Assembly (NCBI GenBank): GCA_036172245.1 | Contig: JAYWIR010000002.1 | Location: forward strand, 1,550,001-1,614,000 | Direction of reading: 5' to 3' | DNA from: Raillietiella orientalis | Lineage: Eukaryota | DNA: 64,000 nucleotides | Shown here: piece by piece, positions 1 to 64,000 of the stretch | Layout of the letters: each line of letters starts with the position of its first letter | Numbering within the stretch: the first letter of the stretch is position 1 | Translations under genes and position numbers: made by a program | The notes under the pieces: model-generated | What the model was told of the DNA's origin: nothing | Seen by the model: only the letters and a program-made list of their open reading frames with translations | Databases searched by the model: none

Positions 1-50
1 ATTTTCGGGGGTGAGAGAGAGGGGTCCCTCGGAGGGAATACTGCACCAAC

Positions 51-3000
51 CTGGCAGGGGATCCTCGAGACGGGTCTCTTTGTTGCCTCCGCCTTCCCGG
101 GTAGCGGAACCCGGGATCTGCCTTCTCGGTTCCCTCACGTTCCTCGTCCAGAAGGTTAGCCGGTAGATCTGCAACAGCAAGATACGGAAGGAGGAAAAGA
201 GAAATGCGGGGTCAGAGGCTCTGCAGAGGGCGTCCGTTTTGGGAAACGGCAGGGGCGGGAGGGCGATGGCGTGCTCGGGACTCGAGGCAGCACTCCCTTC
301 TCCTCCCCTTTCTTCGATTGTCCTTGGGCCTCGGGGATGCCGGTAGGGGATCCTCCTGTGCTGTGGCGTGAGAGGTCGAGTGCCGGTGAGGCGGACGCGT
401 GATCGTGCCCCAAGCGCTCGGGCAGGACGCCGCGCTGGCTTGCGAGAGCGCCCACAAAGGTCGAGCTCGTCCCTTATAGGCTACCGGAAGAGACCCAGGA
501 AAAAACGGAGGGGGTCAGAAAAAAGGTCCGAGAGCGTCCTTGGGGGGTGTCGACACCTCGCGTTCCCTCCTCGCGCCCAGAAGAGAGCCGTCGCGGAGGA
601 GCTGTCAACGGATGCTGCGTCCAGGATACTCGTCCAGGCCTTGACCTTCCGCCTCCATCAGGTCTCTGAGATGGTGGCATTTCCCGGTGGTGGCCGGCTC
701 CAGGCATGCGGTCATAGTGGTGTGGCGGCGGCTACTGCAGGGTGCGAGGAAGTTCTGAAAACGGGGTGAGGGATTGGGAAAGGAGAAAGAGAATGGGGGA
801 TCCTCCACGCTGAATGGAAAAGGGCCCTTGCGCTCGAAGATGGTCTGGCCACAGCGGCACGTGCCACTGGCAGCGCTGGGAGGGTTCGGCGCTTCCCTTA
901 CGCATTCCTCCGGGATGGGCTCCGTCAAGCTGCTGATCCCGATCGCGACAACGATGCAGAACAGGAAGAGGAAGAAGCCGAAGTGGAGGTAGTGGACTTC
1001 TCCGACAGCCACCCTGAGAATCCAAGGCCTCGGGTCGGGTGCGTCTGGAACAGGTGAGACCAGCAGCCGGTGCAACGCCTGCGGCTCCCGGTCGATCGCG
1101 TCCTCCGCCGCCGCGGCGCGGCGCGCACGTACTTTGCCCGCTCACCTGAGCCGCAGACCGGGACCTCGTAGCTGAATTCCAGGGCAAACCTCAGAGCGCC
1201 GACCGCAAGGCCGATCATGAGTGACCAGAAGGCGCCCTGGAGCAGAGAAGGAGCGTCAGCGGAAGCCGGCATCGTCTCAGGGTCGGCGAAGCTCAGAGAG
1301 GCTCATGAGGGAGTGCTTGGAGAGGAAGAGAGGGGCAGAGTCGGTCCCCAAATGCGATGGTGGCGCCCTCTCGGCCATCCCATCTACCGCAGGACGAGCC
1401 CGTCGGACCGCCATCGTCTTTGCGCGCGTCGGGAAACCTCCCGCACCGCTTGCTCTTCCTCTCCTTTGCCCTTTGTTTCCAACCCTTTACCTCCCTCCTC
1501 CCCTTCCCCGGTAGCGGGTGACTTTGATGGCGCTCCAGGAGCGGCCCTCGGGTGGCTGCGCCCGCAGGGAAGCCTGGAGTGAGCATGCCATGGCTGAGCG
1601 AGCGACCCATCCTACCCACGTCCTCCACCCCTCCTAAGGGGCTGGAAGGCTCTCCGTCCTCCCTTTCCTCCTGCAGCAAATACGAATTTTTCCCCGTGCT
1701 TCCCGATTGCGCCACAGGGAGCGCCCTGAGGATCCCTCACCCCTGTTGTGAGGACGGGGACACCGAAGCAACGCCCACCACCTCCCTCGCTGCCTGGGAA
1801 ACCGGTGGTCCTCTATCTCTCCCTGCGACCCCTTTCTCTCTCTTCACGGCTCCTGGCCTCTCATCGACCTGCGGTTCCCTCCTGCCAAAGCTCCCGTTCG
1901 CAGGTTCCCGGACAACCTCTCCCTCCCTCCTCCCTGCCCCTAGCCCCTTGCCTTCTCGTTCACGTAGGACGTGGACAGCGCCAGCACGTAGACGGCGCAG
2001 ACGGGAGGCGCCAGGTAGCTGGTGACGGACTGGATGTAGTGGAAGAGGTTGCTGCCCTGCGTCTCTTGGATCACTGGAATCCACAGGATGCTGACGGCCA
2101 TCATGACCACGACACACACCCTGGAGGAAGAGCGAGGGACCACCTCTCTCCCCCCTTTCCTCCTCCTACGCGCGCCCACCCATTCGTCCCGCGGCATCCC
2201 TTCTCTCCTTCTCTCACCTGCCCACCAAGAGGAGCTCCAGCTCCTTCGCGTCCTTCCTGAAGTGCTTCCAGATGTCCAGCGTAAACAGCGTGGAGCTGCT
2301 ACTGAAGACCGAGGACAAGGAGCTCATGAGGGCCGCCATCATGACCGCCAGCATCATTCCGGACAGACCTGATGCGGAGAAAGAAGGGTCAACAGGGGTC
2401 AGGGAGAGAAGGCAGAAAGGGCCGTGGTACCTGGAGGATCAGGGAGAGAGGAGGAAGGGGAGGAACGGATAAGACCTCTCGGGCCTTATCAGGAGCAGCA
2501 ACGTGGGAGCTCGCGTTTTCACCCCCGCTCCCCGAACGCTTCGGGGCATCCGGTCGCTTCTGAGGAGAGACGAGGGGTGCCGAGGAAGCAGATTCGTCCT
2601 TTGCGCCCTCCTCTTCATCTCCGTCCGAAGCCCCTAGGAGGAGATTTCCTTCCCCCTTCCTTCCTTCCCCGCTATCGTTTCCTCCTCCAACTTCGCCAGG
2701 ATAGTCGCTGCGCCACATCAACGGGGGAGCTTTCGGCGGGTCCTCGCTCCCACCTTCACCTACGCAAATTTTCTTCCTTCCCGATCGCCCGGGTATCTCC
2801 GTCGGCGGAGACTCCCGTGAGAGGAACGCGCAGAAGGGCAGGGCCTACCTTCTGTTGGGGATTATCGTGACGTCAGTGATTGGCGACAACTCTGCTCCTG
2901 TTGCCGCTGCTCATGACGAGGAAGAGGAAGTGGCGGAGGAAGGAGGGAAGGAAAAGGAGGAGGGGAGGGAGAGGAAAATGAACGTGGAGACGAATTCAGA

Positions 3001-6000
3001 GGATCGGGAGGAATTCTCACTCTGGAGAGCCTGTGAAGGGGGGGGGGGAATTGCTCTGGATCCGAGGTCCCTCTCTCTCACTCCAGCCGAGATACCGCAT
3101 GTTTCCTCGTGGTTGTTCACTATAGCAGAGGAGAAGGCGCGTGATCGTGTGGGATGAAAGGGGCACGGAAAGGATGGGGATGGGAAACCCCTGTACGCTT
3201 AGCGGGGGGTCTCTCGTGAGCCTCGAGCACCTGGTGGCAGCAGTCGGATGACCAGCAGGGGGTACGCAATGTTGGTGCACCCGTGGCGGCTGCCACAGAT
3301 CCTCTCACAGGCGTCCGGGTCGGAGCAGCTGACCTCGTTCGGGAAGAGCACCCTCGAGGCCATGCCGGGAAACACCAGCAGGAAGAGGGGGAGCAGCTTG
3401 ATGTACCCCGCCAGGATGCACCCTCCTTTGGCGTGGGTCAGCGACTTGGACGCTAACACCCGCTGCACGATGACCTGAGGAAGAAAGGGAGAAAGGGTCA
3501 GGATCACATTCCCGAGAGATCTCTCCTCGGGGGAAAGCGACCCTCGCCTTGGAGTAAGGAGCTTCCCAGCGACGGGTGCAGCGGCAGGTCAGGAAGGAAA
3601 GGGATCCTAGGATTTCTCCCTGATAAGGACGCTGGTGTTTGCCATTTGGGAAAGGGGACACACTTCGCCCCAGCCCGAGGATTCCCACTGCCCTTTTCGC
3701 CTTCCCTAGCTGTACATGACCCAGGAAGATCACCATTGCAAACGTACGGAGGCGAGGAGTGGGCGCACCCCTCCACCCATTGCTCGCCCTACGCTCTTCA
3801 CCCCTTACCTGGTCGGTGCACCAGTACCATACTGCGGACACAGTAAGCCCGAAGACCATCCCGGTCCAGGGCAGGTCGCTGACCCCCGGAGTTGGGTCGC
3901 GGGCCAGATGCATGGAGTAAACCGGAGCACTCCCGCAGGATGCATAGGTGGAGTTGGGCAAGGTGTCGTTCGGGCGGGCGATCAGGAACTTCCGCACCAG
4001 CTCGTCGTATCCACCCACTTGGACGAAGCCTGTGGGCGTGTCAGCGGTGTCAGCGGGAAAGCATTGGGAGAAGGAGAGGGAAGGGAGCTGACCATGGGTC
4101 CTGCCCCCTCCCACCGACGGGAGGATCCTTACTAATGACGCTCAGCACTATGGAGCCTGCGACCATGAGGATCGTCTGCATCGTGTCCGTCCACATGACC
4201 GCCTTCAGCCCTCCGGCGACCGTGAAGACGCAGGACACGACCAGCAGCAAGATGATGGAGGCGTAGACGTTCCAGTCCAGGTACTGCCCGATGAACAGTG
4301 CTCCTGCGTACAAGTCGGCCTGGGAGGAGTAGAATCAGGAGCGGTGGCGGCGGAGAAGCGACCTGCTCCCTTCGTTCCCGCTCATCGCGGGAGGAACAAG
4401 AAACTCCAGGGCGTGCTTCTTGGCACTGCGGGGATTCTTCCCGGAGGTCCCTCGTTCGCTCCCATGGGAAAGAGAACGAGAGACGGCGCCACGTCATACC
4501 CATTCCCCTCCTCCTCTCTCCCCCCACCTTCTTGCGGCAGACGAGGGCAGAGCCGTCCGCTGGATGGCATGACCGGTTGTCTCCCGGCCAGCAATCGTGA
4601 CCTTGGGGAAAGACCTCCCACGATCGTCTGCCGCTATCCCACACCTTCGTAGCAGATGGGCAAAGGGAAGACTCGACCTGCTCTTAGGAGCTCCCGGAGG
4701 AATGTCCTCAAGAGCTTGTCGTCCGACGTTACTTGCCCATAGCCTCAGGAGTCCTACGGCTGGTGGTGTGGACACGGCACGGAGTTAAGCCTACGGGACA
4801 CGCCTCTTGGTTGCGCCTTCGCGGTGGGGAGCAGCAGGGAAACGAGTAGTGAAAGGTGGGAGGAAGGGCAGGCGGGCGCTCGGGAGAGCCGCCACGCGCA
4901 CTGGGCATTTCCCCCTCCGTCTCCACCCCGTCTCTGCCCTCGCCCCCGAACCACCGCTGCCTCGTGGTCAGCCCCACTCCACCGCCACCCGCAAACCTAC
5001 CCTCTCTACCCTGGGAACCACGACTCACGGAGATCTTAGTGAAGATGCACAGCCCCAGAGAGAGGGCGGACAGGTAGATCTGCATGCGCTTCCCCCCGAA
5101 CCTTTTCTCCAGGTATTCGGGAGTCGTCATGGTGCCGGAGGCAAGATACACAGGTACGAAGATCCAACCGAGCACCATCAGCACGTAGACGGCCTGGAAG
5201 ACGCGCAAGTAATGTCGGAAGGGAGAGATCTGCGCTTGCCCTGCCCTCACCTTCCCACTGGAGGGAGAAGGTGAGAGGGGATCACCCCCATCCCTTCCTG
5301 CCCTTCCCTCTCCTCCTCATTCCCGGATCCCAGAGGCGCTCGCCTGTGTGGAAACTCACGTTGATCTCGAAGACGGAGATACCGATCCCGGAAGCCGCTC
5401 CCGCGCCGGCCAGCCCGATGAACTGCCCGCTTCCTGTGTTGCTCGAATAGAGGGACGCGCCCACCTGGAAGAGGATGGATAGTTCGCATCTGGACAGCTG
5501 CCTCGCGGAGACTGCAAAGAAAGGGGGAGAAAAGAGGAAAGGGAATCCCAAGGATACCATCCTGCTGGCCCCCGCTTCCTCCTTCGAGAGAGGGGAGGGG
5601 AAGGCAACCGGTGCACCTAGAGAAACGGCGTTTTATCCACTCCTGGATCTCTTCCCGGGAAAGATGATCCTTCAAAGCGATCCTCGGGACAGGAATTTCC
5701 ATTTTTTGCCCTCCCCCCCCCACCGCAAAGTGTCATGGGAGTGGGCAGGGAGGGAAGAAGAAGAAGAAGAGAAGGGGGGGGATCCTCGTTTCCAGTGTTC
5801 TGCTCTGGTCCGTTTCTCCTCTCTCCTGTGGACGCCTGAAATCATTCCGGGAGACTAGCGAGTCTCTGAGGGGACGGAATAGGGGCAGAAGAGTGGAGAT
5901 GAAGGAAGAGGGGTCGAAGGAGGGTCATCTTTGTGAGGTCGGCAGTCCTATTCTACCTATGGGTTTCCATCGGGCTGCGGGATCAACTGGGGTGGCCTGA

Positions 6001-6806
6001 AGAGGGAGCACGGGACTTTCCCTTGTGGAAGATGCACTCCCTTTCGGAGAGGTCTAGAGCCAGTCTTCACCGCTCCGGCGGTCGGGAAGGGGAGGAGAAG
6101 CGGAGGACGCGCACAAGTGGCGCTGTGCGCATGCGCGGCGCTCATGCGCTTCGGCAGTAGTGTGCCATTATTGAGCAGGAAGAAGCGAAGGCGAACGGGC
6201 GGCCCAGGGTTCGAGAGGGAGGAGGACGCGTTCCTTCCGGGAAAGGATTTCGTTTTCCTCTTCTCCCGCAAGGCGGTACTCCGGCAAGCTCGCGGAAGCG
6301 GAGTGGGCCTGGGTCTGGAAGAAGAGCGCAGAGGAGAGGCATTGATCCCCGCGTGCCTCCCAGCGGACACACCAACGAGCCTCCTGCCGGGGGCTCTCTC
6401 GCCTTTGATTCTGCTCTTTTCGGGACTCTCCTTCATCCTCTCGCGGGCAGCCGGGAGGGGGGATCGTGAAAGGGATGGGCTGGCGTTGTGGGCGCGCGAG
6501 GGAAGGGACCGTGAAGGACGAGGGACGGGAACCCCCTCCCATCCCCCTAGAACAAGCGCTTCCTGCGCGGTACCTACGAAGATCCAGTTCATGCGGCGGG
6601 AGGCCAGGAAGTACTGGGTGACGGTCTGCTTCTGCCTTCTGCAGGAGGCCTGCGGCAAAGTCGGGGCATCCTCACCAAGATGGACTTCCGTGTCCATCCA
6701 CCCCCCTCCCCCACCATCGCGGGCTCCCGATTACCCAGAATCCAATGAAGAGGACCAGGAAGAAGTACGCAGCAATCACGACCAGGTCCAGGACGGCGGC
6801 GGCCAT
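51..6806 (-). CDS. Sodium/glucose (solute) cotransporter, SLC5/SSS family; multi-exon, 3' end continues beyond the window start
   Basis: Approximate exons: 6806-6735 [24 protein letters not shown]; 6649-6578 ..[13 protein letters not shown]; 5464-5360 [26 protein letters not shown]; 5193-5029 ..[16 protein letters not shown]; 4319-4133 [20 protein letters not shown]; 4029-3809 ..[15 protein letters not shown]; 3474-3231 [17 protein letters not shown]; 2368-2219 ..[24 protein letters not shown]; 2119-1952 ..SYLAPP..VNEK; 1236-1146 GAFWSLMIG; 1044-902 ..VHYLHF; 168-51 IYRLTFW. Hallmark SGLT motifs, splice sites in phase. Confidence 0.95.
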
Positions 6807-8624
6807 CTTCCGTCGCTCTCTCTCCTTCAGACACTGAAGGATCGCCTGCGCCGCAGACGCCGCAGCTCCTCTTCCAGATACCCGCGCAAAAAAAAAGGCG
6901 GCGAGGAAGGAGGGGGGGGGGAGAGGAGAAGGAGAAAGAATGAAGAAAAAAAAAAAAACATACACACACATACACGCGGCAAGGCGGAAGAAAGGGAGAG
7001 ATGGAAGTCGCGCCGTCTGGCGTGCTCGAGAGGGCAGGTCAGCCCCGACAGGCGGGAAAAGCGGGAGAGATGGCCGACTCGGGGAAGAATACATGGTGCT
7101 GCCTCACCCGGGAGACAGACGTGCCCTCGAGAGCTCTCTTCTCTCTTCCTTTCCTTCCGTCGCCTCCAGCCAGCCAACCTGCCGCCACCTCCCCCCCTCT
7201 TCTCTTTCCCCTGGAGGCCGCGCGCGCTCGCAGTCCTCATGTCTGCGCGCGGTGCAGAGGGCCACCCGTGCCCTTCATTAATTCGGTCGCCTCTCGCCCG
7301 GCTGAGCATTCCTTCCGGCCGCGTCCCGCCTCAACGAGCGGTGTTTACGGCTCCTCAGCGCGTCGCCATGCCGACCGGAATGCTAAGAGACCCGCCCGCC
7401 TTGTGTGCCCTCCCCTGGTCCACCCACTCGAGATCGCTGTCGGCCAAAGACGCGAGCCCGGTCGCTGCCGTCCGAGTGCCGGGAGAACGAGGATGCGTCG
7501 TAGGAAGGACGCGCGAGCGCGCGGACGGCTGCTCTTTTCTTGGGGGTGAGGGGACAAGGAAAAAGTCAGCAAGGAAGCTCCCTTGGGTCTCTCTCCGGTG
7601 ATGCTCTGCGCGTCAGGGGATGGTCATCCCGTGCGAGAGGGAGCCAGGCATCAATTCAGCGAAGAGCCACCGAATCACGGGGTCAAGACGGAGGGGGCCG
7701 CACAGCGATAGTGGCGGCCAAGCTGGAGACCGCTGGAGACCAGGTCTCCTCATGCCCCTCAGCCGGCGGCAACCGGACGAACCTCCTTTACCACCGCCTC
7801 TCCTGAGGGGTTCCCATTGGCGGGTCACGGATATCCTTGCGGTGACTTTCCGTGAGACCGCCCAGGAGCTCGCGCCGACATTTTCTTCCGGAGGCAGAAT
7901 GTGGAGGTCGTGGGAGGAAGGGGATGGGGGAAGAGCAGATTCCCCCATATTCGGGAGAGGTGCTCTTGCGCACTTTGGCAGTGGCCTCTTCCACGAGCAG
8001 TACCCGAAGCCTCCACAAGGACGGACTGGGAAGTGTCAAACTGAAGAGAGGGAGAGGAGGCGAGGGGGCAGCACGTCAGCGAGTGACCTCACCGAGGAAG
8101 ATAGCCAGGAGGGCCAAAGGCCAGCCTCCTGCCACAACGGCGAGTTTTGTTTGCCTCCTCCTGGTGTTTTCGTCGGGGTACCACGCCGCCCGAATTGCGT
8201 CTCCTTGGGACGACGCACTAGGCGAGCGCGCGAGGGAGGAGCGAGAGAGGACGGAGCTTGCGGGTGGACTGAGTGGGCGGCGGCGGTGGCTACTCTCGAG
8301 AGTAAGCTCCCGTCCCGCTGTCGCTGCGCCTTTCCGAGCAGCGGAGACCACCGGCCCCTTTCTTCCGGGACCCGGCGGCGCGCCAGCATGGGGAGAGGAA
8401 AAGTATTCCCGCGCACACGGAGGCATCCCGGAGACGACTCGAATGACACAGGTATCAGCAGCATCGGACATTCGGATGTGCTCCGAGGGCACCCGCTTCG
8501 GATGTTTCCCTGGAAACGGAGGCTGGATGGCAGCAGTGGAAACCTCAGATCAAGCGCTCATTGTGTTTCGAGTGAAGGCTAAAATCGTTCTTGTGACGAT
8601 GACGCGAAATATGGATGATGGAGA

Positions 8625-8642
8625 CTATGATGATGATGATGA
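8625..8642. repeat. (GAT)n microsatellite
   Basis: tatgatgatgatgatgag. Confidence 0.6.
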
Positions 8643-10375
8643 GAGGGACAAGAAAGGAAAGCTAGGAGAGGAGGAGGGAGAGATGGAGAAGACAGGATGC
8701 CACTTCTGAAACGCAATCGAATTGAGGATGAAAGATGCTCCGCTCAAAGGAAGGTAGGAGTCAACAACAACACGGGATGGCGCCACTGTCCATCCGAGAT
8801 GTGCGTGGCGAAAGCTCCAAGACAACCGCGCGCGTCGAGAGTGTGCAGTGACGCAAGAAGGAGAGGCGAGTCGCTACCACAGGTGCAATGCGGGATCCAG
8901 GGAGATCCGAAGAACAGAGTGAGGCAGCCTTTCGCGGTGGCTGGGCCATCACCTCCAAAGGCTGCTCCTGGCGCGTACGCGCATGCGGTATGTGCACTTC
9001 GTGCGGTTCGACGGGAAGGGAAGGTGGCGCACAAGTGTTGCAGTCCGCTTCCCGAGAATCACAGGGTGAGTCATCAGCCGCACCATCCCTCTTCCCGATG
9101 AAACGAATGGAGCAAACAGGAATGATGGATGGGAAACTCGGCAGCTCCCGTGTCCGCCAGAGGTGGAAGGAGGACGAGGGAAAGCGTGCTCATCCGCGCG
9201 CGCCACCCCGGATCCTGAACGGTGGACGAGGAGGGGAGGGAGGCCTGGAATAATCCTCTTCACGTTATGTTCCATCCGAAATCGCGGTTCTTCCGCACAC
9301 AGCATTCCCGACATGTGGAGGGAGTGCTCGACGGATCCAGCGAATCCCGGCATGAAAGGAACGTTCGCTGAAAGCTGCAACCACCTATTTCTCCAGCAGC
9401 AGGTGGGAAGAGCACGCCTAGTTCTCTGAGGTTCTCAGAACAGGGTCTCTAAGGTCTTCCCACCAGAAAGAGGCAACACAAGAGAGAGGTCCCCTAGAAA
9501 CGAAAGATGAGACGGTCGCTGGGAAAAGATTGCAGGAAGGAGGTGACAGGAGGGAAGAGGCGGTCTTGAGGCCACTCTGCCTGTTTGCATCTCCCAGCCA
9601 GCAGAGGGCATTCATGCACGTGCAAGAGTGGATGCGAGTCCACCTTGTTTCTCTCCAGGATTGTGGGGAACGGACCACCTGTTGTCGCCTCTGCCACTGC
9701 AAAGGTCATCGGCACCTCTGTGTGATTTTCGCCTCCCCGAATGCCGCAGTAGCTGTGACTCAGTACGCGTTGCGGAAGTCCCATCCTTCCGGGGAAGCGT
9801 TCCGGAGTCGTGAAACATTGGGATGGAAGTCCTCTCCTTCCCTTCCGGCGGATTTGTCTTCGACTTCCCACTCCCCTGATTAGCATCCCTCGTTTTTGGG
9901 AGATCGCTCGAGGAGATGCATCCAGATTCGGTGCGCGCTCATCACGAGCGTCCCACCGGATGCACTCGGATTAATTGGCTTCCAAGAGACCAGCTCGAGC
10001 GGACCAACTTCCTCATACGCTATTGGGAAATGATGATGGCATCTTCTATGTCATTATTTCCCGGTAGCGTATCAGAGACCATGACGCGTCAGTAGCTCGT
10101 GACGCACACGCCTCCTCACCGGAGCAGGTTCTTCCTGCAAGCGTGGCGCTTCATTATAGATTTTTCACTAAAATATTAAATTCAAAACCACAAAACAAGA
10201 CAGCTTTGCTCAATACACCCCACCACCTTCTTTGCAGCTTTTCGTTGCGCAAGGATCCCACAGTGGTGGATTGCGACGCAAAGCAACTCGGTCAAACCTC
10301 CCCTCCGTCGATGACCGTCAACTGAATGGCTGCCCACCGTCCCTCCCAGCGTTCCCAACGAAATTTCTCCAGGCA

Positions 10376-10601
10376 AGGCTCCTTGTTTACTCCCCTTCGG
10401 GGAAGCCCCTCAGAGGAGTAAACAAGGAGCGGTTCTTCTCGGGGTTTCTTCCCGAGAGTACAGAGAAGCGGACTCTATATTCGGGGTCTTCCTGGAGTAT
10501 TCGTTCTTTTCCCCTGACCTTCACACGCACCCTCGGGTGTCGTGACAGTGTCAAAGAGCCTTGTGAGCCCCTGTGGCGGCATTGTTGAGCCGCTCCGATG
10601 C
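10376..10601 (+). mobile_element. 3' fragment of the structured repeat family
   Basis: ccccttcgggga..cagaggagtaaacaaggagcggttc..cggactct..cttcctgga..acacgcaccctcgggtg..ctccgatgc matches 48365-48696 and the 33.7 kb copy. Confidence 0.65.
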
Positions 10602-13396
10602 TCTAGGAGGCTGCGGAGTACTTTCTGAGAACCAAAAAAGGAAGAAAACTGAGAAGAAAAAAAGTTGGAAGGAAAGCAGCACCCAAGATTTTCATCATCC
10701 TAAACCAATAGCAACGATTACCTGGTGCTAATGGCCTTTAACCCTTTCGGTGCGGAGCTCACCAGATTGAAACGTGCCTTATTGACGGCACGCGAGTCGC
10801 AGTTGGATGGAGTGCTTTTTCGCGTGCCGAGTACCCGATTGACTTCATATCGTGCTGATTAAAGTTATTATTGTAATTGTTTACTTACACCACACTGAAT
10901 AAAATATCTTCATTTATCCCAAACATATATTATTCATTTAAAAATTATGATTGTAGTTCGAATAAACCAATAATTCATTCACATTTTTAAGATACCACAA
11001 AGATATGATAAATTCTATACGACCCCGAGAAAACACGAGAATAGCCGATATAAATAGAATTTTGTTTACTGTCGTTGCTAAGGGAATTATAAGAACGTAA
11101 GTGTATGTGTCCATCTCAAACATGGATAGTGCTAACTTATGTTGCGTGAACAAGATAAAAACGTTTGCCAGAAGCGTCTATGCGTCCACAGAATTCAAAG
11201 GGTTACAGGGAAAAGGGAAAAAAGGCAGCGGAAAGGGTGCACATGGGGAAGCAAGGGGGAGGAGGGGAAGATGGCCGGAAAGCATGTCGTTTCTGAGTGC
11301 GAGTTTCTTGCTTTCAATCCTTTCCAATGTCTTCCTCCTCTTCGCTGCTTCCCGTTCCAATCCTCCGGGACGTTAAAAGCGAGGAAAGAAAGGGAGGAAG
11401 GATGAAGAGTGAGGACGAAAAGAACCTGCGAAACCTCCTGGGTTTTAGTTCAAGTGAGCAAGTTTTGCTGATTGAAACGAATCAAAACCTCGGGGAGCGG
11501 CCCCATGGCCCCACTTCCTCCGTTGAGACTCGCTTCCTCAACGGTAGCACAGGCTGCGCTTCCAGATCGGCTGGGGAGAGCCTGGAGAGTTGACGTGCTG
11601 CACACTGGCTAGTGAAGGCACTCTTCCTGCTGGATCCGTGGTTCCAGCAGGAGGAGGTGGTGCATCAACAGAGAGAGGTGCTGAGCTCTCATTCTTCCGT
11701 GCTGGAGTTTCTTAGACCTTCTGCACGTGTATCTTTCTGCGTGCTCTTCACCGTCTTTCGAATGAAGCTCAGGCAGCAGAGTCGAAATGTCCTTCTCCAA
11801 TATGGGGCGCGTTCCGCCGGAAGGTCTCGAATGCTGGAAGGAGAGGGAAATCAATGAAGGATTCTGATTCTCAAAGGGGATAAAAAACATCACCTATACT
11901 CTCTCGTGGACATTCCGCATTACGAGACGTAACTAATATTTTGCTGCTTTTCTGGGCCTCAACTCCATAGTTCGCTGCATGATCATAAATCAACAAGTAG
12001 CCTTCGCATCTAGAGCCTTCCGGACAGCAATGGGAATTTTGTTTTCATCGCGAATCATATTTAATTCCCTTCCCAAATTAACATATTCTCCGAGTAGTTG
12101 ATCTTCGTCATTTGCATTAAACTGAGGATATTGCCTCTTATTTTTTTCCCTATTTTTAAATGAAACCCAACACTGACTGCGTTTTTACCTTCCCCGCCTA
12201 AAACCTGCAAGGCATTCAAAATAACCGGCCCATTTTCCGTTTTTACACGGTCCAATATTAGATATTCTCGTTCAGTGGAAGCAATGGAAGAGTTTGAAAA
12301 AAGCAGTGGAAAAGTTACCTCGCCGACATTAGAAAGTAGCCGGATCTCTATCGTACAAAGTATTTCAGTAAAAACACAGCGTCCATCAGCGTCACAACAA
12401 GTTTGCTCCTTCACTTTTTTAAGGAAACGCAAATGTACATTTGTGAGAATTTGGCGCGTAAAAAACACGCTTGTGAAAGTGAAAGCGTACCGTTGTTGCA
12501 ACAAGGCTAAGTAAAGTAGTCTGTATAAATGTGGTAGGAGTAGATGTTGAAAAAATAAGCAACGATTCGAGGATGAGACAGGACATCCGAGCCTGTTCTA
12601 TTTTTCTCACAGCTTTCAGAGCCTCACCCACACCCTCTCTTTACGCTTAGGCCTTCCCTATTTCGCAGCCGCAGCCTCAGTTCCCCTCCCCTCCCTTCTG
12701 GAGGGAGGGCAAGGCTAGAAACAAGGTCGTCAGAGCCTCTGCCCAGAATAGGGCAGCAGGCCATCTCAGTAGCAGCAGCAACTTTCGGTGGGGGCATGGA
12801 TTAGTGACGGGACAGGAAAAGTGAGGAAAAATTCGAGTTGGGCAGGGGATTTAGAAGGGGAGCTCACACTTGACCTTTCTCGACACATCTTGGGAACTTC
12901 TTCGAGCCTGCCATCCAGCTACGAAGCAGGTGCCTGGCCTACAATGGCTGGATAAGGGCCGTGCCGTGCACTTACCGGAAGGTCTACTTGTTCCAGGACG
13001 GGTCACGGCCGAGCATTCCCGTGTTTACGGGATGCTCACACTCGTGCTGCACCCTTCGCTGGTGCACGACCCGCGTGCTTCCGCCACCTTCCGCAAGTCT
13101 CTCCTCTCCTCTATTCGCGCATCCCCTTAAGGGGTTCCTGACTCTTGCTTGAACAGGATTTCTCCTTCAAGGGCTGACCTGCAACCTCCTTCTAGTCAGC
13201 GGCCTTGCCGAAGTGCTTCGCCTGGGATCTCCTCTTCCCCTTTCCGCATCTTCTGCGCTTCCTCATGAGATCGTGCGTGCTGCTGCTGCTGCTTGGCGCG
13301 GCATGTGCGACAGAAAGCACATGGTAGAGTGTGTCGTCCTTCGAGACGTCTTTGCCGGTCTAGGTGCCCTAGGGAGGCTAGAGAATGCAAGCTCGT

Positions 13397-13670
13397 GTCG
13401 GAGGCCATGTGGCCACGGCCTCTACGTGTGGCAACGAGCGTTGCGGGCTCGAATACTCGGAAAGACACTACGCCGAGAAACCGGTGCGCCGTGGGTTCGA
13501 CTTCATCCCGCTAGATGACGCTGGTTGGCCTGCATTCGGGTGCAGCACTGGTAGCGGTTCAAACTGATGCCCCTAATGAGGGTCCGGAATAGGGAGTCGA
13601 CCTCTGGGTCTTTCCAGGAAACAGAATCAAGGAGTTCTCTTCGGAGTTCCCCTTTGGTTATGCAAAGGAT
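13397..13670 (+). mobile_element. 5' fragment of the structured repeat family
   Basis: gtcggaggccatgtgg..gcgggctcgaatactcgg..agatgacgctggttggc..cattcgggtg..gggagtcgacctctgggtctttccagg aligns with 47903-48130. Confidence 0.8.
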
Positions 13671-16600
13671 CCATCTTTCCCTCCTCGTGGATGGACCCTC
13701 CGTCTCGTACCAGGAGCTGGTGGATTGATGATGCTTCTCCACAGTGCATCAAGAATAAGCTCCTGCCAATGCCATCCTACCAGTGCGGAGGTCGGCGTGC
13801 AGTGTCCTTAGGACGATTAAACAAAATTGGGTTTCGACTCAAGGGTCATGTGGGGGTCCTTCGCCTGCAACCGAAAGAAGAGCTCCCCAAACACGTTAAG
13901 GAAGGCGCATGGTATTTTTTTTTTCTTTCTCTGCTGATCCGGGACGCTTCCTTATAGCGAATAAATAAGCATGCTGAGCGGGGACTGACATCCTAACAGA
14001 ATCCTACACAGGTGAGGGAGGACATAATTCGATGTGCAGCTGGTGCATACAGCGAGAGACCTAGGGTGATAAAGGGATAGGGGCAATCAGCAAACAAAAA
14101 AAAAAACAAAAATAGATAACGGTGAAGGCTCACCAGGTTCCAGTTCTTCTGGCTCATAGTGCCGCTCGATGAGGACGGTGACCTTTGCATCTTCCCGCTC
14201 CCCATAGCGGCACAGAGATGTACACGAGGAGCAGAAATTCATCCTCCGCTAGCGTTGTTCCACCCCAAAACTAGCTTTCTGGGTGCTGAGGAAACGCCAC
14301 GAGATGGCACCTGGCGAGAGTCCATCTTGCACGAGTTCTTTAGAGTGTCCTCCGGTTAGAGAAGCGACCCAGTTAGCACAAAGGGAGTTTAGGGGATCCC
14401 GCGGAATGGATCTTTCCCATCCTCGCCTGAAAAGTTTCTCCGAAACTGCCGCCCCCTCTTCACTCTGTGAGGACCACAAGTTCTCAATGCCCTCGCAGCA
14501 CTGCTGTCTGCTGAATGCGGATGGGTAGCAGGGCGCTGTTCAGACATAAGGAGGGAACTACCTGGAACTTACCTAAGAGGAGCCCAACACCCTCCTGACG
14601 CATCAGCCTCCTTACGTCCTCGGAATGGCCATATCGTCTAGCTGGACTATCCCTTAGGAGTTCGGTGATCCATGAAATGGGATACAGATGAACTTACTCC
14701 TTGCCGGTCTACCACTGTAGTTGTTTTCCTTCAAGAAAGACAGAGCTGCTGCTGAAGACAAAACGGATGCGCTGGTACGTTTCTTCCGGTTCTGGATCTC
14801 TGAGGGGGACTCTTGCTACTAGATGGAGTGCGAGGAGCATCGCTTCCGGACTCTCTCTTGTCACGTGTTGCCCCCGGGTGTCGACTGTATTCTGCCATTA
14901 TGTGTTGAGCTTCGCCATGAGGTGCAAGAAGGTATACTTGCTTGGGTAAGAGGAAGGTGGGGGAGTCCTTCATCCAGATAAACGTGACTACTGCCCTGTG
15001 GCACCTCCTCAGATCAGGTGAGTCTTCTCTCTTGTGAGTCGTCTCCTGCTACTGCTGCTCTTTCGTGACGACGATGCAGCACGGGACATTTAAAGCTCCA
15101 GAGCAGTGAGGCTGACCACTGAGGACTGGAGAGGATGTAGCAGGTGATCAGAGACTCCTACCTCAAGATGAAGGCCGAGCAGGGTTAAAAAGTGCAGGTG
15201 AAAAAGCACATCGCTCATATAGACGGAAAATGCTTGAAATAAATTCTTCACTTCCTGAGAATTTTTTTTGACGTGACATCTATCCGGAAGCAATGGAACT
15301 GCCGCCAAGTGGTCACACAGTCGTTTCTCAGCACAGGCAAGCTTCAAATGCAGACAGTTTTGTCCAGTTCGCTGCTGACTTCAGTTTGAGGAAGGGAAAA
15401 GGACTGAGAGCCATCGATAGTGCCCTAATTTGCCCTTCTTTGAGTTCAGGCTGAGAACCATAATACGATCTTTCCTCCAGGCTGGTTTTCCAAAGTAACG
15501 GACTTCGTATTTGGAAGATGAGCGAGACTTTTTCGAAGCTGCGTATCTCGCCTCACGTTGCTACGCCGTCTTGACAGTGAAATGAGTGATCTGAAAAAAG
15601 TGGCAGGCCGACGATAAAGTGATTCACTCCAAAGATTCAAACATGGGGTTTGAGCATGGCATTCATGGATGAATCCGCTAGACTGCAGAGACCATAATCT
15701 GGTCACTGTTTCTAATTTAGCAAAAATTGGTTGGCGATCTCATAAAACAAAATCATCTTCTAATGGAATATCACCGCTGTAGACTTTTTGAAAAGGTCTT
15801 TTGCAGTTATAACAGTTGGTATTCTTTCTTTGTCTGGCACTGCTTTCCACTATATAAAAATATGTTTGGTCATCCTAATCTGAATTACTTCATCTGTTAT
15901 TACCCATATAAAGTAAATGCTTGTGACGTTCTCTTCACATGGAGAGACAACATACCGATGATTCCAAGTTAATCTATTCAATGCATACATTCTTGAGGAA
16001 CACAATCACGTTCTTGGAACGCAGGAATTCCAACTGGCACGCGATTTTTTTTTCTGCCACGAATGCATTATCGTGCTATGTCTAGGTTTCTAGCAAAGGA
16101 GAGAATAAAAACGGAAAGTTGGTATTTCAAGCGACAGAAATCAATTAATTATTGTTTACTGAACGCACCAGGTTTAGTGGTTTGAGGAATGCATAAAAAA
16201 ACACAAAGAATGGCGGGATTGCTAGTGAACATCGTTTTTAAAGTTAAAAAAAAATTCAGTGTTAATAACCCAGAAAAAAGAGACATTTTTTTTTTTTTTT
16301 TTGCTTGCATACAATGCACGATATAGTGCAGCAAGATCTGTATTTTGGACGTTACCCAATTATTGACCTTACAGAAATCCAAATAATTTCTTTTAAACGC
16401 TGCGACACCATTATTTGTCCTACAAGAAGTGGATACTATAATTATTATTCACCTGTGTGCAGGAAATGTATATGAATAAAGTGTATTGGAAATGACTACG
16501 ATCTAGAAAATGACTTGGTCCTTCAGGCATCCTAAAAGCAGGCAACATAAAGCGCGTACTTCTTTCTGAAAACTCTGAAGTAGGAGGCAACTCTGACTTG

Positions 16601-19600
16601 AAGCCATTTTCGTCCACCCTTCGGAATTTCCATTTTTATGAGCTGCTTCGAAAGGGAAGTGCAGATCCGGATTATGACGAAATCAGATACCGTTGCAGCT
16701 AAGAAAGTTCCGCCTTAATTAGGGAAAAAAGTCAATTTTTTTTTCCTGAAGCAACGAAAACATAAGTCATTTTAAAGGAAGAGTTACTGTAAGGGAACTG
16801 AACCCGAAGTCATTTTTTAGAAACCAATGTCATAGATTCCTACAATGTAGTGAAGTTTCAAAATGTTTTCTGGAAGTAAAAGTCGGATCTTTTCAACGAC
16901 AGTAAAGGAAGCATTTTATTTACAATATGTTTTTTAAATTCACTAATCGAACCCCATTCTAACAATTGAGGAAAAAGCAATGTGAAGAATTAATTAATGT
17001 AATGACAATTTCATCTTCTGAAAATATTTACTGATTCAAGTCCACTCAATGAGGAATTTTTTTTTCTTTGTTTGCAGTCCCAACAGCATCCAACTTCGAC
17101 AAAGATTGGATGCTGTTGACCGGCTAGTAATTCAGTTCAATTTAACTCTTCAGGAAAAATATAAAATCATTAGCAAACCAAGATCAATAATTAGAATGCC
17201 ATTGCCGAAGCAGATAGAAGAATGGAACAGACAGGAAGACATCAGCGGAAAAGGGAAGTTCGTCTGTTCCTCACAAGATCTTCATGATTTAGGGAAATTA
17301 ACTATGGCAAAGTCAGTTTATGGCTGCTTGGGCATATTGAGATATTGTGAGAGGATTGAAGAGAGGACATCCAAGAATGTTTTTATATACATATTTCTGT
17401 GATCATAGTAAATTGGAGGACATAAAAATGTAAATGGCCGTACGTTGATTTAAAAGTGATTAATTTAAAATTTTCTATTTATTTTTGAATAAAACAAATC
17501 TTAAATCTGCATACCAAGGTAAAAACCTCCGGAAAAGTAGGACTCAAATGATAAGGAGAAATTGGAGAAATTTGAAAATTGTGCTTCTGACTACAACAAA
17601 ATGCTAACATTTTTGACGCATTAGTATACGTTATTTATTCATGAGCTTTCGATTTTTGCTAGAAAAAATACAGATAAAAACGGATGAACTTTCCTTTTTT
17701 TTTTTCTTTCCTACTTCCTAAAATGTTTTCAAAAATCCTTTTATTATTCGCAACTCGTTAACTAAATAATTAGGTATTCATAGCCTCTTCACTGGCGTTG
17801 GTTTATTAATGCTATAACAGATAGCAAGAAATTATTCTAATCGATTAATCTGTTTGACTAATTGATGTATTTCTTCGTTCAATGATCACGAGGAATTTTT
17901 TCCACTTCCCAAAATACAGGAAAACAAGGGTCTGGAAGAGGTATGTTTGATAGAACTATTGTAGATGTTACCGAAAAGGGATTTGATACGATCCATTTCT
18001 GACACAATCTAATTGTAAGAATTAAAAGAAATATAATAATAATAATAAAAAACAGAATTGTGCTGATCATAAGTACTCATACATACATACAGGTGATTGA
18101 AATAGCAATTGTGTACATTTTGTGTCGTCAAATCAGTGGTTAAATGGGTTGTGGTTTGCCAGATAAATTAACATCGGTAGCATATTATTGCGAATGTATT
18201 ATCAGCTGTACGAAGTACAGTAAACGATTGTAAGGTACTGATGTACATGAAATTCGTTGATAGGGCCATGTAACAGTGCAATCCTGAGGACGAGGACCAA
18301 AGCTGAGATCGAAAAATCAGTTCTCGAGTTATCGTGGCTTTTTCTTCAGAAAAAAATTGCTGCTTGAAGGTGCATCACACACTTTAGAAGACTGATTGGA
18401 ATCTTTCTGGATATGAATGCGCTTCGAAACTTTCTCTTTGATGGGAGATGTGGCTGCAATTCTCAATGAAAGCCAAACGACTTCGTAGTTTGAACAAAGG
18501 AGAAGCAACCATACGAACTGTTGGTCTGTATATCCAAAGCAGCATTTTTCGAAGTGTAACTCCCAACAGCAAAAGGGACCATCCATTCGACGTCCAAAGA
18601 ATCGTAGAATAGGGAAATCGTGTTCAAAGAAGTGATAAAATGAAGCTTTGTCGTTTTTCACAGAGCCAAGCGTATCGTAGGTGTCTTATGGCTTTCCGAT
18701 CGGACATTATCTTCTATGGACAAAAAGTATTTCGACAGTGTTTTTCTTTCTGCAGAATCACCTGCGGACGCATTCTTTCCTCCCAATTCTGTTTCCGATT
18801 AATACATGTCAACATCAAGGCTTTTCTCACAGATGAGCTGAGTCTTGAATGTTTTATTCAACTCCAGAAAGAAGCATGGCAAACACAGCGGATCGAGTTT
18901 TGGATTTCAGGCTCTGATGATACGTTATACATGTTGGAATTTCAAGACAAGGCATACGAAGTTCCTAAAGCGTAGACTGCCTTTAATTCTCGAGGTAACG
19001 ATTAGGAAATCTTGCCCAAGGGCGTGGTTGACGAGACAGTCGTAATACTTAATGCTCTTGTGAAAGCAATTTGGGGTTTGATCAGTAGATCCTGCGAAGT
19101 GTGCTGAGACTGCAGTTTGGGTCTCCTGCTGTATGTACTGAATAAGCGGATGTAAGGAAGGGTTCCTAAATGGCTTGGAGGCATCATTTTATTCAGGGAT
19201 ATTTCAAGAAAGTTTCCACTTTCGTCTGTGATTTCTTCAATGAAATTACCGGCAGAATCAGAACACAGTAATACACTGCAATCACGTCAATACGAACCCG
19301 TACATATATTGAAATTTTGTTTAGTAAAAGCAAAAATATTAACAAATAAAGTGAATAAGCCTCCTTATGAAATTGCTCTTCCCTCTACTATGGCTGTGCT
19401 TTTTTGTGAGATGTGATGCCAAGGGAGGAAGAATATTTGGGATTAAAATTTCGATTTTCAACACTGCATAAATTTATTGTGCAGATGCTGGTCGTTATCT
19501 GAAGACTTGTGACAATAAGCCTATATTCCAAAAAACTGAAACACACATTCTGTGTCATTTAAGCACACATAAATAGGATTAACTTTCTCCATCTGACAAG

Positions 19601-19789
19601 TTAATTGTCCAGTTTTGTCCACATTCATGGATTCTCATATTTAATAATATGGCAACTTTAATGAGTTATTACATCTGATTGTTGTATTTTTGGAAATATT
19701 GTATTTTTACAGCATGCAGACTTACATAATCTCAAGCATAATAACTATACATCTAATCTTGCATGAAAAACAATTGATTTATTGCTAAA

Positions 19790-22700
19790 CTATTGTGCCT
19801 GTCTTCCCAAATGTTTACTGACTACCTCCTTCATGTCTGCATACCATTTGCCAACATCAGTATGAGTAACAAGATCTTGAAAAGCAGGTGTATCTTCCAT
19901 ACAGCTAAGCACACCAAACATTGCTAAATCAGCTAGATTTGGCAGGGAGCCTCCCAAAAATGTTGTGTTTCTATTTTTGACTTCCTTCATCCATGTATTA
20001 CAATGATCATACAAGCTCAAGCGAACATCATTTTGCAACTTGTACCTATGACATACTAATTACTTAGATTAGTTCGATATTTCATTTACTTTTTTTGCAT
20101 AAGATGGCCAAGTAGATACATTGCTGGAGATCCCATATAGACTATCAAATGCATTTTCCATCCAGGAAAGAATTCCCTCCAGTTTCCAACTTCTGCAGAA
20201 TGCTTCACAGTAATAAATGCTTCTTTTATTGTTCTATATAAATTAGGTACTACAGTATGAATAAATGTTTCATCCACCCACTGACGCCATTTGAGCTCAT
20301 CCCTGATTTCTAAAATAATAGATAAAAAGTACTGTGGCATCAAAACTTACATTAAAGAAGTATCAGAAACTGATACCCTGCTTGTGTTTGGGTTTGTTAA
20401 ATGATAACGATTACTTGGTTCCAGAACTGGTTTTCCTTTTTCATTTTCATAGCTCAGTACAGGATATGCAACACAAATTTCTGACAGAGGTACTGTAGGA
20501 TTATGTGCATATGATGCCAAAACTGACACAATCAGTGAACTGTCGACAAGCTGCTAAAATGTTGCAATTCAAGTTTAGTTGTGGTTTCATCAATTATTCT
20601 TTGTCTTTCTTTCTCAAGAGACATGCTAGATAAATTATTACAAAATGGGCTTCAAGCATGACAATAAAAAATGAAGCATAATGAAACATTAACATGGGAC
20701 CTGTGTAACCTTGCTAGAAACAATTCTACCAATTCAAAAAACAAGAAATAAAGCCATAAAAAATGTGACCAAATAACCTATTTTCATTTAGTAAATAAAG
20801 CAAGAACTTATTTTATAAGTGAAAATGATTACCAAAATATCTCCATCACTTGTTTCTGCAACCATAAAGGGTAATTTCTTCCATTTTGACCAATTTATTT
20901 GTTCTGACTTTAGTGGATTAACTTCAATTATATCATAAGAGAAACCATAGTAATCCAGAAAGACCCTCACTTTTCTACAGAAGGGGCAGTTGCTGTACTG
21001 ATATAAAGTTAACTTCAATTTTCCAGTTGGGCTGCCAATCTATAATATTTTCTTCGAAATCAAAACAATTTTAAAATAATACTAATAACACATAAAATAT
21101 TATTGCAATAACAAAACATTAAGAAAACTATATCAAAATGTTATCAAGGAATACAACATCATATTTCCTTAATCTTTCATGGCAATTATTTCATTACTTG
21201 ACTTTGGGAATCATTCATTCTACTGAAATACCATCCATGCAATGCTTAACTGGAAGCTACAAATATGATAGCAAAAAAAAAGTAGCAAAAAAATTCATAT
21301 TTCCACAGAAACTAGGTACCTTCCTACCGAGGGAAAGTAACTGCCAATACACGTTGAAGTTTACTATAATTTCTCTAAGTATGAAACAGAAAAAAATTCA
21401 TGAAACCTTGCTTTTGAAATTTCTGCTTCTAATTATTTAAAAAAATTATATCTTTCACCTAGGTAATTCTCTCACACTATGGTTAAATCAGTTATTTCAT
21501 GAATGAGCTCTGTTTTTAAAACTTGCTCTGCTCTGGTTATGCATGGTCCGATTCATAATTAAATAAAAAAATGATTCATGGCAAAAACAAACAGTAAAAG
21601 CATACCACATTCATGAGGTACATGAAATTACACATAGAATATCACCTGCATATTCATGATTCATACAGAGTTTTTGTTAAAAGTCAGCAAGTATGTCATT
21701 TATCTTATTGCCATCATTGATCACAAATGCTCTAAAAATATCTGTTACAATATTCCCAATTTCACAAAGATTTCAGCTGTTCTGTCAATTTAGCATTCTT
21801 GTCTTAGTATGAGACAGAATTGCAGTCTTTTAAGGAATGTATGTAAACTTATTCAGCCACAGAGGTAAAACTCAGTTCACTAAAAGCTTCTTTCAATTCT
21901 TCATTTGAGGCTTCCAGAACCTGGCAAGGTTCTATAATTCTACAGCACCAGTTAAAAACAGCATCACCTCGAAATTAGGGTTATATACAATACTACTGGT
22001 GTCAGGTATCTTCAAAATTAATGTGGTATTATTGCAAAATTGCAAATTGCTGAAGTTGTATAACTTATCACTCAAGAGATAAATTTCCTATAACTTATTT
22101 TATAGGAAATTTATCTATAACTTATCATTGCTATGATAATACTTTCATCAAAACATCCTAGCTAATCACAGGTGAATATTGACTGATCCTGCTGATTTAA
22201 AAAACAAGATCCAAGGCTGCTGGTCCAAGAAACACCACATACTTACTATCACACACCTTTTACTTACAATGCCATCCTGTAATCTTAAAAGAACCCACTT
22301 TGTTTCGTGAATCTCAAATTTAAAATAAAATTCTTGATAGAAATATCTGTCTTTTTGAAGGAATCGATGTTGAAATAATTAATGATTTAACAATTGCCTA
22401 GAACCCACTTTGCTTACTATTTTGAATAAAGTTGCAGAAGAAACCTTTTGATTGACAAACTGCATTTCTTGTATCCTTTCGAAAATTCAGATGCTATTGA
22501 AAAATTTGTCCCATAGACTAGAAGCATACGTTTAACCCTGAATACTCAAATTCTCACGTTTCAACATTATTTCATCAGAAAAAATCCTCTGACACATAAA
22601 AAATTTGACATGAAACATCGTACACGTCAAATATATGCCTCATGAAGATTAAATACTTAATTTACTTATCAGAATTTTCGGAGACCAAGTATCTACACTT

Positions 22701-22992
22701 TTTGATTTTCGATAAATCAAAATTCTGGAACATACCTTACCGATTGTTTGGCTCGCATTTCTGGTTTCTGCTCAAGTTTATAGAAGTCGTTTAATACTTT
22801 TAATTCGACATTCTTCTTCTGATTCTTATTTCTGAGGCCCAAATAAACGCCAACACCTACACCTGCTGCGACAATTCCAAGGAAACTTTTCACATATGGC
22901 TTATCCAAGATTCTTATGCTTTTTATATGTGATTTTCTTTGAAACACCTTTATTGCATGTATGCCAATGAAAAGCCTAGTGCTTCCAAACAT
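19790..22992 (-). CDS. PTGES2: Prostaglandin E synthase 2 (mPGES-2, glutaredoxin/GST-like), 5 exons
   Basis: Exons 22992-22741 (N-terminal targeting/TM segment), 21039-20833 LTLYQYSNCPFCRKVRVFLDYYG, 20553-20351 QLVDSSLIVSVL, 20302-20090 DELKWRQWVD..VPNLYRT, 20045-19790 ..FLGGSLPNLADLAMFGVL. CPFC motif, GT-AG introns in phase. Confidence 0.95.
22077..22116. repeat. 17-bp perfect inverted repeat in PTGES2 intron 1
   Basis: AGATAAATTTCCTATAA-cttatt-TTATAGGAAATTTATCT, with tataacttatca on both sides. Confidence 0.9.
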
Positions 22993-24404
22993 CTTAAACC
23001 AAAGAAATCTGCATAAATTTATCTTGCTAAATGGAACGATAATCGCAGCAAGCACAGACACGTGCCTCAGAGTAGTAAGCTGTTACCGTGACACACGTGA
23101 CTTCGTGAACGAACGACTTGCAACGGCAGCCACCTCAATTTGTTCGCCTGTAAGAAATGCTCCCACAAATATACCCACTATTAAAAGAACTTCAAAATTC
23201 GGTGAAACACTACAAAAACGTCACCAATAGTGAGTGAAGTTACATAATGGGTGAATATCACACAATTATGCTAAGCATTTGAGTGTTAAATGCTCATATT
23301 TAAAAATGAGACAAATTCGTTTTTCATCTATCATTTCCAATGTATCTAATCTAACAGTCTTTAATATTTTTATTTGAACATCTAGTCATCCAAATTGGAA
23401 TATTTTTTCTTAAGCTTTCGTGCATATTATGTTGATTTCGACTATGAATGTACGATTTAGTTTTAGAAATTTTATTTCGTATCTGGATTTTAACTAAATG
23501 GATTTAGCTACTGGAACTATAATTTCATCTTAAATCATCGATCCCATCAGCAGAATCCAAGGTCAAGTTTTTTGTAGAAATATTCCAAGATCGTGATCCT
23601 ATTTTTTACTTTTTACACCTATAATTAATAAAAATAAGATTTTTCTGTCCCATATTTGTTTACACTACAATTCTAAACCTATATAAAGACTGTTTCGGGA
23701 ACGTATCGATACTAGATTCTTTTATTACCCATTTTCATCAATCGAAGGTCTTTTCGTTTTATTATTAAACTGTTTCTCTCCTTTTAATACTTTGGCAGCT
23801 TATTTTGTATGCATTGGCAGTGAGATTTTGTCGCTATTCTGAAGGAAGAGTTACGTGTGTTGTCATTGCTGAAATTAAAAAAAAAAAAGTCTCTTTAGGT
23901 TTCATAGAATCAAACGGATCCCAAAGCATCCGATATATTGTCTTTATAAACACAGAGAATTAGCTGTGGAAGACTTTTGAACTCTGAATATCCGGGATTA
24001 AAAGCTTGCTATATAAATGCAATTCCATAAAAAATCATTGTCTTGAATTGTCCAACTATATAGATTGGTGCATAATATGGAAATAAGACTGTTCTATAGA
24101 AACTGTTCTTAAGAAATGACTTATGAGTTTTTGTGATATTTTTCAGTAGTTTTTAAAAATCCATTTAAACACAGATATTACAGGGAAACTGACTTATCTG
24201 CTCTTCTACTCAGAATACATACTTACAAGAATTAAAAACTTGCCTTACAAAGTTTTTTGAATACCAAAGTTTATTTAAATTGAAATCCTTTCTAAATATG
24301 CAACAGGTGTCACAATCAGTACATCGGAATTCTTAAAAGGGGGGATAGGTAATTGGGGGAGATTTCCATTCCATCGGCGTTTTATAGAGACAAATGATGA
24401 CAAT

Positions 24405-25675
24405 ATGTGCAGCATAATGCGTAGAGTTTTACCACCTAACAGAATGACGGTGGCAACGGGGTCACGGCTGATGTGTCATTCTCCAAGAGAATGCAACGTA
24501 AAGTGGTGGTATCCATGTTCCAGCTGAGGAAATTATGCAGTGTTTCTTTGAATCATAACTTCATCTTTCGTCAGGTACTTAAGAACAGTTATATTCTTGA
24601 GATTATGAAACTTACGAAGCTTTAGCTATTTGATAAAGGCAGTTCCACTTACACATATCTGCTTGCTGACAAGAAAACCCAAGAAGCCATAATAATAGAT
24701 CCAGTAATAGACTGTGTGGAAAGAGATTCGACATTAATTAACGAGTTGGGATTGAAACTCATCTATGCCGGTATACCTTTCACCTTTAACGCAAATGCCC
24801 CTTCCGTGCCCGAAGATATTAGCTGTTTTTGTTTGCATTTAGCACAGCTTTTTTTTCTTCCAGTGAACACCCATGTTCATGCTGATCACATAACTGGAAG
24901 TGGCAAATTAAAAAGTCGCTTTTCTGGCTGTAGAAGTGTTCTTTCAACACAGAGTAAAGCACTAGCAGATGTACTCGTGAGTCATGGAGATACAATAGAA
25001 TTTGGGAATTTCTCAGTTGAAGCAAGAGCCACACCTGGGCACACCAATGGTAGTTTCCCTTGTAAACTGTGTGATGTTTCAATTTATCTTTTTTGCCCGG
25101 AAGTTACAAAAAAACACGCACACACTGTGACATTTTTACATGATTTGTTTTGTTCAACAAAAATGCATATGGGACTGCATGACAAAAATGCACATAAGAT
25201 CTGTTATAGGATGCTGCACCTATGTAATCCATTCTCTAAAAATGGCTTTCACGGGTGATGCCTTATTAATTCGGGGATGTGGAAGAACTGACTTTCAAGA
25301 AGGGAATCCTTCACTTCTATATGATTCTGTGCATCAAAAAATATTTACTTTACCACTAGATACACTATTATATCCAGCACATGATTACAAAGGTATTATA
25401 TATGTATGTATAAAATATCTTTTGACATTTATGGTTTACTAATATAAGGTTTCTCTGTCACCACGGTAAAAGAAGAACTTGAATTTAACCCACGGTTGAC
25501 ACAGCCAAAGGAGAAGTTTATATCGATAATGAATGCACTTAACCTTGATCCTCCACAAAAAATTGGTAGTGTATTCTGTGTTGGAAAAAACGTATTTTCA
25601 ATATTTTTCTTAGGCATTTCTGTGAAAGCTAACAAAGTCTGTGGTCTGTATGATCTACCACCTGAATTTGAATGA
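24405..25675 (+). CDS. ETHE1: Persulfide dioxygenase ETHE1 (metallo-beta-lactamase fold); start codon and first exon uncertain
   Basis: Exons 24541-24574 ..FIFRQ, 24625-24770 [20 protein letters not shown], 24864-25049 [18 protein letters not shown], 25210-25392 [24 protein letters not shown], 25449-25565 ..NPRL, 25614-25675 ..ANKVCG, stop TGA 25673-25675. Confidence 0.95.
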
Positions 25676-26000
25676 GGAGCTCTATCATGCTTTACCATGT
25701 ACAACTGTTTTAATGCCTCACATTCCTACAAATTCAAATTCTAAAGTAAATCATGAACAGGTTTATATATTTCAAACTAGTATAACATGTGCTTGTAACA
25801 TTTGCTTTTCATGTACTTTCCTTCTGTAGCTAGTGAAACTACAGCTAGTTTTGTGTATTTCTATCCAATTATCAAAGGCAGAATTAATCTAAATTGTTGA
25901 TCACTTTTCAAGTGCCTAGGAGAAGCAAGAGATGCAGTACAATTTTTTTTTTTATAGAGTCATAAAATGTGTATCTTTTTATATTAATTGCTAATAAAAC

Positions 26001-29000
26001 TTAACATTGTAGGTGTTTGAATCCTTTTAAATGTATGAATCCATCGACAAAGGTCTCTGTACTCTTTGCTTGATTCAGTGCTAACAAAATAGATTTTTCA
26101 GCACATGTGGGATGCCATCCATCAATTCCACAAAATGTTTCTTTTTTGTCATAATAATGACATTGCTGGTTCCATCGGACAGAAGGAAGAAACTCAAAAG
26201 CATCTACAGTCTCACAGAAATTGAGCATTATCATCAATCCTGAAACCAGAAATGTGTAGATTATAAGGTAGTTTCTTGTAAGGTACTTTTCTTGAGCCTC
26301 ATGACACGTGGTATGAAAAACTGTAAAACATAGCAATAAGGAAGCTGTTTGAATATAAATTATTTCTATTAAGACACTGTATGCCAAACATTAAAAAAAA
26401 AAAAAATACCTGTAACTAAACAGAGTTATATCATAGTTGATACTGTAAATTTGTTGGTTCCCATAAACATTGCAAAGCTTGTCAAAAGTTAAGCTCCAAT
26501 TTCATGACCTGGGAATTATAAACGGTTTACATGATATTTAATTCTAATGAGCAATGGCTCACGACGATAACTAGGAAGCAATATCTTCAATGCTGAAAAT
26601 GCCCGTTTGAAACATTAAATGATACTTTAACACGAAAGGCATTCATGAAAACGCAAAATAGTTTCTTTTTTGCCTCTCCCTGCTTTCCTGGAAAACGAGG
26701 GAGACGGCAAACTTTCTTTTGCCCATACGGGGTTAATTTGTCGCCATTCTTACAACCACATTGACGGCAATTGCCAAACTTCGGCTTACAAAACACACAA
26801 GTGAAATAAACACGACTGTAACTTTCAGGCAGAACCATGGTGTTACCGCTCAAGGCATGGAAACTGCTGTTCATGTGGTCCATCGTTCAGTTATATTTGG
26901 AGAGGAAGGTAGTGAAAATATAAACTTTTGATTCCACGGCTCGTTGTCATGCAACATCAAGTTCAGCATCCGCTGCCCCTTATCGAGCTTATGAGCTTAC
27001 AGTCAAAACAGATAAAGTTCTGAAATCGTGGTTCATCCGCACGTACACACGAAATTTGCAACTGCAAAAAGGCAGATGTTCTTTCTGAAGAGGTTTGGAT
27101 CAGAGGAATTACAAGGTCGAGTATTAAGCGGGTCGCCCTTAAGAGACAGCACCCACGAGTTACATACAACATGTATCAGAATTCAAATCCATCTGTTCAT
27201 TAAAGTACAACACGGAAGTGCTGGGGTCGTGCTACGAAATACCCACCCTCAAAGACTTTCCCCGTAGGGCCGGCACCCATCGCAAAAACAGCAGCCATAA
27301 AAGAGGTATGCGATGTAACGAAGGACCAAATTCCTATTTTTGCAACTCCGCAAAACGAATTTTCTGCACTGCAATTTCGGCTTTACACGAACCGTTTACT
27401 TTGGCCCGTTCGGCCTGCGGGCGGAGTTCCGGCGACTGCCCTATGCACCCTTGGAAACGGAAGGACGCGCTCGTTCCCTCTGGGATGTCCTTGCCGGGAG
27501 GGGCGGGCGCTTCCTACCGCATGGGCGGGTATGCTTCCTTCCGGGACCCGAAGCTGGACAGGGGCACGGTTATCGCCGAAGGGCGCGTCCAGTACGGACG
27601 CACGTGGGGAGGATCCCTACTCCGGGAGTAGCGCCTCCCGGCTTGCAGCCTGGACCGGCTGGACGAAGGGGGAAGCAGGAAGGGCCGGATCAGGGGATCC
27701 CCCCCCCCGTCGAGGCACCTCTCCTGCAGTAACTGGTCGTCATCGATTGGGAGCAGCTTGCGCCTTCCCATTCAAGCATGAGACACGCGGGTCGGGAGTG
27801 CAACATGTTACCAACAAAATCAAGCACATATGCCACCACCATAATGGTAACTGGAGACGTGATTTGGATTTCCCCGGCTTGAACCAAATTCCGATTTCAT
27901 GGGGGATCTTGGGATGATTAAACTGTGCCTTCAAAATGCAATCTGTCCGTTCTTTTCTTGGAAGGATCAATCGACTCTTACAACGGGAAATTTGAATCCG
28001 TGTTCTGCTTCGATGTGTGCTAGAGTTGGCACTTGCTATTCTTAACACTCTTTCTTCTTTTCGAATATTAGTTTTCCAAATGCACTTTCATCTTCACTAA
28101 TTCATCATTATGCTTCACCAATTCATGCTGAAATCTAGAGTCCTGGCCCAACTGCATATGGAAACTTCAAAAAAATTCTGATGGGAGTGCCTCGGCCAGC
28201 AATGAAATCCAGCAAACATAAATTAATGATTCATGGAAAAACCGAGGTGGAATAAATCAATACGACGTTCGTATGAAATGGGACTAAGAGAGGACTCGCA
28301 CATTTTTATCATGACTATCTCAAACAAGACACAGCAATGAAACTTGTAAACCTCTTGAGAAAGATAGTGAATAGGAAGCAACTACAGTAGGAAAAAAAAA
28401 AAAGTGGTTTTTTTTTTTTGTTTTTTTTTTAGCACAGAGTCCATATCAAGAAACGAAGATTAGAACTGCAGGAAACAGGTGATGAATCCAGATGCCTGGA
28501 GCTTTGGTGGAGTCTCATGAGGGAACTTCACTTTGACCTTAGGCAAAAACTAAAGGCAAGTTTGTTCCCAGCGAGTGATGATGAGCACACCATCCGTTTT
28601 TCGGATCTTGTGCCCCCATTACAGGATGGAGACGATTAAGAACTTTCCGATTATTTTATCGACGTTTCGACAAAGCAATTATTTTAAATACTTGGTCCAA
28701 ATAATATGTATGCTTCACCATCGAAATTATTACTTGATGCTTATTCCAGTTGTTTCCTGATCCCGTTCCAGCTCCCCAGGTCGGACATTTCGAGTTGCGC
28801 TTTTTTCTTCCACATCCCTCGCATCGCGAATTGAGGCAGACCACTACTCCTCTCTCATGTACTCTCGTTAAGAATTCAATTTCGTATCTTTCGACGCCGG
28901 TGCAAAACAAACAAAACAAAAAAAAAAGATTCAGCTCCTCAAAATGAGAGTAAATTGAATTAAATCTCGATGTCTTTACCAATGAATCCGGACGAGGGCG

Positions 29001-32000
29001 GGTTGTGATTTTCGGCAGAATGCGCGTGGCTCAAGACTTTCTTCAGACCCCTCACAAATTCCGGGTGGACGAAATAGAACGGCTGAGAAGGAAATATGAT
29101 CCGACGTTGGAAGTAATTCAGGAAGACTTCCGAATTGCTGTTTTTGTACCACTGCATCAGAAGCCCGAGTAGAGAACATTCCCGTTTCGTTTCGGTCTTC
29201 TTACGACATCCAGATTCCCACTGTAATTCCATTCCAGCCAGGTGTACAGCGTTATGTTTTCGAACAAGGGATTCTCCAGGAAGTCGTACCTCGTGAGGAT
29301 CTGATCGTTCACCACACGCGCATCCGTTCTCTTGCCAACATCTTCTTCGAAGTTTGCTGTCGGTCCATCGTTGAATCTCATCACTTTGTCGTATCCATCT
29401 GAAGTGCATTTTGACAACGGAAACATGAAAACACGCACAATGAGTTCGCTACAGAATGTGAAGTTCAGAATTTTCTGCAATACGATTAGATTTTAATGTG
29501 GGGATGAGCAAAAAAGGTATCATCAAAAAGAATGCGTGCATAGAAATCACGTAGTTGGAAAAAAGGGAAAAAATCTCTTTCGTCGGCCGCTACGATTTCT
29601 GGCAGTTGAGGTCGAGCACGGAAATTTTCTCGAGGCTAAGTTAACGCATAGTAACGCGAAAAGGGCAGGAAATCCACACTGCAGAAAACGAAGGGCAACT
29701 CTTGGAAAAATGCATCTGAAAAAGGTGTAAAATATTTAAATGTATTCCTCATCTAGAAATGATGGCAATCGATTCACGACTGAAATCGCAGACTGAAGAG
29801 GCAACAAGGTGAAAACGAGAAAAAGGCAATACTGGTCCAATTAAGATCGAGTCGAATAGAGGGAAAGCCAAACTTCTTGCATTCCCTTTTGTGTGTTGGG
29901 AAGATACAATGGACATTATGGAGTCTAAATGTCACGAAAACCTAAATAATTCACTCATTTTCAAAACACAATGCTTGAAAAATACTATCGTTGATAACAT
30001 GCTGTTTGTTTTAGCAAATAAAGGAAAAATCTAACGAAAGGAAATCTAATAAAAGAAGGAGAAAATATCAAATGGAGTGAAAACTGCTCCAAAATCTGCC
30101 GCGTGCCAGCCCAAGGGTCGCGTGCCAAATTGGCATCAGTGACACCGATTTGCCGTACACTTTATGTAATGTTTGTAAATAGAGACGAAAAGGCGGGGGG
30201 GGGGGACCACCATATTTTGAAGAAATTCCCCCCTCCCCCCTTCGGTAATGCATGAAAATTCCGAATACATCTGTCTTCAGAATTTAGCAATTGAAATGGC
30301 ATTTGAAGTCTCCGTCACGAAAATATGCTGTCAGGAAGCACATTTTAGCGAAGGATTTCGAGCCATTTTAAAAGGTGATTAACACTATTTTAAACGATAC
30401 TTTAATAAGCTGCAATTTCTCTTAATGCACGCCATGTGTTCCGGAAGCCATCATGAAACGGGTCCTGAACGTGTGGCTCGTACTTGTGATTTCAGATTCG
30501 CACTCCCAATTCGGAATTCATACTTTCTCTTCATTTTCAGAGCTTTCATAGATGATGTTTCCCTTTTTTACGAAAAGTTTTCCCGACATTTGGAAACAAC
30601 ACTGCTCTACACATAAGGAACACATAAGAAGGTATCTGACGTGTTTGTTCCTCGCATCGCAAAACGCTGGATCCTGGTTGGAGAACTTTGATAAATCACG
30701 ATTTTGATACTTCAGACCTTTTAGAATGGACTTTTCCTCGTAGAGTTCTCCATTTCTCGTTCAAGCTGGTCGCCCTTCTCTTCCTGGCCAAACAACTTCC
30801 GGGAACGACCTGTGTTTTCTTGAGATCCGATCTGAAGCTGCTTTCAAGCGACTCTCACGTTTCTCTTTGCGTGTTGTCCAACGTGTTGTTAGGAGGAGCT
30901 GCTGTCGATAGAAATTCGCTCCAGTGGAGGAGAAGAACATGTAGAATCATTGAAGAAAGTTTGAAAGTATAGGGCAATCCAGTAGTTCAGGGAACAGAAG
31001 AATGCAATTGGGCCTAGACGAAAAAACAAAAACAAAAGCAAATGCGTGCTTCATGGGCAGTGTGACCTTTGACTAATTCAGATGCGACCGTGAGCAGCAG
31101 AAGACCAACAGAATCAAGAAATCTGAAGGTTTAAGCAGAGCCATTCCGTAACAAGACTGCGTGTTTTTTTTGTTTTTTTTAAATTTGTCAAATCACTGAT
31201 CAGATGTTAATCTTTATTACTAACAAGAAATTTCGCGAAACGTTCTTTTGTCTTTCAGAGAAGGACGGTCCGATGGTCGGTTACGTAGGTACAGTGGGGG
31301 AACAGCTGAGAAGGCAATATATTAGCTAGCTGGATTTACACAACGCCCTATCAAAACTTTGATCCTATCAAAACATCGATGCCAGGACAATCACGTAGTC
31401 TCTGGAAGTGTATTTAGTAATGTGTATTCGCCACAGAGCAATCGACTTTTTTTTTTGGTGTTGTTTCAAATCTTGCTGTGAGGCAAATAAGCGCGAACCT
31501 CAATACAAAACAGCAGGGGAGACATGTCAAGTGAAAATACATTCTGAGGTCTTTAATCAAGGTCCAATGTAATTAAGAAGGGCCGAGGTCTAAGTCAATC
31601 ACAATGCTCATCAAACTCATCAAAGAAACGATAGCTCACAGGGGAAGAGAGCGGATGAGGTAAAGAAGGAGAGAGGGGGGGATGGGGATGGGTGATGGTT
31701 TTCAAAATACAGAAGAAATTAAACGAGGCACAATTACAAACCGTATATTTGTCTTGGCACCACTGATTTGAAAAATCAAATTTCAAGTTCGGACGGTGAT
31801 CTGTCGTGGTACATAGAAAGCTCGACGTAGCAAAAGAGGCAAGCCATTAAAGTTCGAGCAAGTTGAGATGCATGACTGGTTGACGACACATTTAGCAGAT
31901 CTCTCAGATGAATTACGACCCGAGGCACGCGTATAAGCGATATAATGGCAACAGGCACATATCCATAACAATAAATACTGCATCGATTTAACAGTGATGC

Positions 32001-32742
32001 AATGCAATCAAGGTAGCCAATACTTTAATAACTAACAGTCACTGACAATTTTCGGATCTTTTCAGAATAGTTAATGATCTTACACTGCATTCGCTTTGTC
32101 TCTTTCTCTTTCAAAAGATCACCTACCTATGCGACGCTTTAATTGTGATCCCAGCAAAGATCCAGAATTGCTTATTACTGCGCACCTTTTTTCTTGCCGC
32201 TTCGCCTCAATTTTGGGAAAGTAATGGCTAAGATTGAGTGATACGAAAGGTTCAGTATTTGAATTCAAGAACTGCAAGTCAATGGCCTTCAATGAACAGT
32301 ACATTTTTTTAATATAGTCATTGTTTTTGTTCTTACTAGGTGGTGAAACATGTCCAGGCTTTTCTCTCAAGATTTTTTCGCTTTTCAGAAAACAGTATCT
32401 AAGAAATGCTTCCAGCCTTCTCTTGTGCATATAAACCCAGATCTTATTAGCCCTCGACGAATACGTGGTTCTGTTGGCGAGAATCCGGATTTTGTAATGT
32501 AAGGAATTGAAGTCATTTGTTTTCGATTTCTGCTCGTATGCAATGAGGTGGGAAAAGTTCCTAAAGGCTTTAGCACTAATCACAGTGTCCCAAAATTGGC
32601 GGACAGTGAAGAAAACATTTGCACACAAGCCGATGAACAGGAGGGAGATCAGCACTGCAGCATAGTTACCTGCTATGGCCATTCTGTAGGAATTGTGATT
32701 TTTCGATAGGTAGCGCAAGGATTGGGAAACAGAACTGGCCAT
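26001..32742 (-). CDS. Sialyltransferase, GT29 family, ST6Gal-like; 4 coding exons
   Basis: Exons 32742-32127 (type II TM anchor; RCAVISNSGSL), 29398-29205 (DKVMRFNDGPT..DVGKRT, sialylmotif L), 29151-28980 (NPPSSGFI), 26239-26001 (GLMIMLNFC, motif S; CHYYD, motif III; WHPTCAEK, motif VS). Confidence 0.93.
30095..30160 (-). mobile_element. Possible hAT-type MITE terminal fragment in a sialyltransferase intron
   Basis: The minus strand reads gtgtacggcaaatc..tgccaatttggcacgcgacc..ggcacgcg, resembling the GGCACGCG-rich subterminal motifs of some hAT elements. No partner end found. Confidence 0.3.
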
Positions 32743-33076
32743 CTAGAAGTCATAACATGAAGATGGGGGGATGCACTTGTCTAAAAAAAAGATCAAACAT
32801 GTCTAAACAGTAGCAGCAGCATCCAATTGCATCACACACACACACAACAGCTAAGGGGAGAGCATTTCTCGTCTTTCATGATGACTTTCATCGCTGGGAT
32901 TCATGGAGGAGGAGTTTGTCGAACAAGTGCCATGGCACTTGTTCGACAAACTTCTACATGCCTTTGCTCGCGTTATCTTAACCGTCAAAGGAACGACATC
33001 TGCTCCAAAGGGTTGAGTCTACGAATTTTGATATTCGTCGAGTCTGAAGCCCGTCGTCAGAGTTGAGGGTGTACGT

Positions 33077-33099
33077 AAAAAAAAAAAAAAAAAAAAAAA
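33077..33099. repeat. Poly(A) tract
   Basis: Run of about 23 A upstream of the first sialyltransferase coding exon. Confidence 0.8.
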
Positions 33100-33684
33100 T
33101 GCTGTACCTGAAAGCGAAATGTACGAAAATAACAATTTTAAACCATAGAAGTCAAAGTAGTGCATTTGTGTAGCATACAGCGCATTTTCTTCCATTTGAA
33201 ATCAGCATTTTCATACATACATACATATATATGATGAAAGTCATTTACTTTTGTGCACATAATAACAAATTGATGTAGTTGAAAAGGAAACCATCATGAA
33301 AGAAAAAAAAAAAAAAATGAAATCTACCATCCACACTTTAATACTCGATTCAGCTGTGCTCGAATAGCAATCCTCATTGCTCGAATTCCAGGATTCTATT
33401 TCACCCTTTTTCACTTTCCTTTGATTCCCTAATGGTAGCACAGATTGGTGATGGACGCATGTGCCGAATAGTGAAACAGTAATCCTGATCTAACATTTCT
33501 TAGTGAGCTATTGCATCTTCCTATAACCACAGAACGGAATCGTCAGCCGTTTGTAATTATTAAATAAAATTGAGAAATGTAGTAGGAAATGCAGTTACAG
33601 TAGATGTTTTATTTTTTTACTTTATTTATGTTTTATTTTGAGGATGATGGAAATCCTTCTTTTCTGTCCTCGCAGTTCTTCGAC

Positions 33685-34428
33685 ATGGTTCCACGCCACC
33701 CGAGGGTAGGTAATTCTTCAAGATAGGGGGTGCTCCGGGAGGGGTCCGCCCTAAGTATCAAGGAGTCCTTCCTTGATACTTAGGGCGTGAAAGGAACGGA
33801 CTCAGAGTCCGTTCCTTTCACGCCTAGGGAGGGATGCCCGGAAATGGAGATCACCTCCACCCTGGTTGTCTCCGAAAGGGAATCCAGAAGGGAAATCTCC
33901 TTCCTTATTCTTTCCGAAAAGACGCTTCGAGGGGTCCGCTCCAGTTTTTCTTCCCTGAAGGGAACCCGGAGAGGATCCCCCTCAAGGGATCCGCTCCTGT
34001 TTTTACTCCTCTGAAGAGAACCCCGAAGCGACGCTTCCGAAATTCAGAAGGACGCAGCTTCCCCGAAGGGATCGGCTTGCGTCTCTGAACTCTCTGCAGA
34101 GGTGGTGGCGACACACCTACTCCGTCAGTACGACGCGGAGGGTCCCACCGGAATGGGGGGTCCGTTCCTTCACAACCGGAGGGGGAGCTCCCCACTCCTT
34201 GATTCCTGGAAGGACCCGAAGGTCGACTCCCATTTGTCCCGGTCCCCATCGGGGGGGGCATCCGGTTTCAACAGCTACCAGTGCCGCACCCGGATGAATG
34301 GAGACCAACGAGCATCATCTTGAGGGGTGAACTCGGAACCCACGACTCAATGCTTCGATTCCTTCGGAGTATTCGGACCCATGACGCTTGGTGCCGCCAC
34401 GCGTGGACATCACCGTAACCACACGGCT
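33685..34428 (-). mobile_element. Near full-length copy of the same structured repeat family, reverse orientation
   Basis: The reverse complement shares blocks with 47900-48697: atgggagtcgaccttcgggtccttccaggaat, tttcggaagcgtc..ttcgggg, ttcggagacaaccagggtgg, gaagaattac. Head reads gccgtgtggttacgg..gggtccgaatactcc. Confidence 0.85.
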
Positions 34429-35546
34429 AAAAAAAAAACGCTCTTCCTGGATCTCATTTGCTTCTTGTAGCATCTCTTTTGTCTTTTTCTAGTGTTTCAA
34501 ACGGATGACATACCAGATGGTACGACCTTTGTTTTTCTTAAGAAAAAAGTTCTTTTGAAATCCTCGGTTGTCTAATCCGAAGCAACAAATTACGAGAGCA
34601 TTTTTTTTTTTTTTTTCTGTGAAAATTCTATGATTGCCAATAGAATCGTAAAAAACAAAATTGCGATCGTAACACTTAGCAGACTACCTATCCGAACACT
34701 ATTTAAGAATACAAAACGTCTCTGAATTTCCACGATTGGTTCTGCTTTGCTAGTCTTTCTGGTTTCGATAATATTATAAGGGTCGATCGACTCCCACTTT
34801 CAAAGTCGCCTCAAACATTGGCCTCATGAAGAATGCTCTCTTCACCGACAACCCGATGGTATTCTTCACTTCATGCACCAAGCCTGGATAAGCCACAGGT
34901 ACTCTCACACCACTGTATGGAAATGGGTTCATGCTTTTCTTTCTATCCCTCCATCTTTTCTTTTCTACCCGCTGTGCTTTGCATTCACCAACTTTACCGA
35001 TGACAATTTGCGAGATCTGTAGTTTCGTCAATCCGGGACAATTGGAACACGAGCAATTTGATGAACTTTGATCCCTACTTAGAATTGAGAGTTCGAATTA
35101 AGAGCAAAACTTTCAGCGTTCGAGGAAAAGAGTTTCATGAAAGTTTTCAATGAATTCTACAGCCTTCATTATTTTCTTCCGTTCACTTGACTTTTGTCGT
35201 TCCAAGAACCATTCTCCCATGGCTCATCCAACCACACTGCTCATATGTGCTTCAGCTAACACAACCAGCAAGAAGTACACTTCATATGTAAAGAGTATGG
35301 TTTTCGAATTCAGATAAAAATTTCCATTTCACATCTGTAATGGTTAATATGACACATCAGTTACAGTTGCCCGTATCCATCAAGCACTTGTGAATCCTTG
35401 CTGCTGTTGCATTGCTGTTTTGAGGATATCTCGCAAGTTGAAGTTTGATTTTTCCTTTTTCATACATCACCTCCTCCTCAGGCATAGTACATGATAACTA
35501 ATTCCATATTACTTCCAAAAACTGTTCATCAGTTTTCACATTTTTG

Positions 35547-35586
35547 AATTTTAGTTAGCCTAATTTAAATTAGGCTAACTAAAATT
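35547..35586. repeat. Perfect 40-bp palindrome
   Basis: AATTTTAGTTAGCCTAATTT|AAATTAGGCTAACTAAAATT, no spacer. Confidence 0.95.
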
Positions 35587-38500
35587 AGCTGAACCATGAA
35601 ATTCCTCTTATAAGATTCCTTGAATGAGTTTGTCCGTCGACTGAAAGAACCACAAGATCTTCATAGACCTCAATCCATTTTCGTTTCGCCTCGGTACATA
35701 TTCTTTTACTTAACTTCAATCCCCATTCTATTCTTCGAAGTTGTATGCTTCTCTTGCCAAAGAGTCCCGACTATTGCAAAATTCTTGGATGTCTTCACTT
35801 TCAGCCGGAGGGGAGATCCATCGCAGGCTTTTTATTAAAATCTTATCCAAGTGATGACCACCAGTGCTCTCCATCCTCACCACTAAAGGCATGCTCACTG
35901 ATTTTTTTGCCTCCATAGTATCATTCCAGACTGATAGTTCAACTGCTGCATATCTTGGACCCATCTATGTGGGTGCTTATTCACAAAACAACGGAAGCTC
36001 ACTTACTGATTCGTGCGATTATCTTTTGGCAGTCGCAGAAATTGTTACAAATGGCTACGATAAGGAACGTTGAAATCCTACTAATTAAGGAATCCACAAC
36101 TTTCACCGTTCGTTCCTATCAAACAGTATGGGACTGATATGTAATTGATATGCAATTGAATGGCGTGAAAACATCTTCTATGATGAGGTCAATTCCAAGG
36201 AAAGACGGGATGACAAACTTGTTTCAAAGTTCGTCCTCCCGACATCTGACATTTCCGTTTTCGAAAATTCGGTCCCATGAGAAGAGCTTTTGAGAGGGAT
36301 GCTGCGAAAATTCGAATTATTTTTTTTTGGGGGGGGCCGTCAACAAGAAACGTGGATGACTATCTGCTCATTTTCTTTTCGGAACAAGCACCGCGCAAGA
36401 ACAATTGAGAACAAATGCAACACATACGTACAATTAATTGGTCACCTCCGAAAAGCATCCCCTGCGGAATCCGAGCCCAGGCACGCAAGTCAAGTACAAG
36501 TTGCGTACACTGCTTTCGTACTTTTGCTGGGAAAACCTTCCCAAGTGGCTCTGCCTGGATGCTCCCAGGCAGAGGCAGATCGATATTCGCACGGATGGGA
36601 GGAGTATCGTGCATAGCCCCTTCCCCTCAGTTCGGGAATTCAAAAATAATTCGAATCCTCACCGTGCAAACTGTCCTTCTTGAAAATCCTGCTGCAATGC
36701 CCTGCGTGAAACTTGCCGTGGCAAATCGGCACAGAGAGGCCATCAACACGCGTTCGGACGTTTGACTGACCTCACGATTCTCGTTATTTTCCTTTTCATG
36801 ATTTACAACACATCCATGAAAGCAATAAAAGCAGTCCGTGCTGCCCATAATCATTTTCATCATTTTAAAGTTTTGCGATTCTTCAAAAAGTACTGATTAT
36901 TTAAGAGTATGCGCTTCAGTGAAAGACAAGGGAGCATTGTGTTTGCAACCCCTAATGTATTAAGGGACGCAGCCTCGATCCTTCCGATCTTCTTTTCGTT
37001 TCATCTTTTTTTCAAGTAGCATTACCTTTGCAGCACCTTTCTGAGTGAAATTCTTGGGTTTATCCACCAAGGAAAATGTGTGTGTGCTTCGGAGATTCTT
37101 TAAAAGATTCTTCTAGCACCAGCAGCAGACATACGTGTGCTCAGAAGTGGAGAAGCAAATTTCCGAAATATGAAGGGAAGATCCCGGTCCTGCAAACACG
37201 GGAACGGCGTCACTTCTAGAAAATGGGCTCGTGCCTCCGATGTAGAAAACACGTATAATAGATTTTCATACGCCGTGAACAGTATTTGTATACAAATCCT
37301 TGGGAATTTTGCACAGACTTTTTTTTTTTTCTTTTTTGCAGGAATACGAAATACCGTAAACAGAATGGAGGTTTCGTAGACAAAAAAAAAAAAAAAGGCT
37401 GAGAGCTGAGTCGTGCCAAATGAGATTGTGCTATCCGATAGAAAACATCAAAGTCCAAATTTTGGCAGCTTACAAGATTTTCAAACTCCTGCGTAGTTGT
37501 TTTGATGAAACGCTCCCTCTCCATGCTAACTGAATGGCAAGCAAACTCCGGACTAAAGGAAAGATGCTAGAGAAGAGCTTTCGTGGCCTTCCATCGTTGT
37601 GTGACGTCTTTTTTTGTTTTTTTTTTTTTTACAGATGCGATGCTGGAGACGAGGCTCAACTCAGTCTCCAAATGGATCAGCGGATTTGAAGGTTCCGTTT
37701 TAGGGACGAAAAGAGAGATTTTCCGCAACGTTTTTGTTTTTGTGAAAAAAAGGCGTCAATAAAAAAAAAAAAAAAAAAAGAATCGTTTTCGAATCATTTG
37801 ATGGCTAAATGCTACTTGAGAATTCGTGCGAATGGAATGTTTCTACTTGCATCACACGAATCCCCCCACAGACACTGAGGGCTGGATGGGTGCTGACATA
37901 AGATTTTTCCGCAGACCCATTCATTTCCCCTAATTAAACAGATTACATCTTGAGTTTCCAACGTGAAACAATTTGGTTCTTAACGATATTATATCGTGGC
38001 AAAAAAAAAAAAACAATTTGTTAAATGAGCTGCGGAAGTGAATGCCTATAAAAGATTGTGAAAGCTAATGAATGAGCCTTTCATTCATATACATAATGCT
38101 GCATAAAGGCAAGAAAATCCTTACCTTCCCCCAGGTTGAACAACCGAGTTCTGCTTATCCGGAAAAAAAAAAAAAAACTGCTGCGAAGATATGTTACCCC
38201 TTTCAGGCTTTAATAAAAATCAGTAAATGATAAACTGGAGATGCACAGGCAGCAGTTAATTTGTGCGGAGAACCAAAGATGTTGACTGAATACTAAAATA
38301 CAATTCATTCAGATATCAGTGATCCAACCCGTTCAAGAAGAGAAAGGAGGAGGAGATTCGGAAAACGGGAGATTCGATGAGATTTCAACGTTATCTTTAA
38401 AAGATAAATCACGTGCCTTTTCAGTTAACCTATTCTTCTAAGGTTTTGAATTCCATAAAGGAGTAGATTTCCAGATAAAAGTTATTCCATCAAAATACTG

Positions 38501-39207
38501 CCATCTCTTGATATTTCATTATGGATAGCTTGAGATGTCGAATTGGTTCAGCTAATCAGGAAAATTCGGAATCGCCCTTTCCAAGTGACATGAACGAGTT
38601 TTTCGTATTTAAAGTAAATTTGTATTACTTCACATCATGTTTTAAGAACATCTACATTTGTAATTTTAAATTCATTTTTGAGAGTATAATAACATGGAGA
38701 GTAATGTAATAATAATGTGGGAGTAAAATAATATGGAGACCCTACACATGGAATACTTCGACATTCCGACATTCCTAACTTAAGGATTATGTGAAAAACC
38801 ATACTTTGGGTATTACGAACTGAGATGAGAATCTAAAAAGATTAATGAAATGTGAGTAAAGGTGTAGCTAATCGCAAGACACAGTAAATCAGCTTTAGGA
38901 AGAGAAAAAAAAAAAAACCTTTGAACCTGAATCCAAGTATGTATCGGCAGAAAAACAACCAACGATATTCATTTGGAGATACTAACATAAGTTGTGATGT
39001 GTACATTAGATTGATGGCGGCCTATATGACATCGTTCCAAAACTCCGTATGCTTACGGGAAAATCGGTGTTCTACAAGCATACGGATTTGTGCACACTTT
39101 GGATGACTGGGGATTTGTGTACACTTTTCGGCCTTTGGCTTGCGGCCAAAAGACCGAAAGGAGATACACGTTTGTGTACAAGAATGGGAAGAAGTATTAC
39201 CATTTCA

Positions 39208-39390
39208 GGAGTCACGATGATTTCCTCGATGGTTGCAGCGGAGCTTTGGAACAAAGGTTGAGTTCTTCTGCGGCCCAAGTGGCAGCAGAAAGAGCAGTGG
39301 TGCTCAGTTGTGCAAAGATCGCTGCAGCGACACGTCAGGGTGACGCGAAACGGCGAATGTGGCGGCGTCGACGATGGCGCGCCTTCCTCA
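39208..39390 (+). repeat. Left arm of a ~180-bp inverted repeat (partner 41510-41689)
   Basis: ggagtcacg..gatcgctgcagcgacacgtcagggtgacgcgaaacggcgaatgtggcggcgtcgacgatggcg..ccttcctca is the reverse complement of 41510-41689, with a core of about 60 bp identical. Confidence 0.9.
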
Positions 39391-41509
39391 CGCCAGCGTT
39401 GGGGCCGAGCAAGAAAAGAGAAAGGAATACCAAACTCGCTAAGGCGTGCAGAATCCACGCGTGAATTTTAAAAGCAGGAGGATCATATGAAAGGATTCCA
39501 CAAAAAAAGAATCTCTCAAATAGTTTCAAGCCATACATCTAACAACGGATATTATCAAGGGTCCAAGGAAGAGAGAAAAAAATGCCTCGACTTTGCAGCC
39601 GATAAGCGTTTCCTCTCCAAACCATTCTTCAACATCAGTCGTTGGCTTTTGCGTTCGCGAACGGGAGCTTTCCATTCCAATCTTCTATGTCCCGATTTCA
39701 GAGATGACAGCTATGCCTCGTTGTGATCTTAGCCGAAATTTCATGGAAAACAATGATTTATTCCTCTGGTAATGTCGACTACTCCGGTATTCTGTTCTTG
39801 CACTTACCGAGTCACTCAAACTTTCAGCGAAAAAGATCAAGCGCAACTAATGAACATTCGTGTTCATTAGCTGCTTGTTCTTGATCAGCTGCACAACTTT
39901 AAAGGTTTTCAACAGAGAATAATGTAAGAAAACTACTGCTTCTTCACAAATGCAGTTCTATATGGAAATCAAGGAGGTCTTGTCATCCCACTTGTAAGGC
40001 GAAGCACGGTTCCGATTCAAAGTGAAGCCCATTGGAAACATAGCATGAAGAAGAACGAAATGAGAGCAAGACGTGAAGGATCCTCGAACTTGCAAGACAG
40101 GCAAATGCCTTTTCCTGAGAAAATTGTTGAGTGGTGGCTCAGATTTCCACCACGGCAAGCATGCCCAAAGGAGGCGTCAAGGCAGACCAGTCAATTGTAG
40201 AGATCCGTCAGTGAAACTTCTCTTCCCATTCTGGAAACTGGAGTCCTCAATGCTGTTCGCTTTCGGGTTCGAACGCAAGAACAGCATGCAGTCCAACACA
40301 AAAGGTTGATTCCAGTAAGCTGCAGTTTCGAAAAACAAAAGGATGATCGCAATCGTCAAAGTACTTCGACGTTCGTGTAGCGTTCTGGGGGTTTCCCGTT
40401 TGGAAAGAGTCAATTTGTAAATCTTCGGAATGTTCGGTGTTGGGTCTTCTTTCGCCATCATGGGATCTCATTCAGGCGGATGCATTCCATCTTGTCAGCC
40501 TAGTCGTGTTCCCTAAGGAGACGAGATTTTCGGCCGGTTTCCCGTTTGAATACACATCGAGGACCCAAATCAATCCTTACAAGACACTGACTCTTGCTGC
40601 AGGTGCATCTCGCAGAGATGGAGCTGCTTACGCTTTTGAGAAATGAAAGTACAAAAATCTATGGAATTTCCTGTACAAACATCCAATGCCGTGGAAGCGG
40701 AGGAGCGTAATTCCGGCTAAGCTCACGTGGTCAGCTGATGCTGGCAGCTGTCACCGGTGTGCACGCAGCGTTAGCGGAAGTCTTCCTCATCGAGGCTGTG
40801 CGTGTAGCAGGCCGTCATATCGCTTCCATTCCAAATCGCAAAAGCTATGCTCAGTTCAGGCAATTCTCTACCTTTTTGTTTTTTTCGTTTTTTTGTGGAG
40901 CTCTTCAGCTCTTTCCAGGTTGAAAAAAAATCGACTTGCAGCATATCGTTCTTTTCCTGTGTGAGGTTTCATATCACGATTCCAGTACAGGCTCCAGTAC
41001 TTGAACGAAGTGCTACAAACGCATACATGCGTCCATAGCGTGCCGTGTCCGTGTAGATTAGCTTAAGACTAGAGCAGTCCATCTCACAAAACATTTGCTA
41101 CAACGAGAGCAACGAAGCTTTTGGTTCTGGCCCTGACAGCTGCCCCTTCAAAGGAACTCTGCAGTTTTTACGAAAAGAATGAATATGCATGGTGGAGACC
41201 AAGCCCATATGGGCTGATTTCCAATCCCCATCATCATTCCGCAATTTACCAAATGAGCGTATTCTAGTGAGCGCAGACATGGACCTTGGCGTGAGAGCAA
41301 GACAGAATGTGCAATCAGAGGGGAGTTGAACGATCGAAACCGCAGACCTTCCCTTATGGTGCATCCCCTCTTTCGAAACGCTCACCGTACTTTTTATCCA
41401 GAAACAACTAGGGTCCGAAAGGTTTTAACGCAATCTACCACTGCCGAAGAAGCGTACGACACACGTAGTTTCTGCTCGTACGATGCGATCTGCAGCAATC
41501 CTCTTAACC

Positions 41510-41689
41510 TGAGGAAGGCTCGCCATCGTCGACGCCGCCACATTCGCCGTTTCGCGTCACCCTGACGTGTCGCTGCAGCGATCTTTCGCAACTGAGCACC
41601 ACTGCTCTTTCTGCTGCTCACCTGGGCCGCAGAATTCAACCTTTGTTTCAAAACTCCACTGCCACCATCGAGGAAATCAGCGTGACTCC
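41510..41689 (-). repeat. Right arm of the ~180-bp inverted repeat (partner 39208-39390)
   Basis: tgaggaagg..cgccatcgtcgacgccgccacattcgccgtttcgcgtcaccctgacgtgtcgctgcagcgatc..gtgactcc. Confidence 0.9.
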
Positions 41690-41935
41690 CGAAGTAGGAA
41701 TCCCTTTCTGTCAATCGCAATCTAAAACTTGCAGATGCTTCTCTCCCTATCAAGAGAACGCAGCGAACGGAAAGCTGCTGCATAACATCCAAGCCAACGG
41801 GAAGATCTCCCTAGCGCTTTTACTAGTAAGAGGGCAATACGTCTTGGTCATGGCGACATGTGCAGAAACCATTACTGCGCATGACACGACCACCACTTCG
41901 ACTGGTCAGAATCCAGAAACCTGGCAGACCAACTC
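41690..41935 (+). pseudogene. Decayed inverted duplicate of the Ddc terminal exon plus its upstream intron end
   Basis: SPYQENAANGKLLHNIQANGKISL..VRGQY matches the real [30 protein letters not shown] (49020-48920, minus). The acceptor cctatcag has become cctatcaa, and similarity continues to ggcagaccaact (real ggcagacaaact). Confidence 0.85.
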
Positions 41936-43397
41936 TTCATCATAGTCGAAAAACAGAACATGGTCCCATGTACAAGCTTCGATACACTACAGAACTTCTT
42001 GCATTCATGTCAGCATACATAAGGAGACGAACGGCTGTGTTGGAGAAAGCATGCTGAATCGACAGGGTGCACGGCGGATGGTTCCAACACAACGAGGCAT
42101 GAGTTCTAGAAACTGCCCGAGCTATTTATCGTCATTGTACCACCACCACCGGGAAAGCGATGCCCTGATGGTGGGTTTTTCTTCGTGTACAAACAAATTG
42201 GAAGAAACGCTCTTCTGCCATCATCACTCGGTTGTAACGCTGAAGAGATGTACGTCTGGTGAGCACTTCGCGAATCCACCCTGTAACCTGCAAGCACTCA
42301 CATGCAAGTGTAGTTCACACTATAAACTTCAAAACTCCACGTGGAACGCAAGAGCATCCGAAACAAACACTAATACACGCACTTCATAATGAAAACGTTA
42401 AGATATGCACAGAACAAGACAAAAGTCAGAGTTGAACTTTTCTCGTTACAAAGGCAGTTATGGATATCCCATGAAACACCAAGAACACACGCGTTCCGTA
42501 GCTTACTTTATCTCAAATAATCATTCATACGTACACCACTACGTCAACACATACAAGCATCCCTCTTAAAACAACCTTGATCGAACAAGCGATTATGAGG
42601 AAATACTTTTCAGAGAAATCCCGAATTCCTGTAGCTGCAAATTCGTAACATTCAGTAGTGTTCAACTCACAGGGCATATCATTTCCAAAAATCACCGTAC
42701 GAACAGAAAATATCGGAGGTAGGAGACAATAAGTTGGCACGAGCACACAAAGTTGTCAGAGTTCTTTAGAACTCAAATTCTAAAAGAACGAGAATGCAGA
42801 GAATTCAGAAATTCTGATACAACGCCGAAAGAGACTGCATTTTCAAATGTGAAAACCGCGAGCGATGCAGCAAGGAAGAAACCGATTTTCGGGCGAAGCA
42901 TCCAGAAAGAGCGCGCTTGAATTCTGGGATCAAAAACACCGTGCCTGCCAAGGAGGATGCCCACTATCATCGAGATTGCGGATAAGGCTCCGCGGGTTTC
43001 GCTCAAATAGGCTCGATAATCCACTCGCTTGCAGGGAATCCCAACTGCAAGTACCATGGCTGACGCGTCCCCGTGACTTTATTTTCACAGACAAAGCATC
43101 GTCCTGAAAACACACGATCGACGATCTGCGTTTTCGGTACCCGTAGCCAGAACCGTAGGGCGAATTCACGCCAGAGCATCTACATCTTCTTGGCCAACCT
43201 GAGGGGGGATTGTGACTGCACTCTTCACTCATACGGAACTTTCACGAATCGACGGCAGCAGGGTCAGCTCCACCCTTTCCTGAGAAACACAGAGTCAAAC
43301 ACAGGGTCATTTCCTTCTCCCTGCCGCTCATGATCGCACACAACGATTTCAGAGAGAATGTGACATCAGAAATCAAAGATCTTGGTGGATATACTCA

Positions 43398-46300
43398 TCA
43401 TTCAAGCAGGAGCACAGGAAAGCATGCAACATGCATGTGAGAACCTGCGCTTCCTGGAAATGCAAACCCAACCACAGCACTAGGAAACTTACCTGCTTGG
43501 CCCATTCTCTCCAAGAGAACCTTATGCAGCATCTCATCACACACCATGCCAACGCAGCCGAGAGCAAACGGAAACTGTGCTGCAGGAACGCCGGCAATAG
43601 CTTCGAGACAAAGCATGTGCTGCAACTCGTAGCAGCCTGGAGCAGCTACGCACAGTCCACAGAAAAGGCACTTCAGGAAATTCTGCCAGTCACCATCGTG
43701 CCACAGAACCTTTTCTTCGTCGTAGTGACGCTAAGCAACAGCCTGACCGTCGTGCAACCAGTTCTGAACTTACCTTCAACAGCACGATGAAAAACTGCCA
43801 ACAACTGCTCAAGTTCACAGGGAGGGAATGCACGAGCAACAGTAAGTCGGACATCAGTTCCGACAACGCCAAACAAGCTGAGGGCTGCTTCTCCCTTTGA
43901 AGGAACCAGGTCAGCAAGAGAGACAGCTCTTCTTGGGTGCAACCTGGAAACACCTTTGCCCGACTCTCAGCAACCGAATGTGCCCACACCGAGGATACCT
44001 GCACAAAAAAAAGCACAAGGCGTTCTCGAGAGCTTTCCACAAACAATCCAGGAATGAGGTTGGTATCTTGGACCATGGAAGATGCCAGGCAATACAACAT
44101 GCGGTTGAAAACGGAATCTTCATTGCATGCAGTGCTGCCTAGAGTTCCAGAAATGTAGCACTGAGCTAAGTGGCACAAGTGCTTCCGAGAAAAGTGTCGC
44201 AGTTGCTGTGATCTGGACCCTGTTCGATCCAAATGACAGAAAGCAGCTGCAAACAACTTACCATCAAGCTTTCTATCCTGTTTCCACAGCAATCTTAGAT
44301 TACATACGCACTGCTGATGCAAATCAAGCTGAAACTCCTGGATGGAATTGTGAAGGATGCAGGCCAGGGCAAAAACGTAGTCAAAAAGAGGCATCCGAGC
44401 AGATATGTTCGAGGCCACCTAAAGAAATGAAATTTGAAATTATGCACAGGATGCTGCATAGGAGACAGACTTGCAGCAAACACAAAAGGCAATCAGTGTG
44501 ACTTCCTTCTGACATGGGAACCAGCAAATGCTCTACAAATTCGGCCACTGATAACAAATCCAATTCCAAAAGTTCTGTCAGAAACTGCACATATACTGAT
44601 TGGTTCTTGCTGTCCACATCAGCCAAACATTGCAACAAGGCTTTCCCAAGCATGGAGCAGGTCTTCACTGTGGGGTCAGCATCCATGTGACAAAAAGTGG
44701 CTATCTTGCATAACAACTCCAGAATGATTGGGATATGTGAACTGTGCTGTACAGCACAATCCACAGTCTTTTGAATTGTGAGTTGGGGAGATTGCCAGAC
44801 TAACTGCAGAAACTGCTTCAACAAGTGCTGATGTAAAAAAGAAGAATTCATAAGCCCATGGTAATCAAGTAATCACTTGATACTCTTTTGTCAACATTCC
44901 ACAATTCAATTGACAATTGCAAATCTTGCAAATTGTCAAAAAACAGCACTTGCAAATTGGTGCAAGATCTACAAGAGACACAAAGCTCTGTAACTAATGA
45001 CTGCCACAGGAAAGAGGATTGCAGAAAATTGAAACAAGAATACCATACCAAATAAGTGCTGCATAACACTCACATGGGAAGAAGAACTGTGCCCAGTCAA
45101 CTGATTGAAAAACACAGTTGCTTGAAGAGCACACCTGTCACTGATTGCCAACACACCACTTTGAATGGCTTTGCTATACTTCTCCAACAGAACCAACTGA
45201 CTCTCGAAAGATAAGGATCCCAATGCAGTCAAGGCGAGCTGGAAACAGCTTTGAATTACTCACTTCACACTGGGGAGAGAACTTACACCACTCATGTTGG
45301 CTTTTGCACCTGCTTCACAGGATAGCACCACATCTAACAGCTTGATGGTGAGCAGCTCACTGAATGAAGTTACCCTCTCTTTTAAGAATTCGATGGTTTC
45401 AGCAGAAGAGCAAATGTTCTCTTCACTCAGCAGAGAAAGCATTAAGTTTTCAAAATCTGCTGTCAGAATCGGGAATCCGCTGCTTTCATAACTGCGTATC
45501 TGCACCAAGTTATTTGCAAAACACGATGCTTCCGACTGCTGCAACACATGCTGCACTATTCTGTTCTGCTTCCACTCTGTAAGGCATGCATTCTCATCGA
45601 TTTCCAACAATTTCATGAACTGCGCCCGGATTAAGAGCAGGACATGCACCTGAGTGCTGCCAACAGTCACAAGTGTATTGTTCCACTCTGTTAGCACTTC
45701 ATGCGTGATTGTGTCACATATTGAACTCAACATTGTCGAGTAAATATCAAATAGTTTTGGGATCCAAGAACTATACTTCGCTTCAGAAGCAGTAACATCG
45801 CAACCAGGGAGATCGCAATAAACCAGTTGCTGAGCGCACTTGGGATTAAGAAGCACTTCCATAATCTCTAATACAGCTAGCAACAATGTTCCCACATTCC
45901 TGTGGTATTCCGAATCCTTATTTCGCTCCTGAGATGAAACAGCTGATATGATCCTTGAATTCATCTGTTGCAATGCATCCGCACATCTCTCTCTCAAATC
46001 TTCCTTCACATTCAACTCATTGCCACTGAAGAGGCTAGCTATCACAAGTCCAAGGATCAAATTGCACAGGAAATCAACTTCAATCTCCAGCCCTGCATTC
46101 ACTTCATGCAGCAGCAAATCAATGAACGTTGTTGATATCCGAAGATCTATTGTTGCAAAAAAGTCTCTGAGCAAACGATTCCATTTTGCTGCCTGAATCG
46201 CCCAAACGTAAACTTTCACTGGAACTGGTTCAAAGAGATTCGTAACAGATTCTAGACCATCTTCAAAAATGCCATCCCTTAAAATGTCCAAATGAAAGAA

Positions 46301-46533
46301 CCACACCTTGTGCAACTTCTCCATAAGGCGGTAGTGATCATAGGAGCACTCCTGGCTCGATGAGCCAACATATGCCTCCAATAAACGAGCCACATAGTCT
46401 CCACCGGTGTCGTCATCTGGAATTCGCAAGCTCGAGAATACTTTCCAAAAATATTACCTTTGTGCCAGGAGTTCGTTCTTGCATGATGAATAAAGATTCC
46501 TTGCAAGGCAGCTACGTCCTTATCGTATTCCAT
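43398..46533 (-). CDS. Large alpha-helical protein (~930 aa), probable Gemin4 (SMN complex) homolog
   Basis: Separate ORFs join in phase across short GT-AG introns: 46457-46417, 45286-45239, 45073-45001, 44883-44828, 44470-44419, 43773-43683, and possibly 43492-43454. The N-terminus (ALQGIFI..EDGLESVTNL..IEVDFLCNL) resembles vertebrate GEMIN4 as recalled from memory (ILHGGFL..EDLFFSVGNM..EDVAFFLDV). Gene structure is well supported; identity is tentative. Confidence 0.65.
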
Positions 46534-47899
46534 GCAAGCACAGACACATGCGTGCACACATGCGAAGCGGATTCAGCTAGCAGGGATGCCATTTGTGAAG
46601 AGCGTACGCGTTGAACTCTATTCACTCTGCAGCTACTTCTTTCGACAAGAATCAGTTCACCATTCGACATTACAATTCGAAGCTGCTACTGCTTTTCAAC
46701 CTCGACTCAAAGTTGTCTCTGCGCGTATCACTCACCTCGATCATGGAAATTTTCGTTATCCCTTATGAGCGTTCTTAAACTGCGATGAAAACACACACCA
46801 GTGAGACCTTCTATTTAGTAAGGAAGCCTTCCGAGTGCTCGCTTTTGCATCGTCTCTTGCACCTTCTCGTATGCAGACAGAATTTCAATTTCGTTATCAT
46901 AATCACTATCTTGGCGAACCTCTATTGGCAAAATGAGATCATGTAGATGGACTGTCTCAAACCAAAATACAACTCTCCCATGATTACTGTCAGTGCAAGT
47001 TATCTGTAGTACGAAGGAAAAAATGCATACAGAATAAGATCCTCGAAAAATTTTCAATGTTGTATGGTCTTTCCTTTTCTTTCCAAATAACATGGGAGTC
47101 CTATTACTGAGATGGGATCAAAACCGACTGCGAATGTTCAAACTGTGTTCTCACATACTGTTGCGTCCTTCTGAAGGTCTTGGTCTATGTTCGAAGATTT
47201 GACAATAACGCAAAAGTTCGTAAGTATTTTTGATTTCCTGATTTAAGGAGGGTCCATAAACCTTGTGTCACTTTCATATTTTGCATACCTGACTTCGCTG
47301 ACCGCCGGCTCAGAACAAGCAAAACAATGTGCCATCCACGAAGACGTGGCATTCTACTAAAAAGTTGCTTAGTTGCTGTGCTTTTTCGTCTCCCAACTGT
47401 GTCCAGGATCTTGTCTTTTATTTGAGCACCCCTCTGATAGAAGGATCATGTATTTCCACTAAAGCGTGTTTTCCCTGTAGATTTGATAGGGACGTTTCCC
47501 TTTTCTCTGTGTTTCCAGCTTATGAACCGCTTTGAATCTCGTTTTGAAAACTCTTCAGTTAGCAAAGCCAATTCTGATCGAAACTTCTCTCATTCTCATG
47601 CCTGCACACATTTAGGAGTCTCCAGAATTTAACATCTGAAGAAAGAATCTAAGGCGATAATTTCCTTTCGGAGTCATGGAGAGGTGCATTCGAAAAATAT
47701 GCTTCCAATTTCTCTGAGTGCATGTTCACAATCTAATGTTCACCGTTGCGTAGATCCTGAACCAGGAAAATGTCAATTTCTGCTAATCTCTCTCGGAACG
47801 TGTCCAGGGGGTGAGCCACACGAGGAGAGTGGACCAATGAAGAATTGTGGATCCATATCCGACGGTGGATGCACTGTCGACATTGCATCCAACATTGCC

Positions 47900-48697
47900 C
47901 GCGTCGGAGGCCTTGTGGTTAAGGCTTCCGCGCGTGGCACCATGCGTCGCGGGTTCGAATACTTCGGCAGATAACTGACGCCACTCCGTCGTTTGGGTTC
48001 CGAGTTTCTCCTGCAAGATGGCGCTGGTTGGCTGAGACATTCGGGCGTGGCCCCGGCATTGGATAAAGCCAGAGGCCTCCCGATGAAGGCCGGAACAATG
48101 GGAGTCGACCTTCGGGTCCTTCCAGGAATAAAGGAGTGGGGAGTTCCCCCTCCTGTGTGCAAAGGAGAGTGGACCCCGTCACCGGGAGATCGCCTCCGGT
48201 TTCAAGATGGAGCAGGAGCCCTCACGGGCACCTCTCCAGTTATTCAAAGGAGCGGACCCCCCTGTTGGGAGGTCCGAGTCGTCGCCTCTCCAGAAGAGTG
48301 CAAGGAAGCAAGCGAGAGCGATCCCCCTGCGGGAAGCTGCAGCGTCCCTTTTGAGTTTCGGAAGCGTCCCTTCGGGGCTCTCTTCAGAGTAGTGAAAAGG
48401 AGCGGTTCCCTTCGGAGAAGTTGAAATGAAGAGGACCACCCCCATTAGGGGGGTGCCCCTCCGGAGAGAATGAGGAAGGAGATTCCCTTCGGGGTTCCCC
48501 TTCGGAGACAACCAGGGTGGGAGGTGCGATCCCCCCGTCCGGGGGGATCCCTCCCCAAGCGTCAGAAGAACGGACTCTGAGTCCTTCCTGGATTCATAGG
48601 GCGGACCCCCATCCCGGGGTGCCCCCAATCCTGAAGAATTACACGCCCCCTGCGAGTTGCCGTGGGCGGAAGCCTTAACCACAGGGACTCCGACGCG
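47900..48697 (+). mobile_element. Full-length copy of a structured non-coding repeat (tRNA-headed, self-complementary ends)
   Basis: Head GGCCTTGTGGTTAAGGC..GGGTTCGAATAC (A/B-box-like). 47901-47939 and 48658-48696 are inverted repeats (34/39 identical). Many internal hairpins. Homologous to 33685-34428, 13397-13670, 10376-10601 and 55125-55650. Confidence 0.85.
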
Positions 48698-48794
48698 ACG
48701 TCGTGAACTCTGTCGAACTGGTTTAAGGTTTTTCTCCCATAACTAGCTCTTTCCCTAGCAAAAGTACGAGAAATGCAACTATCTGGTATTTTAT

Positions 48795-51700
48795 TCATTC
48801 CACTTCAAGGTGCTCTTCGGCGATGATCTCCAGTTTGTCTGCCTGACTACTGATTTCCTTCCAGGCGAAGTCAACGTCTGCTTCGGTGCAGTAACTGGAG
48901 CATACGGAGAATCGCAGAAAATACTTGCCTCTCACTTGCGAAGACACCAGGTAGATCTTCCCGTTGGTTTGGATGTTATGGAGCAGCTTCTCGTTGACTG
49001 CGTTGCCCTCCTGATAGGAGAAAAAGGGTGAGCCAATTTCGGAATAAGTCCGAACATCAGAATAAACAACGAGATACATGGAAGTTTCTTAAATGTTATC
49101 TGTGGCTTTGTATGTGCTGGAAGGGGCGAAATTCGGGGCAAAGAATGAATTCTTTTTGCAGTTCAGATGAGCTGAGGGAGACGCTGATGCTGAGAACTTG
49201 ACACCAGCATTCCAAAAGACGGCTGCAAAAAGGTGAAAAAGAGATGAGGATTGCGCGACGTCCTGAAATCGTGCTGGCTCCAAGAGGCAGCGCCTGTTTT
49301 CAATTCATCTAAACGCAAGAGCGGAGATCACGAGACATTGCTTGGAAAGATTCACGTATTCGCCCTCACTATCGCACGCTTAGAACTGACTTGAGGGAGC
49401 TTAGCGATGTATTCCACGGTCCAATTGTTCAAGCAGGAATTCAGTGACTTGGGAGGCAAGCAGCTCACTGCAACGGGCATCGCATTAGTTGCTGGAATGG
49501 CGGCAAAAGCCTGCACGGTTGCCAACATGGCAAGGTCGTCGGTTTGTTTTTCGTTTCTCGAACCTCCCAATCGATTTCCGGAAAGTTCCTCTCTGGTGAA
49601 CCCATGCCGTTTGGATCGCCCCTTAGGATAAGCACGTCGGACTACTAGGAGCACGTGCGTTACAAGTGAGAGTGCAAGTCAACGGAGGTTCCAGTTCCGC
49701 GGACCTACATCGACTCCGAAGAAGTCGTTTCAAAGTTTCTTTCAACAGATACTTCCATGAAGGTGATGGCTCTTGCAGTAGAGGAATAGGTTCGGATGTT
49801 GCCTCTTTTCTAACCTTGAGTGTGAAGCACACCAGTCCCAAATTCACAGGGAACACGACTTGGAAGCGGAAATCCGCTCGCACCAGGTCTTCGAACCTTC
49901 TTGTCAACGCAGTGTGCTTGCGGACGTGTTCGCGAATGCCCTTTTTCCCATACGATCTCAAGACGAACCACAGCTTCAACGATCGGAACCGTCTCCCTAG
50001 AGGTATCTGCCAATGCTGTGAGTCAGACGAAGAGAGGGCATTAAGGTCGCATCGTGCTTTGAGATTCACCTACCCTGTAGTCTGGTACTTTCCCTTGTTC
50101 CTTGTATTTCAAGTAGTCAGGATCGACGTAAAAAGCCGAGGCGACGTAGCTGGAATCTTTGAACCTGTTATGAAAACTGGGCAGTGAGTCGCACCCTGTG
50201 TGGACGGTTACCAGAGGGCGGAGCAATCGAAGTTCACCGGCATCAGCTTGTGAGGATTGAAATTGAAGGAATCTGCGAGATCGATCCCGCGTGCCAAGTG
50301 ACGGTACTCCTCGCAGAAGAATGCCGTGCCTTGAAAACCGTCGCGCGCACGTGCCTCGCTCTCCTCCGTCGTTACCTACCGGCATACGCCGCGTCCACGT
50401 GCAGCCAGATCTTGTATTTCCGACACACGTTCCCGATTTCCCAGACATTGTCAAAAGCACACGTGTTCGTCGTGCCAAGGGTGGCCACCACCTGCACGAC
50501 AGGGGGTGGCTCTGTTTCAATGATATCTGCCGCATACGTAAAACGGGGTCTTCCCCTCAAGGAGGTCGTTCTTTATGGCCTGCTCCAGCGTGTCGCCTCT
50601 CAGAGAGAGCTTGTCATCCGGCTCCAGCATCCTCATCTTCACGTCGCCGATCATGGCCGCTTTTTGCACAGATGAATGCGCCTGATCTAGAAGACCCGAA
50701 CCCGAGTTATGTACTGACAAACAGTAGCGACGTTGGTTGGCTGCTAGGGGATGTTGCGCAGCGCAGTCATTTGAAAATACTCTGCACTTAACTGGATGTG
50801 TAGGCGCATAGCGTTCGTGAGCTGCTTTCTGTGGTTTGATTACTCTTGGAGTCCTGGACCGCAAGCTTGCTGCGCGCCTTGGCAGCCAGCAAGGCGACGA
50901 AAGTGGCTTCGCTCGCAGTGCCCTTGAAGGTAGGAAGGAACGTTCTTGCGATTCCGTTTCAACATGCAACGGCCACCTGTATCACTCCTCCTCCTTTCCC
51001 GCGGCTTCCGAAAAGAAATTCGGGAGGCAGTCCAAGGGCTCTTCCTAGCCAATCCATCATCTTCATTTCGAGTTCGGTGCACGCAGGACTCGCAATCTTG
51101 AAAATGATTCAAAACCGGAGGTCAAGCAGCCTGCAGCTGTTTACCCAAGAGAATCCGATGCAGCCAATCGCCGTAGACAGGAGCTCTCCTAAGATCGCAG
51201 GATACGAGGAACCCGATGGAAAATACGCGAAGAAATATGGAGAATTCCAGTGTGTGACCTGCAAAAAAAAAAAAAAAATGAGGAGCACGTAGCAGCTGGG
51301 ATCTCTTGCGAGGGTGAGCGGGTCTGTTCCCCGTTCCATGGATAGGGATCGAGCGGAACAGTTTATTGTCATTGAACGCGTGGCTACTCAGCAGAGACGG
51401 CGAATGGATGACGATGACCGTCACACTGCTGCAGCACCGTGAGCACAATCCAAGACCACGGAGTGCACTAAGGTGCGTGGTGCACCAGCGAGCAGCACTC
51501 GATCAGAGAGACGTTAGAATTAACGGGTTGCGTGCATTTCTGCGTTTTCTCAGCCAGCATTCCATGCTCTGGCACTATTCCTCCGGCGGCCGGTTTTAGT
51601 TTTCTTGAGGGAAGAAAAGAGATTCCGGGAAAGTTCGGTCGCGATTCAGTTTTACATGCACGAACCGGGAATGAGCGCCTTTGCATCGAGTGCCAGAGGG

Positions 51701-51957
51701 CACCAGAGTTGCATATCGGTATAAATTTTACAGATAAGTTAGGCAAAAGCTCTTACCCCTGGCATGATGACATCTTCCACATCAGGAAAGATGCTTTCCC
51801 ATCCTTCTCCATCCTCAGGGGCGTCCGTTGGAATCCTCGTTTCCAGGAATCCCGGTTTCACTTCTGACAGCACGCGCCTGGATCTCAGGTTTTCAAAGTA
51901 GTCGATAATGTACTCAATCAGTTGATTTGCCGCTCTCCGGAATTCCGCTGCGTCCAT
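48795..51957 (-). CDS. Ddc: Aromatic L-amino acid (DOPA) decarboxylase, PLP-dependent group II; ~10 exons
   Basis: [88 protein letters not shown] (PLP lysine); [22 protein letters not shown]; last exon 49010-48795. Confidence 0.95.
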
Positions 51958-54900
51958 GGCGACGGAAGGTGAAATGCTGTTTACCAAGACTATGCAACAA
52001 GTTTTTCTGTGCTGAATATATTTTCTTCCATTGATCGCTATTTTATCTTGTTGTCCCCGATAATTAATGGGAAGAGAATAATCACATCTTGTCAGCGTGC
52101 TCATTCCAGAAAGAAAGGAACAGAAATGGATTTCCGAAATCAATGCGATCTTGTGGGAGGAAAATGCGAGATGGCAACCAATCTGTATGGAAAGCTCGGA
52201 TGCGCTCGCGTAATCTCGATGTTGGCTGCAAGTGTTTCGGAATTAATGAGCAGAGCTCCCGATTCCGCAATGATGGGCAAAACGTAGAGGGAAAAAAATA
52301 ACCCCAGTTCGTTCAATAGACAGGTTTCTGTGGAACATTATGCACAGCTCTGGACGCTACCATCTCGTTAGGCGATTGCGGTAGTGGGGAGTCCTTGGAG
52401 TCGATAACATTAGTCCTCTGCCTCTTCCTGGAACCTTTCACGGACCTTGACTGTCAAGGAGGCACCTTTTTTCGTTGGTTGAGACTTCCTTCTGGACTTT
52501 CCGGTATGCCGCTTCGAATGCCACCCCCCGCGAACTTCCAGACTTGAAGTGTTTTCCACGTGTTATCCGGAAACCATGTGTTATTTTTCTGGTATCGTGG
52601 ATTTGCGCGTTAGGTGGGGCATCTTTTACCAGAGAAATTTTGAGGGTTTCGTAACGAAGCAGAGACCCGTGCGACAAACACATCCGTTCAGATCCCTCCG
52701 GGGTACTCTTGACGGGATAAACTACGAAAAGGATGGCAGTGCAATGGCGTCAAGCACTTGTAGGATAACATCGAATCAAATGCTTCGACGTGGTGGGTAC
52801 CCATAACCTGGGGCTGAGACGAATGCGTAGTCGCGTTGGGACACGGAGGATGTGCTCTGCTCACTTGAGCATCGTGCTAATTATCTCAGTCAAGAAGGAA
52901 AAAAACCGTTTGATAGGAAACCGGATGAAATTCCATACGATTTAATCGGCTGTTTGCACAGCTACGGGAACGCAGTTGTTGCATCACTAGTGAAGATGCG
53001 AGCTGCTGTGTGCACCAAGACGTACGCAGCTGTCGGTTTCAAAACAAGCCTCAAAGAACCAACACACTCCAGAAATTGCATTTTTGGTTGTTTCGGGAGA
53101 AAAGAATGCATTTCTTCCTTCTTCGAATGGTGCATTTTGTTCCTAATCCTTTAGTCTCCTCCTGGGACCCCATTGCCAAAAAATGCACTTGCATTTCTTG
53201 ATCGTTGGTAGTGCCTGATGCTACCGTTTCGACATTTCCGCTTCTCCTTGCTTCAAGGGAGTGGGGATGACAGTGTCCCTTCTGGTGATTTGATGATTCC
53301 ATTTAAGTGCATTTCTGGATGAGACTCACCACACGGCAGAGGATTTCTAGGGGCTGTTTTTCTTGGATTTCCGTTTAGTGGTGAGGAAGATTATGCTGGC
53401 TTTTGCTTCTTCTAATAATGGGCATCCGCAGCGCCTTATCTGATGACGGCGACTTCATTTCTCATGAGATTGTTCTCGACGCACTTCGAATCCATAAGCA
53501 TCTGATGAGTGAGAAGTCCTGTTGAATCGAAGGGGAGTTTCTTGTGAGCGGAGGTGTATTCTTCTTGTTTGCTACTTTTGGCTGATGATAACTTTCCTTT
53601 GTGCGGAAAATCCGGAGATGGAAATCGAAAAGAAAAAACAAAAGAAAACATGGAAACAAGGGAAGGAAGGTTCCGAACGAGGAACCTTTGCGTGGAACGG
53701 ACTTTTAGACGTTCCTTTCTGAGGTCAAGGTGAAGAAGTCTGACTCTGTGTATGAGGACGGCGTGACCATTCCAAGGGGAATACAACAAAAGCAGGTTTT
53801 ATCGTGAAACGTGACCATAGCTGAGGCTGAGAATAATTTGGAATCGTAGGTACACTGTTCCTTGCCATACATGATCTCCAAGAAACGCATTGGGGAACAA
53901 ATAATAAGGAGCTGCGATGACTGCAGAACTGAAGTCCACGAGAGCATCCAGCATTCGTGGACTCTAGAGAACGCAAAGTATCGAAAGGTTGGATGAAGCG
54001 AGTTCGGAGTTATCGAAGAAGAACTGGCACTGATGCAGCCAGAAGCCATTTTCCTGGAGGAAAAAGACATGTTTGCGTTCCCGTCAGTCTTTCGGGACAA
54101 TTACCCTCAACAGATTTGAAAGGCTGAATCAATGTGGACCTCTCCATTTGTGGAAGGTAGGGACCCGGAGTACGTGTCTGTTAAGGCAGATGAACTGCGC
54201 TGCTGGTAAAAAAGGTGCTGCTGACTTTCTGCCATTCCTTCGCGGATTCGGTAAGTGGACGAAAGTGCAACAGCGGGAACGAGCGAACGCGCTCCGGTTG
54301 AGGAAATTTTGGCACTCGAAGGAAAGACAAACTCAGAGTTCTGACCTGCTTTAGATCATGGCAAGGTGGATGGGTGCTTTCCGATCTGCTAAACCACACG
54401 TAAGAGGCTGGCTGCTCTATCACGGATGTTCGGAACTTATGGCCTCCCCCCCCGAGTCGCACGGCAGTACCACTTTGTTTTGTGCCACAGTCCGTGCGTG
54501 AAAAAAGACGACACGTGTACAGGGTTTCGATTCTGCAGTTTCTCCACAATGATTGGAGTTGCGGCCGGACAGCAAGAAATGCTGAAAGCCGACACTGAGT
54601 CGGAGCATGGTAGCGACTCAGCTGCCGCGTTCCCGTAGCAAATCCGGCATCGTCCGTGTTGCTTCAGGAAATGCATGCACAAGGTGCCACACACGCAAAT
54701 GGGAGATTCAGTTGGAGATTGCTTTTTGCCCTTGACCACGCAAGCCATGCCGTGAGAAAGCCTACGTTTCCTTGATGCCTGGTGACGTAAGCAGAGCCAG
54801 CAAGAAAAACCGCTATCCGTCAACAACGATACCAGGCGGGTATAAACATTCATCCCGTATTCTTGTTCAATCTGGGACCATGGAGCTGTTTCGGATTGCG

Positions 54901-55124
54901 AGGGCAGATTTTCGTTCCCTGTGCTCTCTGGTGAAATCGATCTTTTCAAGGGGCCAATCTCTGCGAATGGCATCGGAAGAATGGGATAGGCAGGAAGCCT
55001 GACTCTTCTCGAGCAGTGCCGTATGAATGCTGAACGATCGCCTGCACTCGCAAGAACTGCCTGAGGTAGAAACTCTTCTTCCCCATCCAAGTGCGTGACC
55101 ATTGGAACAGCCATGCCCGCTTCA

Positions 55125-55650
55125 GCGGCCGTGTGGCTGCGGTCTCCGCGTGCGCGGTACTAAGCTTTGCGGGTTACGTGGAGGATCGACGCCTAGAAAT
55201 AGGTGCGTCGTGAGTTTCTAGTCCCCCTCCCCCTTCCTCCTCGCAAGTTGACGCTGGTTTGGTCTGTCGGCATCAAGTGGGGCACGGGTGGAAGCAGCCT
55301 GAAACTCCGGATGTCCCCGTTGACTGGACGTGATTGGGGTCCTTCCAGACATCAAGGAGTGCGAGTTCCCTTCCAGTTGCACAAATAAAGTCCTAACCTG
55401 GAGCTGGTGAATTGGTGACGCCTCTCCAGAGTGTCAAGAAGCGCGTTGCTCCCTTCGGGGACGCACCCTTTAGAGGAACCGGGAAGCATCCCTTCGGGGT
55501 TCTCCTCAGAGGAGTAACGAGGGGTGGTTTTTCGTGTGGGTTCTCTCCGGAGAAAGGAAAATTCCAGGAGCGGATCTTTTCCGTAATTTCCCACGGAGAC
55601 AACCAGGGAGAGCGCACTTCTTATTCCGGAGCCTTCCTGGATTCATGAGG
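55125..55650 (+). mobile_element. Diverged copy of the structured repeat family
   Basis: Head ggccgtgtggctgcggtctccgcg. Body cgcctctccagagtgtcaag, ggaagcatcccttcggggttctcctcagaggagt, cggagacaaccaggg and ccttcctggattcat match 48283-48597. Confidence 0.75.
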
Positions 55651-58600
55651 TGGTTCCCTCCCGCGGTACCGTCCCACTTCGTGAGCTTCTAGGCGAACGG
55701 TTCTTGAGTACTTAGCGGACCACTCTGTAGAAGCTTCCGGAACAAGAGACTCTAAACATAATTGGAAAGAAGGAAATTTGGAAACCTGCATCGTTATGGA
55801 ATAAGGATAACGGCCTAATGGCCTGAGGTCGCTAAGCTGGCAGCCTTCGTAGGGATATGAAGTATATCGACCTGCGAATTACGGGAGAAACACTCAGCCG
55901 CTTGCAACATGAAGGATACTCTTAAGGTGTGGATAGGATGTTACCCTCTGAACGGAGGCTGTCATTTCCTGGCATCAAGGATCCCTCGGCCTCTTCCTGT
56001 TATTGACTTCCTAGTGGTCCACCCTATAAACGTGAGACGTGCGTGTGCATATCAAAGGCCGTCTCTGATACACTTCTCAAGAGGCCGCCCGGATTCAGTT
56101 TGGTCCTGTTTGTCTGACCGCTCGACTGGGCTGAATTGAGATCGAAGCTGTCTCCGGCCCAACCACTGCCTAGGGGTCAAGAGGCCGGGAAGAGTCCAAA
56201 CCAGGAGAGCGTTCTGGAATGATGGAAGAACGACCACTTGCTCCTCCGAATCGGGCGTCCGCTGGCATTGACCGGCGTGAACATTGACCGTGGACAGCTT
56301 GTGGTTGGCAGGCGGATCCATTCTTAACCCAAATATCTGTCGGAGTGCTGGAACACTGTCGATGGATCCAAAGATATGACCCGCAAATTGATGGTTCGAT
56401 CTTGCTGCGTATCCTGGAGATGCTGAAACTTCCCTATCGTTCGCAAGGAAGGAATAACCAGCGATCGACACACACGTTTTAGTCAATGCACCTTGTAGCA
56501 TTAATACCGTCCGCACTAGAATGGGATTCAGCAAAAACGGTGGTCTTACTAGAGGTTCTGCAACAATCCAGCAGTTCTACAAAGTGAGATTGCCTCTCGA
56601 AGAGTATGAGGTTGGATCAGAGAGGACCGATCTAAGCTGATGGAAAGAAGTCCCTGGGCACCTCAACGATCCCTTTGCCATACAGAGAGCATCGAACGAT
56701 TACGCGCTTAAGACGTGTTCATCACCATGTTCTCACGCTCGGACACTTTTTCAGATGGCATCCCGTGACATTCTTGCGGATCGAGAGCTACGGTCGTCAG
56801 GGTAACCGGCTTATCGAAAGGTTTCCACCTGTGCCTCAGATAAGCGTAAATGGAGACAACAGGAGAATGCATGCATCTGGACCGAATGCGCCATTGGGGG
56901 TCTTGCAGTCGGTGGCTGCCAATAACTTCCAGCGCGGTCACTCCTGAGACAGATTTTCTGAAGATGGCACTGGAGCCTTCTTCCCTTGTTTGTGTTTGGA
57001 ACGAATGGCTTGCGAAATCTACTGCTGCCCAGCTGTTTGAACATTCCACGAAGATTAGGGAATGGTTGCCATACGGAGTGGAGGCGTAACGAGGAGGCAC
57101 ACATACCGCGGTCTGCGTGGCTTGGAAAACCATAGACGATTCAAGTAAGAATGAAATCCCCGTCCTCTTCTAAGAATGGAACGAGACCTTTGAGAATGAA
57201 AATGATTGGCTTCAGAGAGGCCTTAAGGTCTCGAGACGCTAAGGATGTCGATTCGCGGAATCAGGTAATGCTGGATCCACATGTCCTCATGCTGCAAGAA
57301 ACTGCTTCGAAGCTTCCCTATCTGATCTCAAACAAAGAGGTCTCATCTGACTGATGTTTGGAGGTGCAAGTCCTCAACAATTCAGAGCACGACTCGAAAG
57401 ACTGGCGGAAGAACTGCTACAGCAAGCAGCAGCTTCGACGTCAAAGGATACCAGGGCAAACGATAAGAGCAGGAGAGAGCATGGGAAGAGGCCGCGTTTG
57501 CAGTTTATTCTTGCTTCCAGTTCGGAGGTCGTCTATGTGTGACCTAGCCCGCGTATCGTCGAGTAAGCCAAGCGTGTCACACCTGTATAGAGCTGCCGTC
57601 TGTCCTTAGTCTGCCCTTCGTCTGATTGCGTCGAAGATCATCCCATCTGATGGGTCTTTGCTCTTTCTGCGCATATTTGACGAGAAAGGTGCTGATGGCG
57701 ATGTAGAAGAGATTTTCTATTCTCTTTGCTTACGTTGCGCTGTTTGGTGTGGGTGGGAAAGCACGGGATGCTTGTTTTGCCTGGCGGAGTACACCAAATT
57801 CCATTCTGTGCCGATAGCGGAGGAGGGAAGCATGTCTTCTAATTCCAAATCACATTGCGTTGGAATGGAGAGAAGCCACAGGTGCACGCTCGTTTTCGTC
57901 TCAGATGATGCCGATGGTATCTGCCACTGAACGCAAGAACAATGGAAGCTGCGATTTCGGATCATGGAACACAACGTGTCAGTCTATCTCTGGAACAGGG
58001 TGATCTTCGATACTCTGGAACCAAAAGGGAGTACTGAGGTCAGTCATCTCTTACCAACGCAAGAACAGCTTGCAGGTTGGAAAACACACACACACAAGGC
58101 GGTGTCGCTCACCAGCTAGAGAGAGCAACACCTCGTTGGAAGGGTAGTCTGGAAGGATGACATCCACAAGCGGAGATGCTCTTTTCCACCCTCGTAAACG
58201 CCTGATGCTGTCCGGTTGCACGTTCATCTTGCGACTTCTTTTGGTGTCCGCTGCATGGATTCAGTGGATCGGTTAGAAAGAAACACACTATCCCTCCTTC
58301 CCACTCTGTGATTGTCCCGATTGGAAGAGGTCGGATCGATGAAACCTTTCCAGTAGCAGCAAGGTTCTCCGGAACTCTTGTTGCTTGATCCGAAAACCAC
58401 TGTTTGAGCGGATCCCACAAGCATCCTGGCCGCGATCGATATGCAAATCGCTCCAGGAAGCAGCACGAGGAAACGCGCGTTGAGTTCATGGGGGTACTCT
58501 TGCTGGTCCGCGTCCGGTACCCGTCGACACTCCGTTGCCCACGACGACGAGCGGCACCCTTGGAAACGTTCAAGCCGGGAGCCTGCTTTTCCTCAAGAGA

Positions 58601-61600
58601 ACCGCAATGCATGCGAGGGTGAAGGTGGCCATGGCGGTGCACAGAGAACGCAGCTGTTGAAACCAGTCGCATCTTGGGTGAGCGGAGCCTCAAGACCTCC
58701 CCCTGCCGAAAGGGAATGTTTCCAGCACTCTGGACAGACGCAAATTCTTCGAGGGAAGCCGTGATTCGAAGGGAGCGGCATCCAGCTTGCAAATGGCAAG
58801 AATGTTCCAAGACCGCGGTTCCTGAAGGTCGCGGATTCGTTTTAGTCCGCAGTACAGGGGGGTGTCGCCACTTACGCTTACTCTGGAGAGCAAGATGGAC
58901 AAATACCTGGTGACGAACACCCACCATCCCTCCACGGAGATCTGCATGATAGCGTGCGCGCCCTGGCAGCGGTCTCTAGGAGGCGTTAGTGAGTGCAGTG
59001 ACAAGGGGGAGCTCGGCTTCAACACGTCGGAAACTGGATGCTCACGCCCATGGGATTCACGTCCCGCGAAGGCTGTTTCTTCGAAACGGGGACGATGCCG
59101 ATGGAAACCGGACGTCTGCTCCGAAGGGATGCGCGGTCCACCCTCGACGCCAAAATTGAACGTTCTCTCATCGGTTCCAACCGGAGGGTGAGCGGTCGGC
59201 TACCTGCTCTGAGCCGGAGACGCCCGCCACATCTAACTCGATCGGTCGACGAATCCGCGCGTTCCAATGAAGGTCGCGGTGCAGCCTTGACCGACGCCGC
59301 ACGCGCGCCCCGGAGCAGCCAGGACAGATCCGTGCACCGTGCGTCAGTACGTTCAGCGGCGATCCCATCCCTCTCCTTGCCTCGCAACCGGGCTGTCCTG
59401 TCCTGGAGGACGTTCGTTGCTGCTGATCATGGAATTGCCGCTCGGGAATCGATTCGGGAATGGAGGAGGAGGAAGAGAAGAAGGGAGAAGGGAAGTGGAG
59501 AAGGGAGAACGGAGGCGCTCAGGGTCAGAAGAGGCAGACGAACTCGGGAACGCAGACGTCGCGCTGAATCCTCCCCGGTTCGGCACGTGGACCGACGTCG
59601 CCGCGTCGAAGCCGTTCCGGCAGCGCGCGCGGAGGTGCGCAAGACGGCTGCCGTGAAACTAACGGGAACGGAAGCATCTTGCTGCGGGACGGGCGAAACC
59701 CCCGTGGGAAGTTCGATCTTCCCTCGAGACTCCCCCTCCACCGGGTGCGGGCCGACGCGTTCCTGTCTCTAGCTGCTTTGATGGCGTTCGAGTCCGCTCA
59801 CTCTTTCTCGGCGTCCTAGAAACGGGAATCCCGGAACGGAGTACTGCGTCCAGTGTTCGCGACGCGTCACCTTTCGGACCCCACGTCCCGTCTGAGCTCT
59901 TGGCAAAGTTTCCTGAAGCTCCCCCGATCGTTTGAATTCCCACTTCGCTCACGCAGGAGGGAGTAAACGGTGCTCACCCTTGGAGCGCTCACACACCGGC
60001 TCTCCTTGGAGGCGTCGGTGGAGACAACCTCCTGGCGCGCTCAGCGCGTCCTGGAAGGGCTTCTCGAGCGAGTTGGTGCATCCCTCGTGGGGCCGCTCGC
60101 TGACGCATCCGTCGCAGGCAAGAGGGAGGCCGCGGAGCCGAGGCGCTTCGTCCGCAGCTTCCCGCAGGCTGGACCGCACGCGGGCTAGATGCGGAGGCTG
60201 CCGCTCTCTCGGACCGAGATCACCGTCCTGACAGCGGCTGGACGGGCAGTCCGGCGCTAATTGTAGCGTATCGGCAGGCGCGCCGGCGGCGTTACACGCA
60301 GCCACGTGCACTCTTCCTGCTGCTGCTGCTTCTTTCCACTGCCAAGGTCCTCATCATCGCTCGCTTGCTGGGTGGTGTGCCCAACGGAAGTGAGTCGTTT
60401 CCATCGGATCCGGAGAGAGAGAGGGAGAGGCTTTCCGTTCCGGAAGGAAGGGACTCCAGCTTCCGGGAAGAACTTGAGGGATCTGGGAAACAAGTCGCTC
60501 CGCTCAGCATCCGGCGCCGGAGCCGCTCAGAGGGCGAGCATGGTCGCACGCGGGGGTGAGGTGGAGCGCGGAGGAGCGCCCCCTGAGTGAAACCTCGAGG
60601 CCTGCCCTGTGTCTCCTCCAGGGAGTCCACACCTATCCAAAATCCGACCGGGACCGAGTTCTCCGAGAAAGAGATGTTCGCCAAGTGCCGCGCCTTCCGG
60701 ACAGAGGCCAGGATAGGGGCTATCCTCTCCCCTTCCCCCTCTCTACGCGAAAGAAACTCGCCCGGCGAGGCAGTGGCAAGTTCAGCGCGCGGCCGATCGA
60801 CCTGGAGGAGTGTGCGCCCTCGCCGAGACGGGAACGCGGGACCAACCTCCCGCACGCTTTCCTCCTGCGCTCTCTGAGTCTCGTTTCCGTCGGTCACATC
60901 GGTCTTACGGAAGGATGCGCGACTCGCAGCAAGCCGTGTCCTCGTTTTCGTCTCTCTCTTCCCCCCCCCCCTACCCCTTCCGTCTGGATGCCATGCGGGG
61001 GAAGGAGCTGCCACTGGAGAAGTCCGTGGATCGCGTCCTTCCACCGCTGGCACGGGACGCGTCCGCATTTCCGTGCGTGAGGGAGCGAAGAGCTCTGGGG
61101 GCGAAAGGGGACGACGTCCCCCAGAGCTGTGGTCTGCTTCCGCCCGGATGTCCGATTCTCCCTCCGTTCCTGTCTATCCGCCGGTTTCGAGGAGCATCAT
61201 CAGCTTCCGTTTAGGAAGCGGAGGGTTGCCGTGACGGAGTCCACCAGCTGCGCCTCCTTGCAGAGGGATGGGAAAGGAAGGACAGCGCATGCTCCTGTCT
61301 CCCGGCGGATGCAGTCTCGAGTTTCGTGCCCCTGATGTACCTCTCGGCCTGCTCCCGGGAGAAGAGGGCACGCGGCGCGATGCTGGGAAGCTGAGATCGC
61401 CCGCGAGGGTATACGAGAACGCTCGGAGATGAGAGAGGAGCTCTCGAGACGAGGGACGCGAACGGAACCACGGCCTCTCCTCCCCAGCCTCATGGAGCAG
61501 ACAGCGGATCAGGGAAGAAGGTGGAGGAGGGAAAGCGTTCCCTTGGGGCCGCATGCGGAGGAGGACGCGAAGACGGCAGGCAGAGGACGCCGGCGGACCC

Positions 61601-64000
61601 TCAAGTCCGGTTGCGAGCGCCACCTGCCTGAGCGAGAACTTGGAATTCCCGGGAAGCTTCCGGTAGCAAGAGCCCCTCCCTTTCTCCCAGGCCAGCTAGC
61701 ACACGCCGCCCAAGCTAGTGGGGTGCGACCTTCCTCGGGTCCTTCCATCTCCCAACTGCGTCCAGAGAATCCATCTGGGAAGGCGGGGAGGGGAAGGGAG
61801 CAGAGTGGCTGCACGGGAGGGAGGTCGTGCCAGCAAATGGGAATCAGGGATTGCTACACGGGCGCTGCCCATGGACGTCCCATTCTCTGTCGGGCCGCCT
61901 GGTCGGCCGGCCGGCGGCCTTTTTGAGAACAACCGGTGGAGGAGTAGCAGCAGTCGCACCGCCATTTCGGCGCAGTGGTGGCATCCGAGAGGTGCCGTGA
62001 CCCTCCTCACGTGGTCGTCCTCACGAACCCTGCTGGGTGTTTGCTTGACTTTGACTAATGAAGGTCAACAAAGCATCCTACAAGAATCCTTTACTAATGA
62101 AGGAAGCTTGGATTTCGGATTCGGGACCGGCGAACCACGCAAAATGTCATGGCCTGGATCAAATCTGGGCGCGCCACCCCTTTCGGTCTAATGAGGAAAA
62201 GCCGAAAGGGTGGAGCGTCCAGGTTTCTCGGGTAGGCGGAGAGGTTTCCCCGGGGGGGACGAAGATGTGAAGTGCCGATCCTTGCTACGTACGCATGGGC
62301 GTGCAGGAATGGGGGGAGAGGGATCGGTCAAGGGTCGTAGTGCTGGAGAAGAAGGATTTTCCTCACCGGAAGCAAGTGGTATGCCCAACAATGGAGGGGA
62401 ACGGCGAAAGAGAGGTTGGTGATGACTGTGGCGGCTCAGGAAGAAATTTGTCCTCAAAGAAGAAGAACCTCAAGAAAGAAACCTAAGAATAATGTAAGTG
62501 CTGGGAGGGGAGGCAGGGTTAGGAGCGTGGAGTCACAAGCCAATGGTATTTTCGTGGGAGAAGTAACAGTGCGCGGAAAACGTGGGGTAGATTGCTAAGA
62601 GGGATAGGGGAGGACTAGCATTGGCGTGGAGTGTTGTGTGGAAGTCAGGCATTGTTTGTAGTTGTGTACGAGACTGAGGTCAGATTTTGAGTCGGGATCG
62701 CCGGGGAGTTTGTTGACAACAATAAACAATACAAGTTGTTGAAACCACGGTCCCTATCAAGTCCTGACGAGGGCACAGCTTGCCGAGTGTCCGATGTGCA
62801 GACCGAGTAGGTGGTCTTCACAGCAGAGGGGATGGGAGAAAACAAAAACATAAATAGAAATAACTTTGGGGAGCACTGGAAGGGATCACAGCTTGCTTGG
62901 TGCCGTCCTCTGCATCTTCTCGAGGATGCCGGACGTCCATTAGCGCCAAGTGTCTCACCAGCTTTCTTCAGTCTTGCTGTCCTCCGCAAAAAAACGTAGA
63001 GTGGAGTGATGGCGTCCCCATCGCGTCACTCCAGGCCACGACAATCCCGCGTAGGTGGCAAAGAGCTTCTAGGGTCGCAATGCGTCAATCTGGAGGCAAT
63101 GCCTCGCATGCGAAGAGTGGCCTCCGTGGGGTGGCCACATGGGGTCCGGAAGGTCGTCGTCGCAAGACGTTTCCGCACCGGCTGCAGGGTGGCGCAGCCC
63201 ACAACATACACGGCTTCCCGCACCTATCGCAATCTGGGTCCACACTTCTAGCTGAGGGTGAATGTGAACGCTTTTCTGACCATGGGGTGTGTGGCTGTAG
63301 AGAAACGATGATCCCTGTGATTCGTCGGAAAATTAGGAGACTTTCTATGAGAGGTCCTAGATTTCAGAAGAAGGAACTGTGTGATAGTACATTTATGTTG
63401 ATTACATGCGTGATTATTATTATTATGAAGTTCGTTGTCATTGAAGGAAACGAAGGGACGTATTCAGCTGGAGGATTATTTATGATGATGATTAGTGCTA
63501 TCATAAGGTGTGTGCCACGAGAAGCCAGGTTATGGGAACACTAATTAACCAGAGTAGAATTGTGGAAGAGTAAGATTGGAGGGGAGTAAGGAGCGGGGGC
63601 GGATGAGGCAATGAGTGGGCATGAAAGGAAGAATCAATAAGGGAGCAGTGGTGGGGGTTTAGGATAGAGTGCGGGCAGTTTGTCGTGGGTCAGAGGTGCC
63701 GGATGCGAAGGGACGACGAGAACGCTTCCGACGCCGGCGGGATACAGAATGACGGCACATGGTGGTGTCTGTTGTGTGGAAAAAATGTTGATGAGAATGA
63801 CCATGGATTGGGAGGTAATAGAGAGTAGGAGAGCCATGATTATAAGATTGGTATAGGAGCAGAACAGGAGGGATCCTGTTACGATTAAGGTCATGCAAAG
63901 GATGTGCCGACATGGGTTCGATGTTAAGGTGGCACGCGGGTGCAAAGGTGTGGAAGTAAGACGAAGGGGATGAATAGGGAGTTATTTTGTTTTTGAAAAG

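What the first reader, a model, noticed from the sequence alone, without database searches (positions are those of the whole stretch)
47900..48697. tRNA-headed, hairpin-packed repeat whose 3' end pairs with its own tRNA-like head (panhandle); fits neither a classic SINE nor a classic MITE
Seen: the 5' end resembles a tRNA with Pol III A/B boxes (GGCCTTGTGGTTAAGG..GTGGC..GGGTTCGAAT, loosely tRNA-His-like), and a second B-box-like gggttccgag lies at ~47995. The last 39 nt are complementary to the first 39 (34/39). Three of the five mismatches would be G-U wobbles in the plus-strand transcript, giving 37/39 pairs as RNA. The body is a chain of hairpins: GACC-TTCG-GGTC (48107), CCC-TTCG-GGG (48368, 48485), CACCCCC..GGGGGTG (48437), GATCCCCCC-GTCC-GGGGGGATC (48528) and GGACT-CTG-AGTCC (48572). 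There is no credible ORF, poly(A) tail or TSD. Known: tRNA-SINEs end in A-rich or LINE-derived tails, MITEs have TSDs and no Pol III head, and C(UUCG)G is an extra-stable RNA tetraloop. Inference: a possibly undescribed Pol III-transcribed, closed structured RNA or mobile element family.
Basis: partly seen in the sequence, partly recalled or inferred. Interest (0 to 1): 0.85.

Follow-up and report, generated by a model that had tools for sequence, protein, structure and literature searches.

The report
Ordinary dispersed repeat, one-off inverted end
This is one decayed copy of a GC-rich, non-coding 0.8 kb repeat scattered through an animal-like genome, and the striking "panhandle" is seen clearly only in this copy, so it looks ordinary.

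Summary
The sequence features are real. The first and last 40 nt pair at 35/40, plus 3 G-U in the plus strand, and all the named hairpins sit at the stated coordinates.

The interpretation does not hold. The stretch is copy "A" of a dispersed repeat. Four more diverged copies or fragments lie in the same window. A DNA run of a coded organism gave 95 contig pieces that cover only the element.

The 3' arm is not a constant part of the family. Copy E has a gap exactly where the arm lies, and copy B has at best a vestige. Depth in the public run drops from 16-67 to 1.67 over the arm.

ARAGORN and the Rfam tRNA model do not recognise the head in the three copies tested, A, B and C. The four heads share two hairpins but no cloverleaf.

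Both strands fold equally well, and the strand difference in the consensus fold is explained by base composition. Compensatory pairs do not exceed column-shuffled controls. The sense strand of all three long copies carries runs of four or more T.

Best reading: a non-autonomous mobile-element relic. A SINE-like retroposon is favoured, but the class is unproven. Its one inverted end arose by a secondary event. Interest is low.

The parts
47896..48657 (+). Copy A of the repeat: head and body. The 5' boundary is at about 47897-47900.
   Evidence: X1 pieces start at 47897. Flank bins have zero depth, and the loose ends before 47897 disagree with each other (0.52). The heads of copies C and D align from the same point.
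47900..47939 (+). 5' arm of the inverted repeat. It contains the first conserved head hairpin (GGCCnTGTGGnTnnGGyC). A second hairpin and a B-box-like GGGTTCGAAT follow, up to about 47960.
48658..48697 (+). 3' arm: an inverted copy of element positions 1-40 (35/40). It lies between two short direct repeats, GCCGTG and GTCGTG.
   Evidence: Copy E has a 42-nt gap exactly here. X1 depth is 1.67 in bin 48640-48706 against 16-67 in the body. The head-only profile finds no other solo head in the window.
48698..48722 (+). Remnant of the family tail beyond the arm (GTCGTGAACTCTGTCGAA). It is homologous to the tails of copies B and E, so the element does not end at 48697.
   Evidence: alignment to E. 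(ACTCTGTCGAA against D's ACTCTGTAGAA).
33638..34432 (-). Copy B, nearly full length and about 70-73% identical to A. The first ~8 nt are missing. Its tail is ACCCTCGGGTGGCGTG..GTCGAAGA, followed by a purine-rich block, GATTTCCATCATCCTCAA, and an A-rich run. There is no clear 3' arm.
13394..13780 (+). Copy C: the 5' part only.
55116..55790 (+). Copy D, with several internal deletions. One of them removes the B-box-like motif.
10380..10704 (+). Copy E: the 3' part only. It has the same tail type as B (ACCCTCGGGTGTCGTG ... GATTTTCATCATCCTAAA).
48795..49088 (-). Context: the last exon of a DOPA-decarboxylase-like gene, whose exons reach up to 51957. Copy A lies about 70-100 nt beyond its stop codon and antisense to it.

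Best explanation
The stretch is one relic copy of a GC-rich (55-60%), non-coding interspersed repeat of about 0.8 kb in an animal-like eukaryote.

Shown:
- It is multi-copy and dispersed, with a sharp common 5' end.
- The 3' end varies between copies.
- Some of its palindromic hairpins are shared by the copies.

Inferred class (favoured, not proven): a non-autonomous retroposon of the SINE type. On this reading it is transcribed from an internal Pol III-like promoter in the head and copied by the reverse transcriptase of an unidentified partner element. The supporting features are the conserved A/B-box-like region, the absence of coding capacity, and a purine-rich or A-rich 3' end in copies B, D and E.

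The 40-nt 'panhandle' is most likely a secondary, copy-specific event. About 35-41 nt, equal to the element's own 5'-terminal hairpin, sit inverted inside the tail of copy A between two CGTG-containing direct repeats. The family tail resumes after them. Such a structure fits a template switch or a repair-mediated insertion. It does not fit a designed closing stem.

No function of this copy as an RNA is indicated.
For: Repeat family:
- blastn and nhmmer find copies at 34476-33662(-), 55082-55800(+) and 13343-13883(+), and a fragment at 10393-10493(+), at 70-73% identity.
- 95 X1 contig pieces, 80-99% alike, lie only within 47897-48640. The bins with any depth span 47836-48706, which is 13 of 30 bins. 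The other 17 bins are all zero.

The arm is not a family feature:
- Reverse-complemented tails of B and E, and the inner tail of A, show no significant match to any head. With lenient scoring, B reaches only 5/300, and its direct-orientation score is equally high.
- E aligns to A on both sides of a 42-nt gap that equals the arm.
- X1 depth over the arm is 1.67.
- The head-only profile hits the 4 heads plus A's 3' arm and nothing else at E<0.01.

Shared 3' extension in B and E: two exact matches of GATTTYCATCATCCTMAA.

Not a coding element: no Pfam hit and no homologue.

Hairpins are partly conserved: the consensus fold beats column shuffles, z -5.3 on plus and -3.6 on minus.

The CTTCGG loop motif is sense-biased, 13 to 1 over the five copies in element orientation. 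The copies share descent, so these counts are not independent.
Against: - Class: no tRNA or other Pol III gene is recognised in the three heads scanned, A, B and C.
- No target-site duplication was found for A, B or D.
- About 800 nt is long for a SINE.
- The sense strand has runs of four or more T in all 3 long copies. Pol III should tend to terminate at these (established knowledge).
- There is no 5'-truncation gradient in X1 depth. The window holds one 5'-only and one 3'-only fragment.
- No reverse transcriptase or partner element is in the window.
- Private arm: only 2 other copies (B, E) have an informative tail. B can also be aligned so that a degenerate outer arm remains. Downstream of D there is an inverted match to head positions 51-70, reached by 2/300 shuffles before correction for 20 tests.
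- An ancestral arm that was later lost by deletion between the CGTG repeats is therefore not excluded.
Confidence: 0.6

Rival explanations
1. MITE-like DNA transposon. On this reading the family has terminal inverted repeats and moves by cut-and-paste. Copy A keeps both ends, and the other copies have lost or degraded the 3' one.
For: - The 40-nt terminal inverted repeat at 88% sits exactly at the 5' family boundary.
- There is no 5'-truncation gradient, and both 5'-only and 3'-only fragments exist.
- There are weak inverted-head signals in B's tail and downstream of D: 5/300 and 2/300 shuffles, uncorrected.
Against: - No target-site duplication abuts the arms.
- The family tail continues beyond the 3' arm in A.
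- E lacks the arm, with good alignment on both sides.
- B and E share a further 3' extension of a different kind.
- X1 depth collapses before the arm.
- No transposase is in the window.
Confidence: 0.15
2. Solo LTR, or the terminal piece of a larger element such as an LTR, DIRS or Penelope-type retroelement, rather than a self-contained short element.
For: - The length of about 0.8 kb fits.
- Copies A and D start with TGCCCGC.
- The 5' ends are intact in 3 of 4 head-bearing copies.
- The 3' ends are variable or extended.
Against: - No common CA end or 4-6 bp duplication was found.
- No paired copies flank an internal region, and no gag, pol or reverse-transcriptase ORF is in 64 kb.
- No hammerhead or other ribozyme match was found at E<=10.
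Confidence: 0.12
3. One reading: a functional Pol III transcript of about 800 nt, closed by a 5'/3' panhandle and packed with UUCG-capped hairpins.
For: - Strong fold, z -8.1.
- 3 G-U pairs only on the plus strand of the panhandle.
- The CTTCGG loop motif is sense-biased, 13 to 1.
- The consensus fold is better than shuffles.
Against: - The panhandle is absent or vestigial in the other copies and in X1.
- The minus strand folds equally well.
- The strand difference in the consensus fold equals that of the shuffles, and compensatory pairs are within the shuffle range.
- Copies differ by 27-30% and by indels of 50 nt or more.
- About half of the named hairpins are specific to A.
- A TTTT run lies at offset 454.
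- The 3-of-3 G-U strand bias has a chance of 1/8.
Confidence: 0.03

Closest known systems
tRNA-derived SINEs (SINE2 type; non-autonomous non-LTR retroposons)
   Same: Dispersed, non-coding and multi-copy. The 5' end is fixed and carries a B-box-like GGTTCGAAT motif and an upstream hairpin. The 3' end varies and is purine-rich or A-rich in copies B, D and E. Copies sit in introns and beside genes.
   Different: The head is not recognised as a tRNA by ARAGORN or Infernal, and it has no cloverleaf. The element is about 800 nt rather than 80-600. No target-site duplications are detectable. It has internal runs of four or more T. Copy A has no A-tail and carries an inverted copy of its own head.
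MITEs (miniature inverted-repeat transposable elements)
   Same: Copy A has 40-nt terminal inverted repeats, no ORF and a strong fold-back potential.
   Different: The inverted repeat is clear in 1 of 3 copies with an informative tail. There is no target-site duplication. The element is GC-rich, and the family sequence continues outside the 3' arm. No parent transposon is known.
Highly-conserved-domain tRNA-SINEs of invertebrates (e.g. those described in bivalves, PMC11481361; search listing and abstract only)
   Same: Long composite SINEs made of a head, a conserved body and a LINE-related tail would be the natural home for a family like this.
   Different: The body could not be compared with any catalogued domain.

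Membership tests
tRNA-derived SINE | 5' head derived from a tRNA (recognisable cloverleaf or sequence) | tested here: not met
   ARAGORN found 0 genes. The Rfam tRNA model gave no match at E<=10 in heads A, B and C. The consensus fold shows 2 hairpins only.
tRNA-derived SINE | Internal Pol III A and B boxes at tRNA-like spacing | tested here: inconclusive
   A B-box-like GGGTTCGAAT or a one-mismatch variant is in 3 of 4 heads and is deleted in D. The A-box match is poor. The consensus motifs are recalled, not taken from a call.
tRNA-derived SINE | A-rich, simple-repeat or LINE-derived 3' tail, with target-site duplications | tested here: inconclusive
   Copy A has neither. B has an A-rich run after its 3' extension, and D and E have purine-rich blocks. 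No duplications of 6 nt or more were found in A, B or D. The copies are old, so erosion is possible.
MITE / TIR DNA transposon | Terminal inverted repeats on the copies of the family | tested here: not met
   They are clear in A only. E lacks the arm, B has at best a vestige, and D is uninformative because of a deletion. X1 depth over the arm is 1.67.
MITE / TIR DNA transposon | Target-site duplication directly outside the TIRs | tested here: not met
   the only 7-mers shared by the two flanks lie 30 and 46 nt from the 5' end.
MITE / TIR DNA transposon | Autonomous parent element with the same ends | not testable with these tools
   No genome is held for this window. No transposase is in the window.
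Known structured RNA family (Rfam 15) | Match at the family's gathering score | tested here: not met
   There were 0 matches at gathering score in the whole window. Only sub-threshold hairpin look-alikes appear in the element.
Structured RNA gene (any) | Covariation and strand-specific structure across homologues | tested here: not met
   31 compensatory pairs against 24.6 +/- 4.1 in shuffles, and the strand gap equals that of the shuffles. Power is low, with only 3 sequences.
Catalogued repeat family (Dfam/Repbase) | Sequence match to a library consensus | not testable with these tools
   No such library is on hand. Full-text searches for five element motifs found no relevant paper.

The most novel reading that the evidence does not exclude
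The family, or a young subfamily to which copy A belongs, really is a hybrid. On this reading it is a roughly 0.8 kb Pol III-headed element whose 5'-terminal hairpin is repeated inverted at the 3' end. Either the RNA or cDNA closes into a panhandle used in its propagation, or the 35-nt 5' hairpin is itself separately mobile and inserts with a short duplication. Copies B and E would then be deletion derivatives.
Probability: 0.07. Interest if true: 0.55.

Novelty: new member of a known kind. Interest (0 to 1): 0.15.

Why it matters
Little depends on it. The result removes a tempting candidate for a new class of closed structured RNA. It shows how one rearranged copy of a hairpin-rich repeat can mimic a designed panhandle.

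What remains of modest value is an apparently uncatalogued, GC-rich repeat family of about 0.8 kb. It belongs to a poorly represented animal-like genome. It has a fixed hairpin-bearing 5' end and sense-biased CTTCGG hairpins. Its class (SINE-like, TIR or LTR-derived) could be settled in minutes once the genome is available.

Tried and rejected
- Whole-genome search: no genome is held.
- Collection scans for conserved 20-25-mers of the family:
  - Metagenome contigs: 0 hits for the first pattern, and 1 chance hit for the second (L001, only 21 nt alike);
  - Genome contigs: 0;
  - Viral contigs: 0.
- Sequencing runs: 1 listed holder (X1, DNA?, share 0.06). No RNA holder is listed, so expression could not be examined.
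- Tandem substructure of the body: TRF found none even at score 30, and the self-blast showed only short matches.
- Extended family-level TIR (RC tail against head beyond 40 nt): not significant.
- A head-like sequence in direct orientation downstream of E, which I thought I saw by eye: not significant, 20-46 of 200 shuffles.
- Taxon of the host:
  - the DDC-like gene is 46-54% identical to animal DDCs and sits on a long unresolved branch;
  - the 397-aa neighbouring exon has no homologue, and the Atlas gave only scores of 0.90 or less with low recognition.
  The organism is left unnamed.
- Translating the element to find relatives through spurious ORFs: none found.
- Literature: one full-text search for SINE/MITE hybrids (listing and abstracts only) and one for element motifs gave nothing that matches.
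- The count of structure pairs looked favourable, with 0/500 shuffles reaching the observed values. I discount it because the structure was derived from the same 3-sequence alignment. The column-shuffle control replaces it.

Full report
**Observation.**
- The repeat finder reports arms 47900-47939 and 48658-48697, 40 nt long and 88% complementary. That is 35 Watson-Crick pairs. It also has 3 G-U pairs if the plus strand is the RNA, and none for the minus strand.
- A local-alignment test gave z 16.4, and 0 of 200 shuffles reached the observed score.
- All the named hairpins (GACCTTCGGGTC at 48107, CCCTTCGGGG at 48368 and 48485, and the others) and both B-box-like motifs are at the stated places.
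- The element folds well below shuffles: -388.4 kcal/mol, z -8.1.
- The G-U argument is weak. Only three of the five mismatches are transitions, so all three falling on one strand has a chance of 1/8.

**It is a repeat.**
- blastn of the element against the window finds other copies at 34427-33710 (minus strand), at 13394-13657 and at 55334-55670, with 70-73% identity.
- A profile built from four copies recovers them over their whole lengths, and adds a fragment at 10393-10493. I call the copies A (the finding), B, C, D and E.
- No whole genome is held for this window.
- One public DNA run of a coded organism (X1) was listed. Laid at 80% likeness or better, 95 of its contig pieces fall on the stretch, all within 47897-48640. 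The bins with any depth span 47836-48706, which is 13 of 30. The 17 bins outside have depth 0, including those over the neighbouring exon.
- The identity classes of the pieces (99+/95-99/90-95/under 90) are 7/15/32/41.
- The family is therefore abundant in that genome. Its 5' boundary is at 47897-47900, where the loose ends of three contigs disagree with one another (agreement 0.52).
- Copies A, C and D start at the same point, and B lacks about 8 nt.

**The panhandle is not a family feature.**
- X1 depth is 16-67 across the body but only 1.67 in the bin 48640-48706, which holds the 3' arm.
- Copies B and E share a well-aligned tail: ACCCTCGGGTG[G/T]CGTG, then GTC[G/A]AAGA. Further downstream they share a second block, GATTTYCATCATCCTMAA, with two exact matches.
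- The reverse complements of the B and E tails, and of the part of A's tail inside the arm, show no significant similarity to any of the four heads.
- With lenient scoring, B reaches 5 of 300 shuffles against head A, but its direct-orientation score is just as high. A stretch downstream of D reaches 2 of 300. Neither survives correction for 20 tests.
- With cheap gap extension, E aligns to A on both sides of a 42-nt gap that equals the arm. A's sequence after the arm (GTCGTGAACTCTGTCGAA) matches E's GTCGTGACAGTGTCAAA.
- So in A the arm sits between two short direct repeats, GCCGTG and GTCGTG, and the family tail resumes after it. The element does not end at 48697.
- B can also be aligned so that a degenerate outer arm remains. 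D has a deletion across the site. The count is therefore: 1 of 3 informative tails has the arm, one lacks it, and one is ambiguous.
- A head-only profile finds the four heads and A's 3' arm (E 0.0017), and no other solo head in 64 kb.

**The head.**
- ARAGORN finds no tRNA anywhere in the window.
- Rfam gives no tRNA, 5S, 7SL or snRNA match at E<=10 in the 1.6 kb around A, in 126 nt around A's head, in C's head or in the whole of B. It gives nothing at gathering score in the whole window.
- The consensus fold of the four heads has two adjacent hairpins, with no acceptor stem and no T arm. It has 16 pairs, of which 2 show compensatory change.
- What remains is motif-level. GGGTTCGAAT or a one-mismatch variant occurs in 3 of 4 heads and is deleted in D.
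- The 11-mer GTGGTTAAGGC also occurs in mutagenesis primers for human tRNA-Ser (PMC3299991, passages read). It is present in copy A only; the other heads read GTGGTTACGGT, GTGGCCACGGC and GTGGCTGCGGT.
- A distant origin from a class II tRNA is possible but not shown.

**Structure.**
- The minus strand of A folds as well as the plus strand: -387.8 kcal/mol, z -7.4.
- On the 3-copy alignment (A, B, D), RNAalifold gives -125.0 on plus and -107.5 on minus. Both are better than column-shuffled alignments, at z -5.3 and -3.6. Some hairpin potential is therefore truly shared.
- The shuffles show the same plus-minus gap (-97.0 vs -79.5), so base composition explains the strand difference.
- The number of pairs with changes on both sides is 31, within the shuffle range (24.6 +/- 4.1, maximum 36).
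- The favourable figures are circular, because the structure came from the same alignment.
- Reading the alignment, about half of the named hairpins are not conserved:
  - GACC-TTCG-GGTC is kept in A and B, has its loop changed in C, and is lost in D.
  - GGACTCTGAGTCC is kept in A and B only.
  - CACCCCC..GGGGGTG and GATCCCCCC..GGGGGGATC are complete only in A.
- One real asymmetry exists. CTTCGG outnumbers its complement CCGAAG by 13 to 1 over the five copies in element orientation. The copies share descent, and several sites look like internal duplicates (D2), so this is only a hint of sense-strand origin.
- Runs of four or more T occur in the sense strand of all three long copies. In A the run is at offset 454. 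From established knowledge, Pol III tends to terminate at such runs, before the 3' arm could be transcribed.

**What kind of element.**
- Pfam finds nothing for the element's two longest ORFs, and the 187-aa ORF has no homologue.
- No reverse transcriptase or transposase is in the window. 84 ORFs were scanned. The only families found are host genes: a sodium:solute symporter, SKA1, a GT29 sialyltransferase-like protein, a metallo-beta-lactamase fold and a pyridoxal decarboxylase.
- No direct repeat of 6 nt or more abuts the ends of A, B or D.
- B ends in an A-rich run, and D and E have purine-rich blocks.
- There is no tandem substructure.
- I favour a SINE-like non-autonomous retroposon. The reasons are the fixed 5' end with promoter-like motifs, the variable A- or purine-rich 3' end and the lack of coding capacity. 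The membership tests, however, are mostly unmet or inconclusive.
- A TIR element and an LTR-derived piece remain open. Neither Dfam nor Repbase could be consulted.
- Full-text searches for SINE/MITE hybrids (listings and abstracts only) and for five motifs of the element found nothing relevant.

**Context.**
- Copy A lies 70-100 nt beyond the stop codon of a DOPA-decarboxylase-like gene on the minus strand, with exons from 51957 down to 48795. It is antisense to the gene and beyond an AATAAA that follows the stop (read).
- The gene is 46-54% identical to animal DDCs and sits on a long, unresolved branch. The host is animal-like but unnamed.
- CpG is not depleted: observed/expected is 0.87 in the window and 0.70-0.87 in the copies.

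**Verdict.** This is a real but ordinary interspersed-repeat copy. The feature that made it look special is clear only in this copy and most likely arose by a secondary rearrangement. The reading as a closed, Pol III-made structured RNA is not supported. The residual chance that a young subfamily truly carries inverted hairpin ends is about 7%. It can be settled by a genome-wide census of copies.

Noticed in passing
window 39196-39390 and 41510-41701: A 196-nt inverted repeat pair, 91% alike with a 77-nt core at 99%, encloses about 2.1 kb. It could be a foldback or long-TIR element, or a local inverted duplication. ORFs inside gave no Pfam hit.
   Followed up: partly
window 41746-41833 vs 48928-49018: A 91-nt inverted copy (79%) of part of the last exon of the DDC-like gene lies next to the large inverted repeat, 7 kb from the gene. 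This locus has undergone inverted duplications. That may bear on how copy A acquired its inverted end.
   Followed up: partly
window 33756-33875 (inside copy B): Copy B carries its own internal palindrome (GAACGGACTCTGAGTCCGTTC ... and an inverted CTAAGTATCAAGG block) that is absent from A. This is another copy-specific inverted duplication in this family.
   Followed up: no
window 45263-46453 (minus strand): A 397-aa open exon has no Pfam family and no homologue among longer proteins. The Atlas gave only weak look-alikes, at scores of 0.90 or less. It is probably part of a fast-evolving or lineage-specific large protein.
   Followed up: partly
window 1-10000 and 58000-62000: These blocks have 58-65% GC, against 32-45% in the middle of the window. 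The first block holds sodium:solute symporter exons (1943-5316, minus strand) and many long spurious-looking ORFs on both strands.
   Followed up: no
window 33065-33099, 37745-37779, 34601-34616 and others: Many A or T runs of 13-23 nt are scattered through the AT-rich part of the window. One T10 directly abuts the 5' end of copy B. They may be tails of other retroposons.
   Followed up: no
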